Sequence record: NC_006883.2
Direction: 5' to 3' (one strand)
DNA: 64,000 bases
This document shows, piece by piece, positions 1 to 64,000 of the stretch (positions are counted from its first letter, which is position 1; the number at the start of each line of letters is the position of its first letter). Both the position numbers and the translations under genes were made by a program. Below the pieces are notes generated by a model. The model made no database searches and was not told the DNA's origin. It saw only the letters and a program-made list of their open reading frames with translations.

Positions 1-1
1 G

Positions 2-46
2 AAGTGGCACACATACACAAGAAAAGGGATTTAGACTCGCTATAAT
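2..46 (+). promoter_or_regulatory. Early-type promoter: AAGTGGCACA box (2-11) plus TATAAT (41-46)
   Basis: Box to -10 spacing matches the other copies at 4605, 5180, 6060, 6518 and 6767; ORF starts at 73. Confidence 0.7.
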
Positions 47-72
47 AGAAGAGTAAACAAGGGAACCACCCA

Positions 73-315
73 ATGCAAATTTCTTCTAAAGATGGGAATA
101 TGGTTGTTGACTTCTATCCAACGAAAGATGCCAACAACAAGGTGTATTCCGATAAGATATTGAAAGTATTATCTTTCAGAGGTGATACACAGAAAAAGAT
201 GGTGATCTCCAGAGATCATTTCTACTATCAAGTGAGAGAGTATATTCTCACTCACAAGTATAGAGTCACAGATGACGCTATGCTACCACAATTCATTTCC
301 TCGGAGGCAGTTTAA
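73..315 (+). CDS. Hypothetical early phage protein, 80 aa
   Basis: ORF track; follows the promoter; stop overlaps next start (TAATG). Confidence 0.75.
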   Translation: MQISSKDGNMVVDFYPTKDANNKVYSDKILKVLSFRGDTQKKMVISRDHFYYQVREYILTHKYRVTDDAMLPQFISSEAV

Positions 316-602
316 TGTTACCAGAGTACAGACCAGTTAAAGCATTGAATGACTTTGTTGATTATGTTTGGTCATTCTACGGAGAGCATGAGGACACTCT
401 TTACCCTATCAAGGGATTACAAAAGAGAGACATCTACAATGCCTTCTTTACCTACAAGGATAGAATAGAGAAGGGTGACATTGAGTACACCCATTACTCT
501 TGGGGTTTTGGTGATAGTTTAGATCGTGAGAGAGTAAGAGACATCATACTTGAGAATCCAAAATTTAAACAAGTAAACCGTTTCGATCTTTTAAACCAAT
601 GA
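315..602 (+). CDS. Hypothetical phage protein, 95 aa
   Basis: ORF track; translationally coupled on both sides. Confidence 0.75.
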   Translation: MLPEYRPVKALNDFVDYVWSFYGEHEDTLYPIKGLQKRDIYNAFFTYKDRIEKGDIEYTHYSWGFGDSLDRERVRDIILENPKFKQVNRFDLLNQ

Positions 603-823
603 GAACACCATCTAACCAACTCTTCGCAGACATCGACTTCTTAGTGGATGAACTGGGTATGAACGCTAATGAGTGTGATGATGTTTTACACGCTTGTGAT
701 GAGTTAGGAGGCATTAGTGCTGAATACTTCTGTGAGGAGTTTATCTTTGAAACTGGTGATCCTGATGACATTGATAGATTACACGATCCAAACTACCTTA
801 AAATCAACTGGGGTTTAAACTAA
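599..823 (+). CDS. Hypothetical acidic phage protein, 74 aa
   Basis: ATGA overlap with the upstream gene. Confidence 0.75.
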   Translation: MRTPSNQLFADIDFLVDELGMNANECDDVLHACDELGGISAEYFCEEFIFETGDPDDIDRLHDPNYLKINWGLN

Positions 824-865
824 TCCCCCAGTAACCTTTTACATCCACTTACTAATTTTTTTAAA

Positions 866-1075
866 ATGACCGAACTATTAAACAGTTACACATTTGAAGC
901 AAAGAAAATTGTTTACTATTCAGTAACAGTTGGTGCAGAAAATAAAACTGAAGCAAAGAGAATTGCATCTGATTTTGAACATTGCAAACATTATGAAGAG
1001 GTTGAGTATTGTGAAGGATATGAGTATAAGGTAGGTAAACTATTAGAAACAACTGATGAAAAATGGTTAACATGA
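866..1075 (+). CDS. Hypothetical phage protein, 69 aa
   Basis: ORF track; phage-like acidic composition. Confidence 0.7.
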   Translation: MTELLNSYTFEAKKIVYYSVTVGAENKTEAKRIASDFEHCKHYEEVEYCEGYEYKVGKLLETTDEKWLT

Positions 1076-1206
1076 TGGAACCATTAGACTCTAAGGTGTA
1101 TGAAGAGTTAAAACAAGCAACACCAACAATCAAGTATTATTTCCTTTATAATGAGAAGAACAATGACAGAAGAAACGAAACTGATCTGTGCATTAACCGA
1201 GGGTGA
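1072..1206 (+). CDS. Possible 44-aa protein (MMEPLDSKVYEELKQ...)
   Basis: Read manually; ATGA overlap with the upstream stop; overlaps the next gene by about 44 nt. Confidence 0.4.
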   Translation: MMEPLDSKVYEELKQATPTIKYYFLYNEKNNDRRNETDLCINRG

Positions 1207-1360
1207 GATTAGTACAATCTTACATTCATTACAAGTGTATGCACATAGGCATCAAACAACTGATGAGATTGAGAGAGTATTTGAAGAGTTAGAAGGTGTA
1301 GTTGACGTACATTATGATAAAACTTGGCAACAGGAGTTTATACCAAACTTCCATGATTAA
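1163..1360 (+). CDS. Hypothetical phage protein (start 1163 or 1151)
   Basis: ORF track 1151..1360. Confidence 0.7.
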   Translation: MTEETKLICALTEGEISTILHSLQVYAHRHQTTDEIERVFEELEGVVDVHYDKTWQQEFIPNFHD

Positions 1361-1568
1361 GATTGATTCATTAAGTAGAGCAATCGGATCAGTATTGATT
1401 GTTATATCTTACTTTGTTGTTTTAAATGTCTCTGCAACAATCGGAGCAGCAATGTATTTGGTGAGTCATTTTCTAAGTATGCCTTACTTTGTAAGGACGA
1501 AGGGGTGGGATGTAGTGGTAATGTTATCATTTTTAATTGTGATTAGCATTGCCAAGTTAATAGCGTAA
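1353..1568 (+). CDS. Small membrane protein, about 71 aa, 2-3 hydrophobic segments
   Basis: In-frame ATG at 1353 overlaps the upstream stop; hydrophobic sequence. Confidence 0.7.
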   Translation: MIKIDSLSRAIGSVLIVISYFVVLNVSATIGAAMYLVSHFLSMPYFVRTKGWDVVVMLSFLIVISIAKLIA

Positions 1569-1579
1569 ATGTTAAGAGA

Positions 1580-1608
1580 TTGACAAATAAGGGAAAAAGT
1601 ATTATAAT
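1580..1608 (+). promoter_or_regulatory. Consensus sigma70 promoter TTGACA-N17-TATAAT
   Basis: Perfect consensus, intergenic, upstream of ORF 1638. Confidence 0.85.
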
Positions 1609-1637
1609 TAGTATCAACCACCACCACCCTAAGTCCA

Positions 1638-1862
1638 ATGAAAGAAGTAACATTTACTAGCGAAGAGTTTGATTTAGTTTTTAATTTATTACAAGATCAT
1701 TTGGAAGACATAATGCAAGATGAGTTTTTCCATGTTGATAGTCATGAAGCAGCAGAGAAGGCAACACAATTAACTGTTGATAGTCTGCGAGCAATGAAGA
1801 ATTATATGAATGATAAGTTAGAGTCAGATTGTTTTGAGGGTGCAGCAGGTTTAACAGCATGA
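1638..1862 (+). CDS. Hypothetical phage protein, 74 aa
   Basis: First gene after the sigma70 promoter. Confidence 0.75.
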   Translation: MKEVTFTSEEFDLVFNLLQDHLEDIMQDEFFHVDSHEAAEKATQLTVDSLRAMKNYMNDKLESDCFEGAAGLTA

Positions 1863-2044
1863 GTGAAGAAGAACTTGAGCAGTTTGAAAAGGCACTTGAA
1901 ACTTTTATGGAGTATGCAAGTGTCGAAGAACTTAATTATTTGAGAAGAGAATCAACCCGAAAGTATAATCAGTCTTATTATGCACATAAGGCAAAGAAAC
2001 TTGGTGTTGACATTGATTATTATATGAAGGAGTTTGTAATATGA
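1859..2044 (+). CDS. Hypothetical phage protein, 61 aa
   Basis: ATGA coupling. Confidence 0.7.
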   Translation: MSEEELEQFEKALETFMEYASVEELNYLRRESTRKYNQSYYAHKAKKLGVDIDYYMKEFVI

Positions 2045-2244
2045 AATTTAATGATGAGGCAAAGTTAAACTTTGCATTGGAACATGTCTTACACTTAGAA
2101 GACTTATGGAAAGATGATTGGAATCCTGATATATCAATACATATCAGTAATTTAAAATATGAGATCATTAAAGAACAAACTAAGTTGCAATTAAAGAGAG
2201 AAGATGTTAAAATAGTAAGTGGTTCTCACAAGATAAATAAGTGA
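2041..2244 (+). CDS. Hypothetical phage protein, 67 aa
   Basis: ATGA coupling. Confidence 0.7.
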   Translation: MKFNDEAKLNFALEHVLHLEDLWKDDWNPDISIHISNLKYEIIKEQTKLQLKREDVKIVSGSHKINK

Positions 2245-2475
2245 ATGAAATATCTTTATATTATTGATTATTGGGTTCCTTTTCCTTCATCTGAATATGG
2301 TGGAGTTGTTAATGTAATTGCTGAAGATGACTCTGAGGCATTTGAGATATTATCTAAGGAAGAAGGATTTGATGACACTTACATTGAACGTATTATGCCT
2401 AATGTAATCAAGGCACAAAAACTAAAATTAGTTGATGATTACGATTCAAACATTATAGACGCATTTATTACCTAA
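2245..2475 (+). CDS. Conserved-type cyanophage hypothetical protein (YIIDYWVPFPSSEYGG), 76 aa
   Basis: ORF track; abuts the upstream stop. Confidence 0.75.
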   Translation: MKYLYIIDYWVPFPSSEYGGVVNVIAEDDSEAFEILSKEEGFDDTYIERIMPNVIKAQKLKLVDDYDSNIIDAFIT

Positions 2476-2482
2476 AAGGACA

Positions 2483-2665
2483 ATGGCAAAGAAAAAGAAG
2501 AGTACAACTTTCAGAGTTGACGGTTTAACTAATCGTGGTAAGGATGGACAATGGATTAAACAAACTGGTGGATTGTCTGAAGAGGCAGCACAAGAGTGGA
2601 TTGATAACAGAGTTAAACTTGATATAAGTTGCAACGAATCTGATTACAGAATAGTAGGTGAGTAA
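2483..2665 (+). CDS. Hypothetical phage protein, 60 aa
   Basis: ORF track; GGAC RBS-like sequence upstream. Confidence 0.7.
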   Translation: MAKKKKSTTFRVDGLTNRGKDGQWIKQTGGLSEEAAQEWIDNRVKLDISCNESDYRIVGE

Positions 2666-2826
2666 TGGAAAAACTTTATAGAATTGAAGAACTGCAATCT
2701 GCTGGATGGGAATTGATTGACGACAAGGCAGTTAAGTTGACCAGAGATCAGGCAAAGGCACGATTAGACGATGCAATCGCAGAAGGATTAAACCCTAACC
2801 GTCTTCGTGCTATTCCAGATGTATGA
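2665..2826 (+). CDS. Hypothetical protein, 53 aa (MEKLYRIEELQSAGWELID...NPNRLRAIPDV)
   Basis: Read manually; TAATG coupling; fills the gap between neighbours. Confidence 0.7.
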   Translation: MEKLYRIEELQSAGWELIDDKAVKLTRDQAKARLDDAIAEGLNPNRLRAIPDV

Positions 2827-3196
2827 ACCAATAGTAGATGATTACGTTAAGTGGACTAACTCTTTGGGGCAAGTTCATGAAGGTTGGGTATATTTTAAAG
2901 GTGACCCAGTTGATAATAAGAAACGTATTAAAGATGGGTGGAATCCTATTAGTCAGTATATTACTATTGAGATAGGAGTGAAACCTAAACCTCATTGTGT
3001 TTATTCGTCTGGGAAACCTATGAGGCACAAACTAATTCATATATTATTATTGTGTAATAGAGAGCATTGGGGAGAATTAGAATATATCAAGAATCGGAGA
3101 GGCACTCCGAGTGACGCAACGCCTGAGACTAATAAGAACCTTGACCCCTATGCTGGTTATAAGAGTCAAGAAGGAAGGTATGTAGATGTTCAATAA
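2819..3196 (+). CDS. Hypothetical phage protein, about 125 aa
   Basis: ORF track 2807..3196; ATG at 2819 couples to the upstream stop. Confidence 0.75.
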   Translation: MYEPIVDDYVKWTNSLGQVHEGWVYFKGDPVDNKKRIKDGWNPISQYITIEIGVKPKPHCVYSSGKPMRHKLIHILLLCNREHWGELEYIKNRRGTPSDATPETNKNLDPYAGYKSQEGRYVDVQ

Positions 3197-3213
3197 TTTC
3201 ACTACGCAAAATT

Positions 3214-3294
3214 ATGACCAATAAACTGAGAGTTGGACTCTATGTACTTGCTGTTCTACTGTTAGTTCGCAAGTTGTTAATCAGTATGTTCTGA
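3214..3294 (+). CDS. Possible 26-aa hydrophobic peptide (MTNKLRVGLYVLAVLLLVRKLLISMF)
   Basis: Read manually; single TM-like segment; fills an intergenic gap. Confidence 0.35.
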   Translation: MTNKLRVGLYVLAVLLLVRKLLISMF

Positions 3295-3331
3295 TGAGTA
3301 AATATAAGTATCAAGTAACCCTGAGAGAGTA

Positions 3332-3697
3332 ATGCAACCAACAGAGGATAACGTAGGAATATCAACGACTTGGTCTATTGTAGGACTGAGAAGTTTAAAG
3401 AGCAACGGGTTAGTTGATAGTGTGTTATATCAAGTGGTCTGTAGGGAACAAGTAGGCATAGGATTAAGTGCGACAATCAAGACGAATAGGTATAGTAATC
3501 ACTATGAATTGGAAGGAGATTCACCTACAATAGCACTTGCAGATTTATCAGAGAATAATGTAGTAGGATGGGTGAAGACAGGGTTAGGAAGTACAGAGGT
3601 TCAGAGGATAGAAAACAAGGTAGCACCAGCAAAAACTTTGTATGATTTTGATGAGAATAGAGAGATAAGAGAAGGGAATAGTCTTCCTTGGTCATAG
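3332..3697 (+). CDS. Phage protein resembling tail-fibre-associated accessory/chaperone proteins (TTWSI...VVGWVK...LPWS)
   Basis: Motif pattern recalled from cyanophage fibre-adjacent proteins; late-promoter-like GTAAATA at 3298-3304. Confidence 0.55.
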   Translation: MQPTEDNVGISTTWSIVGLRSLKSNGLVDSVLYQVVCREQVGIGLSATIKTNRYSNHYELEGDSPTIALADLSENNVVGWVKTGLGSTEVQRIENKVAPAKTLYDFDENREIREGNSLPWS

Positions 3698-3799
3698 AGA
3701 GATTCTAAGGGGGTTACTACTGAAGAACTTACAGGGCATTTGTAGTCTATTATACCATATTGTCTTGAAATAGTATTAAAATAAGGTTTTAAATACCTT

Positions 3800-3807
3800 T
3801 ATAAATA
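3800..3807 (+). promoter_or_regulatory. T4 late promoter consensus TATAAATA in non-coding DNA
   Basis: Exact gp55 consensus; no ORF downstream; AT-rich context could be chance. Confidence 0.45.
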
Positions 3808-3929
3808 TATCTTCGTGTTTTATAAGGATACTACCCTTGAGTATCTTAGTGTAACCTTGGTGTATGTTTTAAGGGGTTATAAGCATAAAAATACCTGATA
3901 AAACCACTCAGTCTTATGCAGGTTTAGCG

Positions 3930-3958
3930 AGCGTACCATGAGGCGAGCGATCTGTCAA
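3930..3958 (-). promoter_or_regulatory. Minus-strand sigma70 promoter TTGACA-N17-TACGCT
   Basis: tgtcaa at 3953-3958 and agcgta at 3930-3935 on + strand. Confidence 0.55.
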
Positions 3959-4028
3959 GTCTCAGGAATTTTTTTTCTCCATAAGGACACAAAGTCTCTT
4001 CGAGATCTTCGTGATTTATGCGTGGAAA

Positions 4029-4240
4029 ATCTAGTCGAGATATGCACATAATCTCGTGTTGACAATCTCGACTAGATCTGGTATAATATCACTATACAAG
4101 CAATCAATCTCGACTAGATTCTCATGTATTATCAACTAGATTATGAACTAGATTCTCATCTCGACGAGATCTATGACGCATCATCATATAGTACACATAC
4201 ACATCTAGATCATCATGACGAGATGTATGCACGTCGAGAT
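4029..4240. repeat. Iteron-like cluster of ATCTCGACTAGAT repeats (inverted and direct)
   Basis: Reverse copy 4029-4041; exact copies 4065-4077 and 4107-4119; 1-mismatch copy 4158-4170; partial copies 4131-4153 and 4203-4240. Confidence 0.85.
4059..4087 (+). promoter_or_regulatory. Consensus sigma70 promoter TTGACA-N17-TATAAT embedded in the repeats
   Basis: Perfect consensus; a repeat copy fills the spacer; no ORF downstream. Confidence 0.8.
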
Positions 4241-4256
4241 ACATCATATGTAACAC

Positions 4257-4285
4257 TTGCACAACGTCATCATGTGTGATATAAT
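4257..4285 (+). promoter_or_regulatory. Sigma70-like promoter TTGCAC-N17-TATAAT
   Basis: Near consensus with correct spacing. Confidence 0.6.
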
Positions 4286-4335
4286 GTAACACATAACGCA
4301 TTATAATGCACACACTTGTATGTGTCACACATGGG

Positions 4336-4399
4336 TGTGCAGGTTTATGAATTGGCACAAAGATCTGACTTAGGTGTGCCGCCTAAGAAACTGTATTAT
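4336..4399 (+). promoter_or_regulatory. Dyad TGTGCAGGTT-N4-AATTGGCACA, hairpin 4369-4387, -10 TATTAT (4394-4399)
   Basis: Same elements as other early promoters; box to -10 spacing is about 5 nt longer. Confidence 0.55.
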
Positions 4400-4439
4400 A
4401 GTCGATCCTCATCAGAAGTCATCCGACCTTGTGACAGTT
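4395..4439 (-). promoter_or_regulatory. Leftward early-type promoter: AACTGTCACA (4430-4439) plus TATAAT (4395-4400)
   Basis: Canonical spacing on the minus strand; imperfect GTCG/CGAC inverted repeat between. Confidence 0.65.
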
Positions 4440-4491
4440 TTATTTCTGGCACATAGGCATTAATTCTTGTTACCTAATAATATTTCATCGC

Positions 4492-4546
4492 AGGGGGAGT
4501 GTCGAACGTTGATCAAGGAGTTACATCTCTCCTACCTTCCTCTTTT
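4492..4546 (+). ncRNA. Candidate small structured RNA (three-way junction plus U tract)
   Basis: Stems AGGGGGAG/CUUCCUCU, GUCGA/UUGAU and AGGAG/CUCCU, then UUUU; no ORF; flanked by convergent promoters. Confidence 0.4.
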
Positions 4547-4555
4547 GTTATTCTT

Positions 4556-4600
4556 ATTATAGCAACACCAACACGGAAATCTACCTGTCTTGTGCCACTT
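4556..4600 (-). promoter_or_regulatory. Leftward early-type promoter: AAGTGGCACA (4591-4600) plus TATAAT (4556-4561)
   Basis: Canonical spacing; left half of the dyad 4591-4614. Confidence 0.7.
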
Positions 4601-4604
4601 TAAT

Positions 4605-4649
4605 AACTGGCACACTCTATACACCATTCGCTTCAATCTGGTGTATTGT
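4605..4649 (+). promoter_or_regulatory. Early-type promoter: AACTGGCACA, ATACACCA/TGGTGTAT hairpin, TATTGT
   Basis: Canonical spacing; ORF at 4679. Confidence 0.75.
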
Positions 4650-4678
4650 AAGAGAGTACAAAACAAATGAACATTTAA

Positions 4679-4930
4679 ATGATTCAATCAGAACTTTTGG
4701 GAAGGCACTTCTGGATCTCTCCTGATGGAGATTTTGCCAGTTGCCCCACCTTTGCAGATGGAAACCCTGATGTTACTAACACCGATTACCTTGAGTGTTG
4801 GGAGGGTGATGATCTTACCGTGCTTGAGTTTAATGAAATCATTAAGATCTATCAACGCCTTGTGCATCGCAAAGAATTTGGCATAGGAGGTTGGGGTTTA
4901 CCTGATTGGGCAAACAACATCTTTTCTTAA
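4679..4930 (+). CDS. Hypothetical early protein, 83 aa
   Basis: ORF track; downstream of promoter. Confidence 0.7.
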   Translation: MIQSELLGRHFWISPDGDFASCPTFADGNPDVTNTDYLECWEGDDLTVLEFNEIIKIYQRLVHRKEFGIGGWGLPDWANNIFS

Positions 4931-4935
4931 GATTT

Positions 4936-4969
4936 GAGGGGTTCACACACCCCTCTTTTTTGCTATACT
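4936..4969 (+). terminator. Hairpin GAGGGG/CCCCTC plus T tract, directly followed by -10 TATACT (terminator and probable promoter)
   Basis: 6-bp GC stem, TTTTTT, TATACT at 4964-4969. Confidence 0.6.
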
Positions 4970-4994
4970 TAATTTGTACACACGAATCATAGAA

Positions 4995-5177
4995 ATGAAT
5001 CTCTCCAAAGAAGATCTTCAGATTATCAACGAAGTTTTCTGCCAAGCATACTGCTTCGATCTCCCTGAGAAATGGGATGAGGAGGCAGAGGAGTATGATG
5101 GAGAAGAAGAAACCAATTTCAATTCTACCCGATTCTCTGAGGTTTGGGATAAGATCTCAAGGGAACAGGACAGATAA
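4995..5177 (+). CDS. Hypothetical acidic early protein, about 60 aa
   Basis: ORF track 4974..5177; ATG at 4995 lies downstream of the -10. Confidence 0.7.
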   Translation: MNLSKEDLQIINEVFCQAYCFDLPEKWDEEAEEYDGEEETNFNSTRFSEVWDKISREQDR

Positions 5178-5179
5178 CA

Positions 5180-5224
5180 AACTGGCACACATAAACCCCA
5201 TTCTACGGAGTGGGGTTTTATAAT
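5180..5224 (+). promoter_or_regulatory. Early-type promoter: AACTGGCACA, 11-bp hairpin with TACG loop, TATAAT
   Basis: Canonical spacing; AAGGA RBS and ATG at 5251. Confidence 0.8.
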
Positions 5225-5250
5225 ATTAGTATAAGTTTCAACCTAAAGGA

Positions 5251-5757
5251 ATGAACACCATCACACCAGAAATTCAGTATCAAAACCTCTATGAGCAACT
5301 CTATACCCTGTGTGCAGATCAGGGGTGGGGCGATCCTTTCAGTTATGCCCGTTCCCGTGAGATTCATATGGCAGGTATTTTGGGGCATCGTATTGCAGAT
5401 GACTACTCTGGGGCAGATGCCTTTGACGAAGAGGGAGGGTGTGAGTATAAAAGCACTATCGGTAAGAACATCAACGCCACATACAACGGAATCTCCGTGC
5501 AGGATACGTGGGAGGAGCAGGAGAGATACCTTATTGAGGATAAGATCGGCAAATACACTCATCACTATTATGCACGGTACGAAGGAGGAAAGATTGCAGA
5601 GGTATGGAAACTCAATGCTGCTGACGTGCTAAGAATAGCACTACCAAAGGCAAAGAGGCAGTACCCAAAGAAGAGAGCAGGGAACGCAAAAGATCCCCGT
5701 ATTGGTATTACCATCTCACGGGCAGAGATCACAACCCACGGTGTGCAGGTTATCTAA
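5251..5757 (+). CDS. PvuII-like PD-(D/E)XK endonuclease, 168 aa
   Basis: GADAFDEEGGCEYKS aligns by eye to PvuII GNDAVDNAGQEYELKS; C-terminal YARYEGGKIAEVWKL...KDPRI...HG resembles PvuII FAIYRGIAIEAIYRL...NNPKI...HG; similar length. Confidence 0.7.
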   Translation: MNTITPEIQYQNLYEQLYTLCADQGWGDPFSYARSREIHMAGILGHRIADDYSGADAFDEEGGCEYKSTIGKNINATYNGISVQDTWEEQERYLIEDKIGKYTHHYYARYEGGKIAEVWKLNAADVLRIALPKAKRQYPKKRAGNAKDPRIGITISRAEITTHGVQVI

Positions 5758-5801
5758 CTGGCACACTAAGGGGTTTACAGATCCCCTCAAAACTGTACAA
5801 T
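5742..5801 (+). promoter_or_regulatory. Early-type promoter: dyad TGTGCAGGTT-N4-AACTGGCACA, AGGGG/CCCCT hairpin, TACAAT
   Basis: Spacing within 1 nt of canonical; ORF at 5831. Confidence 0.8.
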
Positions 5802-5830
5802 AAGTACATACCAAACAACAGAGAGCATCA

Positions 5831-6061
5831 ATGCAACTCAACAAACTCGGCACTAATCAAACAGAGATTACACTTGCCGATGGTCACAAGGTATTTTTCT
5901 CCTACAACACTCCCGTAGCGTGTCAGACACCTGACTACGAATACTACAGAACAGAGCGTAAGTGGAGCGTAACAACATCACGCCACATCAGCAAGTGGTT
6001 AGATGGAGTTAATGCCACAGTAATGCCACAGGATTTCTTCAACACCCTGACAGCAAACTAA
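5831..6061 (+). CDS. Conserved-type small phage protein (FSYNTPVA...SVTTSRHI), 76 aa
   Basis: ORF track; motif common in phage early genes. Confidence 0.8.
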   Translation: MQLNKLGTNQTEITLADGHKVFFSYNTPVACQTPDYEYYRTERKWSVTTSRHISKWLDGVNATVMPQDFFNTLTAN

Positions 6062-6104
6062 CTGGCACACCATGAGTGGCAACTCCTCTCTGAGTTGCTA
6101 TTAT
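6060..6104 (+). promoter_or_regulatory. Early-type promoter: AACTGGCACA, GCAACTC/GAGTTGC hairpin, TATTAT
   Basis: Canonical spacing. Confidence 0.8.
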
Positions 6105-6125
6105 AAACCTATCAGACAAAGATCA

Positions 6126-6263
6126 ATGACTTTCAACCGCTTCGATGACTACCTCACTGATGATGCTATTCAAGCACTCATGGAGGATGCCATCTCTGAA
6201 ACACTTTCAGATGACGCAAAGAAAGATCTTGATTCTTATCTGAATTCTAAAAACGATTTCTAA
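6126..6263 (+). CDS. Small acidic early protein, 45 aa (MTFNRFDDYLTDD...)
   Basis: ORF track 6072..6263; start corrected to lie downstream of the promoter. Confidence 0.65.
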   Translation: MTFNRFDDYLTDDAIQALMEDAISETLSDDAKKDLDSYLNSKNDF

Positions 6264-6266
6264 CAA

Positions 6267-6401
6267 ATGACTCAAGTCACTTTGAAAAACACTAAGGCAC
6301 AAATCTTTGATGCGTTACAAAGTGTTAAAGATGTAAGAGAAGAAAGAAACGCTCTTGCAATCCTTAGTATAATACTATTCACAACCACCTGCCTTTTTTA
6401 A
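6267..6401 (+). CDS. Small protein with hydrophobic C-terminus, 44 aa
   Basis: Read manually; tightly packed with neighbours. Confidence 0.6.
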   Translation: MTQVTLKNTKAQIFDALQSVKDVREERNALAILSIILFTTTCLF

Positions 6402-6518
6402 ATGCAACCTTTAACAAATGAAATCTACGCAGCACTCAAAGAAGCAGAGCGTAGACAAAAGGAAGAGGTTCTCACATATGCACCACGCAGACGAACCTCA
6501 ATCTTAAACGATTATTAA
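6402..6518 (+). CDS. Small protein, 38 aa (MQPLTNEIYAALKEAERRQK...)
   Basis: Read manually; abuts the upstream stop; ends at the next promoter box. Confidence 0.55.
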   Translation: MQPLTNEIYAALKEAERRQKEEVLTYAPRRRTSILNDY

Positions 6519-6562
6519 ATTGGCACTCACCCCCTTCACAGGGGGTTTTTTATTGGTATAAT
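6518..6562 (+). promoter_or_regulatory. Early-type promoter: AATTGGCACT, ACCCCCT/AGGGGGT hairpin with T tract, TATAAT
   Basis: Canonical spacing; the hairpin also looks like an intrinsic terminator. Confidence 0.8.
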
Positions 6563-6587
6563 AAAAGAGTAATAAGCAATCATTAAA

Positions 6588-6767
6588 ATGAGCAGCATAC
6601 ACAACGAAGCATTAATGGAAACCTGCTTTGACGAAGCGTGGGAGCAGTTCCGTGTTCATAACAAGTTAACCCCTGATATGATGGAGGAGTTATGCTCAAT
6701 ATCAGTAGGCACAGTTCAGCATATAGAAAGAACCGCCCGTAAGATGTTTGAGAGTGCCAGTTCGTAA
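6588..6767 (+). CDS. Small early protein, 59 aa (MSSIHNEALMETCFDEAW...)
   Basis: Read manually; lies between two promoters. Confidence 0.7.
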   Translation: MSSIHNEALMETCFDEAWEQFRVHNKLTPDMMEELCSISVGTVQHIERTARKMFESASS

Positions 6768-6811
6768 ACTGTCCACCGACCCTCCATTCGTGGGGGGTTT
6801 TCCATTATACT
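6753..6811 (+). promoter_or_regulatory. Early-type promoter: dyad AGTGCCAGTT-N4-AACTGTCCAC, hairpin with TTCG loop, TATACT
   Basis: Canonical spacing; ORF at 6837. Confidence 0.75.
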
Positions 6812-6836
6812 ATTCTTATACAAACAAACATTCGTT

Positions 6837-7031
6837 ATGAGTTCTTATCCTACAACTGAAGTGAAGGTAAACGGAAGAGTATGGAAGGTTACACGACTCA
6901 GAACAGCACACGGAGCAAAGACTAATAAGTGGGTGAATCAGATTAAGGGAGGCAGCAGTAGAGTGAGGTGTGCTTCTAATAATGGAGTCACTTCTAACAC
7001 TAAGGCGACAGCACTTATGGACGTGCGTTAG
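6837..7031 (+). CDS. Small basic early protein, 64 aa
   Basis: ORF track; downstream of promoter. Confidence 0.7.
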   Translation: MSSYPTTEVKVNGRVWKVTRLRTAHGAKTNKWVNQIKGGSSRVRCASNNGVTSNTKATALMDVR

Positions 7032-7194
7032 GGGCAGTGCCGTTCGTTCGTGATTTGGCAGGGGTTCGTCGCCCCCGCCCCCCCGTTTAAAAATCACTAA
7101 CTACCCTAACCTACAAAGTGTTACGAAAGCGAGAACAATATTCCATCAAACTTCAAATTTTTTTTCGCTGTTAAAAAACGCCCACAAGGTCGAC

Positions 7195-7223
7195 TTGCAA
7201 AAAATACTTAAGTGATATATAAT
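7195..7223 (+). promoter_or_regulatory. Sigma70-like promoter TTGCAA-N17-TATAAT
   Basis: Correct spacing; overlaps the track ATG at 7222. Confidence 0.65.
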
Positions 7224-7245
7224 GGCAAAGACAAATACGATCATA

Positions 7246-7413
7246 ATGCAAAAAAATTCCGCAGAAGAAACATATGCTATAGAGGTTGATACTGTTACTG
7301 GTGAATATTTTGTTAGGATACCTGAGTGGATCGTAAATGATCAAGGATGGTTTGAGGATACTGAATTAAAATTCAAAACCGATAAAGACATTATTTTTAT
7401 GGAAGAAGCGTAA
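7246..7413 (+). CDS. Small protein, possibly AbrB/SpoVT-like (GEYFVRIPEWIVNDQGW), about 55 aa
   Basis: ORF track 7222..7413 with start moved downstream of the -10; pattern resembles swapped-hairpin regulators. Confidence 0.55.
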   Translation: MQKNSAEETYAIEVDTVTGEYFVRIPEWIVNDQGWFEDTELKFKTDKDIIFMEEA

Positions 7414-7595
7414 TGAGTAGTACTTATCACATATACTTGAGAGGAGAAGTTCTCTTTAAAGATCTAGATGATTATGAGTTTAAAATTATATGGGGTAGGT
7501 TATACCATTCGTACTATAAGAATGAGATAGAGTATGAAGAGATTGAATACACAGAAGATCAACAAAGAGATTTACTACAGGATGCAAGTTATTAA
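7413..7595 (+). CDS. Hypothetical protein, 60 aa
   Basis: TAATG coupling. Confidence 0.75.
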   Translation: MSSTYHIYLRGEVLFKDLDDYEFKIIWGRLYHSYYKNEIEYEEIEYTEDQQRDLLQDASY

Positions 7596-7600
7596 ACATT

Positions 7601-8230
7601 ATGACAACAAGTAAGTATAAGATACTTGATAATTACCTACCTAATGATTACTTAAAGTACTTACAGAATAAGATATTACATAACGAGAAAGGATTTTCAT
7701 GGATATTCTCGGATGTAGTTGCTTATCATGGAGATAATAAGCATCATGATGATAGTGATGCAAAGTATAATTGTTACTTTATGCATCAGGTCTTTAATAA
7801 TCACGAACCGTTCAGTGGTTTACATGAAGACTTGCAGTTTTTATATAAGCAATTAGATATTAGATCTTTGATTCGTGTCAGGGTATTGATGTATATGAAT
7901 CATGGTAAACAGATCATACATAAACCTCATACTGATTTTATGTACTCACATAAAGCAGCATTGTTATATCTGAATACGAATAATGGATTTACTCAAATGG
8001 CAGATGCAGATTGGGGAATCAAACCACAGTTAGATAAGGATCCGAATGGTGAGTTAAGGTTATACAACTACAATCCATATTGGGAAGATTGTCAAGATTG
8101 TTTTAAGACTCAAGATAGAGTAATGAGTGTAGAGAATAGATTAGTTATACACGATGGTTCTCGTCCACATAGTAGTAGTACTTGTACTGATGAGAAGTAT
8201 CGGTTATTGTTGTCTTTAAATTATATGTAA
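7601..8230 (+). CDS. 2OG-Fe(II) oxygenase superfamily protein
   Basis: HxD (PHTDF), distal H (HDGSRPH) and R (YRLLLSLNY) of the DSBH fold. Confidence 0.8.
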   Translation: MTTSKYKILDNYLPNDYLKYLQNKILHNEKGFSWIFSDVVAYHGDNKHHDDSDAKYNCYFMHQVFNNHEPFSGLHEDLQFLYKQLDIRSLIRVRVLMYMNHGKQIIHKPHTDFMYSHKAALLYLNTNNGFTQMADADWGIKPQLDKDPNGELRLYNYNPYWEDCQDCFKTQDRVMSVENRLVIHDGSRPHSSSTCTDEKYRLLLSLNYM

Positions 8231-8871
8231 TGACTGAAGAAATTAAAGGTAGTTTAGTTGATACCTTTATGGTTGCACCTGTAATAGCATATACTTATCC
8301 AAAGTCTTTAGAACCTATTATAGAATATGTTAATAGTTTAGAGTATCGTATGCCTGAAGATGGTGATTCTAACTATAAGTCAACTGATAAGTGGATTTTA
8401 AAGAATGAAGAATTGAAAGATCTAAATGATTTTTGTAAACAAGCAATTCAAAGTTATGCAAAGGAGATATGTCACACTAAAGCAAAGATAGGAATACAAC
8501 AATCGTGGGTTAATTTAACTCCACCTGGTATGCAACATCCACCACATTGGCATAGTAATTCTTATTTAAGTGGAGTATTTTATATTGCTTCTGAACAAGA
8601 TGGTGGATCTCCACTTAAATTACATTCACATTTAAAGAATTTTAGTTATCAACCTACTGTAATGGAAACTGCTGGCGATGAACCATATAATCCTTATACT
8701 TGTAGTAGTTGTGAACTTGCATCGATACCTGGTGTGTTATTAGTCTTCTCTTCAATGATGCCTCATAGTGTTCCTACGAATGTAACAGAACAAAATAGAG
8801 TGAGTTTATCCTTTAATACCTTTCCTGAAACTCCTTTTGGTGATGAAGACCGACTGAATATAATTACTTGA
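8230..8871 (+). CDS. Putative 2OG-Fe(II) oxygenase (TIGR02466-like)
   Basis: SWVN...HPPHWHSNSYLSGVFY...FSSMMPHSV...RVSLSFN. Confidence 0.85.
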   Translation: MTEEIKGSLVDTFMVAPVIAYTYPKSLEPIIEYVNSLEYRMPEDGDSNYKSTDKWILKNEELKDLNDFCKQAIQSYAKEICHTKAKIGIQQSWVNLTPPGMQHPPHWHSNSYLSGVFYIASEQDGGSPLKLHSHLKNFSYQPTVMETAGDEPYNPYTCSSCELASIPGVLLVFSSMMPHSVPTNVTEQNRVSLSFNTFPETPFGDEDRLNIIT

Positions 8872-8896
8872 CTTTCACTATATAAGCGTATATAAT
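8868..8896 (+). promoter_or_regulatory. Sigma70 promoter TTGACT-N17-TATAAT
   Basis: Near consensus, upstream of ORF 8919. Confidence 0.75.
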
Positions 8897-8918
8897 ATAT
8901 GAGTAATTACATAACATT

Positions 8919-9674
8919 ATGGGAAAAGGATTTACAGTTAAAGCTAAGTCTCCCGTTGTCAAAAAAGAACCTGAGTTCGATTATGATAAAGCACGAGAGT
9001 TAGTTAAAGGTAAAACAGTTGTATTCTGTTTGCCTGGTAGAGGAGTGTCATATGCATTTTTAAAGAGTTTTGTACAACTATGCTTTGATCTGGTACAAAA
9101 TGGAGCAAGTATCCAAATCTCTCAGGATTACTCATCAATGGTCAACTTTGCACGTTGTAAGTGCTTAGGTGCAAATGTTCTACGTGGACCTGATCAGAAA
9201 CCTTGGGACGGACAGTTAAAGTATGATTACCAACTTTGGATCGATAGCGATATTGTATTCAACTCAGAGAAGTTTTGGCAATTGGTTCTTATGGATAAGG
9301 ACATTGCTGCTGGTTGGTATTGTACAGAAGACGGCAAAACCACCTCGGTTGCACACTGGATGGAAGAAGACGATTTTCGCTCGAATGGTGGCGTAATGAA
9401 TCACGAAACCATCGAAAGCATCTCGAAAAGAAAGAAACCATTCACCGTAGATTACACTGGATTTGGTTGGACATTAATTAAGAACGGTGTATTTGAACAC
9501 GATGAGATTAAGTATCCTTGGTTTGCTCCAAAGATGCAGGTCTTTGAATCTGGTGAAGTACAGGATATGTGTGGTGAAGATGTTTCGTTCTGCTTAGATG
9601 CAAAGGAAGCAGGTTTCGAGATCTGGTGTGATCCTCGCATTCGTGTCGGGCATGAAAAACAAAGAGTTATATAG
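8919..9674 (+). CDS. GT-A fold glycosyltransferase-like protein, 251 aa
   Basis: WIDSD (DxD), GFGWTLIK, GEDVSFC and CDPRIRVGH motifs. Confidence 0.7.
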   Translation: MGKGFTVKAKSPVVKKEPEFDYDKARELVKGKTVVFCLPGRGVSYAFLKSFVQLCFDLVQNGASIQISQDYSSMVNFARCKCLGANVLRGPDQKPWDGQLKYDYQLWIDSDIVFNSEKFWQLVLMDKDIAAGWYCTEDGKTTSVAHWMEEDDFRSNGGVMNHETIESISKRKKPFTVDYTGFGWTLIKNGVFEHDEIKYPWFAPKMQVFESGEVQDMCGEDVSFCLDAKEAGFEIWCDPRIRVGHEKQRVI

Positions 9675-9816
9675 TATCTTTGAGGGTGATAAACTTCTTT
9701 ATGAAGATCTCACCCAAGATGAGTACTTTAGTGCTATGGAGGACCTTGCATATGAATTTTATGACAATGGTTCTCACAATCCAAACGATTTAAGAACTGA
9801 AATTAGAGCAATTTAA
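9652..9816 (+). CDS. Hypothetical protein, about 54 aa
   Basis: ORF track 9598..9816; likely start at 9652. Confidence 0.6.
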   Translation: MKNKELYSIFEGDKLLYEDLTQDEYFSAMEDLAYEFYDNGSHNPNDLRTEIRAI

Positions 9817-9818
9817 CT

Positions 9819-9962
9819 ATGGCAACTCGAACTGGTATCAACGGTAACGTATTTGTAGAGGCAATCCCGAAAAAGTCTCGTCAAGGAAACGGCAAACATA
9901 CAAAATACTCCGCTACGTCTCGTAATAAGGCGAAAAAGAGAAATAGAGGGCAAGGTAAGTAA
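9819..9962 (+). CDS. Small very basic protein, 47 aa (...PKKSRQGNGKHTKYSATSRNKAKKRNRGQGK)
   Basis: Read manually; resembles the small gene usually near gp25 in cyanomyoviruses. Confidence 0.75.
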   Translation: MATRTGINGNVFVEAIPKKSRQGNGKHTKYSATSRNKAKKRNRGQGK

Positions 9963-10597
9963 TGCCCTCCCCTCGTTTAATAGATCATATTCATCATGAC
10001 AATATGATCTCTGAATTTTTATTTGATCCAAGTACCATCAATACTGATGAAATAATTAATTATTTTGAAGTACTAAATCAATCGGAAAAATTAATAGAAG
10101 CAAGAGATACAATAAGAACTAAAGACACTCAAATGTTTTTGAATGAAACCCTCTCTATGGGTTCGGAATTGGGTGTAAATGAAGCGACAATGATGGTAAC
10201 GCAATCAATATACTACAAATGGCATGAAATTGTAGGTATTGGATTGGCGAATTACTTAGAAAAGTATGAAATATTAAAAACTAGGCACTTTGAGCATAAA
10301 TTTTGCAAAATTCAACGAACTAATCCTTGTGAAGGGTTTCATATATGGCATTCCGATCAGACTGGAACTAGTCCTTATCGGCAATTAGTCACATTATTAT
10401 ACCTAAATGATGATTTTGAAGGTGGAGAAACCGAATTCTTGTACCAAAACGTAAGAATTAAACCTCAAGCAGGTAAATTTATTATTTTTCCTCCATTTTG
10501 GACACACACTCATCGAGGAAACCCTCCAATTGGTGGTTCAAAGTACATAATTACTTCTTGGGCAGATTCATTTCCTATGGCAGGAATGACAAAGTAA
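9962..10597 (+). CDS. 2OG-Fe(II) oxygenase (prolyl-4-hydroxylase-like)
   Basis: WHSD...LYLND.FEGGETEF...FPPFWTHTHRGNPP...KYIIT. Confidence 0.9.
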   Translation: MPSPRLIDHIHHDNMISEFLFDPSTINTDEIINYFEVLNQSEKLIEARDTIRTKDTQMFLNETLSMGSELGVNEATMMVTQSIYYKWHEIVGIGLANYLEKYEILKTRHFEHKFCKIQRTNPCEGFHIWHSDQTGTSPYRQLVTLLYLNDDFEGGETEFLYQNVRIKPQAGKFIIFPPFWTHTHRGNPPIGGSKYIITSWADSFPMAGMTK

Positions 10598-10616
10598 AGT
10601 ATATTTAAAAAATAGG

Positions 10617-10624
10617 TATAAATA
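10617..10624 (+). promoter_or_regulatory. T4 late promoter TATAAATA
   Basis: Exact consensus 30 nt upstream of gp25. Confidence 0.85.
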
Positions 10625-10654
10625 AAGAGAGATAATACTAAATATACCATTTAG

Positions 10655-11056
10655 ATGGCAGTCCAACGCACATCACAATCATTTAAAGATATAAGTCTAT
10701 CTTTCAAACCACATCCAGTGACGAAAGATCTTCCAATCTTGAAGAATGAACGTGCAATAGTGCGGTCTGTTAGAAATTTAGTAGAAACAATTCCCACAGA
10801 AAGGTTCTTTAACTCAAATTTAGGAACTGATATACGTGCAAGTCTCTTTGAGAACTTCTATCCAACCTTAACTAAGGTAATAGAGGATCAAATTAATGAA
10901 ACTGTCATGATATATGAACCTAGAGTTCAGAATTTAAGAGCACAAGTAGACGATTACATTGATTCAAACGCTTTTAATGTAACAATAATCTTTGATATTA
11001 GAGGTTTACCTGTTCCTACACAACAATTTTCCTTTCTTTTAGAACCTACAAGATAG
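10655..11056 (+). CDS. gp25: Baseplate wedge subunit gp25
   Basis: DISLSF..HP.T.D, ERFFNS.LG, YEPRV motifs; synteny. Confidence 0.92.
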   Translation: MAVQRTSQSFKDISLSFKPHPVTKDLPILKNERAIVRSVRNLVETIPTERFFNSNLGTDIRASLFENFYPTLTKVIEDQINETVMIYEPRVQNLRAQVDDYIDSNAFNVTIIFDIRGLPVPTQQFSFLLEPTR

Positions 11057-11060
11057 TAAT

Positions 11061-13004
11061 ATGCCTTTTACTCAGTTTACAAGTTTAGATTTTGATGAGA
11101 TCAAGGCTCAAATACGGGCTTATCTTCGAGCAAATAGTAATTTTAGTGATTTTGACTTTGAAGGATCCAATTTCTCAGTTTTAATTGATACATTAGCATA
11201 TAACACCTACATTAACTCGTTTAATGCAAACTTAGTTGCGAATGAGTCCTTCTTAGATTCAGCAAATATTAGAGAAAATGTTGTTTCTCTTGCAAGAAAC
11301 ATTGGTTATGTACCCCGTTCAAAATCCTCTGCAGAGGCATCAATTTACTTTGATGTACAAACTGATTCAACTGAACCAATACTGTACTTAAAACCAGGTT
11401 TAGTGTGTGTAGGAGCTGCAAATAACACTACATATAGGTTCTCAGTATCTCAACCACTACATGCTGCTATTAAAAATGGTGTTGCGTCATTTGGAACTGC
11501 TGAATCTCCTGTTAGTGTTTTTCAAGGAACAGTACTAGAAGTACAATTTTTAGCAAATACTAGTACAGATCAAAGATTTTTACTACAAAACCCTAATATT
11601 GATGCATCTAGTATTAAAGTATTTGTATCTGGTGCTGCTGATGATGGTATAGGTAGAGAATATGCCATGATTGATAATATTCTGAATATTAATAAAACTT
11701 CAGAAGTATTCTTCATACAAGAAGTTCAAGATGAAAAGTATGAAATATTATTTGGTGATGGTTACTTTGGTAAAAAACTGGAAAATAATTCAATCATAAC
11801 AGTAAGATATATTGTTACTGATGGTGCAGAAAGTAATGGTGCAAGAGAATTTAGTTTCCAAGGAGTATTTACTGGAAAGGATCCGAATACTGCTGTAAAT
11901 CCAGCAACTGTAATTCCTACTGCTGGTATTACAATAAACACTGTTAATGGTGCTACTAACGGTGCTGATATGGAGGAAATTAACTCCATTAAGTATTTTG
12001 CCCCTAGACTATATTCTGCTCAGTACAGGGCAGTTACACCAAGGGATTATGAGGCAATTATACAGTCAATTTACCCTAGAACAGAGTCCGTTGCTGTTAT
12101 TGGTGGTGAAGAATTGGATCCACCTCAATATGGTAAGGTTCAAATTAGTATTAAACCCAAAAATGGAACTTATGTTTCTGATTTTGATAAACAACAAATC
12201 AAAAATAAGTTAAAAAGTTATGCGATTGCAGGAATTAATTCTGAAATTATAGATCTTAAAATATTATACGTTGAAATTGATTCGACAATTTATTATAACA
12301 CTACTCAAGTTTCAAACGCTAATAACTTACATTCAAAAGTTTTAGGTTCTCTAAGAGATTATTCTAATACCATAGACATTAATAAATTTGGTGGTAGGTT
12401 TAAGTATAGTAAAATATTACAACTAATCGATAGAGTTGATACTGCAATTACTTCTAATATTACAAAATTAAAGATTAGAAGAGATATGAAGGTATTAAAA
12501 AACCAATTTGCTCAATATGAATTATGTTTTGGTAATAGATTTCATATAAATCCAGAAGGATTTAATATAAAGAGTACTGGATTTACCCTAAGTGGATCAG
12601 GTGACACTGTATTCATAACAGACGTTCCTAATAAAAAGGCAGATGGTAGTTTAGATGGTAGTGGAAAGGGTGTTTTGAGTGTTATTGCACGAAATCAAAA
12701 AGAAGAATTGAAAGTTGTTGCAAAATCGGCAGGAACCGTAGATTACATTAAAGGTGAAATTATCTTAAATACATTGAATATTACTTCAACTGCATCAAAT
12801 AACGATCTTATAGAGATACAGGCATTCCCAGACTCGAATGATGTAGTTGGATTGAAGGATTTATACCTCAGTTTTGACGTTTCTAATAGTAAGATAAATA
12901 TGGTTAAGGATGTAATTGCTTCTGGTGAAGATGTATCAGGAGTCGTATTTACAAGAGATTATTACACATCAAGTTACTCAAACGGAGACCTAGAGAGAAA
13001 ATAA
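11061..13004 (+). CDS. gp6: Baseplate wedge subunit gp6
   Basis: LDFDEIK, DFDFEGSN, RAVT..DYE motifs; synteny. Confidence 0.95.
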   Translation: MPFTQFTSLDFDEIKAQIRAYLRANSNFSDFDFEGSNFSVLIDTLAYNTYINSFNANLVANESFLDSANIRENVVSLARNIGYVPRSKSSAEASIYFDVQTDSTEPILYLKPGLVCVGAANNTTYRFSVSQPLHAAIKNGVASFGTAESPVSVFQGTVLEVQFLANTSTDQRFLLQNPNIDASSIKVFVSGAADDGIGREYAMIDNILNINKTSEVFFIQEVQDEKYEILFGDGYFGKKLENNSIITVRYIVTDGAESNGAREFSFQGVFTGKDPNTAVNPATVIPTAGITINTVNGATNGADMEEINSIKYFAPRLYSAQYRAVTPRDYEAIIQSIYPRTESVAVIGGEELDPPQYGKVQISIKPKNGTYVSDFDKQQIKNKLKSYAIAGINSEIIDLKILYVEIDSTIYYNTTQVSNANNLHSKVLGSLRDYSNTIDINKFGGRFKYSKILQLIDRVDTAITSNITKLKIRRDMKVLKNQFAQYELCFGNRFHINPEGFNIKSTGFTLSGSGDTVFITDVPNKKADGSLDGSGKGVLSVIARNQKEELKVVAKSAGTVDYIKGEIILNTLNITSTASNNDLIEIQAFPDSNDVVGLKDLYLSFDVSNSKINMVKDVIASGEDVSGVVFTRDYYTSSYSNGDLERK

Positions 13005-16000
13005 ATGAGCATAGGCATCGATAAAAGAGTTCAGGTCAATAGAATAGTTGAAAGTCAGTTACCTGAATTTGTAAGGTCGGATTTTCCTCTCGCTGTTGAT
13101 TTTTTAAAGCAATATTATATTTCACAGGAATTTCAGGGTGGTACAACTGATTTAATTGATAATTTAGATCAGTATCTAAAGGTTGATAATCTAATTCCTG
13201 AAGTTGTTTATGGAACTACTACATTATCTTCTGATGTTTCTATATCCGATGCAACTATCACTGTTGCATCAACTAAAGGTTTTCCTGATACCTATGGTCT
13301 TTTAAAGGTTGGTAGTGAAATTATAACATATACTACCAAAACAGATACTACTTTTAATGGTTGTCTTCGTGGTTTTAGTGGAATAAGTGGATTTGAAGTT
13401 GGAATATCAACATCTTTAGATAATGTCAATAGAGAAGGTTTAATATTTGAGAGTACAAAGGCAGAATCTCATGTTAATGGTGCAACTGTCACCAACTTAA
13501 GTGTATTATTCATACAACAATTTTATAAAAAGTTAAAGAAAACATTCTTACCTGGTTTAGAAGATAACGATTTTACTAGAGATCTTGATGTTGGTAATTT
13601 CATAAAGCATGCTAGATCTTTTTATCAGTCAAAAGGTATTGAAGAATCCATTAGAATCCTATTAAAGGTTCTATTTGGAGAAGAATCTATAATATTAGAC
13701 TTAGAGGAGCGTTTATTTAAACCTTCTAGTGCAGAATTTATAAGAAGAGAAGTTATAATTGCCGATAGGATTGTTGGAGATCCTCAAAAACTAGTTGGTC
13801 AAACTATTTTTAAATCAAATGATTTAGGAACAAGTGCTTCTGTATCTGAAGTTGAGATATTAACTAGGAATGAAAAGATCTATTATAAGATCTCTTTATT
13901 TGTTGGATACTCTGATAGAGATTTAATTGAAGGAATATTTACTATTCCTGGTAGGACAAAGGTAATGGAACCAGTTTCAGTTGGTTCTTCCATTGTTTCT
14001 GTAGATTCTACTGTTGGATTTGCTCAGACTGGTTATGTTTTATGTGGTATTAACTCAATTACATATTCATCAAAATCAGTTAACCAGTTCTTTGGTTGTA
14101 CTAATATATCAGAAAACATTGGTATTGGTTCTGATCTTAGAGCAGATGAAACAATTTTTGGATATGAAGATGGGGATTTAGAAAAAAGAGTTGATTTAAG
14201 AATAACTGGTGTTCTATCTGAATTTAAAACAGTATCAGATATCTCTTCGGTATCTGAAGGTGAGAGGATTTTTGTTAAGAACGTTGGTGAAACTATACTT
14301 AATCCAAGTAGTGGCAAGACCTATAAAGAAGTATTTGCAAATTCTTGGATATACAATACTAGCAGTAGATATCAAATTTCTAATATTTCTGGTTCTACTA
14401 TAGTATTGGGAAGTTCAATTGATAAATCTAGTTTAAAAGTTGGCGATAAAGCAGAAATTTTAAGTAGAAACTCTGAAAATGTTGAAGTTTCACTTGTTGA
14501 AATTACAAATATCGATGCTGCTGGTAATGCAGTAATAGTTTCTGGAATATCTGGATTTACTCCTGCGGTTGGTTTATATTATGATTTAAGAAGAAAACTG
14601 AATAAAGCATCTAGTCAAGGTATAGAAATAGCAGAAGGTAACTCGAATATTATATCTGATGTATTAAATGTTTATACTGATGATGATAAGGATGGATATG
14701 TTGCATCTAACTCCTTACCGAGTTATACGTTACCTTCATCAATTAAAAGAACTTTACTTCAAATAACATCTACAACTGATAAGTTAGAAGGATATAATAA
14801 TTTAACTAAGGATTATAATATAATTTTATCTGGCAATAATGATGAAATTGAGTTAATTACTGGAGATGCTGTAGTTTATGAATCCTCCAATTCGTTAGTT
14901 AACTTAGAATCTGGCACAACTTACTATGTTGAAATAGTTCAGAAGAAACCTGGTAAAATTAGACTATATCGTTCCAGAGGAATGATAGGTAATGTAGTAA
15001 ATGCTATCAGATTTGCTGCTGAAGGACTTGCAACAACTTCTACTCATACGTTTACAAAAGAAACTGAGTATGTTAAGAATTTATCTGCTAATAAAATTCT
15101 TAAGAAATTCCCATTAAGTCAAGATCTATATGTTTCTGGTAAAAATGAAACACCAGTTAACAATATTGGTATGTTGATTGATGGTGTTCAAATAAGAACT
15201 CCTATATCAGAAGATTGCATTTATTATGGTCCTGTTGATACTGTAGATGTATACAATGATGGTGAAGGTTATGATGTAGTAAATCCACCAAGATTGATTA
15301 TTGATAATAGTATTGGTGCAGGAGTAACTGCATTAATCGAACCCGTTATTAGTGGAACAGTTAAAGAAGTATTTGTAGATCCTCATGATTTTGATATAGA
15401 TGAAGTAAAAGCAATTTCTTTAACAGGTGGTAATGGATCTGGTTGTCTTTTAGAACCTGTTATCGGACAAAGATATAGAGAAATGCTCTTTGATAGTAGA
15501 GATATTTTCTTCTCTGGTGGACTATCAATAGAAGACGAAACAATTACATTTAAGAAGAAGCATTTCCTATCTAATGGTGAGGTTATTTACTATAATAGTA
15601 ATGGTAATCCTGCTATTGGTATAGGTGGATATGGTGATACATCAAATACTGCTAGTGGAAGATTAGCAACTGGTGCTGGATATAATGTTAGGGTAATTAA
15701 TACAAGCACTATTCAGTTGCATAAGACTTATGAGGATGCGATTGCAGGTATTAATACTATCGGTATTTCAACTGCAACTAACGCTGCAGGTATTCATAAG
15801 TTTAGAACAGTATCTAAGAAAACCTTACAATCGGTTAAAGTTCTAAATTCTGGTTCTGGTTATCAATATAGAAAATTACATATCAAACCAACAGACGTTT
15901 CTGTAGGATATGCAAAGATAAACTTTAAGGGTCATGGATTCTCTGATGGTGATCTTGTTGAATATACAACTTCAGGAACTGTTATTAGTGGATTAAACAC

Positions 16001-19000
16001 ATCCAATAATTATCATATACTTAAAGTTGATGATAATTCGTTCAGATTAGCAGATGCAGGTATCGGAACCCCATCTAGAGGCACTTATGAGAGACGTGAT
16101 TATGTTGGATTAGAATCTCAAGGTGAAGGATTCCAGACATTTAAGTATCCAGATATTAAAGTAACTGCAGAAGTTTCTTTTGGATCTACTGTTACTGGAT
16201 CATTTAATTTTACTCCAGTAGTTACAGGAAACATAGTTGATACTTATCTCTATGAAAAGGGTAGTAAGTATGGTTCAACTATATTAAATTTACAGAAAAA
16301 TCCAAAAATAGTTGTTGAGAATGGAAAAGATGCTATTGTACGTGGTTCTATAGTTGGTGGTAAGGTAGTTGATGTTCAAGTTTTAAATAGAGGATCTCAA
16401 TACTACTCTTTACCAGAAGTTTCTATAGAAGCAGTTGGAATGACCACAACTGGAGTTACTGGTGCTGGAGTTTATGGAACTGGTGCTATTCTCAAACCAA
16501 CAATTAGTGAAGGAAGATTAACTGCTGTAGATGTAATTAATCCTGGTATTGGATATACTGATTCTTTAGTTACATTTAGCGTTAAGGCAAGAGGAAAGAA
16601 TGCTAAGTTTGAACCGAGAGTTAGAAAACTAATAATTGATAATAATAAGAGGCAGGGAAATTATAGTTTAAATTCTGAAGGTGGAAATACTTTAAATCTC
16701 GCTGTTCATGGATATTCATCAGAAATTAGAACATCATTTAAAGATGATGGAACTAGTCACTCTCCTATTATTGGTTGGGCGTATGATGGAAATCCAATTT
16801 ACGGACCATATGGATATACTAAAACTGATGAATTAGGACCTGCTGTTGGTATTGTAACTTCTGGTTATGTTTTAGATTCTACTAAAGTTTTAGATCGTCC
16901 ATCTTTAAGTGAATTTGAGGCAGGATATTTTACAGATGATTGGCAATATACAGGAGCACATACTCTTGATGAACATAATGGTAGATTCTGTAAAACCGAT
17001 GAGTTTCCTAATGGTGTCTATGCGTATTTTGCTAGTGTAGCACCTAGTACACAAACAAATGATTTAGAACCAAGTTTCCCATACTTTATTGGTAAAACTT
17101 ATAGATCTCCTTACATATCATCTAATACTACATTAACACAAGAATTTGATTTTAACACTTCAAATCTAGCAAGAAATACTTTCCCATACAAAGTTGGTAA
17201 TGCTCTAGCTGATAATGATTTTATTGTAGAATCTAATGAATTTTTAAGACAATTAACTACTGTTGAGTCTGTAACTACTGGTGAAATCGATAGTTTACAG
17301 GTTTTAGATGGTGGTTCTGGATATAGGGTTGGCGACTTTACAGATTTCAATGATGATGGAACTAATGGATCAGGTCTTAGAGGACAAGTTAAATCTTTAG
17401 TTGGTATTGCAGTTTCTAGTATTACAACCGATTTGACTAGATATGAAAATGCAGTATTTACTTGGAAATCTGGCACTGAAGTTATTGCAAAATATTCACC
17501 ATTCTTCGAGATTGGTGATAAGGATTCAGTTTCAATATCAGGATTAACTAGTTCAATAGTTCACTTAACAAATTCATTTACTGTTGGTGTTTCAACCGAT
17601 AAGATTGGACTTGCTCAATCTATGACTGCAAATGCAGTTGTTACTGGTAGAGTTGATGATATTTACGTAAATATAATTCCAAAATCAGTTTCAATTGGTT
17701 CATCTATAAAAATCAATGATGATGAGACTGTTAGGGTTCTTAATATCTATGATGTAGGTTCTATTTTAAGAGTAAAGAGGTTTGGTACTGGTGCTGCTCA
17801 TGCCTACGGATCTAAATTAGATGTTTTAAACAGAGAAATATCAATACCAGTTAAGGTTGAAAAGTTTGAATCCACAAATAACGATCTAGTTTACTTTAAT
17901 CCTCATCAAGCAGTAGGTCTTGGTACGACAGTTGGTGGTGGTATTAGTCTTGATTATACTGTTGGTGAAACTACAAAAGAAGTTCCTATACCAACAAGAT
18001 CAATATATCTTCCAAATCACCCATTTGTTAATGGACAGAAGTTAACATTTACTAAGAGAGGAACTGCTACATCTTTGATTGTTGGAGAAGAGAGTGCTCC
18101 AAATAACCTATTCAATATTCCAAATGTAACAACAGATACTTTTACTGTATATGCTATCAATAAGGGGCAAAATTATATTGGTCTCGTAACTGAAAGAACT
18201 TCAATAGGTAGTACAAGTGAAGGTTTATTCTTCCACGGTAATGGATCTGATGACTTTGAATATGCTTTAGAATCTAATCACAATCAAGTTATTGGTGATG
18301 TTGATAGTATTACTGCAACAGTTCTTACGAATATTGGGTTAGCAAGAACTAGTACACATGGTTTAAACAACGGTGATACCATTAATTTGAATGTTATACC
18401 AAATTCTGTTGTTGGCGTAGGTAGTACTGCACCATTAAGTCTTATTTTCAATTCTGACTTCCAGAAGTTAATGGTTAATAGGGTTGGATTTAATTCATCA
18501 GGTATTAATACAACAACATCTACTATAACATTAAACAGTCATGGTTATAAAACTGGTGATAGAATTTTATATGAAGCTACTGAATCTGCGGATGGTTTAG
18601 ATAATCCATGTTATTATGTTTATGAGCAAAACTCAAATCAATTTAGTTTAGGTGAAACTTTAAGTGATGTTCAACAGCAACCACCATTATTGGTTGGTAT
18701 CACTTCTGTTGGTGGAGAAATTCATACTGTTGGTTTAGTTAATCCTCAATTAAGAGTAACTAAGAATTCTAAATTATCTTTTAATATTTCTGATCCTTCT
18801 TTAACTGGATATGATCTTAAATTCTTCTATGATAAAGAATTTAAAAATGAATTTGTTAGTTCTCAAGATAGTGATAGATTTAATAGATCTGGTGTAGGTA
18901 CGGTTGGTATTGGATCAACTTCAGCTGTATCACTTGCATTCTCTAAGACAACCCCAACCCAGTTATATTATGGAATAGAAAAGGGTGGGTATATTAGTAC

Positions 19001-22000
19001 TGCTGATCCATTAGTTCCAAATTATTCTGAAATTAAGTTTGTAGATAGTGTTTATAGTGGTGAGTATAAAGTATTTGGAATAACATCAGATACTTTTAAG
19101 GTTTCTCCTACAAAAATACCCGAACTTCTCTCTTATCAAGCAGATCAGTGTGAAATATTAGAATATTCAACAGAATCTAAGACTGTAACTGGATCAATAA
19201 AAGATATAAAGGTAATCTCTAAAGGTGTTGATTATAAGAAAATTCCTAAATTTGAACAAATTCTTAGTGCAAGGGGTTCAAATTGGAGTAATATAATTGA
19301 TTATAAGCGTGGTACTGTAGTTGAATTTGGTGGATTAACTTATGTCGCAATTACAACTAGCACCAATGTTGTTCCAACAACACCAGAAAACTGGGAGAGA
19401 GTTATTACTAGTGGTAAAAATGCGAATGTGGTGGCACTTTCTACTTCAATTGCAAGGATTAATGATGTAAGAATTCTTGATATTGGTTATGAGTATCCAT
19501 CAGATAAAACTTTAAGTCCAGAAGCATTTGTTTCTCCAGTAATTAGGATTGATAATGTAGATAGTATTAAGGGTATTAATGTTGTTGATGGTGGTAATCA
19601 ATACTTATCTGCTCCAGATGTTATTGTTTATGACCCTGAAGATGATAAAGTTGTAGATGAAACTTCTTTAATTGCTAAAACTCCACATCAATCAATATCC
19701 GAAATTGATATCATTGCACCTATTCAAGGATTACAATCAGTAACTCATAGAATTGTTACGGTTAATAACTCGAATGGTGTAGGAATTTCTTCTATGACTG
19801 GTGGTGGAAGTGGAATAGTTACTTGTATTCTAGAGACTCCAATAAACGGATTTGTAAATCCTCCATTTGAAACTGGAGATGAGATTTTTGTAGAAGGTGT
19901 TGAGTTATTTGGTGAAGCTGGTATAGGAACTCAAACCAATACCAATTCTTCTGGTATTGCTACTGGTGGAGATGGTTATAATTCTTCAAATTATCAATAT
20001 AGATTCTTTAAAGTTGATGATTATGTCAACTCAAATCCAGCAGTTTTGAAATATAGTATAGCTGGATTAACAACTAATCCTGGTATTGCTAAAACCTATC
20101 AATCAGGTTATGCAAATATTATTAATAGGAAGAATTATCCTGTATTTGATGTAGTTCAGGAAAGAGGATTATTATTACTCAATGAAAGTATTCTTGTTCA
20201 ATCAGGAACTAGCTTTATTGAAAGAGGACTTACTGTAGTAGAATCTAGAGAAGATTACATTAAAATTGATGGTGATTATCAATTACAGATAGATGATAGA
20301 ATACAGGGTGCTAATAGTAATGTTAGTGCAACAATAACTGGTATTGTTGGAAATAGAGCTAAATTTAAAGTTGATTATGCTAATAGAAAAGATTATGGAT
20401 GGTTAGACAATACTGGAAAATTAAATGAAGATTTCCAAGTTATTCCAGATAACGATTATTATCAGAATTTATCATACTCCATTAAGAGTCCAGTTCCTTG
20501 GGATAATTTAGTTAATCCTGTTAATAGACTGGTTCACCCATCAGGACTTAAAAATTTCTCTGATGTTGGTATAACATCTGCGGTTACTGTTGGTATTGGA
20601 ACAACAATTCAGGCAACTCCAGTTATAGTTGTCGATCTTATGAATGATAAGAGAGTTGATACAATTAATAACTTTGACTTTGGAAGAGATTATGATGCTA
20701 GACCTGAAGTAAATCCAACAAAATCAAAATTTGCAACATTCCAGAATACTAAATTAACAGATTATACAAAATGTAAGTCAAATAGAGTTCTAATTCATGA
20801 TGATATTAGTGGAAGATTCTCAAGTAAAGGTTTCCAAGATGTATTTACTGAAATTGAAGAAATTGATGGTAACTTTACAAAATATTTGGTGCAAATTGTT
20901 AATGCAGATACTCTTGATGTTCAATTATCAGAGATAGCAGTACTAACAACTACAAATAACGCATTTTTAGTTGAAAAATCATCAGACTATACAAATATAA
21001 AGTTGGGTGATTTTGAAGCAACTGCAGATGCATTCCAAAGAAAGGCATTAAACTTCTTACCAACTGACAAGTATGACAGAGATCATGATATCAAAATCTT
21101 AAAAACTGAATTTGTTACTAATGCAATTAAAAATGAGTCAACTTCAATAGGACAAATTGATTTAACTGGTGTTAATGTAAAAGTTGCTATTGCACAGACA
21201 GATGCTAGTGATAATATTATTGGAGTTACTACAACAACTATAGCACAATTCTCCGATACAGATTTCAATGGATTCTTTGCTGATGTTCTAGTTCAGGATG
21301 ATATCACTAAAGAACTTAACTATGGTGAAGTTATAGTAGACTTTGATGGAACCAATATCTTTTATGCAGAGACTTATGTTGATGCATTAAATGTTTCTTA
21401 TAGTGCATCTAGAGTTGGAGTTCTTACTGCAAGATATGACTCTGGTACAATCTACTTTGAATGTGAAAATGATACGAAGAGAGTAATTAATGCAAGTGCA
21501 AATGTTGTTGGTTTAGGTGCAACACTATCAGTTGGAGTGGGAACATACAGATATGCTGTTCCTGGTCAACCTATTGGTGCTGAGAGAAGTGCTAGATTAG
21601 AATCAACTTATCATACAGGTACTTCAACACCAATATTAATCTCTACAATCGATAAGAGAATTGATAGTTCAATTAAGACTCTAGTAAGAGTTTCTAGTTC
21701 TACTGAATCTGCTATACATCAAGCAGTTACTTTACAAGATGATGGTGTTGCAACTACTATACAGTACCCATTCACAGGACAATCTAATTCTGGATTAGGT
21801 ACAATTGGAGCAGTTACATCAGGAAATAATATTAATATTAATTTCTATCCAGATGCATCACAAACATCTCTAATTGAAGTTCAGGCATATAATGAAGTTT
21901 TCAATACAATAAACGATTTCTCCAATACTCCAGATTCTTTGGTTGTTGGTCCTGCAGAGAAGAGTATATTATTATCTTCTTACGATGGAGTAAATGGAAG

Positions 22001-25000
22001 TAGAGCAAATAAAGTTAATTTTGAATTAGAGCATAATGATATTCCAATCTACTCTAAAGTATTCAATCCTGCAGATACAACTCAATTAGATAAAGTAACT
22101 GGTGAATTTACCATACCAGATCATTTCTTTAATGATAATGAACAGTTAACATATACTCCTGGATCTACTTTTGTTGGAGTAGGATCAACTGCAGTATCAA
22201 TAGGATCTACAACTAATAGTGCTGGTATTACAACTGATATACTACCATCCACAGTATTCGTTAAAGTTGTTAATGAAAATAAATTCAAACTATTCAGTAG
22301 AGAAGAATATGTTTCATCTGGTATTGCAATAACATTCACTGGAATTGGTGAAGGTAATGCACACAAACTTGATATGACTAAGAAACTATCTAAGACTGTT
22401 ATTGGTTTAGATGGTATTGTTCAACAACCAATTACATTTACTTCAATTGAACATACACTTAACGGTGCTATTGGTGCTGCAACATCTCAATTTGTTCTTA
22501 GTGGTATTAGCTCAGTTCAACCAAGAGATGTATTGAAGATTGAAAATGAATATATGAAGGTTGAGCAAGTAGGATTTGCAAGTATTTCTGATGGAACTAT
22601 CAATGATTCTGCTGATGTTGCCCTCGGTATTTGTACTCTACCAGTGGTTAGGGTTAATAGAGGATCTTTGGGTATAGCAGCAACTTCTCACGCTGACACA
22701 ACCGCTACTAGGGTTCATAGAGGATCCTTCAATATAGTTGATAGTACTGTATGGTTCTTAGACCCACCAAAGGGAAATACTAGAGCAAGAAGAAATGATA
22801 CTAACTTACCATATGTAAGAGCAGAATTTAGTGGTAGAACCTTCTTAAGAAGTAATTACGATACTAATATGGTGTTTGATGATGTTTCAGATTCATTCAC
22901 AGGAATCGGCAAAACTTATACTTTAACTGTTGGTGGTGCTAATACTGAAACTGGTGTTGCTGTTGGAAATGGCATTTTATTCATCAATGGTGTGTTCCAA
23001 ACTCCACTTACATTGAATAATGCTGGTAATAATTATGAGATGAAGGCAGATACTACTGCTGGTATTTCTAGTGTTATATTCACTGGTATATCTTCGGAAA
23101 ATGGCACTCCAATGCAATCCGACTTTGATATTAACCAGAATCAATTGCCAAGAGGTGGTCTAATAGTTTCAATGGGATCTACTCCAGGTATTGGATATGC
23201 TCCACTTGTGGGTGCTAAAGTTAAACCAAGTTTAACAGATAATACTAACTTATTTGCTGCTGGATCTATCAATCAAATTACTGGAATTGGTGTATCATCT
23301 AAGTATCAACTTGGTATTCAAACTGCTGCTTATGATAATACTACTGGAATAATAACAGTTACAACCAGTTCTGTTCACGGATATGCTTTACAATATCCAA
23401 TTTCAGTTCATCTTAAAAATTTAGAGTTTAGATGCCCAACTGGAGTTGTTGGAACTCCTACTAATGCTACAACATATGATCCAGCAACGGGTGATATGGT
23501 AGTAACAATTCCAAATCACGGTCTTTATGATGGTGATGCAATTAAATTTGATAAGGAATCAATAACCTTTAGTTGTAATTATAATGGTGCTACAGGTTCT
23601 GCTGCAGAGAAAGCATATCCTCGTGCTACAGATCCTGCTTATGACAAGTACCTATACATCTCTGACGTAACGACAGATACATTTAAGGTAAATGTACTAT
23701 TAGGAACAACTCCAACCAATACAGATGCACACACGTTCGTTTCAGCAACGCCTAATGCAGTAAAAACTATTGGTGATGGTGGATATGTTGGTGTTACAAC
23801 TTCATTCTTCCAAGATCATGAAAGAGGTTTACCTATAGTTGGTATTATATCTGAGAGAACATTTGAAGTTCAAGCTGGTTTAACCACAATTAGACATAAT
23901 TATCATGGTGGTGGAAGTGTATATGAGTACTATAATGATTTAACTTTCGGATCTGGTTATCGTGATCCAGTTTCTATTGGAGCAACTGATATAGCATTTG
24001 TACATAAATTTGTTTCTTCAAATACAAATTCAATAACAGATAATACAGGAACGCAATATACACCTTCTATTGTAGATTATATTTCTTCTACAGGAGAATT
24101 AATATTAACTCTCGGAGATAATCATGGATTAACTTCTCCATCTACACACGATATTAATGGTGTATCTTATAATCCAACATCTGGCGTAATGACAATTACT
24201 GCAGGTGTATTAACTAATGGTCATGGATTCTCGAATAATGATTGGATTAAGATTAAAGATCATTCAATTACACTTACATGTACAATGGATAATAATGGTA
24301 GTAACCATACTTATCCTAGACCTTCTGATCCAATAAGCGATAAGTGGGTACAAATTACAAATGCAACTCAATTTACCTTTGACGTGAATGTTGGTGCTTC
24401 ACCAGAAGTAACATTTACACCAACTTTTGCTGAGTATGATCCTACAACAGGATTGATGGAAATAACGATTGGTGCTCATACATTAAGACCAGGAACTAGT
24501 ATTAAACTTGATCAAGAATCAATCAAATTCACTTGTGATCTTGATGATAATAATGCTGAGAAGGCATATCCTAGAACAACTGATCCTTTCTTTGACACAG
24601 CAATTAATATTGAGTCTGTTACTGATACAACTATCACAATTCAAACTCTAACAACAATACCATCAACAAACATTTCTAGACACACCTTTAGTAGTGCAAA
24701 TCCTAATGCAGTAAAAACTGGTGGTAATTACACACATACATTTGTTCCTGGATTAGATGCAGCGAAGGATGCAATTAAGAGATCAACGAATACCGTTACT
24801 ATTGCAACAGAATCTTTGAATTTTACTTGTTCTAGAGATAAGCATAACAGTGTACATCCATATCCACGTTCTACTGATCCTGCTGCAGGTCAAACATTAG
24901 GATTGGATGGAGTTACAAATAATACTATTACTGTTAATGTTGGATCTGGTGGTGGTGGAGGAACTGGTGCGTTATTCTCTGCTAAGGTTGCAACAAATAA

Positions 25001-28000
25001 GCATAAGTTTGTAAACTCTATTGGTACTCATAATTTTAAAGGAACTAAGAAGTGGGATGCTATTACTGTTGGTACTACAAAGAGATCTGTTTCTGATGCT
25101 GCATATAATCCATTAACAGGTGTATTAGAATTAACTATTGGATCTACTACTGGATTATCTGCTGCCACTTCACATCAGGCAGAATCAGGCACTAGTTATA
25201 ATCCAACTACAGGTATTATGACCTTGAAGGTTACTGGTCATAACTTCTCTAATGGCGACTATGTAAGACTTGATGATGGTGCAGTTACCTTTAAGTGTGA
25301 TTATGGTGTAGGTTCAGCACATACATGGGTTGGTGGAACATCAACTAACGCTGTTACAATTACTGCTGGTAATGTTCAGAAAAATGTAACAAATGCAGTA
25401 TATGATCCTAATACTGGTCTTTGTGTAATGACTATTGGATCACATAGTTTTACGACTAGTGATACAGTTACAATTGGTGCTAATAAGTTATCCTTTACTT
25501 GTACTGCTGACGGTAACGTCAAGACTAAGACATATCCACGTACAACTGATCCTGCATATAATACTGCTATTGCAATAACTGCTGTGGATCAATCTGGTGG
25601 TACTATTACCTGTAATGTTGGTGCTGTAAGTGGTAATGAAACAACTGCATATCCTCGTGTTAGTGATCCTATTAGTAATAAGTGGGTTGCAATTTCTAAT
25701 GTTCAGACAGATACATTTGATATTCAGGTATTAGATACAATTCCTTCTACTAATACAGATACGCATACATTTGTAAGCGGAGCAGCAGGTGCTATTAAGA
25801 GAGCATTAGATACTTTAACAATAGAACCTAAATCACTTATCTTTACTTGTGACGCTGATAATCATGCAACATTACATGCTTATCCAAGAACTTCTGATCC
25901 TGCATATAATTCACCATTAGGAATTACTGCTGTAACAGGAACCACAGTAACTGTAAATGTTGGTGCTCCACATCAACAAGATGGTGTTTCTGTTTCATAT
26001 GGATCTACAACAGCAAGTAATGCAACTTACGATCCTTCAACTGGAGAGTTGATTGTTATTAGTAATAATCATGGTATTCCTGGTGCATCTCTCACAACAC
26101 CTACAAATGCTTCTTATGTTAAGAATACTGGAAATCTAACTCTTACTAAAGCGAATCATGGATATTCTGTTGGTGATAAAATTCTAATTGAAGATTATGG
26201 TTTAACATTCACTTGTACAAAGGATAATAATCAAACAGAACACAGATATCCAAGACCAACTGATTATGCAAGTGGAAGATGGCTTTCGATTTATGCAGTA
26301 ACAACTAACACATTTAAAGTTAATGTAAATCCAAGTCCATCATTATCTCAATTTACTCATACATTTGTACCTGGTAAAACCGTAACCAACTGTATTCAGA
26401 AATCAAATGCTAAGATTGGTATTGTAAAAGGATCTTTAGTATTCAAGTGTGCTCAAGATGCTTATCAAACAGTTCATCCATATCCTAGAGTAACTGATCC
26501 AGCATATAATACAGATTTACCAGTTGGTAGAGTGACAATAAACACTATGAGATTACAAGTAGGCAAATCTCCTGCTGGTACTGGTGGTTCTTTAGACTTT
26601 ACTATTACTAATCAAGGTGCAAGATACGTTAATCCTGAAGTTTCAACACCAGAACCAGTTTACGAAAATATGCCTATTGTTGGTGTTTCTAGATTGGGTG
26701 TTGGTAAGACAGAAGATACTGGTAGAAATTTACTATTAAATCTTAATGTAGGTGCGGCAACAACTAATGTTGGAGTTGCTAGAAGTATGTTTGAGATTTC
26801 TGAATTTGATGTTGCTAGATCTGGTTATTCGTTCGCTATTGGTGATAAGTTCAAACCAATTGGATTAGTAACTGATAAGAGATTGCAAAAACCTTTACAA
26901 GAATTCCAGCTAGAAGTTGTTTCAACATTTAATGATTTCTTCTCTGCTTGGCAGTTTGGTGAATTAGATTTCATAGATGATATTTCACCTATGCAAACTG
27001 GAACCAGAAAGAGATTCCCACTATTCCGAAATGGACAATTATTAAGTTTTGAAATTGATGAAGAATCTCTACTAGGAGAGCAAATTGATTTAAATGCAGT
27101 TCTAGTAATATTTGTAAATGGTGTTATGCAGACTCCTAATGTTGCATATCAGTTTGAGGGTGGAACTACGTTTACCTTTACAGAAGCACCATCAGTAGAA
27201 GATAAAGTTGATGTATTCTTCTACAAAGGACAAGATGGTATTGATGTTGAGATAGTTAATATCAATGAAACTATCAAAATTGGTGATGATATTCGTATTA
27301 CTAGAAATCCAGCATTTACAGATACTATAGATCAAGAAAATGATAGAATTATCAAAGATATTCTAGGTTCTGATCTTGTTGAAACAACATTATACCGAGG
27401 AAAAGGTATTAATGAAACAACATTTAAACCTGTTGATTGGACAAAACAGAAAGAAGATAAGATTATTAAGGGTGAATTAATTTCTAAAGCAAGAGAAATT
27501 ATTGAACCACAAATATATCCAACAGCAAAGGTTATTGGAGATGTATCTACTTCTTCTGGTACAGGTGCTAGTGGTGGAATATTTGTTGATGATGCAGAAT
27601 CATTCTTCTATGAAGATGATACCAACCCTGCATTAGGAACTGATGATAGGTATAATGTTAACATCACGGCAGTAGATGCATTATTAATGTCATCTGACAA
27701 TTCTGTAGCAGCAGCGATTACTGCAACTGTTTCTGCTAAAGGTGATATATCAGCATTAACTATTGTTGAATCTGGTAGTGGTTATGTTGGTTCTGCAGTT
27801 ACATTATCAATATCAGCACCAATAGGAGTTGGTATTGGAACAACTGTTAAGAATGAATATGCACAGGTTGGAGTTTCTACATTCGCAGAAGCAACTGCTA
27901 ACATCGTAAATGGTAAAGTTGATTCTATAACAATAGACAATATTGGATTAGGATATACTCATACAAATCCACCACAAGTAATTATTAAGAGACCTCTATA

Positions 28001-28592
28001 TCAAACTGAGAAGATGACCTCATTTGATAATGTTGAAGGTTACACTGGTATTATTACTGGAATTTCTACTGCACAAGGTTCTGGTGGAGCAGGAACTAAA
28101 GCACTTAAGTTCTTCTTTACTTCACATAAATCAAATGCTAATAAGTTGGCAGTTGGATATCCTTTATTAATAAAAGATACCACAATAGGAAGTGGAGTTA
28201 CTTCTGTTGATGGAAATGATAATAGTGTAGTTGCTATTGGAACACATTTCTTAGATAACATCTATAAAGTTCATACATTCTCACAACTTAGTGACTTTAG
28301 AGCAGAAATTACCTGCGATATTTTAAGCACAACTAATACTACTGGTTTTGCTCAAACTGGTTACTATGATATAACCAATATTGGATTGACAACCTCGTTA
28401 GGAACTATATCTTGGGGTAGAATATATAATGGAACTAGATCAACTTCACCAATTTCAATAGGCGTTACTGGATTGACAGTTGATTCTGGATTATCAACAT
28501 ACCCAACAATACAAAGAAGGTATTATGGTGGTTTAAATTCTGAATTTGGACTACGAAATACAGGTTCCATTAGGATTGTTAGTGGACTATAA
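13005..28592 (+). CDS. gp7: Giant baseplate wedge initiator (gp7-like), 5195 aa
   Basis: Between gp6 and gp8; FYQSKG.EESI..L N-terminal motif and HPSGLKNF; many beta-rich inserts. Confidence 0.85.
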   Translation: MSIGIDKRVQVNRIVESQLPEFVRSDFPLAVDFLKQYYISQEFQGGTTDLIDNLDQYLKVDNLIPEVVYGTTTLSSDVSISDATITVASTKGFPDTYGLLKVGSEIITYTTKTDTTFNGCLRGFSGISGFEVGISTSLDNVNREGLIFESTKAESHVNGATVTNLSVLFIQQFYKKLKKTFLPGLEDNDFTRDLDVGNFIKHARSFYQSKGIEESIRILLKVLFGEESIILDLEERLFKPSSAEFIRREVIIADRIVGDPQKLVGQTIFKSNDLGTSASVSEVEILTRNEKIYYKISLFVGYSDRDLIEGIFTIPGRTKVMEPVSVGSSIVSVDSTVGFAQTGYVLCGINSITYSSKSVNQFFGCTNISENIGIGSDLRADETIFGYEDGDLEKRVDLRITGVLSEFKTVSDISSVSEGERIFVKNVGETILNPSSGKTYKEVFANSWIYNTSSRYQISNISGSTIVLGSSIDKSSLKVGDKAEILSRNSENVEVSLVEITNIDAAGNAVIVSGISGFTPAVGLYYDLRRKLNKASSQGIEIAEGNSNIISDVLNVYTDDDKDGYVASNSLPSYTLPSSIKRTLLQITSTTDKLEGYNNLTKDYNIILSGNNDEIELITGDAVVYESSNSLVNLESGTTYYVEIVQKKPGKIRLYRSRGMIGNVVNAIRFAAEGLATTSTHTFTKETEYVKNLSANKILKKFPLSQDLYVSGKNETPVNNIGMLIDGVQIRTPISEDCIYYGPVDTVDVYNDGEGYDVVNPPRLIIDNSIGAGVTALIEPVISGTVKEVFVDPHDFDIDEVKAISLTGGNGSGCLLEPVIGQRYREMLFDSRDIFFSGGLSIEDETITFKKKHFLSNGEVIYYNSNGNPAIGIGGYGDTSNTASGRLATGAGYNVRVINTSTIQLHKTYEDAIAGINTIGISTATNAAGIHKFRTVSKKTLQSVKVLNSGSGYQYRKLHIKPTDVSVGYAKINFKGHGFSDGDLVEYTTSGTVISGLNTSNNYHILKVDDNSFRLADAGIGTPSRGTYERRDYVGLESQGEGFQTFKYPDIKVTAEVSFGSTVTGSFNFTPVVTGNIVDTYLYEKGSKYGSTILNLQKNPKIVVENGKDAIVRGSIVGGKVVDVQVLNRGSQYYSLPEVSIEAVGMTTTGVTGAGVYGTGAILKPTISEGRLTAVDVINPGIGYTDSLVTFSVKARGKNAKFEPRVRKLIIDNNKRQGNYSLNSEGGNTLNLAVHGYSSEIRTSFKDDGTSHSPIIGWAYDGNPIYGPYGYTKTDELGPAVGIVTSGYVLDSTKVLDRPSLSEFEAGYFTDDWQYTGAHTLDEHNGRFCKTDEFPNGVYAYFASVAPSTQTNDLEPSFPYFIGKTYRSPYISSNTTLTQEFDFNTSNLARNTFPYKVGNALADNDFIVESNEFLRQLTTVESVTTGEIDSLQVLDGGSGYRVGDFTDFNDDGTNGSGLRGQVKSLVGIAVSSITTDLTRYENAVFTWKSGTEVIAKYSPFFEIGDKDSVSISGLTSSIVHLTNSFTVGVSTDKIGLAQSMTANAVVTGRVDDIYVNIIPKSVSIGSSIKINDDETVRVLNIYDVGSILRVKRFGTGAAHAYGSKLDVLNREISIPVKVEKFESTNNDLVYFNPHQAVGLGTTVGGGISLDYTVGETTKEVPIPTRSIYLPNHPFVNGQKLTFTKRGTATSLIVGEESAPNNLFNIPNVTTDTFTVYAINKGQNYIGLVTERTSIGSTSEGLFFHGNGSDDFEYALESNHNQVIGDVDSITATVLTNIGLARTSTHGLNNGDTINLNVIPNSVVGVGSTAPLSLIFNSDFQKLMVNRVGFNSSGINTTTSTITLNSHGYKTGDRILYEATESADGLDNPCYYVYEQNSNQFSLGETLSDVQQQPPLLVGITSVGGEIHTVGLVNPQLRVTKNSKLSFNISDPSLTGYDLKFFYDKEFKNEFVSSQDSDRFNRSGVGTVGIGSTSAVSLAFSKTTPTQLYYGIEKGGYISTADPLVPNYSEIKFVDSVYSGEYKVFGITSDTFKVSPTKIPELLSYQADQCEILEYSTESKTVTGSIKDIKVISKGVDYKKIPKFEQILSARGSNWSNIIDYKRGTVVEFGGLTYVAITTSTNVVPTTPENWERVITSGKNANVVALSTSIARINDVRILDIGYEYPSDKTLSPEAFVSPVIRIDNVDSIKGINVVDGGNQYLSAPDVIVYDPEDDKVVDETSLIAKTPHQSISEIDIIAPIQGLQSVTHRIVTVNNSNGVGISSMTGGGSGIVTCILETPINGFVNPPFETGDEIFVEGVELFGEAGIGTQTNTNSSGIATGGDGYNSSNYQYRFFKVDDYVNSNPAVLKYSIAGLTTNPGIAKTYQSGYANIINRKNYPVFDVVQERGLLLLNESILVQSGTSFIERGLTVVESREDYIKIDGDYQLQIDDRIQGANSNVSATITGIVGNRAKFKVDYANRKDYGWLDNTGKLNEDFQVIPDNDYYQNLSYSIKSPVPWDNLVNPVNRLVHPSGLKNFSDVGITSAVTVGIGTTIQATPVIVVDLMNDKRVDTINNFDFGRDYDARPEVNPTKSKFATFQNTKLTDYTKCKSNRVLIHDDISGRFSSKGFQDVFTEIEEIDGNFTKYLVQIVNADTLDVQLSEIAVLTTTNNAFLVEKSSDYTNIKLGDFEATADAFQRKALNFLPTDKYDRDHDIKILKTEFVTNAIKNESTSIGQIDLTGVNVKVAIAQTDASDNIIGVTTTTIAQFSDTDFNGFFADVLVQDDITKELNYGEVIVDFDGTNIFYAETYVDALNVSYSASRVGVLTARYDSGTIYFECENDTKRVINASANVVGLGATLSVGVGTYRYAVPGQPIGAERSARLESTYHTGTSTPILISTIDKRIDSSIKTLVRVSSSTESAIHQAVTLQDDGVATTIQYPFTGQSNSGLGTIGAVTSGNNININFYPDASQTSLIEVQAYNEVFNTINDFSNTPDSLVVGPAEKSILLSSYDGVNGSRANKVNFELEHNDIPIYSKVFNPADTTQLDKVTGEFTIPDHFFNDNEQLTYTPGSTFVGVGSTAVSIGSTTNSAGITTDILPSTVFVKVVNENKFKLFSREEYVSSGIAITFTGIGEGNAHKLDMTKKLSKTVIGLDGIVQQPITFTSIEHTLNGAIGAATSQFVLSGISSVQPRDVLKIENEYMKVEQVGFASISDGTINDSADVALGICTLPVVRVNRGSLGIAATSHADTTATRVHRGSFNIVDSTVWFLDPPKGNTRARRNDTNLPYVRAEFSGRTFLRSNYDTNMVFDDVSDSFTGIGKTYTLTVGGANTETGVAVGNGILFINGVFQTPLTLNNAGNNYEMKADTTAGISSVIFTGISSENGTPMQSDFDINQNQLPRGGLIVSMGSTPGIGYAPLVGAKVKPSLTDNTNLFAAGSINQITGIGVSSKYQLGIQTAAYDNTTGIITVTTSSVHGYALQYPISVHLKNLEFRCPTGVVGTPTNATTYDPATGDMVVTIPNHGLYDGDAIKFDKESITFSCNYNGATGSAAEKAYPRATDPAYDKYLYISDVTTDTFKVNVLLGTTPTNTDAHTFVSATPNAVKTIGDGGYVGVTTSFFQDHERGLPIVGIISERTFEVQAGLTTIRHNYHGGGSVYEYYNDLTFGSGYRDPVSIGATDIAFVHKFVSSNTNSITDNTGTQYTPSIVDYISSTGELILTLGDNHGLTSPSTHDINGVSYNPTSGVMTITAGVLTNGHGFSNNDWIKIKDHSITLTCTMDNNGSNHTYPRPSDPISDKWVQITNATQFTFDVNVGASPEVTFTPTFAEYDPTTGLMEITIGAHTLRPGTSIKLDQESIKFTCDLDDNNAEKAYPRTTDPFFDTAINIESVTDTTITIQTLTTIPSTNISRHTFSSANPNAVKTGGNYTHTFVPGLDAAKDAIKRSTNTVTIATESLNFTCSRDKHNSVHPYPRSTDPAAGQTLGLDGVTNNTITVNVGSGGGGGTGALFSAKVATNKHKFVNSIGTHNFKGTKKWDAITVGTTKRSVSDAAYNPLTGVLELTIGSTTGLSAATSHQAESGTSYNPTTGIMTLKVTGHNFSNGDYVRLDDGAVTFKCDYGVGSAHTWVGGTSTNAVTITAGNVQKNVTNAVYDPNTGLCVMTIGSHSFTTSDTVTIGANKLSFTCTADGNVKTKTYPRTTDPAYNTAIAITAVDQSGGTITCNVGAVSGNETTAYPRVSDPISNKWVAISNVQTDTFDIQVLDTIPSTNTDTHTFVSGAAGAIKRALDTLTIEPKSLIFTCDADNHATLHAYPRTSDPAYNSPLGITAVTGTTVTVNVGAPHQQDGVSVSYGSTTASNATYDPSTGELIVISNNHGIPGASLTTPTNASYVKNTGNLTLTKANHGYSVGDKILIEDYGLTFTCTKDNNQTEHRYPRPTDYASGRWLSIYAVTTNTFKVNVNPSPSLSQFTHTFVPGKTVTNCIQKSNAKIGIVKGSLVFKCAQDAYQTVHPYPRVTDPAYNTDLPVGRVTINTMRLQVGKSPAGTGGSLDFTITNQGARYVNPEVSTPEPVYENMPIVGVSRLGVGKTEDTGRNLLLNLNVGAATTNVGVARSMFEISEFDVARSGYSFAIGDKFKPIGLVTDKRLQKPLQEFQLEVVSTFNDFFSAWQFGELDFIDDISPMQTGTRKRFPLFRNGQLLSFEIDEESLLGEQIDLNAVLVIFVNGVMQTPNVAYQFEGGTTFTFTEAPSVEDKVDVFFYKGQDGIDVEIVNINETIKIGDDIRITRNPAFTDTIDQENDRIIKDILGSDLVETTLYRGKGINETTFKPVDWTKQKEDKIIKGELISKAREIIEPQIYPTAKVIGDVSTSSGTGASGGIFVDDAESFFYEDDTNPALGTDDRYNVNITAVDALLMSSDNSVAAAITATVSAKGDISALTIVESGSGYVGSAVTLSISAPIGVGIGTTVKNEYAQVGVSTFAEATANIVNGKVDSITIDNIGLGYTHTNPPQVIIKRPLYQTEKMTSFDNVEGYTGIITGISTAQGSGGAGTKALKFFFTSHKSNANKLAVGYPLLIKDTTIGSGVTSVDGNDNSVVAIGTHFLDNIYKVHTFSQLSDFRAEITCDILSTTNTTGFAQTGYYDITNIGLTTSLGTISWGRIYNGTRSTSPISIGVTGLTVDSGLSTYPTIQRRYYGGLNSEFGLRNTGSIRIVSGL
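23331..26565 (+). repeat. Ten degenerate ~90-aa modules in gp7 (Y[DN]PxTG...H...FTC...YPRxxDP...VNVG...HTFV), several nested
   Basis: 10 YxxxTG starts and 9 YPR motifs, all in frame. Confidence 0.85.
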
Positions 28593-28601
28593 AATTATGT
28601 C

Positions 28602-28609
28602 TATAAATA
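28602..28609 (+). promoter_or_regulatory. T4 late promoter TATAAATA
   Basis: Exact consensus upstream of gp8. Confidence 0.85.
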
Positions 28610-28634
28610 AAGAAAAAAAGTTTAATTTATAATC

Positions 28635-30236
28635 ATGCCAGCAATTGTTACTGATCAGTTTAGAATTTTAAACGCAAATAATTTTGTCGAATCAGTAGAA
28701 TCAGATAAAAATGCTTACTATGTTTTTATTGGATTGTCAAATCCAACAGGAACACCATCTCCTAGTGTTCAAGTAGGGTATGGTAGGTCTAGTGATTGGA
28801 ATAAAACTAATTCTACACCAAAACCTCTTGACAGTTTTTCTAGTACTGCTCATGTAGGCGATACTATGATGTTTGGTAAGAGAATTGCCTCTGCTAATAT
28901 AAGAAGAATTGTTAGAAGAATTGATTGGACTGCTGGTAAAAGATATGAAATGTATCGTGATGATTATTCAACCGAAGCAGGTGCTCAGAGTCCAATAAAC
29001 GATTCTAGTAGATTATATGGTGCAAGTTATTATGTAATGAACTCTGAGTTCAAAGTGTATATTTGTATTTCAAATGGTTCTAGTGGTGATAATCCTACTG
29101 GAAATATTTCTCAGGATGAACCAATGTTCACTGATTTAGAACCTTCTAGAGCAGGTACTAGTGGTGATGGTTATGTATGGAAGTATCTTTATACTGTTTC
29201 TCCAGCAGATATATTAAAATTTGACTCTACAGAATACATTACTGTTCCTAATAATTGGTCAACAAGTACAGATGCCCAAATTAAAGCTGTTAGAGAAAAT
29301 GGAGATTCTTCATTAAACAGTAACCAAATCAAACATATTTACATTGATAAAGCTGGTGGTAAGTATGCTGACGGATTAGGACAAGAAGTTGACATACTAG
29401 GAGATGGTACTGGTGGTAAAGCGAGAGTTGATGTAGTTGGTGGTAAGATAACCAATGCTACGGTTAGTTCTGGTGGAAGTGGTTATAGTTATGGGTTGGT
29501 AGATTTGGGTGCATTGCAAGATGCTGCTCACCCATCAAACCAAAGAGCAAAACTTGTTCCAATTATACCCCCATCTTTAGGTCATGGATATGATATCTAC
29601 AAAGAATTGGGTACTGATAGGGTTTTAATATATGCTAGATTTGATGATTCTACAAAAGATTTCCCATCTGATACTAAATTTGCACAGGTAGGTATTGTTA
29701 AGAATCCAACTAAAGTAGGAACAGCAGTAACTTACAGCGATTCTACATTTTCATCAACACAAGCATTTATTTTTGATACTATTGCAGATTCATCTGTTAC
29801 ACCAAAAGTTGGTGAGCGTATAACGCAAGTACTAACTTCAGGGCAAATTGCTCAAGGTTATGTTGCATCTTATGATGAAGAAACAAAAGTTATGAAGTAT
29901 TTTAGAGATAGATCTCTAAATTATACTACTACATTGGATCAAACGGATTATACTGGAATATCAACTTCTGGTAGAATTTATTCTTTTGAAGATTCTTCAA
30001 ATGCAATAAAAGGTGATAGTTCTAATTTCTCTGCAGGTATCAATACCTCGTTTAGTGGAATAACAACCAATCCAACTGGAACTAAGTTAATTGATTTGGG
30101 TGTTAACTTCTCAAATGGGTTATCCAATTCAGAGATAAATAAAGGATCAGGCGAAATTGTTTACTTAGACAATAGACCTTTGATCGCTCGTAATGAGAGA
30201 CAAAAAGAAGACGTCAAAATCATCCTGGAATTCTAA
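28635..30236 (+). CDS. gp8: Baseplate wedge subunit gp8
   Basis: RRIDW..G..Y.MYR.DY, DGY.WKYLY and EDVKIILEF motifs. Confidence 0.93.
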   Translation: MPAIVTDQFRILNANNFVESVESDKNAYYVFIGLSNPTGTPSPSVQVGYGRSSDWNKTNSTPKPLDSFSSTAHVGDTMMFGKRIASANIRRIVRRIDWTAGKRYEMYRDDYSTEAGAQSPINDSSRLYGASYYVMNSEFKVYICISNGSSGDNPTGNISQDEPMFTDLEPSRAGTSGDGYVWKYLYTVSPADILKFDSTEYITVPNNWSTSTDAQIKAVRENGDSSLNSNQIKHIYIDKAGGKYADGLGQEVDILGDGTGGKARVDVVGGKITNATVSSGGSGYSYGLVDLGALQDAAHPSNQRAKLVPIIPPSLGHGYDIYKELGTDRVLIYARFDDSTKDFPSDTKFAQVGIVKNPTKVGTAVTYSDSTFSSTQAFIFDTIADSSVTPKVGERITQVLTSGQIAQGYVASYDEETKVMKYFRDRSLNYTTTLDQTDYTGISTSGRIYSFEDSSNAIKGDSSNFSAGINTSFSGITTNPTGTKLIDLGVNFSNGLSNSEINKGSGEIVYLDNRPLIARNERQKEDVKIILEF

Positions 30237-30242
30237 AGAAAA

Positions 30243-33200
30243 ATGCCACAAAAGACTAACTTAAATATAAGTCCTTATTATGATGATTTTGATAAGGCAG
30301 ATAACTTTTATAAGATACTGTTTAAACCTGGATTTCCAGTTCAAGCAAGAGAGCTAACAAGTCTTCAGTCGATATTACAAAATCAGGTAGAATCATTCGG
30401 AAGCCATATCTTCAAAGAAGGATCTATGGTTATACCTGGTGGGGTTACGTATGATAGTACTTACTTTTCAGTAAAGGTAAACCCAGATCATTTAGGTATT
30501 GATGTTACAATATATTTGGATGCGTTAGTAAATAATAATAACGGTAAAGGTACTAAAGTTAGAGGGCAAAATTCTCAAATAGTTGGTACTATTAAAAATT
30601 ACATCTTACCTCCAGATGAAGGTGTTGATGATATTACTCTTTTTGTAAAATATAACGAGTCTGGAGTAAATTCAATAAGTGAAATGTTCCCTAGTGAGGA
30701 AATTTTAACACTTGAAGAGAATATTACTTACGGAAATACCACCCTAAACGCTGGTGAAACAATCTTAACTGTATTGACAGAAGATCCTAGTAATATTGGA
30801 TCTGCTGTTGGTGTTGATAATGGTGTATATTTTATAAGAGGAACTTTTGTAGATGTTAATAAAGATATTATAGTATTAGATCCATATTCTAATAAACCAT
30901 CATATAGAGTTGGACTTGAGATATCTGAAACTGTAATTAATGCAAATGATGATTCTTCTTTGAATGATAATGCTAAAGGATTCACTAACTATGCAGCTCC
31001 AGGTGCGGATAGATTTAAAATAAGTGTTAAATTAGCAAAAAAAGCACTTTTAGATTTTGAAGACACTAATTTTGTAGAATTAATTCGTGTTAGAGATGGT
31101 GAAATTAAAAAATTACAAGATACTTCAGTATATTCTGAAATTAAAAAGTATTTTGCTAAGAGAACTTATGATGAGTCAGGAAACTATGCAGTAAATCCAT
31201 TTAGAGTTAATATTCAAAACTCTTTAAATGATGAAATTAGTTCAAATGGTTTATATGTAGAGGGACAAAAAACTGATCAGGGTAACGATCCTTCAGAAGA
31301 CACTATGTGTGTTAAGTTGTCTCCAGGTAAAGCATATGTTAGAGGATTTGATGTAACATTACCAGGAACTACAGTTATAGATGTAGATAAGCCAAGAGAT
31401 ACGAAGACAATAAAAACTGCATCCGTTCCATTTAGAATGGGTAGTATGTTAAAGGTTGATAATGTTGAGGGTACTCCTTGGATTAATGTTGGTGGATCTA
31501 CTGCTAATATTATATCTCTTTATAGTCAAAGAAAAACTGCATCTGCTAACCCAACTGGTGGTTCTGGTACGAAGGTTGGTGAAGCTCGTGTTTATTCATT
31601 TGCCGTTGCTGGTGCAGAATATAGTGGAGATAGTACAAAATGGGATCTTCATTTATATGATATTCAAACATTTACAGTATTACAGATTTCTAATCCTGGA
31701 ACAAATATCCAAACTACAGTTCCAGCATCTAGTCGTGTTAGAGGACTTAGTAGTGGTGCAATAGGATATGTTTCTGGACATAATCCAGCAGAACTTATTT
31801 TATCTCAAACAACTGGATCTTTCATTCAAGGAGAGCAATTAATATTTAATGAAGAAACAAAATCTTCAAATTCATCTGTAATTAATGTTACCGCATATAC
31901 AACAGACGATATTAAATCAGTACATCAAGATTCTAATGCACTGAATACTTCTTTGGTCTCAGATTTCACTGCTGATGCTGTTTTATATGACAAAGTATTG
32001 CCTAATTTCTCATTAGTAGATCCATTAACGGTATCTGGTGCTGCTAATGGTAATAGTGGAACAGCACAATCACCTAGAAGAAGATTTGCAGGACAAGTCG
32101 GAGTAAAAACAGACACGGTTGTAGGATATTCTACAGATTTTGGATATCAAACTTATAATACAGTTACTAGTATATCTGCTGATGGAGCAACTTTAGGATT
32201 AGCACCTGTTGCAAATGTAGATAATGTTAATAGTGGTGAAATTATTGCTGGTTTAACCACATCAAATATATTCAGAGTTAAATATCCAAAGATTCTTAAT
32301 CTTGCTAACTCTGGTTTATACAGTAGATTGCCCAAGAAAAATATTTCTTCTGTTGATCTTTCAAATTCAACACTTCTTATTAATCGCCAAGTAACAGGTA
32401 AAACAACATCAGCAGCAGGTTCACTATCATTTAGTAGTGCTTCAGCATTAGATGTTTCTTCTGGGATTAGTAGTGCTTTCTTTGAAACATTTGATGAAGA
32501 AAGATATTCTATTCATTATGATAATGGAACTACAGAAACCTTAAGTGCAGATCAAGTTTCTATAACAAATAGCGGTAATGATATTTCGTTTAGTGGATTA
32601 ACTGCAAATACTGCTTGTACTGTAAATGTAACTTTGAAGAAGGTTGGTGTAATAACAAAATCAAAAGATTTTGTTAGGAGTAGCAAAGTAGAAATAACAA
32701 AACAAGTAGGAGTATCTACTAATAATGGTCTTACTGCAAGTAATTATTATGGATTAAGAGTTGAAGATACTGATATTTCATTAAATGTTCCTGATGTAGT
32801 TAAAATACATGCAATATACGAATCAAAAGATACAAATATCCCTTCCCTTGATAAACTAACATTTGTTTCTGGACTTGCTTTAGATACGAATACTGTTGTT
32901 GGTGAAAAGATTGTTGGTAAGAGTAGTAGAGCAATCGGACAAGTTGTTAATAGAGTATCTGCAACTGAAATTGAGTATGTGTATTTAAATGATAATACTT
33001 TCTCTAAAGGAGAACCGATTACATTTAAAGAATCCAATATTGAAACTAATTTACAAGGTATAACAAACGGTAATTACACAGATAGAACTTCAAATTACAC
33101 TTTAGATAAAGGTCATAAGAAGCAGTATAGTGATTATTCTAAAATTGTTAGAAAGAAAAATTCTTCACCTCCAACTAATAGATTGTTAGTTATATTTGAT

Positions 33201-36200
33201 TATTATCAGACTCAAAGTTCAGAAAGTGGAGATTTATTTACTGCAAATTCATATAATAAGGATAGGTATACAAATGATGTTCCCCATATATCTTTAGATA
33301 GAGGAACTGATATCTTAGACTTCAGACCTAGAGTTAATCCATTTGATCCAGCAGTTACAACTAATAAGTCACCATTTGATTTCTCTGCTAGAACTTTTGA
33401 ATCAATAACAAAATATGTTGTTGCTCCAAATGAAAGTTCTATTCTTGGATATACCTATTATTTACCTAGAATAGACAAATTAGTTATTAATAAATTTGAA
33501 GAGGTAAAACTAATTAAAGGTGTTTCTGCAGATAATCCTGCACCACCTACAGAAGTTGGTCCATCTATGGAAGTAGCACAGATAACACTTCCACCATACT
33601 TATATGATCCTGTAAAAGGTCCAAAGATCAGGTTATATGATAATAGACGATTTACCATGAGAGATATTGGTAAAATTGAAAAGAGAGTTGCCAATTTAGA
33701 AGTAATGACTTCTCTTACTGCTTTAGAATTAGATACTAAATCTTTACAAGTTACCGATGCTGATGGATTAAACAGATTCAAAACTGGATTTGTAGCAAAT
33801 GATTTTAAAGATAGAAACTTTATCAACTTCAATAGAACACAAGGTTCTAGATGTGATGTTGATGTTGTTAATAAGGAATTAATTAGTGCTGTTGATTTTT
33901 GGTCATTAAAGGCAGATTTAGCATTTGATCCTTCAATAGATGCAAATGCTGTAGATAGAAATGCTAACTTAAAATTACTAGATGAGAATTGTCAAAAAAC
34001 TGGCGATTTAATTACATTGAAATATACTGAAGTAGCTTCTGAACTTAAGAATCTTCAAGCAACTCAAGTTGAAAATATTAACCCGTTCAATGTTATTGTA
34101 TTTGCTGGTCAAATTATTTTAGATCCACCATCAGATAACTGGACTAGAACAATCTATATTGATGATTATAGAACAGAATCTAGTGGAGCAACTTGGGCAG
34201 AGCAAGCAAATATAGTTTCTGATAACACAACAACACAAACAGATGTAGATGTAACTGTAACTGAAGTTGATCCTGGAGCGGATGATCCAGATAGACATGG
34301 TGCTTTTGATGGTAATCATATTGATACCACTACAACAACTACAACAACTACAACTCATACAGTAGAAACTTCATTTACTAATACAATTGAACCTCTTAGG
34401 GAGTTTGATTATGTTGAAAGTGTTAAGATTAGTGGTGCAACAGATCCATTTATGCGTTCTAGGAACGTTGCATTTAATGGAAATGGATTAAAACCATTTA
34501 CTAAGCATTATCATTATCTTGATAGTGGAATTCCTGATGTATTCCCTAAAGTTATTGAAATTGAAATGTCATCTGGTACATTTACAGTATATGAAAATGC
34601 ATCAATCTTTAAAAATGGCAAGGAGATAGGTAAAGTTAGAGTAATGGCTCCTGAACATAAGTTTGGTGATGCAAATCCAATTGTAGTTCCTTTAGGAACT
34701 CCAAGCGGAATTAATGTAAAGAATGGTAGTGTTGAAAAATATCAAGTTGATATTTTTGATAGAACAAGACCTGCTCCATCTGATGCTTATTCATCTACAT
34801 CAAAATTATTTAATGCTGATGTTTCTGCATTATCAAATGACGAATCTTATTATGGTTATGTAACGGAAGGTTGTGTAATTGTTGGTGAATCTAGTGGTGC
34901 ATCTGCAAAAGTAACAAATTCATCATTAATGTCAGATAATTGGGGTGATATTTTAGGTGCATTCTTCTTTAGAAATGCAAATGCAACACCACAACCACCA
35001 ACACTATTCTATAGTGGAACTAAGACGTTTAAGTTAACTGCCACTACTCCAGGTACAGTAACTCTACCAGGAAGCACTGCTCTTGCAAGTGATGCGACAG
35101 GAACTTATCACGCAACAGGAACTATTCTAACTCAACAAACATCTACAGTTGGAGTTAGAAATCCACCCGAACCTCCACAAAGACCTAATGAAACTTCAAC
35201 CACTACACAGGTTAATAGTACATCAGAGACTGTAAGAGTAGAGGCTCCTTATAGAGATCCTTTAGCACAATCATTTAGAGTTGATGATAAAGGTATGTTC
35301 TTAACCTCTATTGATGTTTATTTTGGAAGTAAAGATCCAAATGCTAAGGTTTATTGTGAAATTAGAGATGTTGAGTTGGGTACTCCGACTAATTTCTTAG
35401 TGCAAGATTATGCACAGATTCCAGGTGGAATAAACCCAAATGATATAGAAACATCCATCGATGCTTCTATAGCAACAAATATTAAATTCCCATCACCAAT
35501 TTTCTTAGAAGGTGGTAAGGAATATGCTGTAGTATTCTTATCTCCAGCATCAGATTTATATGAGATGTGGGTTTCCACTATGGGTCAGAAAACTGTTAAG
35601 ACCGCAAATTTACCTGATGTTGAAGCTGTTGTTCATACTAAGCAATATATTGGTGGTAGTTTATTTAAATCTCAGAATGGTACAATTTGGACCGCAAGTC
35701 AGTATCAAGATTTAACATTCCAGTTATATAAAGCAGAGTTTGTTCCTTCTGGTACAGTAACATTCTATAATAGTCCAGTTGAACCTGGCAATGAGAATAC
35801 TCAAATATTACCTACTAACCCAATTAGAACTTTACCTAGAAAATTAAAGGTTAAAGTTGCTGGTCTCGCTGCTTCAGATGCCCCTGTTGGTAGAAAATTA
35901 AGTACTGGTCTTCCTGCAGATACAGAAGATGGTAGTATTACTGGCGTAGTTGAAAATGTATTTGCTCCTATTGATACTAGTGTACAACCAGAGATAGTTT
36001 CTGGTGGTAGTGGATATTCATTTGTAGGACAAGATAATTCAACACCATCAGCACCAACTATAGGTGGAGTTGCACTTAAATCAACTACCAGTGATGGTTC
36101 AGGTACAGAAGGAGATCTTGTTATGGATGCTTCTGGTGCAATTACTTCTATTACCAATATTACTGCTGGTAGTAGATTCGCTGTTGGTGATATTATAACA

Positions 36201-37763
36201 GTTGATCCTGAAGGAAGTTTGTTTATAAAAGGTGCTGGTGCTAAACTTGCAATTAAAAAGATTAGTACAACTCTAGACACAGTACATCTAACAGATGTTC
36301 AAGGCGAAGTATTTAAGAATGGTGCTGCAATTATTCATTACGGTGCTAATAACGATACTAGAACTGCAGCATCAGGTGCATCTGTATCTCCATCCGATTC
36401 TGAAGTTCTTAGTGATCTTAATACTGGTAATGTTATTGAGGTTGTACAATATAACCACGGACATCATGGTGGAAATAATGCTGTTAAACTTCAAGGTCTT
36501 GAACCAGATTCTTTATCAACACAGACAACTGCAGAATTGAAGATAAGCGACACACTCGTGTCAGTTGCTTCAACTGCACCGTTTATTAATTTTGCTGGTA
36601 TTGCAACTGATAGAGGTGATGCTTTAATAGAAAGTGAAGTTGTTTCTTATGTTGTTGGAACGGGTCAGTTAACAATTGATAGTAGAGGACTTGGTGGTTC
36701 TACTGCTATAGGGCATAGTACAGGAGTTACTATTCAACCATATCAAATAAATGGATTCCCGTTAGTTGGTATTAACAGTACTATTAACATTCCTACTAAT
36801 ACAACTTTAAGGAACGAATCTAATATTGACAATTATTATTTGCAAATTGATAGGGGAAATGGTCCTAGAAGTGAAAATGTTGCTGATAATAAAGCATTAT
36901 TATGTTTTACTAGTGAAAAGGCTGTAGGTGGTAAAACTGCAAAGATATCTCAAAACCATCAATTTAGTAGTTTATCTCCACAATTTAATGTAATTACTCC
37001 TGGCAAAGAAACATTTGCTAATACTTCAGTTAGAACGGTTAGTGGAACTAGTGCTGGTGGAAGTGAAGTTTCGTTTATTGATCAAGGATTTGAACCAACT
37101 ATATTAAATGAAACTACATTCTTCCCAACACCAAGATTAGTAGCATCTAAAACTAATGAATCACTTAGATTAAGTACTTTACCTAAGAATAAGTCATTAG
37201 CATTAAAAGTTGATATGACTTCTAAAGATAAGAATTTATCTCCAGTTTTAGATTCAAAATATGCTACTTTTGTTTTAGGTAGAAATAAAATTAACAATCC
37301 AGTATCGGATTATGTTACTGATACAAGAAGTAAGTCATTAGAAAATGATCCACATGGTTCAATATTTGTATCTAAGAAAGTTTCTTTGAAACAACCTGCT
37401 ACATCACTTAAGGTATTTGTTGCTGCTAATGTTCAACCAGAAGCAGACTTTAGAATATTCTACAGACTATTCAGTGCAGATTCTAGTGAAGTTTCTCAAA
37501 CATATAGAGCCTTCCCTGGTTATAAGAACCTAATTGATACTGATGGTGATGGTTTTGGTGATGACATTATTGATCTTGGATTAAATGATGGCAGAGCAGA
37601 TTCTCAAGTGAAGAAAAATGGACAAAATGATTTTTCAGAATATCAGTTTACCATAAATGATTTGGAACAGTTTGATGGATTTACAGTTAAAATAGTGATG
37701 TCATCCACAAACGAATGTGTTCCTATTAGATTAAAAGACTTTAGAGCGATTGCATTAGCGTAA
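30243..37763 (+). CDS. Large virion structural protein (VrlC/DUF4815-like), 2506 aa
   Basis: N-terminal PYYDDFD...LFKPGFPVQARELT..QSILQ.Q; RFKTGF; DPLAQSF; position after gp8. Confidence 0.85.
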   Translation: MPQKTNLNISPYYDDFDKADNFYKILFKPGFPVQARELTSLQSILQNQVESFGSHIFKEGSMVIPGGVTYDSTYFSVKVNPDHLGIDVTIYLDALVNNNNGKGTKVRGQNSQIVGTIKNYILPPDEGVDDITLFVKYNESGVNSISEMFPSEEILTLEENITYGNTTLNAGETILTVLTEDPSNIGSAVGVDNGVYFIRGTFVDVNKDIIVLDPYSNKPSYRVGLEISETVINANDDSSLNDNAKGFTNYAAPGADRFKISVKLAKKALLDFEDTNFVELIRVRDGEIKKLQDTSVYSEIKKYFAKRTYDESGNYAVNPFRVNIQNSLNDEISSNGLYVEGQKTDQGNDPSEDTMCVKLSPGKAYVRGFDVTLPGTTVIDVDKPRDTKTIKTASVPFRMGSMLKVDNVEGTPWINVGGSTANIISLYSQRKTASANPTGGSGTKVGEARVYSFAVAGAEYSGDSTKWDLHLYDIQTFTVLQISNPGTNIQTTVPASSRVRGLSSGAIGYVSGHNPAELILSQTTGSFIQGEQLIFNEETKSSNSSVINVTAYTTDDIKSVHQDSNALNTSLVSDFTADAVLYDKVLPNFSLVDPLTVSGAANGNSGTAQSPRRRFAGQVGVKTDTVVGYSTDFGYQTYNTVTSISADGATLGLAPVANVDNVNSGEIIAGLTTSNIFRVKYPKILNLANSGLYSRLPKKNISSVDLSNSTLLINRQVTGKTTSAAGSLSFSSASALDVSSGISSAFFETFDEERYSIHYDNGTTETLSADQVSITNSGNDISFSGLTANTACTVNVTLKKVGVITKSKDFVRSSKVEITKQVGVSTNNGLTASNYYGLRVEDTDISLNVPDVVKIHAIYESKDTNIPSLDKLTFVSGLALDTNTVVGEKIVGKSSRAIGQVVNRVSATEIEYVYLNDNTFSKGEPITFKESNIETNLQGITNGNYTDRTSNYTLDKGHKKQYSDYSKIVRKKNSSPPTNRLLVIFDYYQTQSSESGDLFTANSYNKDRYTNDVPHISLDRGTDILDFRPRVNPFDPAVTTNKSPFDFSARTFESITKYVVAPNESSILGYTYYLPRIDKLVINKFEEVKLIKGVSADNPAPPTEVGPSMEVAQITLPPYLYDPVKGPKIRLYDNRRFTMRDIGKIEKRVANLEVMTSLTALELDTKSLQVTDADGLNRFKTGFVANDFKDRNFINFNRTQGSRCDVDVVNKELISAVDFWSLKADLAFDPSIDANAVDRNANLKLLDENCQKTGDLITLKYTEVASELKNLQATQVENINPFNVIVFAGQIILDPPSDNWTRTIYIDDYRTESSGATWAEQANIVSDNTTTQTDVDVTVTEVDPGADDPDRHGAFDGNHIDTTTTTTTTTTHTVETSFTNTIEPLREFDYVESVKISGATDPFMRSRNVAFNGNGLKPFTKHYHYLDSGIPDVFPKVIEIEMSSGTFTVYENASIFKNGKEIGKVRVMAPEHKFGDANPIVVPLGTPSGINVKNGSVEKYQVDIFDRTRPAPSDAYSSTSKLFNADVSALSNDESYYGYVTEGCVIVGESSGASAKVTNSSLMSDNWGDILGAFFFRNANATPQPPTLFYSGTKTFKLTATTPGTVTLPGSTALASDATGTYHATGTILTQQTSTVGVRNPPEPPQRPNETSTTTQVNSTSETVRVEAPYRDPLAQSFRVDDKGMFLTSIDVYFGSKDPNAKVYCEIRDVELGTPTNFLVQDYAQIPGGINPNDIETSIDASIATNIKFPSPIFLEGGKEYAVVFLSPASDLYEMWVSTMGQKTVKTANLPDVEAVVHTKQYIGGSLFKSQNGTIWTASQYQDLTFQLYKAEFVPSGTVTFYNSPVEPGNENTQILPTNPIRTLPRKLKVKVAGLAASDAPVGRKLSTGLPADTEDGSITGVVENVFAPIDTSVQPEIVSGGSGYSFVGQDNSTPSAPTIGGVALKSTTSDGSGTEGDLVMDASGAITSITNITAGSRFAVGDIITVDPEGSLFIKGAGAKLAIKKISTTLDTVHLTDVQGEVFKNGAAIIHYGANNDTRTAASGASVSPSDSEVLSDLNTGNVIEVVQYNHGHHGGNNAVKLQGLEPDSLSTQTTAELKISDTLVSVASTAPFINFAGIATDRGDALIESEVVSYVVGTGQLTIDSRGLGGSTAIGHSTGVTIQPYQINGFPLVGINSTINIPTNTTLRNESNIDNYYLQIDRGNGPRSENVADNKALLCFTSEKAVGGKTAKISQNHQFSSLSPQFNVITPGKETFANTSVRTVSGTSAGGSEVSFIDQGFEPTILNETTFFPTPRLVASKTNESLRLSTLPKNKSLALKVDMTSKDKNLSPVLDSKYATFVLGRNKINNPVSDYVTDTRSKSLENDPHGSIFVSKKVSLKQPATSLKVFVAANVQPEADFRIFYRLFSADSSEVSQTYRAFPGYKNLIDTDGDGFGDDIIDLGLNDGRADSQVKKNGQNDFSEYQFTINDLEQFDGFTVKIVMSSTNECVPIRLKDFRAIALA

Positions 37764-38272
37764 TGAGAACTTTTCAAGAATTTCTACAATTATGTGAAGG
37801 TGGTCTAGCAAGACAATTGAGTAATGCTAGAACTAAAGATACTGGTCACATCTCTGCGGATCGTGGTGATGATGAGGATGAAAATCGTAAAAAGAGAAGA
37901 AGACTTGAAGGTAAGTTGGAGAAAAAAGGTATCGGTTATCGTAAAACAACTGGTAGATATCAATATGATGATGGAGTTGAGGGTAAAGAAGTATCTTATT
38001 CTGTTACCAAACCTAAAAATATGTCAAGACGTAAGTTTGGCAAAACTATAAGAAGACTTGGTCGTGAAGAAGATCAGGAATCTGTGATCACTAAGAAACC
38101 AGGTAAAAAGGCAACTTTACATTATACTGATAAGAGTAAGAAGAAATCTGAAGGATTAGGAAAGGAAAAACCAGGTCCACATCCACAAAAGTATGGAGAA
38201 ACTGGCGAGAAACGTCAGAGAGGGGATAAGTTGAAGGATAAAAAAGACGATAGGAGTATGCACTACGCATGA
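37763..38272 (+). CDS. Basic protein with capsid-targeting-like N-terminus (MRTFQEFLQLCE), 169 aa
   Basis: N-terminus resembles T4 IP CTS; core ISA.RG...GY...G...E.SY...F...LG...QESV. Confidence 0.7.
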   Translation: MRTFQEFLQLCEGGLARQLSNARTKDTGHISADRGDDEDENRKKRRRLEGKLEKKGIGYRKTTGRYQYDDGVEGKEVSYSVTKPKNMSRRKFGKTIRRLGREEDQESVITKKPGKKATLHYTDKSKKKSEGLGKEKPGPHPQKYGETGEKRQRGDKLKDKKDDRSMHYA

Positions 38273-38529
38273 AGTCATTCAAACAATTTTTAGAAGAAGC
38301 ATATAATAAGGTTATAAACCTTAAGGATGCTGGTTGGGGAAGACCACATAAACAATATACGAAAGATGGGAAAACTCGTTATGGACCTACAGGAAATAGA
38401 TTGTTTCGGTTACAGGCAAAACAATCTAAAGATGATAAGATAGATGCTTTATATAAGGATATTAATAATCCTAAAAAACCATCTGAAAAAGATTTAATTA
38501 ACGGAACTATACCAGTTAAAAAAGCATGA
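38269..38529 (+). CDS. Basic protein with CTS-like N-terminus (MKSFKQFLEEA), 86 aa
   Basis: ATGA coupling; N-terminal motif. Confidence 0.7.
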   Translation: MKSFKQFLEEAYNKVINLKDAGWGRPHKQYTKDGKTRYGPTGNRLFRLQAKQSKDDKIDALYKDINNPKKPSEKDLINGTIPVKKA

Positions 38530-38729
38530 TACCAGTTGAAGGACATAAAAACCTGTTTCGTGATCCAGAAACAGGTGCGATTTTAAATTACGATACCAAT
38601 TCATATTCTCAACATATTTCTAAAAGAAATAAAAAACTTGATGAGAAAGCAGAACTAGATGAGATGAAAAAGGATATTGATGAGATTAAATCTTTACTTA
38701 AAGAGTTAGCTAATCGTAAACATAAATAA
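38526..38729 (+). CDS. Small coiled-coil protein (LFRDPETGAILN), 67 aa
   Basis: ATGA coupling; heptad C-terminus. Confidence 0.8.
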   Translation: MIPVEGHKNLFRDPETGAILNYDTNSYSQHISKRNKKLDEKAELDEMKKDIDEIKSLLKELANRKHK

Positions 38730-38757
38730 TAGATAGATTCTTGAATTGCTTACATAA

Positions 38758-38985
38758 ATGGCAGACATAAAGGTCAGAGTCGGGCAAAAAAACGCTGTTA
38801 AGGTTATTTCTTCACTTGCTGGAGCCCAAGGTCTTTCCTTAGCTGAACTCAGCGATGTAAATGCTGCGAACCTACTTAATGGAATGATGTTGGTATATAA
38901 TGGAGCAACTCAAAAGTGGGACGCTACACTAACCATAACACCTGGCTCAGAAGCAAATTTAGACATTAACGGGGGAAATTTTTAA
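38758..38985 (+). CDS. Small virion/fibre-associated protein, 75 aa, ending INGGNF
   Basis: Late-like CATAAATA at 38721-38728; LAELSDV fibre-type motif. Confidence 0.75.
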   Translation: MADIKVRVGQKNAVKVISSLAGAQGLSLAELSDVNAANLLNGMMLVYNGATQKWDATLTITPGSEANLDINGGNF

Positions 38986-40569
38986 ATGGCTAGCATTATT
39001 AGGATCAAACGATCCTCTGGTACTAACAAACCTGCCAGCCTAAATTGGGGAGAAATGGGCTATGTAACTGGTATCGGCAGTTACGGTGGAGTAAATCAAT
39101 ATAAAGATAGAATATTTGTCGGTGATGATGGAAGTAATGTTTTCTCAGTAGGGGGACATTATTATACTTCTATGATGGATCATCAACCAGGATCCATTGC
39201 TGGTGTTACAAATACAAGAAATAGTGATGGTGGTATAGTTGCTGTTCTTGATGATAATAGAAAAGTTGATCAGTGGAATGTAGATAATCTTAGAATGGAT
39301 GGTAATACTTTATCATCCACAAACACAGATGGAGATGTTATATTTGCAACTGATGGAACGGGTGAATTTGCTGTTAGTGATGATACAGCATTCTCATTTG
39401 GTTCTGATAAGGATGTTAAATTTGAGTATGATGAAGATGGTAATGATGAATTAGTAGTATCCAGTCTTACTGGTAAGCAAGTTAAGTTTACTACCCCATT
39501 AAATGTTCAAACTTCATCATATTTTGGTAAAGTTAAGATTGAAGATAACGTTATATCTTCGGTTAGTGGTAGTGGAGATAAACTCTTTATTGACCCATTC
39601 CCCGATGGATTAAGTAATGAAGGTGATGTTATCATCAAAGGTAACTTACAAATTGATGGTACAACAACTTCAGTTAACTCAACTGCCGTAACAGTTAATG
39701 ACCCAATATTTGTTATTGGTGATGTTACCAGTTCTAGGGTAGTTACTGCTCCAGCTACAACTGGTGTTAGTACAATTACAATTGATTCTGTTGTTGGTAT
39801 TAATACTGGTGATATTGTAAGTGGTCATACATCACTTCCAAACTCTGGATTAACAACAGTTACTGAAGTTAATACTACAAATAAAGTTATTACTATTCAG
39901 GGAAGTACTTCTGCTGGTATTACAACAACTTCAGAATTAACAATTACTCATGCTTACGATACTAATACAGATCGTGGTATAGCATTTAAGTATAATACTG
40001 GTATTGGAACTGCAAATAACAAAACTGGTTACTTTGGTTATGTAGATGCTGATTCAAATACAGGAAGTAATGCTCCTGCAAGATCTTGGACTTATGTACC
40101 AGATGCAAGTACGGCAAGTAATACTGTATCTGGAACAAGAGGTTTCTTAGATATCAAAGGTATCTACTATCAGACTGCTGATTACAATGCTAATGGTGCA
40201 GTTTACTTTGATGAGAATGGTTTACAGACCTCAACAAATAATCCAGCTGCTCCTATATTAACATCTAAGCAGATATTAACTGCTGTTACTAAGAATACTC
40301 TTGCATTACCAAGTAATGTAACCCTTTCTATTGGTGATGTTGTTAGACAAGATACTAGTAATGCTTATGGTGTTGTTGAGAGTGCAGTAAGTAACTCAAA
40401 TTCAGTTGATGTAGTTGGTGTTGAGGGAACTTTCACTAATACTTACAATATTAGAAGAGAGGGGCAAAATGGTACAGTTGAAAATCTATCAGTAATACCT
40501 TCTACAGTTTCCGTGATATATACTAATAAGCCTCACTGGTCTTCTACACTTGATGGGGGTACTTTCTAA
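38986..40569 (+). CDS. Tail fibre / baseplate fibre-like protein, 527 aa
   Basis: N-terminal IRIKRS..T..P..L..GE motif; beta-rich; ends LDGGTF. Confidence 0.75.
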   Translation: MASIIRIKRSSGTNKPASLNWGEMGYVTGIGSYGGVNQYKDRIFVGDDGSNVFSVGGHYYTSMMDHQPGSIAGVTNTRNSDGGIVAVLDDNRKVDQWNVDNLRMDGNTLSSTNTDGDVIFATDGTGEFAVSDDTAFSFGSDKDVKFEYDEDGNDELVVSSLTGKQVKFTTPLNVQTSSYFGKVKIEDNVISSVSGSGDKLFIDPFPDGLSNEGDVIIKGNLQIDGTTTSVNSTAVTVNDPIFVIGDVTSSRVVTAPATTGVSTITIDSVVGINTGDIVSGHTSLPNSGLTTVTEVNTTNKVITIQGSTSAGITTTSELTITHAYDTNTDRGIAFKYNTGIGTANNKTGYFGYVDADSNTGSNAPARSWTYVPDASTASNTVSGTRGFLDIKGIYYQTADYNANGAVYFDENGLQTSTNNPAAPILTSKQILTAVTKNTLALPSNVTLSIGDVVRQDTSNAYGVVESAVSNSNSVDVVGVEGTFTNTYNIRREGQNGTVENLSVIPSTVSVIYTNKPHWSSTLDGGTF

Positions 40570-40581
40570 CCTTAAAATATT

Positions 40582-40800
40582 ATGCAACAACAAAATAATG
40601 GTGACGTTGATGTTAATGTTCTTGTAAGTTTATATAATGGTAAATTGGCACAATCATTAAATCAAAATGTACTTTTGGAAGCAAAGTTACAAACTTTAAA
40701 AAATGATTTTGAAGAGGAAGAAAAAAATCTTCAACAAGAAATAATTTCTTTACAAGAAGAAATACAAAAATTGAAAAAGACCAAGAAAACTGATACTTAG
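40582..40800 (+). CDS. Small coiled-coil protein (possible fibre chaperone), 72 aa
   Basis: Heptad-rich; directly after the fibre gene. Confidence 0.7.
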   Translation: MQQQNNGDVDVNVLVSLYNGKLAQSLNQNVLLEAKLQTLKNDFEEEEKNLQQEIISLQEEIQKLKKTKKTDT

Positions 40801-40805
40801 GGGAT

Positions 40806-41651
40806 ATGGCAAAACCAGCAAGTAGACAACAACTTATAGATTACTGCTTACGGAAGCTGGGTGCTCCTGTATTGGAGATTAACCTTGATGATGACCAAAT
40901 AGATGATTCTGTTGATGATGCCATTCAACTCTTTAATGAACGCCATTTCGATGGTGTTGAGAGGATGTTTCTTAAGTATAAGATTACTCAAGCAGATTTA
41001 GATAGGGGTAGAGCAAAAGGTACAGATGGAGTTGGTATTGTAACTACAACTGCTACTTCCACAAATATAGCAGGTTATGGAACTACAACAAGTAGTTGGT
41101 ATGAGACTTCTAATTTCTTACAGGTTCCAGATTCTGTAGTTGGTATAGAAAAGATTTTTAAATTTGATACTAGTACAATATCAGGTGGTATGTTTAGTAT
41201 TAAATATCAGTTATTTTTGAATGATCTTTATAATTTTAATTCTGTAGAATTACTTCAATATTCTATGGTTAAGTCATATTTGGAAGATATTGACTTTTTA
41301 TTAACAACAGATAAGCAAGTAAGATTTAATAAGAGACAAGATAGATTATATTTGGATATAGATTGGGGTGCAGAATCTCTTGATAATTTCTTAGTTCTTG
41401 ATTGTTATAGGGCATTAGATCCAACATCATTTACTCAAGTATATAATGACCCTTTTCTCAAATTGTATCTCACAGCTCTTATGAAGAGACAGTGGGGACA
41501 GAATTTAATCAAATTTCGTGGAGTTAAGTTACCAGGTGGTATAGAACTTAATGGTAGAGAGATTTTTGATGATGCTGAAAGAGATATAGAATCTCTAAGA
41601 TCAAGGATGGCATCTGAATACGAATTACCTCCTTATGATTTTGTGGGTTAA
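40806..41651 (+). CDS. gp13: Neck protein gp13
   Basis: LIDYCLRKLGAPVLEIN; WGQNLIKF.GV.LPGG..LNG. Confidence 0.95.
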   Translation: MAKPASRQQLIDYCLRKLGAPVLEINLDDDQIDDSVDDAIQLFNERHFDGVERMFLKYKITQADLDRGRAKGTDGVGIVTTTATSTNIAGYGTTTSSWYETSNFLQVPDSVVGIEKIFKFDTSTISGGMFSIKYQLFLNDLYNFNSVELLQYSMVKSYLEDIDFLLTTDKQVRFNKRQDRLYLDIDWGAESLDNFLVLDCYRALDPTSFTQVYNDPFLKLYLTALMKRQWGQNLIKFRGVKLPGGIELNGREIFDDAERDIESLRSRMASEYELPPYDFVG

Positions 41652-41657
41652 TAACAC

Positions 41658-43070
41658 ATGGCACTTAATCCATTTTTCCTACAAGGAACATCTTCAGAGC
41701 AAAGATTAACACAGGATCTCATAAACGAGCATCTAAAAATTTACGGTGTTGAAGTAACTTATATTCCAAGAAAATATGTAAATACAAAATCAATTATAGA
41801 AGAGGTTCAATCTTCTAAATTTGATGATAATTTTGCTATAGAAGCATATGTTAACACATATGAAGGATATGGTGGGCAAGGAGATGTATTGACTAAATTT
41901 GGAATGAGTATAAGAGATGAAGTTACTCTTACTATTTCAAAAGAAAGATTTGAAGATTTCATAGCACCATTTATGGCAGGATTGGATGATGGTCCTGGTG
42001 GAAATGAAGAAGTTATACTTGCTACTAGACCAAGAGAGGGAGATTTAGTATTTTTCCCACTCGGATCAAGGTTATTTGAAGTTAAATTTGTAGAACATGA
42101 AGATCCATTCTATCAGTTAGGTAAGAACTACGTTTATCAACTTAAATGTGAGCTCTTTGAATATGAAGATGAAGTTATTGATACTTCTATTGATGCTATA
42201 GATACAGTTGTTCAAGATGATGGTTATATATCTAAACTACAATTGGTTGGTATTGGTAGAACTGCTGAAGTAGCAGCATCTATTGGTGTTGGATATGTTA
42301 GAGAAATATTCCTTAATAATGATGGATCAGGATTCACTTCTCCACCAACAATAACATTCTCAGCTTCTCCAGCATTTACAGATGCAAGAGCAGTTGGTAT
42401 TTTGACAACTAGAGCAAATGTTACTTCTATTGAAAAGATTTTAATGACTAGTGCTGGTGCTGGTTATATTACCCCACCAACTATTACTATTTCTGGTGGT
42501 GGTGGAACTGGTGCTGCTGCAACTTGTTCTATCGAAACTGTTTATCAAGGTGTTGTTAACTTTAACGTTGTTGATGGTGGTGTTGGATATGGAACAGAAC
42601 CTTCAATAGCGGTTACTCAACCTGGTGCTGGAACAACTGCTGTTGGAATAGCATCTATAGGTATGGCAGGATCTGATCAAGTTCTTAAATCAGTTTATAT
42701 TGGTAATCCAGGTCGTGGATATACCGCAACTCCAAATGTAATTGTTGCTGATCCCCCTTCTATGTCTGGTATTGGAACGTTTACTTTTAATGAAGTTATA
42801 AAAGGGTCTAGATCTGGTACAGAAGCAAGAGTTAAATCTTGGGATGATGATACTAAGATATTACTTGTAAGTAATGTTGGTATTGGATCAACTGTATCTG
42901 GTTTCTATACTGGTGAGAGTATTGTAGGGCAAGAATCTGGTGCATCATACGCACTTGGATCTTACAATTCTGATGATGCTAATGATAAATATAATGATGG
43001 TGATGAATTTGAATTTAACGCAGATCAAATCCTAGACTTCACTGAATCAAATCCCTTTGGTAATTTCTAA
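41658..43070 (+). CDS. gp14: Neck protein gp14 with internal Gly-rich insert
   Basis: NPFF, YIPR, RPREGDL, FEVKFVEHE.PFYQLG; ends NPFG. Confidence 0.93.
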   Translation: MALNPFFLQGTSSEQRLTQDLINEHLKIYGVEVTYIPRKYVNTKSIIEEVQSSKFDDNFAIEAYVNTYEGYGGQGDVLTKFGMSIRDEVTLTISKERFEDFIAPFMAGLDDGPGGNEEVILATRPREGDLVFFPLGSRLFEVKFVEHEDPFYQLGKNYVYQLKCELFEYEDEVIDTSIDAIDTVVQDDGYISKLQLVGIGRTAEVAASIGVGYVREIFLNNDGSGFTSPPTITFSASPAFTDARAVGILTTRANVTSIEKILMTSAGAGYITPPTITISGGGGTGAAATCSIETVYQGVVNFNVVDGGVGYGTEPSIAVTQPGAGTTAVGIASIGMAGSDQVLKSVYIGNPGRGYTATPNVIVADPPSMSGIGTFTFNEVIKGSRSGTEARVKSWDDDTKILLVSNVGIGSTVSGFYTGESIVGQESGASYALGSYNSDDANDKYNDGDEFEFNADQILDFTESNPFGNF

Positions 43071-43912
43071 TGTTAGGAACCTATTTTTATCACGAGATAA
43101 TACGAAAAACTGTTATCGCTTTTGGAACTCTTTTTAATGAGGTTCATGTTAGACATCAAGATGCTGCAGGAAAAGATATTAGTGATATTAAAGTACCAAT
43201 TTCATATGGTCCTAAACAGAAGTTTTTAGCAAGAATTCAGCAACAACCAGATTTAAATAAGGCAGTTCAAATAACATTACCTAGAATGTCATTTGAAGTT
43301 AGTAATATTCAATACGATCCATCTAGGAAAGCAGGTATTACTCAAACTTTTAAGGCACAAGAAGGTGCTAAGTTAAAGAAGGTTTTTATGCCAGTTCCAT
43401 ATAATTTGGGATTTGAATTGAATATTCTTACAAAACTCCAAGATGATTCTATGCAGATCTTGGAACAGATTTTACCATTCTTTCAACCAGGTTTTACATT
43501 AACAATCGATTTAGCAAAATCTATTGGAGAAAAAAGAGATGTTCCTATGGTGCTTGATAGTATTACATTTAGTGACGATTATGAAGGTAATTTTGAAACC
43601 AGAAGAGCATTAATTTATACATTAAACTTTACCGCTAAGACCTATATGTTTGGTCCTATTGCAGATTCTACAGAGGGTCTTATTCGTAAGGTTCAAGTTG
43701 ATTACTATTCTGATAGTAATACACAAACCGCAAAACGTGAACAAAGATACACTGTAAAAGCAACAGCGAAGAAAGATTATAATGAAGATAGTGTTATTGA
43801 TCAGTATGATGATCCATTAATCCCACCAGGTGACGATTTTGGATTTACAGAAACTTCGACTTTCTATGGTGATGGAAAAGAATTTAGTCCAACTAGAAAG
43901 GTAGATCTTTAA
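43070..43912 (+). CDS. gp15: Tail sheath stabilizer/terminator gp15
   Basis: YFYHE.IRK...FGTLFN; VP..YGPKQKFLAR; LPRMSFE. Confidence 0.95.
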   Translation: MLGTYFYHEIIRKTVIAFGTLFNEVHVRHQDAAGKDISDIKVPISYGPKQKFLARIQQQPDLNKAVQITLPRMSFEVSNIQYDPSRKAGITQTFKAQEGAKLKKVFMPVPYNLGFELNILTKLQDDSMQILEQILPFFQPGFTLTIDLAKSIGEKRDVPMVLDSITFSDDYEGNFETRRALIYTLNFTAKTYMFGPIADSTEGLIRKVQVDYYSDSNTQTAKREQRYTVKATAKKDYNEDSVIDQYDDPLIPPGDDFGFTETSTFYGDGKEFSPTRKVDL

Positions 43913-44728
43913 ATGGCAAACAAATCAGGCGATAGTTCGTTACACGATTGGTTTAATAAATCTAAGTCTTCTGATGGTAAGAAGGGTTGGGTTCAATTAG
44001 GTGGTAAGTATGCTGGTAAACCTTGTGCCAAGCAACCAGGTCAAAAAACTAAACCTAAGTGTGGTTCCAGTAAAATGAAACGGAATCTAAATAAGGACGA
44101 GGAAGCAGCAGCTTTTAGACGTAAAAATAAAAAGGATCCAAATCCAAATAGAAAAGGAAAGGCGATTAACGTGGCTACCGAAGAAACTATTGATCAACTG
44201 TTTAGAAGAACCTTTAAGGAGAAGTGTTGGGATGGATACACTCAAAAAGGTATGAAAAAGAAAGGGGATAAAGTTGTTCCTAATTGTGTCAAGGAAGAAG
44301 ATAGTGTAGTTGAAGAAGGTAAGAAAGATGCTTGTTATAAGAAAGTAAAATCAAGGTATTCTGTTTGGCCAAGTGCATATGCTTCTGGTGCTCTTGTTAA
44401 GTGTCGTAAAGTAGGTGCTGCTAATTGGGGCAATAAGAAAGAAAGTTATTCATGGAGAGATGATTTTGAATTTGTTAATGAAGGTGCTGCTTGGACAAAA
44501 AAATCTGGTAAAAACAAAGAAGGTGGTTTAAATGAAAAAGGAAGAAAAAGTTACGAAAGAGAGAATCCAGGCAGTGACCTTAAAGCTCCTTCAAAGAAAG
44601 TTGGGAACCCTCGTAGAAAGAGCTTTTGTGCGAGGATGAAAGGTATGAAGAAGAAACTTACTTCTGCCAAAACCGCAAGGGATCCCGATTCAAGAATTAA
44701 TAAGTCCTTAAGGGCTTGGAATTGTTAA
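43913..44728 (+). CDS. Modular basic Cys/Trp-rich protein (candidate internal-head polyprotein), 271 aa
   Basis: Four basic modules separated by Glu-containing linkers. Confidence 0.7.
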   Translation: MANKSGDSSLHDWFNKSKSSDGKKGWVQLGGKYAGKPCAKQPGQKTKPKCGSSKMKRNLNKDEEAAAFRRKNKKDPNPNRKGKAINVATEETIDQLFRRTFKEKCWDGYTQKGMKKKGDKVVPNCVKEEDSVVEEGKKDACYKKVKSRYSVWPSAYASGALVKCRKVGAANWGNKKESYSWRDDFEFVNEGAAWTKKSGKNKEGGLNEKGRKSYERENPGSDLKAPSKKVGNPRRKSFCARMKGMKKKLTSAKTARDPDSRINKSLRAWNC

Positions 44729-44732
44729 AACT

Positions 44733-45164
44733 ATGAAAGATAATTATGACGATTTGAATGATACATTTAATACTGAAATAGAAGTTCAGCAAGTTAATGA
44801 GGGTGGTTGTGTCCGAAGAAAGGATACACTGCCCGATATTAGTGATGATGCTGAAAAGGATTACAAGTACGCAAGAGCACAGTTATATTCACTAATAGAG
44901 AAGGGTCAGGAAACTTTGAATGGAGTTATGGAACTTGCTGGTGAAAGTGCAAGTCCTAGAGCATATGAAGTTGCTGGTCAAGTATTAAAGTCAACTGCAG
45001 ATATTACAGATAAGTTAGCAGATCTTCAGAAGAAAATGAAAGATTTGGATGAGGATAAACCCAAAGGTCCAAGTAACGTTACAAATAATGCTTTATTTGT
45101 TGGTTCTACATCAGAACTTTCAAAAATGATAAAAGAAGGTATTCTAAATAATAAAGACGATTAA
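44733..45164 (+). CDS. gp16: Terminase small subunit gp16
   Basis: DY.YAR..L..LIEKGQE...A...SPRAYEV; TNNALFVGST.EL. Confidence 0.92.
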   Translation: MKDNYDDLNDTFNTEIEVQQVNEGGCVRRKDTLPDISDDAEKDYKYARAQLYSLIEKGQETLNGVMELAGESASPRAYEVAGQVLKSTADITDKLADLQKKMKDLDEDKPKGPSNVTNNALFVGSTSELSKMIKEGILNNKDD

Positions 45165-45172
45165 TCCGTTCC

Positions 45173-47164
45173 ATGAATAATATAAGAGTAAAGCAAGAAT
45201 CTCTAAACAATTGGAGAGAGGAATTTAGTATTAATGAAGAAATTGAAGGTGGCATAAGTGTCCAGAATGTTGCAGACGGATTAAATTTTACAGAAGTAGA
45301 AACAGTAGATATAATTAAACCAGAACCAATTAAAGGTGCTTCTAATTGGCAATTGGAAATGGCAGTTGAATCTTTAATCTCTGAAGGATATAACGATGAT
45401 GAGATTGTTACTATATTGACAGAAGAATTGCCAAAAATACCACTTGGTGGAATTGTAACTGGTGCTGCTAGAGCTGCTTGGAATCTATCAACTAAAGGTG
45501 TTAAAGGTGCATATGATCTAGGTAAAGGTGTAAGAGGTGTTGTTAATCGTGGTGTAAGAGATACTAAATTAACAAAAGATATTCTTTCTACTGCTAAAAA
45601 ATTAAGAAATCCTGATAATGTATCAATAACTAAAAACCCAAGGGTTGATACACCTAGTAAAGGTGGTCGTTTAGTAAAATCCTTTAAGGGTTTTATGCAG
45701 AATGTTAAAGATGCTGGTAGCAATTTAGCGAATAGAACTAAAGGAAAATTAGATAGAATTAATGCTAAGAAAGCAGAAATTCAAACAACTGCAAAAGACG
45801 TAGATGTATTGGGTGGTGCTGCTACTACACCAAAACCTACATCTACGCCTATGAAGAATATTACACCAAGTCCTATTGGTGATGGTATAAAGAAGGTTGC
45901 AAATCAAATAAAAACTGGAGCTAGTGCTGCTGCTGTTACTGGAGGTGTAGTTGCTGGTAGTAAACTTACAGGGGGTTCTTCGAGTAAAGTTTCAACTGCA
46001 ACACCAACTCCACCAGTAGAGAAAAAGGTTGAAGCACCTATAACTAATGATGGTAAAAAGGAAGTTGATCCTTCTAAGAATGAAAAAATAGAATCTAAAC
46101 CTACTAAGAGAGAGTTGAGAAATAAGAGAAACGCTGCTTTAAGTAGTAAAGAAGGAAAACGTGCAAGAAGAGATGCAGCACTTCAAAAGAAAAAGGATTC
46201 TGGTTTCCCATCAAGGAGAATGAAATCAGGCACTCCAGTTAATCAACTCTTCAATAAAGAAGAAGTTACTAATGAAGATTTGACTGATTTTAAAAATAGA
46301 TCAGAAATAACCACTAAAGGAAAATTAAATAAAGGAAACTTTTCTGCAAGTATCAAACAACTGACTGATAAGGAAATTAGTGATAAATTACCTACTATAA
46401 ATGGTGTTAAACTGGAAATGGATGCTGATGGGGAACTTCCAAATATGGGTAAGTTTGTAAAAGATCAAGCAGTATCTCAAGCAAATCAGTTTGCAGATTC
46501 AGGAATAATTGATAATAATCCTGAAGTAGCAGCAGCAATGAGTAAAAAAGTAGGTTTAGAAGGACCTATGACTACTGATAAATTTAAAGACATAACAAAG
46601 CAAGGTACAAAGAATCTTGATTTTGATATAAACAAAAATATACAAGGTACACAGGCAAATCGTTTGCAAAATGTAGCTAATAGTATTAATCAGAGTACTT
46701 CAAATAATAAACCAACAATCAAAAATCCCAAAATAAAAACTGTTGTTCAGGGATCGTCTTCCACTAGACCGATGGGTGAAGGTCTTGTTAGTAAAGCTCT
46801 TAAATTCAGTATAGGTGGATTTCTTGCTAGTCAAGGACTTAAAAAATTAAAAAATAATGTTGATAACAAACTTGATGATGCAAGAAAGAATATGAAGATA
46901 GGTGGAGATAAGAGAAAATCTGATATTGAAAAGGCAACTGGAGTAAAACTAGATCACTATTCATGGAGAGATGAATTAGATCTACAAGAAATGGGTGCTT
47001 ATCGTGGTGGTGGCACAATTATAGATCCAAGTGGTTCTAGAAATAAATTTGGTTATCCAGATAGTCTTAAACCAGGATCAGGACCAACAAAAGAAGTTCC
47101 TCTTACACCTTCACAAAATAGAATGCTTGTGAAGAACAAAACAAAAACTACAAAGGTGGGTTAA
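45173..47164 (+). CDS. Low-complexity Lys/Gly/Thr-rich protein, 663 aa (candidate internal/ejected protein)
   Basis: Long ORF between gp16 and gp17; WREEF, DIIKPEP and LISEGY motifs. Confidence 0.75.
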   Translation: MNNIRVKQESLNNWREEFSINEEIEGGISVQNVADGLNFTEVETVDIIKPEPIKGASNWQLEMAVESLISEGYNDDEIVTILTEELPKIPLGGIVTGAARAAWNLSTKGVKGAYDLGKGVRGVVNRGVRDTKLTKDILSTAKKLRNPDNVSITKNPRVDTPSKGGRLVKSFKGFMQNVKDAGSNLANRTKGKLDRINAKKAEIQTTAKDVDVLGGAATTPKPTSTPMKNITPSPIGDGIKKVANQIKTGASAAAVTGGVVAGSKLTGGSSSKVSTATPTPPVEKKVEAPITNDGKKEVDPSKNEKIESKPTKRELRNKRNAALSSKEGKRARRDAALQKKKDSGFPSRRMKSGTPVNQLFNKEEVTNEDLTDFKNRSEITTKGKLNKGNFSASIKQLTDKEISDKLPTINGVKLEMDADGELPNMGKFVKDQAVSQANQFADSGIIDNNPEVAAAMSKKVGLEGPMTTDKFKDITKQGTKNLDFDINKNIQGTQANRLQNVANSINQSTSNNKPTIKNPKIKTVVQGSSSTRPMGEGLVSKALKFSIGGFLASQGLKKLKNNVDNKLDDARKNMKIGGDKRKSDIEKATGVKLDHYSWRDELDLQEMGAYRGGGTIIDPSGSRNKFGYPDSLKPGSGPTKEVPLTPSQNRMLVKNKTKTTKVG

Positions 47165-48622
47165 ATGAAAATATTAGGAACTGAAAGTAATTTAGGATCT
47201 CCTACTAATATTAGTAATGCTTCTGTTGTAAGGGTTTATAATAGTAATGCATCTAATATATTAGTAACTCAAAAAGATTCTGGTGGTACTGTTAAAGGAA
47301 GTTTTTTAGCAGCTACTGGTAAAGTTTTATATTGTGAAAAAGATTTTACAGATACATTAGAGGGTAGTTCTGACATTAAAGTAACGAAAGTTGCTTTTTC
47401 TCCCTATATGAATCTTATTAATGCAACTGGACCTGTAGCATCATATACTTTATCAGTATCTGCTACAGAAGTAGATGAAGATGGCAATTTTACTACTACA
47501 GTTTCAACCACTAATGTAGATGAGGGAACTACATTATATTGGGAATTATCTGGAAGTGGTATAACATCTGCTGATTTTTCATCTGGAGCATTAACAGGAA
47601 GTGGCACTATTTCTAGTGGTGGTTTTACTTTCTCTCATACACTTGACGAAGATGGAACTATAGAAGGAACAGAAACTATTACTATTAAATTATATAATGA
47701 TTCTGGTAGATCAAGTCAAGTTGGTAATACTATATCAGTTACTATTAATGATACATCTACAGTATCGGCAGGACAACAAGCATATACAACAGCAGGAACT
47801 TATAGTTGGACTTGTCCTTCTGGTGTAAGTGCAGTTTCAGTTGTTGCTATTGGTGGTGGAGGTGGTGGAGGTGCTACTGATACTGGTGGTAGTGCTGAAG
47901 GTGGACACGGTGGTACAGGTGCTGGACTTGGATATAAAAATAATATTTCTGTAACAGCAGGACAATCATATACTGTAGTAGTTGGTGATGGTGGAGCTGG
48001 TGGAGGTACTCCAGGTAATGATGGTCAAGATGGAGGAAATTCATATTTCATAGATGCAACTACTGTTAAAGGTGGTGGTGGTCCAGGTGGTAAACACGGT
48101 GGTAGGGGTCCAGGTGCTCAAACCCATAGTGGTGGAAGTTATGTAGGAGATGGTGGTGGTCAAGGTGGTGGTTCTGCTGCAAGTTCTTATTCTGGTGGTA
48201 GCCTTTCTGCTGGTGGTGGTGGAGCTGGTGGATATTCTGGTAGTGGTGATAGAGGTAGTAATTCCACTTCTTCTAATGGTGGTTCTGCTAATGGTGGTGG
48301 AGCTGGCGGTGGCGGTGGAAGTTATAACGGTGCTGGCGGTGGCGGTGGAACTGGAATATTAGGTGAAGGATCTAATGGAACTGGTGCTAATTTTGGTGGC
48401 GGTCCAGCTGATGGTGGTACTGGTGGATCTGGTGGTGCTACTGGTGGATCTGGTAATACTACTGGTACAGGTGGTGGTGGAAATGGTGGAGATTATGGTG
48501 GCGGTGGCGGTGGTGATAGTACTAGTGGTGGCGTAGGACCTAAAGGTGGTTCTGGTGCTGTAAGAATAATTTGGCCTGGAGATGTTAGACAGTTCCCATC
48601 AACGAGAACTGCTGATGAATAA
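47165..48622 (+). CDS. Virion-surface-like protein: small N-domain, Calx-beta-like domain, Gly-rich domain, 485 aa
   Basis: Y.LS.S.T.VDE.G...T..V.TT...GTTLYW...DF...EGTET; C-terminal GGGGG repeats ending GAVRIIW. Confidence 0.75.
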   Translation: MKILGTESNLGSPTNISNASVVRVYNSNASNILVTQKDSGGTVKGSFLAATGKVLYCEKDFTDTLEGSSDIKVTKVAFSPYMNLINATGPVASYTLSVSATEVDEDGNFTTTVSTTNVDEGTTLYWELSGSGITSADFSSGALTGSGTISSGGFTFSHTLDEDGTIEGTETITIKLYNDSGRSSQVGNTISVTINDTSTVSAGQQAYTTAGTYSWTCPSGVSAVSVVAIGGGGGGGATDTGGSAEGGHGGTGAGLGYKNNISVTAGQSYTVVVGDGGAGGGTPGNDGQDGGNSYFIDATTVKGGGGPGGKHGGRGPGAQTHSGGSYVGDGGGQGGGSAASSYSGGSLSAGGGGAGGYSGSGDRGSNSTSSNGGSANGGGAGGGGGSYNGAGGGGGTGILGEGSNGTGANFGGGPADGGTGGSGGATGGSGNTTGTGGGGNGGDYGGGGGGDSTSGGVGPKGGSGAVRIIWPGDVRQFPSTRTADE

Positions 48623-48648
48623 ATAACCTTATAGTGTAAGTTAGAGTA

Positions 48649-48918
48649 ATGTCAAGAACTTTGATTAAAGGTGCTGAAGCGGCATGTGCCACAGCAACAG
48701 GATCAGCAAGTACATTTAGTAGTGCTACTGTTGTTCGTCTTGTTAATACAGATTCAAATGCACACTTAGTAACACTTGTAACAGAACAAAATGGAACAGT
48801 TGTTGGTTCGTTTACTATGCCAGCAGGTTCAGTTGAGTTTTTAGAGAAAGTAAGTACACAAGCAATATTTGCTGCTAATGCTGGAGTAAAAGGAGCAGCA
48901 GCAGGATTTACTGATTAG
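48649..48918 (+). CDS. Small Ala-rich virion protein, 89 aa, paralogous to the N-domain of the upstream gene
   Basis: ATVVRLVNT...GSFTM..G.V..LEK; late-like AATAAATA at 48618-48625. Confidence 0.75.
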   Translation: MSRTLIKGAEAACATATGSASTFSSATVVRLVNTDSNAHLVTLVTEQNGTVVGSFTMPAGSVEFLEKVSTQAIFAANAGVKGAAAGFTD

Positions 48919-48937
48919 TAAGTAATTTTCTTTTATT

Positions 48938-50581
48938 ATGGCAGAAGTATATCTAGGTAATCCCAACCTAAAAAAGGCGAACACGCCTATAGAATTCTCT
49001 AAGGATAATATTAGGGAATTTTTAAAGTGTAAAGAAGATCCCGTATATTTTACTAGGAATTATATAAAGATTGTTTCTCTTGATGAGGGACTAGTTCCTT
49101 TTAATATGTACGACTTCCAAGAGAAGTTAATTACTAGATTCCACGAGAATAGATTTAATATCTGTAAGATGCCTCGGCAGACAGGTAAATCTACAACTTG
49201 TATATCATATCTTTTACACTATGCAGTTTTTAACGATAATGTCAACGTTGCTGTTCTGGCAAACAAAGCGTCCACTGCTAGAGATTTACTTGGTAGATTA
49301 CAACTTGCATATGAAAATTTGCCTCGGTGGATGCAACAAGGTATAATATCTTGGAATAAAGGTTCTTTGGAGTTAGAAAATGGATCTAAAATATCGGCAA
49401 ACTCTACTTCTTCCTCTGCTGTTCGTGGTGGATCTTATAATGTCATATTTTTGGATGAGTTCGCATTCATCCCGAATCACATTGCTGATGATTTCTTTGC
49501 TTCCGTTTATCCAACTATTACTTCTGGACAAAGTACTAAAGTAATTATCGTTTCTACCCCAAGGGGTATGAATCATTTCTATCGTATGTGGCACGATAGT
49601 GAAAAAGGAAAGAGTGAGTATGTAGCAACTGATGTTCATTGGAGTGAAGTTCCTGGTAGAGATGAGGAATGGAAAGAGCAAACGATTGCAAACACATCAG
49701 AGCAACAGTTTAAGATTGAGTTTGAGTGTGAGTTCTTAGGATCTGTTAATACTCTTATAAATCCAGCAAAACTTAGAAATCTTGTATATGAAGCACCTAA
49801 AACGAGAAATGCTGGACTTGATATTTACGAAACACCAGTTAAAGAACATAATTACATAATAACTGTAGATGTTGCCAGAGGATTAGGTAATGACTATTCT
49901 GCATTTATAGTTTTTGATACTACAGAGTTTCCTTATAAAGTAGTTGCTAAGTATAGGAATAATGAAATCAAACCTATGCTATTTCCAAATATTATATTGG
50001 ATGTGGCAAAAGGATATAATAATGCTTATCTCTTAATAGAAGTAAACGATATAGGAGATCAGGTTGCAAGTATTCTTCAATATGATCTTGAGTATGAGAA
50101 TGTTTTGATGGCATCTATGAGAGGTAGAGCAGGTCAAATAGTTGGACAAGGTTTCTCTGGTAAGAAAACTCAACTTGGTGTCAGAATGACATCTGCAGTT
50201 AAGAAGTTAGGATGTTCCAATCTTAAGACGATGATGGAGGATGATAAACTCCTTACTTGCGATTATGAAATTATTTCAGAACTAACAACATTTGCACAAA
50301 GACATAATTCCTTTGAAGCAGAGGAGGGGTGCAATGATGATCTTGCTATGTGCCTTGTTATATTTTCTTGGTTAGTTGCACAGGATTATTTTAAAGAGAT
50401 GTCTGATAATGACATCCGTAAGAGAATATATGAAGAGCAGAAGAATCAAATAGAACAAGATATGGCTCCATTTGGATTTATTGCAGATGGATTAGATGAT
50501 ACAAGTTTTGTAGATAAAGATGGAGATACTTGGCATTTGGATGAGTATGGGGATAAGTCATACATGTGGGACTACATGTAA
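48938..50581 (+). CDS. gp17: Terminase large subunit gp17
   Basis: PRQTGKST Walker A, IFLDEFAF Walker B, DVARG, DDLAM nuclease motifs. Confidence 0.98.
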   Translation: MAEVYLGNPNLKKANTPIEFSKDNIREFLKCKEDPVYFTRNYIKIVSLDEGLVPFNMYDFQEKLITRFHENRFNICKMPRQTGKSTTCISYLLHYAVFNDNVNVAVLANKASTARDLLGRLQLAYENLPRWMQQGIISWNKGSLELENGSKISANSTSSSAVRGGSYNVIFLDEFAFIPNHIADDFFASVYPTITSGQSTKVIIVSTPRGMNHFYRMWHDSEKGKSEYVATDVHWSEVPGRDEEWKEQTIANTSEQQFKIEFECEFLGSVNTLINPAKLRNLVYEAPKTRNAGLDIYETPVKEHNYIITVDVARGLGNDYSAFIVFDTTEFPYKVVAKYRNNEIKPMLFPNIILDVAKGYNNAYLLIEVNDIGDQVASILQYDLEYENVLMASMRGRAGQIVGQGFSGKKTQLGVRMTSAVKKLGCSNLKTMMEDDKLLTCDYEIISELTTFAQRHNSFEAEEGCNDDLAMCLVIFSWLVAQDYFKEMSDNDIRKRIYEEQKNQIEQDMAPFGFIADGLDDTSFVDKDGDTWHLDEYGDKSYMWDYM

Positions 50582-50634
50582 ATAGGTATAATCATAAATA
50601 TTTTTAGCATAATCTGAGATTCGGAGTATAAAAG

Positions 50635-52824
50635 ATGCCTCTAAATTTAGCATCTCCTGGAATTGTAGTAAGAGAGGTTGACCTAACGATTGGGAGAGTA
50701 GATCCTACGAGTGGATCTATTGGAGCGTTGGTCGCACCGTTTGCGAAGGGACCTGTTAATGACCCACAACTCATTGAAAGTGAGGAGGATCTATTACAGA
50801 CTTTCGGACAACCTTACTCAACAGACAAACATTATGAGTACTGGATGGTAGCATCATCATACCTTGCGTATGGTGGAACAATGCAAGTTGTTCGTGCTGA
50901 CGATTACAACACTCAAACTGGCGTTGGTTTAAAAAACGCATTTGTAACTGGTGGTGTTGGTGTTGGTGCAACAATGCTAAGGATTACAAGTAACACTCAC
51001 TATAACCAATTAGGTTATGATGAGAATACAATTTCTGGTGTAAGTGTTGCTGCAAAGAATCCAGGTACTTGGGCAAATGGAATTAAAGTTGCAATTATCG
51101 ATGGTAAGGCAGACCAGATCTTAACTGTTGCTAGTGGAAACACTACTGCTGTTGGATCTGCTGTTACACAATCAATAAGTAAAACTATTGGAACCGCAAC
51201 TGGAACAACTACCATTGATGGAGTTCTTAAGGGTATCGTTACAGGAAGTACTGATACAACTTTAGAAGTTAAGGTTATTTCACATATATCTGCTGCAGGT
51301 GTAGAAACCGCAGTAGAGTATCAGCAAAATGGTACATATACATTTGATAATAGTGGTTCTGTTAATGTTATAGCAGCAGGTTCATCTGGATCTGGTTCTG
51401 CTAAGAGTTATACTGCTCAGACAGACTGGTTTGAGTCGCAGAATATAGTGTTGAGTAATTCAACTCTAGAGTGGGATTCAATAGCAGATGCTCCTGGTAC
51501 TTCAACATACGTTTCTACAAGAGGCGGTAAAAATGATGAAATTCACGTACTTGTTATTGATGACAAAGGAACCATAACTGGTAATTCTGGAACTATCTTA
51601 GAGAAGCATCTAAGTTTATCTAAAGCAAAAGACGCTGAGTATTCTGTTGGATCTTCTTCTTATTGGAGAGATTTTCTAGCAACTAACTCTAAGTATATTT
51701 TTGGTGGTGGTGCTACTTCTGGAATTACAACTACAGGATATAGCGTATCTTCAACCAATACTTTAGATACTGATAGTGGTTGGGATCAGAATGCTGAAGG
51801 AGTAAACTTTGGTGCTTCTGGTGTTGCTACATTAACACTTGCAGGTGGTACAAACTACGGTGATAAAACAGATCTTACTACATCTGGAGCATTAAGTTCT
51901 GGTGTAGATGATATCATTAGTGGTTACACTCTCTTTGAAAATACTGAGGAAATTGAAGTAGACTTCATCTTAATGGGTGCTGCTCATCATCCAAAAGAGC
52001 AATCACAAGCAGTTGCAGAAAAAGTTACTGCTGTTGCAGAAGCAAGAAAAGATGCAGTTGCATTTATTTCACCTTATAGACAGGCATTCTTGAATGATAC
52101 TGTTTCTGGTACTGTAACTGTAAGTAATATAGACCAAACAACAGAGAATGTTGTTGGATTCTATGCTCCGTTATCATCATCCACTTATAGTGTATTTGAT
52201 AGTGGTTATAAGTATATGTTTGATCGCTTCAACAATACTTTCAGATATGTCCCATTAAACGGAGACATTGCTGGAACTTGTGCAAGAACTGATATTGAAC
52301 AGTTCCCTTGGTTCTCACCAGCAGGAACTGCAAGAGGTCCAATCCTCAATTCAGTAAAACTTGTTTACAATCCAGGCAAGAAACAAAGAGATATCCTTTA
52401 TTCCAACAGGATTAACCCAGTTATCCTATCACCTGGAGCTGGTATTATCTTATTTGGAGATAAAACTGGATTTGGTAAATCATCAGCGTTTGATCGCATC
52501 AACGTTCGTAGATTATTCATCTACCTTGAAGATGCTATTTCAGCCGCAGCTAAGGATCAACTATTTGAATTCAACGATGAACTTACAAGGACTAACTTTG
52601 TAAACATAGTTGAACCATTCCTTAGAGATGTTCAAGCGAAGAGAGGTATCTTCGACTTTGTAGTTATTTGTGACGAGACAAATAACACAGCAGCAGTAAT
52701 CGACTCAAATGAGTTTGTTGCAGACATCTTCATTAAACCAGCACGTTCTATCAACTTCATCGGACTTACCTTTGTTGCTACCAGAACTGGTGTTGCTTTT
52801 GAAGAAGTAATCGGTTCAGTTTAA
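50635..52824 (+). CDS. gp18: Tail sheath protein gp18
   Basis: SPG.VVRE.DL; PWFSPAG..RG; RINVRRLF. Confidence 0.97.
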   Translation: MPLNLASPGIVVREVDLTIGRVDPTSGSIGALVAPFAKGPVNDPQLIESEEDLLQTFGQPYSTDKHYEYWMVASSYLAYGGTMQVVRADDYNTQTGVGLKNAFVTGGVGVGATMLRITSNTHYNQLGYDENTISGVSVAAKNPGTWANGIKVAIIDGKADQILTVASGNTTAVGSAVTQSISKTIGTATGTTTIDGVLKGIVTGSTDTTLEVKVISHISAAGVETAVEYQQNGTYTFDNSGSVNVIAAGSSGSGSAKSYTAQTDWFESQNIVLSNSTLEWDSIADAPGTSTYVSTRGGKNDEIHVLVIDDKGTITGNSGTILEKHLSLSKAKDAEYSVGSSSYWRDFLATNSKYIFGGGATSGITTTGYSVSSTNTLDTDSGWDQNAEGVNFGASGVATLTLAGGTNYGDKTDLTTSGALSSGVDDIISGYTLFENTEEIEVDFILMGAAHHPKEQSQAVAEKVTAVAEARKDAVAFISPYRQAFLNDTVSGTVTVSNIDQTTENVVGFYAPLSSSTYSVFDSGYKYMFDRFNNTFRYVPLNGDIAGTCARTDIEQFPWFSPAGTARGPILNSVKLVYNPGKKQRDILYSNRINPVILSPGAGIILFGDKTGFGKSSAFDRINVRRLFIYLEDAISAAAKDQLFEFNDELTRTNFVNIVEPFLRDVQAKRGIFDFVVICDETNNTAAVIDSNEFVADIFIKPARSINFIGLTFVATRTGVAFEEVIGSV

Positions 52825-52845
52825 TTAGAGGTTTAAAAAACAATC

Positions 52846-53433
52846 ATGGCTAGAAATCAAGTCAATCCACCACCACTAAGAACGATATCAAACTTCAAGA
52901 GTAAGTTGACGGGTGGTGGTGCTCGTGCTAATCTGTTTGAAGTTGTCCTCACTTTCCCAGACGTCGCTCAACCTGACTCTGCGGTTCTTGATAAAGCAAG
53001 ATTCTTAGTAAAGGGTGCTAATTTACCAGCATCCAACGTTGCTCAGATCGAAGTTCCTTTCAGAGGAAGGGTTCTTAAAATTGCTGGAGATAGAACATTC
53101 GATTCTTGGACTGTTACCGTTATTAACGATACAGACTTCGCTATTCGTTCTGCATTTGAAAGATGGTCTAATACAATTAATAGACTATCTGATAACACAG
53201 GTTTAACAAATCCTGCAGATTATCAATCCGATGCTTACGTTTATCAGTTAGATCGTGACGGATCAACATTAAGATCTTACAGATTCTATGATACTTTCCC
53301 AACTCAGGTTGGACCTATCGAACTTTCATACGATGCTCAAGGCATTCAGGAATTCACAGTTGAACTACAAGTTCAGTACTGGGAAGCAATTAAAGGTTCT
53401 GGTCCAAATGCTGGTGGTGAGAACGTCAGCTAA
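52846..53433 (+). CDS. gp19: Tail tube protein gp19
   Basis: ARANLFEV; FRGRVLKIAGDRTF..WT.T..ND. Confidence 0.97.
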   Translation: MARNQVNPPPLRTISNFKSKLTGGGARANLFEVVLTFPDVAQPDSAVLDKARFLVKGANLPASNVAQIEVPFRGRVLKIAGDRTFDSWTVTVINDTDFAIRSAFERWSNTINRLSDNTGLTNPADYQSDAYVYQLDRDGSTLRSYRFYDTFPTQVGPIELSYDAQGIQEFTVELQVQYWEAIKGSGPNAGGENVS

Positions 53434-53461
53434 ATAGAACATACTAGAGACTAAATTTATA

Positions 53462-55138
53462 ATGGCAAAACTTTTCGGGTTTTCAATTGAGGAAACGCAA
53501 AAGAAATCCACTTCGATAATCAGCCCTGTTCCCAAGAACAATGAGGATGGGGTTGATAATTTCATATCAAGTGGATTTTATGGTCAATATGTAGATATTG
53601 AAGGTGCGTATCGTTCTGAATATGATCTAATAAGAAGATATAGAGAAATGGCACTTCATCCAGAAGCGGATGGTGCTATTGAAGATGTTGTAAATGAAGC
53701 GATAGTTAGTGATTTATATGACTCACCAGTAGAAGTAGAACTTTCAAATTTGAATGCAAGTAATACTTTAAAGAAAAAGATTAGGGAAGAGTTTAGATAT
53801 ATTAAAGAAATGATGGACTTTGATAAAAAGTCTCATGAAATTTTTAGGAATTGGTATGTTGATGGTAGAGTTTTCTACCTAAAAGTTATTGATACTAAGA
53901 ACCCACAAGAGGGTATTCAAGATCTTAGATATATTGATCCATTAAAAATAAAGTTTATTCGTCAAGAGAAAAGGAAACCAGGTAATCAAGATCCTGCCAT
54001 AAGAGTTAGAAGTGAACAGGATGTAGTCCCAAACCCTGAGTTTGAAGAGTTTTATATTTACACTCCCAAAGTCCAACATCCAACAGGGATGGTGGGTCAA
54101 ATGGGCGGTAAGAATTCTATTAAGATTGCTAAGGATTCTATTACCATGTGTACTTCTGGTTTAGTTGATAGAAATAAGAATAGAGTTCTTTCATATCTCC
54201 ATAAAGCAATTAAGGCACTTAATCAACTTAGAATGATTGAGGATTCTCTTGTTATCTACAGATTATCAAGAGCACCTGAAAGAAGAATATTCTATATTGA
54301 TGTAGGTAATCTACCAAAAGTAAAGGCAGAACAGTACCTAAAAGAGGTAATGTCTCGCTACAGAAATAAGTTAGTTTACGATGCGAACACAGGTGAAGTT
54401 CGTGATGATCGTAAATTTATGAGTATGATGGAAGATTTCTGGTTGCCTAGAAGAGAAGGTGGTCGGGGAACTGAAATTACAACTCTACCTGGTGGTCAGA
54501 ATTTAGGTGAATTATCTGATGTTGACTATTTCCAAAAGAAACTTTATAGAGCTTTAGGTGTTCCTGAATCAAGAATCGCTGCTGAAGGTGGTTTTAATTT
54601 AGGTCGTTCATCAGAGATCTTAAGAGATGAACTTAAATTTGCTAAGTTTGTAGGACGTTTAAGAAAGCGTTTTGCAGCAATGTTTAACGATATGCTTAAG
54701 ACACAATTAGTTCTTAAGAATATTGTTACTCCAGAAGATTGGAAAACTATGGAAGATCATATTCAATATGACTTCTTATATGACAACCAATTTGCAGAAC
54801 TTAAAGAATCCGAACTTATGGAAGGTAGATTGGGTATGCTTGCAACAATCGAACCTTATATTGGTAAGTATTATTCTACAGAATATGTCCGTAAGAGAGT
54901 TTTGCGACAAACTGATATGGAAATTGAAGAAATTGATACTCAAATTGAAGATGAAATTCAAAAAGGAATCATTCCAGATCCATCTCAAATCGATCCAATA
55001 ACAGGAGAACCATTACCTCAAGAGGGTGATCCTGCTATGGAAGGAATGGGTGAACAACCAGTAGATCCAGATTTAGAAGCACAAGCACAAGCAGTTGATG
55101 CTCAATATTCAAAAGATACTAAGAAAGCCGAGTTATAA
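53462..55138 (+). CDS. gp20: Portal protein gp20
   Basis: YRLSRAPERRIFYIDVGNLP; EDFWLPRREGGRGTEI.TLPGG. Confidence 0.98.
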   Translation: MAKLFGFSIEETQKKSTSIISPVPKNNEDGVDNFISSGFYGQYVDIEGAYRSEYDLIRRYREMALHPEADGAIEDVVNEAIVSDLYDSPVEVELSNLNASNTLKKKIREEFRYIKEMMDFDKKSHEIFRNWYVDGRVFYLKVIDTKNPQEGIQDLRYIDPLKIKFIRQEKRKPGNQDPAIRVRSEQDVVPNPEFEEFYIYTPKVQHPTGMVGQMGGKNSIKIAKDSITMCTSGLVDRNKNRVLSYLHKAIKALNQLRMIEDSLVIYRLSRAPERRIFYIDVGNLPKVKAEQYLKEVMSRYRNKLVYDANTGEVRDDRKFMSMMEDFWLPRREGGRGTEITTLPGGQNLGELSDVDYFQKKLYRALGVPESRIAAEGGFNLGRSSEILRDELKFAKFVGRLRKRFAAMFNDMLKTQLVLKNIVTPEDWKTMEDHIQYDFLYDNQFAELKESELMEGRLGMLATIEPYIGKYYSTEYVRKRVLRQTDMEIEEIDTQIEDEIQKGIIPDPSQIDPITGEPLPQEGDPAMEGMGEQPVDPDLEAQAQAVDAQYSKDTKKAEL

Positions 55139-55141
55139 ATA
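55134..55141 (+). promoter_or_regulatory. T4 late promoter TATAAATA
   Basis: Exact consensus upstream of the prohead core genes. Confidence 0.8.
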
Positions 55142-55166
55142 GGAAATATATCACTTATATAATCTT

Positions 55167-55352
55167 ATGGAAGACATCGTTGATTTGATTGCAACAGATT
55201 CGTCTGCGTCTGATATTAGCGACAAAATAAAGGATATGCTTTATGCTAAATCAGCAGGACGTATTGATGCTATGAAACCACATATAGCGGATACTGTATT
55301 TGCGGAACCAGCAGCATCAGAAGAACCAACTGAACAGGAACAAGAAGAATGA
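55167..55352 (+). CDS. Small acidic prohead core protein (gp67/gp68 position)
   Basis: Between gp20 and gp21; acidic tail. Confidence 0.65.
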   Translation: MEDIVDLIATDSSASDISDKIKDMLYAKSAGRIDAMKPHIADTVFAEPAASEEPTEQEQEE

Positions 55353-55999
55353 AACTGATCACAGAAGAGATTTCTCAGGTAAAAATAATATCTGAAGGTA
55401 AAGGGTCTAATAAGACACTTCATATCGAAGGAGTATTTTTACAGGGAGGCATTAAAAACCGTAACGGTAGGATGTATCCTATAGATACTCTTTCTCGTGA
55501 AGTTGGTAGATATAATGAAAATTTCATTAAAAAAGGACGTGCTTTAGGTGAATTGGGTCATCCCGATGGTCCTACAGTTAACCTTGATAGAGTTTCTCAT
55601 AAAATTACTTGTCTTACTCAAGAGGGTAATAATTTTAGAGGAAAAGCAAAACTTCTTGAAACACCTATGGGTAAGATTGCAAAATCTTTATTAGGTGAAG
55701 GTGTTATGTTAGGTGTTTCTTCTCGTGGAGTTGGATCACTTAAAGAAAATAACCAAGGTTATAAAGTTGTTGGTGAAGATTTTCAATTAGCAACTGCTGC
55801 CGATATAGTGGCAGATCCTTCTGCTCCAGATGCTTTTGTTAACGGCATAATGGAAGGAAAGGAATGGGTTTGGGAAGGAGGAATACTCCGTGAACAACTC
55901 GCAGAAAAAACAAAGAAGGCTATTGATACTTTAGCTGGTCAAAATGCTTTAGAAGAGCATAAGTTAGGTCTATTTAATAATTTTCTAAATAACCTCTAA
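55349..55999 (+). CDS. gp21: Prohead protease gp21
   Basis: NRNGR.YP; GELGHPDGP; GVSSRG.GSL; D.VADPSAP.AFV. Confidence 0.97.
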   Translation: MKLITEEISQVKIISEGKGSNKTLHIEGVFLQGGIKNRNGRMYPIDTLSREVGRYNENFIKKGRALGELGHPDGPTVNLDRVSHKITCLTQEGNNFRGKAKLLETPMGKIAKSLLGEGVMLGVSSRGVGSLKENNQGYKVVGEDFQLATAADIVADPSAPDAFVNGIMEGKEWVWEGGILREQLAEKTKKAIDTLAGQNALEEHKLGLFNNFLNNL

Positions 56000-56011
56000 G
56001 TTTAACAAATC

Positions 56012-56019
56012 TATAAATA
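56012..56019 (+). promoter_or_regulatory. T4 late promoter TATAAATA
   Basis: Exact consensus upstream of gp22. Confidence 0.85.
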
Positions 56020-56070
56020 AGTATAGATTCTTACAAGATTCAGTAAAACACGTTGGTAACAATTCACTAA

Positions 56071-57171
56071 ATGGAAAACATCGAAGAAAACGTAGTAACC
56101 AAAGGTGCAGCTGCAGCAGATCCAGCACCAAAAGCTGGCGTTCCAGTAGAAGACCTTGGTGGACCTACCCCAGAAAACTATCGTCCTGATGACGATTCTG
56201 CAAAACTCAAAGACCCAGCCGCTACATTAGCACAGGTCAAAGACGTTGTTAATGCTAAAGCAGCTAAAGCTGAGGCAGTTTCAGACGAACTAGAAGACGG
56301 TCAGGAAGTTGTTGCTGAAGACGAAGTAGCTACAGAAGAAGGAACTGAAGTAGTTGCTGAAGAAGAAACTTCTGAAGAGGAAGCAACTGAAGTAGTTGCT
56401 GAAGAAGAAGTTACTGAAGAGGAAGTAATCGAAGAAATTAATGTTGAAGAAGATCTTCAAGCATTAATCGCTGGTGAGGAACTATCTGAAGAGTTCCAAG
56501 ATAAAGCAAGAACGATTTTCGAGACCGCAATCAAAACCAAGGTTGTAGAAATTAAAGAAGAACTCAATGAGTCTTATGCTAAAGCTCTAGTTGAAGAACT
56601 AGATACTATTAAGACTGGACTTACAGAAAGAGTTGATTCTTACCTTGAGTACGTTGCTGATGAGTGGGTTCAGGAGAACCAACTTGCAGTAGAAGCAGGT
56701 CTTAAAACAGAAATGACTGAATCCTTCCTAGAAGGTATGAAGTCACTATTTGAAGAACATTATGTAACAATCCCTGAAGAAAAATATGATGTGCTTAATA
56801 GCATGGTAGATAAGCTTGATGAAATGGAGAATAAACTCAATGAGCAGATTGAAAGAAATGTTGCTCTAAACTCTAGATTAGCAGAATCCACAGCAGATGT
56901 AATTTTTGCAGATGTTGCTGAAGGTCTTGCAGACACTCAGAAGGAAAAACTTGCCACTCTTGCAGAAAATGTTGAGTTTGAAAGTGAGACAGACTATCGT
57001 GAGAAACTAGGTACACTTAAGGAATCTTATTTCCCAAGTAAAACTAGTGCTCCAAAAAGCACCTCTGAAAATTTATCAGAAGAGGTATCTACTGAAGAAG
57101 TAGCATCCGAGGAAGTAAATCCTAGAATGCAAGCATACCTTGATACTCTTTCAAGAGCTGCTCATAAGTGA
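56071..57171 (+). CDS. gp22: Prohead core scaffold protein gp22
   Basis: Glu-rich; ELSEEF..KA.TIFE.A; YL.YVA.EW. Confidence 0.95.
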   Translation: MENIEENVVTKGAAAADPAPKAGVPVEDLGGPTPENYRPDDDSAKLKDPAATLAQVKDVVNAKAAKAEAVSDELEDGQEVVAEDEVATEEGTEVVAEEETSEEEATEVVAEEEVTEEEVIEEINVEEDLQALIAGEELSEEFQDKARTIFETAIKTKVVEIKEELNESYAKALVEELDTIKTGLTERVDSYLEYVADEWVQENQLAVEAGLKTEMTESFLEGMKSLFEEHYVTIPEEKYDVLNSMVDKLDEMENKLNEQIERNVALNSRLAESTADVIFADVAEGLADTQKEKLATLAENVEFESETDYREKLGTLKESYFPSKTSAPKSTSENLSEEVSTEEVASEEVNPRMQAYLDTLSRAAHK

Positions 57172-57219
57172 TTTTTAAATTATTAAATTCAAACAATAAA
57201 CCGTAAGAGGTAAACTCAA

Positions 57220-58632
57220 ATGCAGATGTTCAATTCTGAATATCTACAGGAAAAGTGGGCTCCTATTCTAGACTATGATGGACTTGATCCAATCAAAGAT
57301 TCTCATAGAAGAAGCGTAACCGCAGTCCTGTTAGAAAACCAAGAAAAAGAATTAAGGGAAGAGCGTAACTTCCTATCCGAAGCTCCCAACGTTAACACCA
57401 ATAGTGGTGCTACAGCAGGTTTCTCTGCCGATGCTACTGCTGCTGGTCCAGTTGCTGGTTTCGACCCCGTTCTGATTTCATTAATCAGACGTTCAATGCC
57501 AAACTTGGTCGCTTATGACCTTGCTGGCGTTCAGCCTATGAATGGTCCTACTGGACTTATTTTCGCAATGCGTTCTCGCTACAAGACTCAGTCTGGTACA
57601 GAAGCATTATTCAACGAAGCAGACACCGCATTCTCAGGACAACCTGATGGATTGGATGACACTTCAGGTTTCACCGCTACTGGTGCTAACAACGTTGGTT
57701 TGGGTACAACAGCACAACAGGGTTCTAACCCAGGGTTGTTGAATTCAACTGCTGCTCAAACAAATGCTACTGACTACAACGTTGGTCAGGGTATGCGTAC
57801 AGACTCTGCTGAAGATCTAGGTGATGGAACTGGCGACCAGTTCAACCAGATGGCATTCAGCATCGAGAAAGTAACAGTTACTGCGAAATCTCGTGCGTTG
57901 AAAGCTGAGTACTCACTAGAGCTTGCTCAAGACCTCAAGGCAATCCACGGTTTGAATGCAGAAGCAGAACTTGCTAACATTCTTTCTACTGAGATCCTTG
58001 CGGAAATCAACAGAGAAGTTATCAGAACTATCTACAACGTAGCAGAGCCTGGTGCTCAAGCAAACGTTGCTGCTGCTGGAACATTCGACCTTGACACCGA
58101 TTCAAACGGTAGATGGTCAGTTGAGAAGTTCAAAGGACTTATCTTCCAGATCGAGCGTGATGCCAACGCTATCGCACAAAGAACTCGTCGTGGAAAGGGT
58201 AACATGATCCTTTGTTCCGCAGACGTTGCTTCTGCTCTAACAATGGCTGGTGTTCTCGATTACACTCCTGCACTTAACGCTAACCTTAATGTAGATGATA
58301 CAGGCAATACATTTGCTGGTATTCTTCAAGGTAAGTATCGTGTATACATCGATCCTTTCTCTGCTTCTGGTGGAGCCGCTGCTACTCAGTACTACGTAGT
58401 TGGTTATAAGGGTTCATCTCCTTATGACGCTGGATTATTCTACTGCCCATACGTTCCTCTACAGATGGTTCGTGCGGTTGGTCAGGATACATTCCAACCT
58501 AAGATTGGCTTTAAGACAAGATACGGTCTTGTTGAGAACCCATTCTCTCAAGGAACTACACAGGGACTTGGAACACTTACACGTAACTCTAACCGTTACT
58601 ACAGAAGAGTTAAGGTTGCTAACCTTATGTAA
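57220..58632 (+). CDS. gp23: Major capsid protein gp23
   Basis: L.EKW.P.L; GVQPMNGPTGLIFAMR; AKSRALKAEYS.ELAQDL; FQPKIGFKTRYG. Confidence 0.99.
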   Translation: MQMFNSEYLQEKWAPILDYDGLDPIKDSHRRSVTAVLLENQEKELREERNFLSEAPNVNTNSGATAGFSADATAAGPVAGFDPVLISLIRRSMPNLVAYDLAGVQPMNGPTGLIFAMRSRYKTQSGTEALFNEADTAFSGQPDGLDDTSGFTATGANNVGLGTTAQQGSNPGLLNSTAAQTNATDYNVGQGMRTDSAEDLGDGTGDQFNQMAFSIEKVTVTAKSRALKAEYSLELAQDLKAIHGLNAEAELANILSTEILAEINREVIRTIYNVAEPGAQANVAAAGTFDLDTDSNGRWSVEKFKGLIFQIERDANAIAQRTRRGKGNMILCSADVASALTMAGVLDYTPALNANLNVDDTGNTFAGILQGKYRVYIDPFSASGGAAATQYYVVGYKGSSPYDAGLFYCPYVPLQMVRAVGQDTFQPKIGFKTRYGLVENPFSQGTTQGLGTLTRNSNRYYRRVKVANLM

Positions 58633-58655
58633 GATAGTTGCTTATATCTTCAAAG

Positions 58656-58682
58656 AGCACTCCTTCGGGGGTGCTTTTTTTT
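58656..58682 (+). terminator. Intrinsic terminator after gp23
   Basis: AGCACTCC-TTCG-GGGGTGCT stem-loop plus T tract. Confidence 0.9.
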
Positions 58683-58721
58683 GTCTACATATGTTATAAT
58701 AATACTAAATGAGAGTTTGAA

Positions 58722-59306
58722 GTGAAAATAGATCATCAACCATTATTTCCAACACCTTTATTTGAAATTACAGGATTGGAAATTGATAATGAAAAATTGG
58801 CAAAAGACATATATGACTTGCAAAAGAAAGATGAAGGTGTAAAGGATGGATATTCAAATTGGGGTGGGTGGCATAGTAAAGCTCAATATGGTAATGAAAT
58901 TGATGAAATTTTTAAACCATTAATAGATTCCTTTATAAAACTTCTACCAGATTTTGGATTTAATCCAAAAATAACAGAAGTTTGTAATTTAGTTCTATGG
59001 GCAAATATAAATCCCAAAGGATCTTACAACACTACACATAATCATCCAGGATGCGATCTTTCTGGTGTTTATTATGTTAAAGTTCCCGAAGGAGAATGTG
59101 GTAATATAAATTTTCTCGATCCTAGACCTGCTTTAAATTATGGAAATTCTTTTATTGTTGAAAGGTATGTTGGTGGCGATTCAGTTCCAAGATATCCTGT
59201 AGAGGGGAATATGTATGTGTTCCCTTCTAGTTTACAGCATAGTGTAGGAACTAATCTAGTAGATGATGATAGAATTTCAATAGCATTTAATTTAAACGTA
59301 AGATGA
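58722..59306 (+). CDS. Putative 2OG-Fe(II) oxygenase (TIGR02466-like)
   Basis: WANIN..GSYN..HNHP...SGVYY...DPR...FPS.L.H.V..N...RISIAFN. Confidence 0.9.
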   Translation: MKIDHQPLFPTPLFEITGLEIDNEKLAKDIYDLQKKDEGVKDGYSNWGGWHSKAQYGNEIDEIFKPLIDSFIKLLPDFGFNPKITEVCNLVLWANINPKGSYNTTHNHPGCDLSGVYYVKVPEGECGNINFLDPRPALNYGNSFIVERYVGGDSVPRYPVEGNMYVFPSSLQHSVGTNLVDDDRISIAFNLNVR

Positions 59307-59327
59307 TAAATAGTTAAAAAATTAATA

Positions 59328-59861
59328 ATGTCTGGACCATTCGCATCGCAAATACAAAATAGAAATTATCTATCAGGTATAGGTTTTAAATTTAATCTTG
59401 GTAAGTACCCCAAGGTGGATTTTTTTTCTAATAGTGCTAGAATACCAGAGTTATCTTTGGCAGTCGCTACTCAACCATCATATCTAAAAGATATTGATAT
59501 TCCTGGTGAGAAATTAACTTATGGAGATTTCACTCTTAGATTCTTAGTTGATGAAGATATGGAAAACTATATGTCAGTATATAATTGGTTAAATGGATTA
59601 GGGTTTCCAGAATCAGCAAAAGATTTTAAAGATTTAACTACAGATAAAACTGGTATAAGAGATATGAAAGAACAGTTTTGTGATGGAACACTTAGAATAT
59701 TGAATAGTAATCTTAGAGAAGTTGCAAAGGTTAAATTTAAAGATCTATTTCCAATTTCATTAACATCACTAGACTTTGATGCCACTAGTTCTGATGTACA
59801 ATATCTCACAGCAGAAGCATCATTCAAATATACTATATACGAATTAACCAGTTCTAAATGA
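59328..59861 (+). CDS. gp3: Tail completion protein gp3
   Basis: NRNYLS..GFKF; PG.KL.YGD..LRF.VDE...NY; F.DLFP.SL..L.FD. Confidence 0.9.
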   Translation: MSGPFASQIQNRNYLSGIGFKFNLGKYPKVDFFSNSARIPELSLAVATQPSYLKDIDIPGEKLTYGDFTLRFLVDEDMENYMSVYNWLNGLGFPESAKDFKDLTTDKTGIRDMKEQFCDGTLRILNSNLREVAKVKFKDLFPISLTSLDFDATSSDVQYLTAEASFKYTIYELTSSK

Positions 59862-60286
59862 ATCTTGATAAAATTCAGGAGATGTGGGAGCGTGATGCTG
59901 TCATTGACCCTGATAATCTACATGATGAATCCTTGAAGATTCCCCAATTACACTCAAAGTATTATACAGTTTATAATACAGTTACTTTGATGCGTGAAAA
60001 AGCAAGAGAGCAATATAATAAAACAAGATTGGAAAGGCATAATTACTATACTGGTAAAGCACCAGCAGAGGTTTATATTGAGGAACCTTTTGGATATAAG
60101 GTAAGAGAAAAGGATGCCATACAGAGGTATATGGAAGCAGATGAGAAGATGTCAAAGATAGATCTTAAAATAAGATATTATGATACTACATTAAAGTTTT
60201 TAGAAGAGATAATTAAAAACATTTCTAATAGAACTTTTCAAATAAAAAATGCAATAGAATGGAATAAGTTCCAAGCAGGTATGTAA
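59858..60286 (+). CDS. uvsY: Recombination mediator UvsY
   Basis: W..D..ID...L..ESL.IP.LH.KY; IKNAIEW.KF..G. Confidence 0.93.
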   Translation: MNLDKIQEMWERDAVIDPDNLHDESLKIPQLHSKYYTVYNTVTLMREKAREQYNKTRLERHNYYTGKAPAEVYIEEPFGYKVREKDAIQRYMEADEKMSKIDLKIRYYDTTLKFLEEIIKNISNRTFQIKNAIEWNKFQAGM

Positions 60287-60313
60287 TAAATACTTTATAT
60301 TTTCAATAACTTC

Positions 60314-60538
60314 ATGGATCATCATTCTGGTGAGACTGATGAATGGGTAGTTGAGATTAAGATGGGCATCCAAGAAATTAGGTTGCTTTACCATCATATA
60401 AACGATTCCTTATATGGACCTTATCCAAAAAAGTCCGTATATTCAATAGATCAGCTTGCATATCTACGTGCATTAAAAAATAAATTGTTTGCGATAATTT
60501 GCGAATATAGTTATGATATGGAAGAATTTGATAAATAA
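60314..60538 (+). CDS. Hypothetical protein, 74 aa
   Basis: ORF track; late-like AATAAATA at 60285-60292. Confidence 0.65.
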   Translation: MDHHSGETDEWVVEIKMGIQEIRLLYHHINDSLYGPYPKKSVYSIDQLAYLRALKNKLFAIICEYSYDMEEFDK

Positions 60539-60561
60539 AGTATAAAGTAATTTTTGTTACG

Positions 60562-60717
60562 ATGAAGCCAACTCCAAAAGAAAGCAAGAAAATCCACGAG
60601 AACTATGAGAAAGTTGTGGGACATCTTATTGAAGAAAAGTATGCTGTAGATGCTGAAGCAGCAGATAAGATTATTTCAGGTATGAGTCAAGAATGGTTTG
60701 ATACCATCGTAGGATAA
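60562..60717 (+). CDS. Small protein, 51 aa (HLIEEKYAVDAEAADKIISGMSQEW)
   Basis: Read manually; coupled to the next ORF. Confidence 0.65.
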   Translation: MKPTPKESKKIHENYEKVVGHLIEEKYAVDAEAADKIISGMSQEWFDTIVG

Positions 60718-60866
60718 TGTCAGCACAAGGATTTACAGATAACGCTACAAAATATACTATCGACACTAAGTCAGTTGCTGCAAGTAGAAAAGCATTTAAA
60801 GCTGGAAATATTGATTTAAGAACTCACGTAAGAAATTTATTGGGTGCTAAATCTTTAGTTAAGTAG
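60717..60866 (+). CDS. Small basic protein, 49 aa
   Basis: Read manually; TAATG coupling. Confidence 0.5.
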   Translation: MSAQGFTDNATKYTIDTKSVAASRKAFKAGNIDLRTHVRNLLGAKSLVK

Positions 60867-60907
60867 GAAAAATAAGTCTCTAAATAATCCTACGTTGGTA
60901 TAGGATT

Positions 60908-62371
60908 ATGAGTCATTTGATTATATCAAAGAAGAATGAAGTTCATCTGCACATAGAAGCAGAGGCACATGTGTATTATGAATTATCCGACCAATTCACT
61001 TTTGAAGTGCCTGGTGCAAAGTTTATGCCCCACTATCAAAAGAAACACTGGGATGGTAAGATACGATTATTCAGTACTCAAACAGGCGACATATATGTTG
61101 GACTATTAGATAGAATAGTTCAATTTTGTAAAGATCACGGATATACTTACGAATTTAAAGAAAACAAATATTATGGACTACCGTTTGAAGTCAACGATAT
61201 GATTTCAAAGGAGGGTGTTAAAGATTATATGACTGCAATCTCTAAGCATAAACCTAGAGATTATCAGATTGATGGAGTATACGACGCTTTAAAACATAAT
61301 AGAAAATTATTGATATCTCCAACTGCTTCTGGAAAGTCTTTGATGATATACGGGATTGTGAGATATTTCGTTGAAAAAAAGCAAAATACTTTGATAGTTG
61401 TTCCAACGACTTCCCTTGTAGAGCAAATGTATAAAGACTTTGCAGACTATGGATGGGATGTTGGTTCATATTGTCATAAGATATACGCTGGTAGAGAAAG
61501 AGAAACAGATTCTCAAGTTATTATTACAACGTGGCAATCAATATACAAATTACCTAGAAAATACTTTGATAGATTTTCTACGGTTATTGGAGATGAAGCA
61601 CACCAGTTTAAGTCGAAGTCACTTATATCTATAATGACTAAATTGGGTAATGCAAAATATCGTTATGGATTCACAGGAACCTTAGATGGATCAGAAACTC
61701 ATAAGTGGGTTTTAGAAGGTTTGTTTGGTCCTTCCTATAAGATTATCAAAACTGATGAACTGATGAAGAAGGGGCATCTTGCCACTTTGGATATCAATGT
61801 GCTTCTATTGAAACACCCACCGAATAAATTTGAATGCTTTGAAGATGAAGTTCAATACATTATTGGTCATGAGAAAAGAAATCGACTAATTCGTAACCTT
61901 GCTTTAGATCTTAAAGGTAATACTCTTATTCTATTTGCAAGGGTAGAAGCACACGGAGAACCTTTATATGAGATGATAAATAGTAATGTTGTGGAGGAAC
62001 GTAATGTCTTTTTTGTTCATGGTGGAGTGGATACCCAAGACCGAGAGAGAGTTCGAGAAATCACTGAGCAAGAGAATAATGCGATTATCGTGGCCTCGTA
62101 TGGAACCTTTTCCACTGGTATTAACATCAAGAATTTACACAACATAATATTCGCTTCTCCTTCTAAATCTAGAATCAGAAATTTACAATCTATCGGGAGG
62201 GTTCTTAGAAAAGGTAATCAAAAATCTAAAGCTACTTTATATGATATTGCCGATGATATTAGTAGTAAGTCTAGAAAAAATTATACGTTAAATCATTTGA
62301 TAGAAAGAATTAAAATTTATAATGAAGAAAACTTTAATTATGATATTGTAAATATACCGCTTAAGAAATAA
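60908..62371 (+). CDS. uvsW: SF2 DNA helicase UvsW
   Basis: SPTASGKS, DEAH, GFTGT, SYGTFSTGINI, QSIGRVLR. Confidence 0.97.
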   Translation: MSHLIISKKNEVHLHIEAEAHVYYELSDQFTFEVPGAKFMPHYQKKHWDGKIRLFSTQTGDIYVGLLDRIVQFCKDHGYTYEFKENKYYGLPFEVNDMISKEGVKDYMTAISKHKPRDYQIDGVYDALKHNRKLLISPTASGKSLMIYGIVRYFVEKKQNTLIVVPTTSLVEQMYKDFADYGWDVGSYCHKIYAGRERETDSQVIITTWQSIYKLPRKYFDRFSTVIGDEAHQFKSKSLISIMTKLGNAKYRYGFTGTLDGSETHKWVLEGLFGPSYKIIKTDELMKKGHLATLDINVLLLKHPPNKFECFEDEVQYIIGHEKRNRLIRNLALDLKGNTLILFARVEAHGEPLYEMINSNVVEERNVFFVHGGVDTQDRERVREITEQENNAIIVASYGTFSTGINIKNLHNIIFASPSKSRIRNLQSIGRVLRKGNQKSKATLYDIADDISSKSRKNYTLNHLIERIKIYNEENFNYDIVNIPLKK

Positions 62372-62784
62372 TGGGAGAAGAATTCTACGGAGTCATAAAG
62401 TTAGTAACTGGAGAAGAAATCTTTGCTTTGATTTCTGTAGAGGAAAATGACCACGGTAATCCAGTTGTTTTAGTTCAAACTCCTGTAGTTATGAAGGTAT
62501 TAAGTCATGCTCATGGACAGTATGTAAAAATAAAACCTTGGTTAGAATTAGCTGATGAAGATATGTACTTAATTAATTATGATAGAGTTGTTACAATGAC
62601 TCAAGTAAAAGATTCTGATTTAATTGGTTTCTATGAAAGATATCTTAAAGATGATGAAGTAGATATTGAATTAGATGGTAAAGTTAAACTTCATGAAAAT
62701 ATGGGATTTATATCAACTGTAGACGATGCTCGTAAAAAACTTGAAGATATCTTTAAAAATACTAATAAACCTGAAGAAGATTAA
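62371..62784 (+). CDS. Conserved T4-like hypothetical protein (Sm-like beta fold possible), 137 aa
   Basis: IKLVTGEEI motif; usual position between uvsW and gp55. Confidence 0.75.
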   Translation: MGEEFYGVIKLVTGEEIFALISVEENDHGNPVVLVQTPVVMKVLSHAHGQYVKIKPWLELADEDMYLINYDRVVTMTQVKDSDLIGFYERYLKDDEVDIELDGKVKLHENMGFISTVDDARKKLEDIFKNTNKPEED

Positions 62785-62811
62785 AGCCATCCCATCAACC
62801 CTTACAGAGTT

Positions 62812-62840
62812 ATTGTACTGATATTTTGTTACCTTGTCAA
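62812..62840 (-). promoter_or_regulatory. Antisense sigma70 promoter TTGACA-N17-TACAAT
   Basis: tgtcaa at 62835-62840 and attgta at 62812-62817. Confidence 0.6.
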
Positions 62841-62862
62841 GTCGAGTAAATAATGTTATAAT
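62834..62862 (+). promoter_or_regulatory. Sigma70 promoter TTGTCA-N17-TATAAT for gp55
   Basis: Correct spacing, intergenic. Confidence 0.75.
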
Positions 62863-62895
62863 ATAAACAATTATTAATAAGGATATATTAATGTT

Positions 62896-63375
62896 ATGGC
62901 TAAGAAGAAATCAGAACATTATGTTAATAATAAAGAACTCTTAGCAGCGTTAATAGATTATCGTGCTGAAGTTGCTGTAGCAAAATCAAAGGATTTACCT
63001 AAACCACGTATTAGTAATTACCTTGGATCTTGTTTTTTAAAGATTGCTACACACCTTTCTTATAAACCAAACTTTGTAAACTATATGTTTAGAGATGATA
63101 TGATCTCTGATGGTATAGAGAATTGTGTACAATACATTCATAATTTTGATCCTAATAAGTCTAGAAATCCATTTGCTTACTTTACTCAGATCATTCATTA
63201 TGCTTTTTTAAGAAGGATTCAGAAAGAGAAGAAGCAATTAGAAATTAAGACAAAGATAATTGAGAAAACTGGATTTGATGAAGTTATGGTGGTTGATGAT
63301 GGAGCACTTACTGGTAGTAGTTCCGATTATAATACTATCAAAGATAATATTCAGTATAAGTCTGGTAATAGATGA
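62896..63375 (+). CDS. gp55: Late-transcription sigma factor gp55
   Basis: HYVNNKE; NFVNY.FR.DMISDG.ENC; NPFAYFTQI..YAFLRRI.KEK. Confidence 0.97.
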   Translation: MAKKKSEHYVNNKELLAALIDYRAEVAVAKSKDLPKPRISNYLGSCFLKIATHLSYKPNFVNYMFRDDMISDGIENCVQYIHNFDPNKSRNPFAYFTQIIHYAFLRRIQKEKKQLEIKTKIIEKTGFDEVMVVDDGALTGSSSDYNTIKDNIQYKSGNR

Positions 63376-64000
63376 AGATAGCGATAATAACGGATCAGCA
63401 CTTCGGTGCTCGTAAAGGATCTAAATCATTTCATTCTTATTTCAAAAAGTTTTACGATAATGTCTTTTTCCCATATTTGGAAGAACACAAAATCGATACT
63501 GTTATTGATATGGGTGATACCTTTGATAATCGTAGATCTATAGATTTATGGTCTATTGATTGGGCAAAGGAGACTTACTTTGATAGGCTCCAAGAAATGG
63601 GAATAACACTTCATAGTGTTGTTGGTAATCATACTGCTTATTATAAAGATACGAATGAAGTTAATACTATAGATCTGTTATTAAAAGAATATAATAATAT
63701 AACAACCTATTCCGAAACAACTTCTATTGAAGTGGGTGGATGTAATATTCTTCTTGTTCCTTGGATTAATGAAGAGAACAGGGAAATGAGTTTGGGACTT
63801 ATTAAGAAGTCAAAGGCTCCTGTTTGTATGGGGCATCTTGAGTTGAATGGATTTGTTGCTACTGCTGGTCATGTAATGGATCATGGTATGGATATGGATC
63901 CTTTTAAGAAGTTTAAAAAGGTTTATTCTGGTCATTATCATACAAGATCTAATGTTGGTAATATCTACTATCTTGGTAATCCTTATGAGATGTTCTGGAA
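63372..64000 (+). CDS. gp47: Recombination endonuclease subunit gp47 (Mre11/SbcD-like), truncated by the window end
   Basis: Read manually: MKIAIITDQHFGARK...MGDTFDNR...VGNH...GHLEL...SGHYH. Confidence 0.95.
   Translation, partial: MKIAIITDQHFGARKGSKSFHSYFKKFYDNVFFPYLEEHKIDTVIDMGDTFDNRRSIDLWSIDWAKETYFDRLQEMGITLHSVVGNHTAYYKDTNEVNTIDLLLKEYNNITTYSETTSIEVGGCNILLVPWINEENREMSLGLIKKSKAPVCMGHLELNGFVATAGHVMDHGMDMDPFKKFKKVYSGHYHTRSNVGNIYYLGNPYEMFW

What the first reader, a model, noticed from the sequence alone, without database searches (positions are those of the whole stretch)
23331..26565. Russian-doll nested domain repeats inside the 5195-aa gp7
Seen: module starts (YxxxTG) at 23331, 23475, 24078, 24168, 24435, 25104, 25197, 25401, 26028 and 26115; YPR motifs at 23616, 24312, 24567, 24861, 25533, 25650, 25881, 26247 and 26481. 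The order is not tandem. The module starting YNPLTG (25104) breaks after 'HG/TG-L' and resumes at 'DTLTIEPKSLIFTC...YPR' (25881). Inside it, module 25197 breaks after FKC and resumes at YPR 25650, and inside that sits complete module 25401. Similar nesting occurs at 24078[24168[24435]], 26028[26115] and 23331[23475]. Inference: copies inserted repeatedly into surface loops of the same fold, giving a branched adhesin-like arm on the baseplate.
Basis: partly seen in the sequence, partly recalled or inferred. Interest (0 to 1): 0.72.

Follow-up and report, generated by a model that had tools for sequence, protein, structure and literature searches.

The report
Nested beta-barrel modules in cyanophage gp7
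A 1,080-residue stretch of the giant baseplate protein of Prochlorococcus phage P-SSM2 holds ten copies of one small beta-barrel module, and about half are interrupted by further copies sitting inside their loops, up to three deep; this recursive architecture is common in marine cyanophages, and I found no published description of it.

Summary
All ten YxxxTG starts and nine YPR motifs lie at the stated coordinates, and only in residues 3443-4522 of the 5195-aa gp7 of Prochlorococcus phage P-SSM2.

A profile of the contiguous copies hits the broken copies as pieces with complementary profile ranges (1-17 with 20-75; 1-38 with 46-95), in last-in-first-out order.

Comparison with relatives is the strongest evidence:
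- A genome 97% identical in the flanks (AG-345-E02) lacks exactly the 215-codon inner cassette (window 25145-25808) and has a contiguous module 6.
- Another relative carries an extra module inside module 2.
- In 268 relatives, 355 of 1689 parsed modules are split, at two main loops. A-only pieces (300) balance BC pieces (310), and AB pieces (197) balance C pieces (185). Nesting reaches four levels.

AlphaFold2 models the unit a9[m10]b9c9 as a rigid body (pLDDT 91.8, pTM 0.85). Independent BFVD models of other cyanophage proteins superpose on it (TM about 0.8). The fold resembles the endosialidase and E1-FCCH beta-barrels, but Pfam thresholds are not met.

No coordinates were returned, so contact between split halves is inferred. 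The adhesin role is untested. Within the phage-record collection, the module occurs only in cyanophage records.

The parts
13005..28592 (+). gp7-like giant baseplate wedge protein, 5195 aa (P-SSM2 orf113)
   Evidence: phrog_2885 'baseplate wedge subunit' covers the whole length. It lies between a gp6-like ORF (phrog_219) and a gp8-like ORF (phrog_438).
23331..26570 (+). Module region: ten copies of the roughly 75-100-aa module, aa 3443-4522
23331..23441 (+). Module 1, N-part (elements a+b, HMM 1-36); the chain leaves after F-x-C
23475..23774 (+). Module 2, complete and contiguous (a b c d), sitting inside module 1
   Evidence: P0002 carries an extra module of about 100 aa inside this one, after F-x-C.
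23805..23915 (+). Tentative degenerate closing half (c', d') of module 1; the YPR motif is lost
   Evidence: Read from the sequence. The HMM does not detect it, and pLDDT is low there. Uncertain.
24078..24134 (+). Module 3, N-part (hairpin a only, HMM 1-18)
   Evidence: Y and G are invariant in 28 orthologues. pLDDT is 86-90.
24168..24407 (+). Module 4 (a b c, HMM 1-78), inside module 3; its d element is probably at 24735-24782
24435..24728 (+). Module 5, complete (a b c d), inside module 3 and probably inside module 4 between its c and d
   Evidence: Two consecutive D tokens follow it.
24786..24950 (+). Module 3, C-part (b c, HMM 20-74); its d element is at 25002-25025
25104..25160 (+). Module 6, N-part (hairpin a, HMM 1-14/16)
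   Evidence: It is joined directly to b6 in P0004, P0007, P0010 and AG-345-E02.
25145..25808 (+). Cassette present in P-SSM2 but replaced by 19 nt in AG-345-E02 (97% identical flanks). It holds the end of hairpin a6, modules 7 and 8 and their linkers.
25197..25310 (+). Module 7, N-part (a+b, HMM 1-38); the chain leaves after F-K-C
   Evidence: An unsplit counterpart occurs in 22 proteins at 55% identity or more.
25401..25643 (+). Module 8, complete a b c, the innermost level. A d-like strand precedes it at 25320-25355.
25647..25802 (+). Module 7, C-part (c d)
25809..25973 (+). Module 6, C-part (b c, HMM 21-75)
26028..26084 (+). Module 9, N-part (hairpin a, HMM 1-17)
   Evidence: Y, P, G and H are invariant in 28 orthologues. 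pLDDT is 91-93.
26115..26402 (+). Module 10, complete (a b c d), inside module 9
26406..26570 (+). Module 9, C-part (b c, HMM 18-75)

Best explanation
Residues 3443-4522 of P-SSM2 gp7 are built from ten copies of one small all-beta module. The module has these elements in order:
- a: a hairpin carrying Y-x-P-x-T-G and H-G
- b: two strands ending in F-T-C
- c: Y-P-R-x-x-D-P plus two strands
- d: an optional closing H-T-F strand

Its fold is most like the closed beta-barrel found inserted in phage endosialidases and in ubiquitin E1 (the FCCH domain).

The module has three permissive loops: a|b, b|c and c|d. In five or six of the ten copies the chain leaves the barrel at one of these loops, builds one or two further complete barrels, and returns to finish the first. 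The layout is:
- 1[2]
- 3[4[5]], or 3[4 5]
- 6[7[8]]
- 9[10]

Each nested unit is a compact, rigid multi-barrel body, because every inner barrel is tied to its host by two chain crossings. The units are strung together by flexible linkers.

Shown: the motif layout, the complementary halves, the presence or absence of nested cassettes between near-identical phages, and the confident rigid model.

Inferred:
- The halves of each split copy pack into one barrel.
- Cassettes are gained, lost and exchanged by in-frame recombination between diverged copies.
- The array forms a variable, outward-facing part of the baseplate that displays many lectin-like barrels for binding the cyanobacterial surface.

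I put the architecture at about 0.85 and the surface-binding role at about 0.35. The confidence figure below is for the architecture.
For: - Motifs are at the exact coordinates and nowhere else in the protein or the window.
- Partial HMM hits have complementary ranges and nested order.
- Across relatives of 2500 aa or more: A-only 300 against BC 310, AB 197 against C 185. Stack-grammar violations are 318 against 658 +/- 24 when the pieces are shuffled.
- 355 of 1689 parsed modules are split. Insert lengths are quantised: median 116 aa, upper quartile about 216 aa.
- Module 6 is contiguous in P0004, P0007 and P0010, with about 85% identical flanks.
- Module 6 is also contiguous in AG-345-E02, whose DNA is 97% identical on both sides of an in-frame 215-codon difference at window 25145-25808.
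- P0002 has an extra d-a-b-c insert after F-x-C of module 2 that five relatives lack.
- 22 of 339 split modules have an unsplit counterpart with both halves at 70% identity or more.
- The signature residues of the lone hairpins are invariant in 28 orthologues.
- AlphaFold2 of aa 4335-4530 (a9[m10]b9c9): pLDDT 91.8, pTM 0.85, hairpin a9 at pLDDT 91-93. Split and contiguous copies have the same strand order.
- BFVD models of S-SSM7 gp7 and other cyanophage proteins superpose on the whole unit: TM 0.79-0.84, rmsd 1.9-3.1 A, at 32-44% identity.
- The best Foldseek PDB hits are the endosialidases of phi92, K1F and NF (probability 0.95-1.0), then Uba1.
- A covariation score learnt on contiguous copies prefers the true partner half in 170 of 266 comparisons. 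This is weak evidence.
Against: - The tools return no coordinates or PAE, so contact between a split hairpin and its b-c half was never seen directly. pTM 0.85 and matching strand order are indirect evidence.
- Closure of module 1 is degenerate and poorly modelled.
- Nesting of module 5 inside module 4, rather than beside it, is not settled.
- The relatives are phylogenetically related, so the family-wide counts are not independent events. At 80% identity or more, only 3 split modules have unsplit counterparts.
- The fold assignment is weak: Foldseek E about 4e-3 and TM about 0.29 over 196 aa. Pfam End_beta_barrel scores 15.5 bits against a cut-off of 35, and E1_FCCH scores 12.7 against 29.5.
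- No evidence bears on binding or on position in the virion.
Confidence: 0.85

Rival explanations
1. The architecture is as described, but the array is only a structural spacer or strut. Nested barrels would give a stiff, proteolysis-resistant extension that sets baseplate geometry, with no ligand binding by the modules.
For: - No binding evidence exists.
- The near-invariant residues (Y1, G6, H15, C34, YPR45-47, D50, H83) could be purely structural or hold a structural metal.
- FCCH-type barrels occur as passive external decoration on siphophage tail tubes (PMC13576161).
- The rigid-body prediction fits a strut.
Against: - The region is the most variable part of an otherwise well-conserved protein. 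phrog_2885 gives it only about 200 profile positions, against 1080 aa here.
- It differs by whole cassettes between 97%-identical phages. That pattern is typical of host-interaction parts.
- The same module sits in proteins annotated as tail fibres.
- The closest solved fold is the endosialidase beta-barrel domain. That this domain binds sialic acid is from my own knowledge, not tested here.
Confidence: 0.35
2. The lone hairpins and half-modules do not close on their partner in the same chain. Instead they pair in trans with halves from neighbouring gp7 copies or other baseplate proteins, giving strand-swapped assembly.
For: - Contacts could not be inspected.
- T4 gp7 is present in several copies per baseplate (established knowledge of the T4 baseplate).
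- Complementary halves could in principle complement in trans.
Against: - The monomer model of a9[m10]b9c9 is confident and rigid without any partner (pTM 0.85), and is reproduced in BFVD monomer models.
- Piece counts balance within each chain and in last-in-first-out order.
- Contiguous orthologues show that the two halves form one module in cis.
Confidence: 0.06
3. The region is an ordinary tandem array in which some copies are truncated or decayed. On this reading the lone hairpins and half-modules are independent remnants or linkers, not halves of one domain.
For: - The lone hairpins score poorly on their own (E 0.03-4.6).
- The closing half of module 1 is degenerate.
- DNA-level repeats are short and diverged, as expected of old, decaying repeats.
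Against: - Truncation points are complementary and cluster at two loops.
- A-only against BC, and AB against C, counts balance.
- Signature residues of the fragments are invariant among orthologues.
- The fragments are modelled with high confidence and the same strand pattern.
- Contiguous orthologues join exactly the two fragments.
Confidence: 0.04

Closest known systems
Beta-barrel domain of phage endosialidases (Pfam PF12195 End_beta_barrel; PDB 4hiz, 1v0e, 3gvk, 3ju4)
   Same: - These are the best Foldseek PDB matches for the nested unit (probability 0.95-1.0).
- Module 2 gives a weak Pfam hit over the hairpin and H-G...G-D part (E 0.017).
- That barrel is itself an inserted domain in a phage host-recognition protein (from my own knowledge, not tested here).
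   Different: - The score is far below the Pfam cut-off (15.5 against 35 bits). TM is only about 0.29 over 196 aa.
- No sequence or profile hit to any PDB chain.
- The cyanophage module has its own near-invariant signature (C34, YPR45-47, D50, H83).
- It is inserted into copies of itself, not into a propeller.
E1 FCCH domain (Pfam PF16190), including FCCH-like decoration domains on siphophage tail tubes (PMC13576161)
   Same: - It is a small closed beta-barrel.
- Uba1 chains appear among the Foldseek hits.
- PF16190 is a precomputed hit in several giant homologues.
- It is known as an external domain on phage tails.
   Different: - In P-SSM2 the Pfam score is 12.7 bits against a cut-off of 29.5.
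- No nesting is described for the FCCH domains.
Domain insertion giving discontinuous domains in general, for example carbohydrate-binding modules inserted in siphophage Dit/Tal proteins, or nested domains in Gram-positive pilus adhesins (from my own knowledge, not tested here)
   Same: A guest domain sits in a loop of a host domain, and the host domain is discontinuous in sequence. Such insertions are common in phage host-recognition parts.
   Different: - Here guest and host are the same module.
- The nesting is recursive: 3 levels in P-SSM2, 4 in relatives.
- It affects about a fifth of roughly 1700 parsed copies.
- Nested cassettes behave as exchangeable units.
T4 gp7 baseplate wedge protein (PDB 9f4a; Pfam PF23786)
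   Same: - The gene sits between gp6-like and gp8-like genes.
- It is annotated gp7.
- phrog_2885 'baseplate wedge subunit' matches along the whole length.
   Different: - It is five times longer than T4 gp7.
- Direct similarity to T4 gp7 is marginal: E 0.093 over about 100 residues, and Pfam 18.3 against 27 bits.
- No similarity of the module region to T4 gp7, or to any other solved chain, was found.

Membership tests
Discontinuous (nested) domain insertion | The N-part and C-part of a split copy together cover one module profile without overlap | tested here: met
   HMM ranges are 1-18 with 20-74, 1-14 with 21-75, 1-38 with about 46-95, and 1-17 with 18-75.
Discontinuous (nested) domain insertion | A relative exists in which the same module is contiguous, that is, without the insert | tested here: met
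   Module 6 is contiguous in P0004, P0007 and P0010 and in AG-345-E02, which has 97% identical flanks. Module 2 carries an extra insert in P0002 only.
Discontinuous (nested) domain insertion | The split halves contact each other and form one domain in three dimensions | tested here: inconclusive
   The AlphaFold2 nested unit has pLDDT 91.8 and pTM 0.85, with hairpin pLDDT 91-93 and the same strand order as contiguous copies. BFVD models superpose at TM about 0.8. No coordinates or PAE were available to read contacts.
Tandem repeat array | Copies follow head to tail, each complete before the next starts | tested here: not met
   The token string of gp7 is not (ABC)n. Five or six of the ten copies are interrupted.
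Pfam PF12195 End_beta_barrel | Score at or above the gathering threshold (35 bits) | tested here: not met
   The best score is 15.5 bits, E 0.017, for module 2 only. The fold-level match to endosialidases is weak.
Pfam PF16190 E1_FCCH | Score at or above the gathering threshold (29.5 bits) | tested here: not met
   The score is 12.7 bits, E 0.14. Some homologues carry a precomputed PF16190 hit.
T4-type baseplate wedge protein gp7 | Sequence match to gp7 family models | tested here: inconclusive
   phrog_2885 'baseplate wedge subunit' matches every segment scanned outside the module region at E 0 to 4e-219. Pfam PF23786 scores 18.3 against 27 bits, and T4 gp7 chain 9f4a gives E 0.093.
T4-type baseplate wedge protein gp7 | Position between gp6 and gp8 homologues | tested here: met
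   The upstream ORF matches phrog_219 and the downstream ORF matches phrog_438, both 'baseplate wedge subunit'.
T4-type baseplate wedge protein gp7 | Presence in the virion baseplate | not testable with these tools
   I found no proteomic or structural data for P-SSM2 gp7. Sullivan et al. 2005 (PMC1079782) only infer it.

The most novel reading that the evidence does not exclude
Recursive self-insertion of one beta-barrel module is a general building principle of the giant virion proteins of marine T4-like cyanophages. Rigid, tree-like clusters of barrels would be assembled from nested cassettes. These cassettes would be swapped in frame between near-identical phages as a way of varying the host-contact surface. 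The near-invariant His-Cys-His, YPR and Asp residues would form a conserved metal or ligand site in every barrel.
Probability: 0.3. Interest if true: 0.8.

Novelty: new variant of a known kind. Interest (0 to 1): 0.66.

Why it matters
Domain insertion is well known. A single module repeatedly inserted into copies of itself is not something I could find described. Here it goes three levels deep in P-SSM2 and four in relatives, and it affects about one copy in five across hundreds of giant proteins.

- It gives a natural series of 'same barrel, with and without a guest' pairs, some in 97%-identical genomes. Such pairs are rare material for studying how discontinuous domains fold and which loops tolerate guests.
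- It explains part of why cyanophage baseplate and fibre proteins are so large and variable.
- It defines a cyanophage-restricted module (290 of 50,697 phage records, all cyanophages) that no Pfam family matched above its threshold.
- It warns that repeat finders and domain callers that assume tandem order will mis-segment these proteins.

Tried and rejected
- **Foldseek of the whole 1081-aa model against the PDB**: only meaningless multi-domain matches, TM below 0.1. I replaced it with the 196-aa unit.
- **Sequence and profile searches of the PDB**: no significant hit, so no solved relative.
- **Reading contacts of split halves directly:** not possible. Structure prediction returns no coordinates or PAE, and no model file appears in /data.
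- **Naive stack depth**: this gave depths up to 7. I rejected it as an artefact of unclosed A tokens and replaced it with the height of fully closed modules, maximum 4.
- **DNA-level repeats**: only short 18-53-nt matches at conserved motifs, 60-92% identical. The copies are old, and there is no sign of recent duplication within P-SSM2.
- **Unsplit-counterpart count at 55% identity** (206 of 339): too permissive given paralogue similarity. I give the count at 70% or more (22) and at 80% or more (3) instead.
- **Covariation partner test**: only weak support (64% wins), and confounded by shared ancestry.
- **Literature searches**: no description of this module or its nesting. The library is partial.
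- **Outer modules:** I did not splice inner modules out of outer ones. Halves were always compared apart.
- **Consensus lines:** one search printed, column by column, the commonest residue and its share for the well-conserved columns. Searches printed consensus lines of the tools' own making.
This report has the same content.


Full report
**What the window is.** The window is 100% identical to Prochlorococcus phage P-SSM2 (AY939844.2 / NC_006883.2). There the 5195-aa ORF at 13005..28592 is annotated gp7, baseplate wedge initiator. It lies between a gp6-like ORF (phrog_219) and a gp8-like ORF (phrog_438). phrog_2885 'baseplate wedge subunit' matches every part of it, very strongly outside the module region (E 0 to 4e-219) and only partly within it. 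Direct similarity to T4 gp7 is marginal: Pfam PF23786 scores 18.3 bits against a cut-off of 27, and PDB chain 9f4a gives E 0.093. Sullivan et al. 2005 (PMC1079782) noted only that this gene of more than 15 kb looks like a fibre fused to a gp7 homologue.

**Checking the observation.**
- All lie within aa 3443-4520. Chance would give 0.25 YPR and 2.1 YxxxTG in the whole protein.
- There is one extra chance YxxxTG at 23580.
- A profile HMM built from contiguous copies as they stand finds the module nowhere else in the 64 kb, on either strand.

**Anatomy of the module.** I split the module into four elements:
- a: a hairpin with Y-x-P-x-T-G and H-G
- b: two strands ending in F-T-C
- c: Y-P-R-x-x-D-P plus two strands ending in V-N-V-G
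- d: an H-T-F-V-S strand

In 537 distinct contiguous copies from 120 giant homologues, Y1, G6, H15, C34, Y45, P46, R47, D50 and H83 are 97-100% conserved.

**Split copies in gp7.** The HMM hits the broken copies as pieces with complementary profile ranges:

| Residues | HMM range | Reading |
|---|---|---|
| 3443-3479 | 1-36 | module 1, N-part |
| 3491-3590 | full | module 2 |
| 3692-3710 | 1-18 | module 3, N-part |
| 3722-3801 | 1-78 | module 4 |
| 3811-3908 | full | module 5 |
| 3928-3982 | 20-74 | module 3, C-part |
| 4034-4047 | 1-14 | module 6, N-part |
| 4065-4102 | 1-38 | module 7, N-part |
| 4133-4213 | 1-81 | module 8 |
| 4215-4266 | c and d | module 7, C-part |
| 4269-4323 | 21-75 | module 6, C-part |
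| 4342-4358 | 1-17 | module 9, N-part |
| 4371-4466 | full | module 10 |
| 4466-4522 | 18-75 | module 9, C-part |

There are ten a, ten b and ten c elements, one c being degenerate, and their order is that of balanced brackets. The layout is 1[2], 3[4[5]] or 3[4 5], 6[7[8]], 9[10].

Two points stay uncertain:
- The closing half of module 1 has lost YPR and is poorly modelled.
- Module 5 may sit inside module 4 or beside it. Two consecutive d elements after it favour nesting.

**Natural experiments.** This is the strongest evidence.
- In P0004, P0007 and P0010 (about 60-66% identical overall, about 85% in the flanks), the orthologue of module 6 is contiguous. Hairpin a6 runs straight into b6c6. 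P-SSM2, P0002 and P0003 carry about 217 residues between them.
- At DNA level, the single-virus genome AG-345-E02 is 97% identical to window 22000-25144 and to 25809-28000. It has 19 nt where P-SSM2 has 664 nt (25145-25808). This is an in-frame difference of 215 codons that removes exactly modules 7 and 8 and leaves a whole module 6.
- Conversely, P0002 has an extra insert of about 100 aa after F-x-C of module 2, made of a d-like strand plus a complete a-b-c copy. P-SSM2 and four other relatives lack it.
- Among 28 orthologues, module 6 is absent in 15, contiguous in 10 and split in 3.

**Family-wide grammar.** I made separate HMMs for a, b, c and d and used reversed sequences to set thresholds.
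- The 268 fetched relatives give nearly equal numbers of A, B and C tokens.
- In 127 proteins of 2500 aa or more, the pieces are ABC 1097, A-only 300, BC 310, AB 197 and C 185.
- A bracket parser finds 318 violations, against 658 +/- 24 when the pieces are shuffled.
- Of 1689 parsed modules, 355 are split: 236 at the a|b loop, 135 at the b|c loop, and 16 of these at both.
- Insert lengths are quantised at about one module (median 116 aa) and two modules (about 216 aa).
- Counting only fully closed modules, 329 hold one level, 45 hold two levels and 12 hold three. That makes four levels of barrels, as in P0012 aa 3201-3599.
- Runs of four ABC are followed by three D tokens in 33 cases, which fits closure at the c|d loop.
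- Unsplit counterparts with both halves at 70% identity or more exist for 22 of 339 split modules. The looser 55% figure of 206 is inflated by paralogue similarity.
- These counts are not independent events, because the proteins are related.

**How the nesting arose.**
- Outer modules 3, 6 and 9 resemble each other. So do the first inner modules 4, 7 and 10. Module 8 is closest to module 6.
- The triple cassette A[AB[ABC]CD]BC recurs in 32 other proteins.
- Nested cassettes are therefore old units that are duplicated and exchanged whole. Each level need not be a new insertion in P-SSM2.
- DNA repeats inside the region are short and diverged.
- Inserts at the b|c loop begin with a d-like strand. 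This is what a copy taken out of register from a tandem array (d-a-b-c) would give. It requires the module's two ends to be adjacent. This is inference.

**Structure.**
- AlphaFold2 on aa 3440-4520, with 28 aligned orthologues, gives mean pLDDT 76 and pTM 0.34: an all-beta chain of domains on flexible links. The lone hairpins are confidently modelled (a3 86-90, a6 73-82, a9 70-78). Split copies show the same strand pattern as contiguous ones.
- AlphaFold2 on aa 4335-4530 (a9[m10]b9c9) gives pLDDT 91.8 and pTM 0.85, with a9 at 91-93. This is a rigid two-barrel body.
- BFVD models of S-SSM7 gp7 and other cyanophage proteins superpose on the whole unit at TM 0.79-0.84 and rmsd 1.9-3.1 A, with 32-44% identity.
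- The tools return no coordinates or PAE. Packing of a9 against b9c9 is therefore inferred, not seen.
- A covariation score learnt on contiguous copies prefers the true partner half in 170 of 266 comparisons. This is weak support and is confounded by ancestry.

**Fold and family.**
- The best PDB matches of the 196-aa unit are the endosialidases of phi92, K1F and NF (probability 0.95-1.0, E 4e-3 to 0.1, TM about 0.29). Next come Uba1, riboflavin synthase and other small closed barrels.
- Pfam gives only sub-threshold hits: End_beta_barrel 15.5 against 35 bits, and E1_FCCH 12.7 against 29.5 bits.
- Sequence and profile searches of the PDB find nothing.
- The module therefore works like an FCCH or endosialidase-type barrel, but it is not shown to be a member of either Pfam family.
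- FCCH barrels are known as external decoration on siphophage tails (PMC13576161).

**Distribution.**
- A word-index search found 470 or more giant homologues of 3-8 thousand residues.
- 556 clusters at 50% identity match, among 1.84 billion representatives.
- 290 of 50,697 phage records match, and every one is a cyanophage (Synechococcus 211, Cyanophage 49, Prochlorococcus 22, marine single-virus genomes 8). The matching genes are annotated as structural protein, tail fibre, short tail fibre or gp7.
- P0028, with 23 contiguous copies, lies next to gp13/gp15 neck genes of a T4-like contig.

**Function.**
- Shown: this is the most variable part of a conserved baseplate-gene product. It differs by whole cassettes between near-identical phages.
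- Inferred: it is exposed and displays many lectin-like barrels that contact the cell surface. I put this at about 0.35.
- The main rival is a passive stiff strut, also at about 0.35.

**Verdict.** The nesting interpretation is supported, short of direct contact evidence. The adhesin-arm idea is untested. I found no description of the module or its recursive nesting in the searched literature. I rate it a new variant of a known kind (domain insertion), with interest about 0.66.

- Halves of split modules were always compared apart, and no insert was excised.
- One search printed per-column top residues with shares. Alignment tools printed their own consensus lines.
- None of these was used, and no majority sequence was built.

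Noticed in passing
window 16707-17045 (gp7 aa about 1235-1347): A YHYH domain (Pfam PF14240, E 4.7e-25, above the cut-off) sits inside the giant gp7. Most gp7-type homologues share it.
   Followed up: no
gp7 module columns H15, C34, H83 (also H43, D50, YPR45-47), e.g. window 26157, 26214, 26358 in module 10: One Cys and two His are 97-100% conserved in 537 copies, together with YPR and Asp. This looks like a metal or ligand site in every barrel. It could not be checked without coordinates.
   Followed up: partly
window 18102-18578 (gp7 aa 1700-1858) and other upstream stretches with H-G-F/Y-x-x-G-D: There are weak partial hits of the module's hairpin and H-G...G-D part far upstream (E 0.003-1). 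The same hairpin-barrel motif may occur in more diverged form elsewhere in gp7.
   Followed up: no
L001 (MH319731.1, Marine virus AG-345-E02) 3315-3333 against window 25145-25808: The six-residue loop of the contiguous module 6 in AG-345-E02 closely resembles the same loop of P-SSM2 module 8, in DNA as well as protein. This hints that the difference arose by recombination between diverged copies and not by a simple insertion.
   Followed up: partly
L002 (JGI Ga0073579_1191224) 6001-20295, protein P0028: This 4764-aa protein lies next to gp13/gp15 neck genes. It is built of a four-module super-repeat, (ABC)x4 followed by 3-4 d strands, repeated at least five times. In one of the four module types the YPR motif reads L-P-S.
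   Followed up: partly
window 9962-10597: A 2OG-Fe(II) oxygenase-like ORF (phrog_61, E 2.8e-43) lies just upstream of the baseplate wedge genes.
   Followed up: no
window 30243-37763: A second giant ORF (2506 aa; phrog_358, function unknown) directly follows the gp8-like gene. It holds no copy of the module.
   Followed up: no
HQ632825.1 (Prochlorococcus phage P-SSM5) 1-1998 and 250463-251050: The P-SSM5 record is 100% identical over this region, but its numbering starts inside gp7, so the gene is split across the record ends and annotated 'hypothetical protein'.
   Followed up: no
window 35801-36280 (-) and 45106-45723 (-): Two minus-strand ORFs of 159 and 205 aa lie inside or overlap long plus-strand ORFs. 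They are probably not genes.
   Followed up: no
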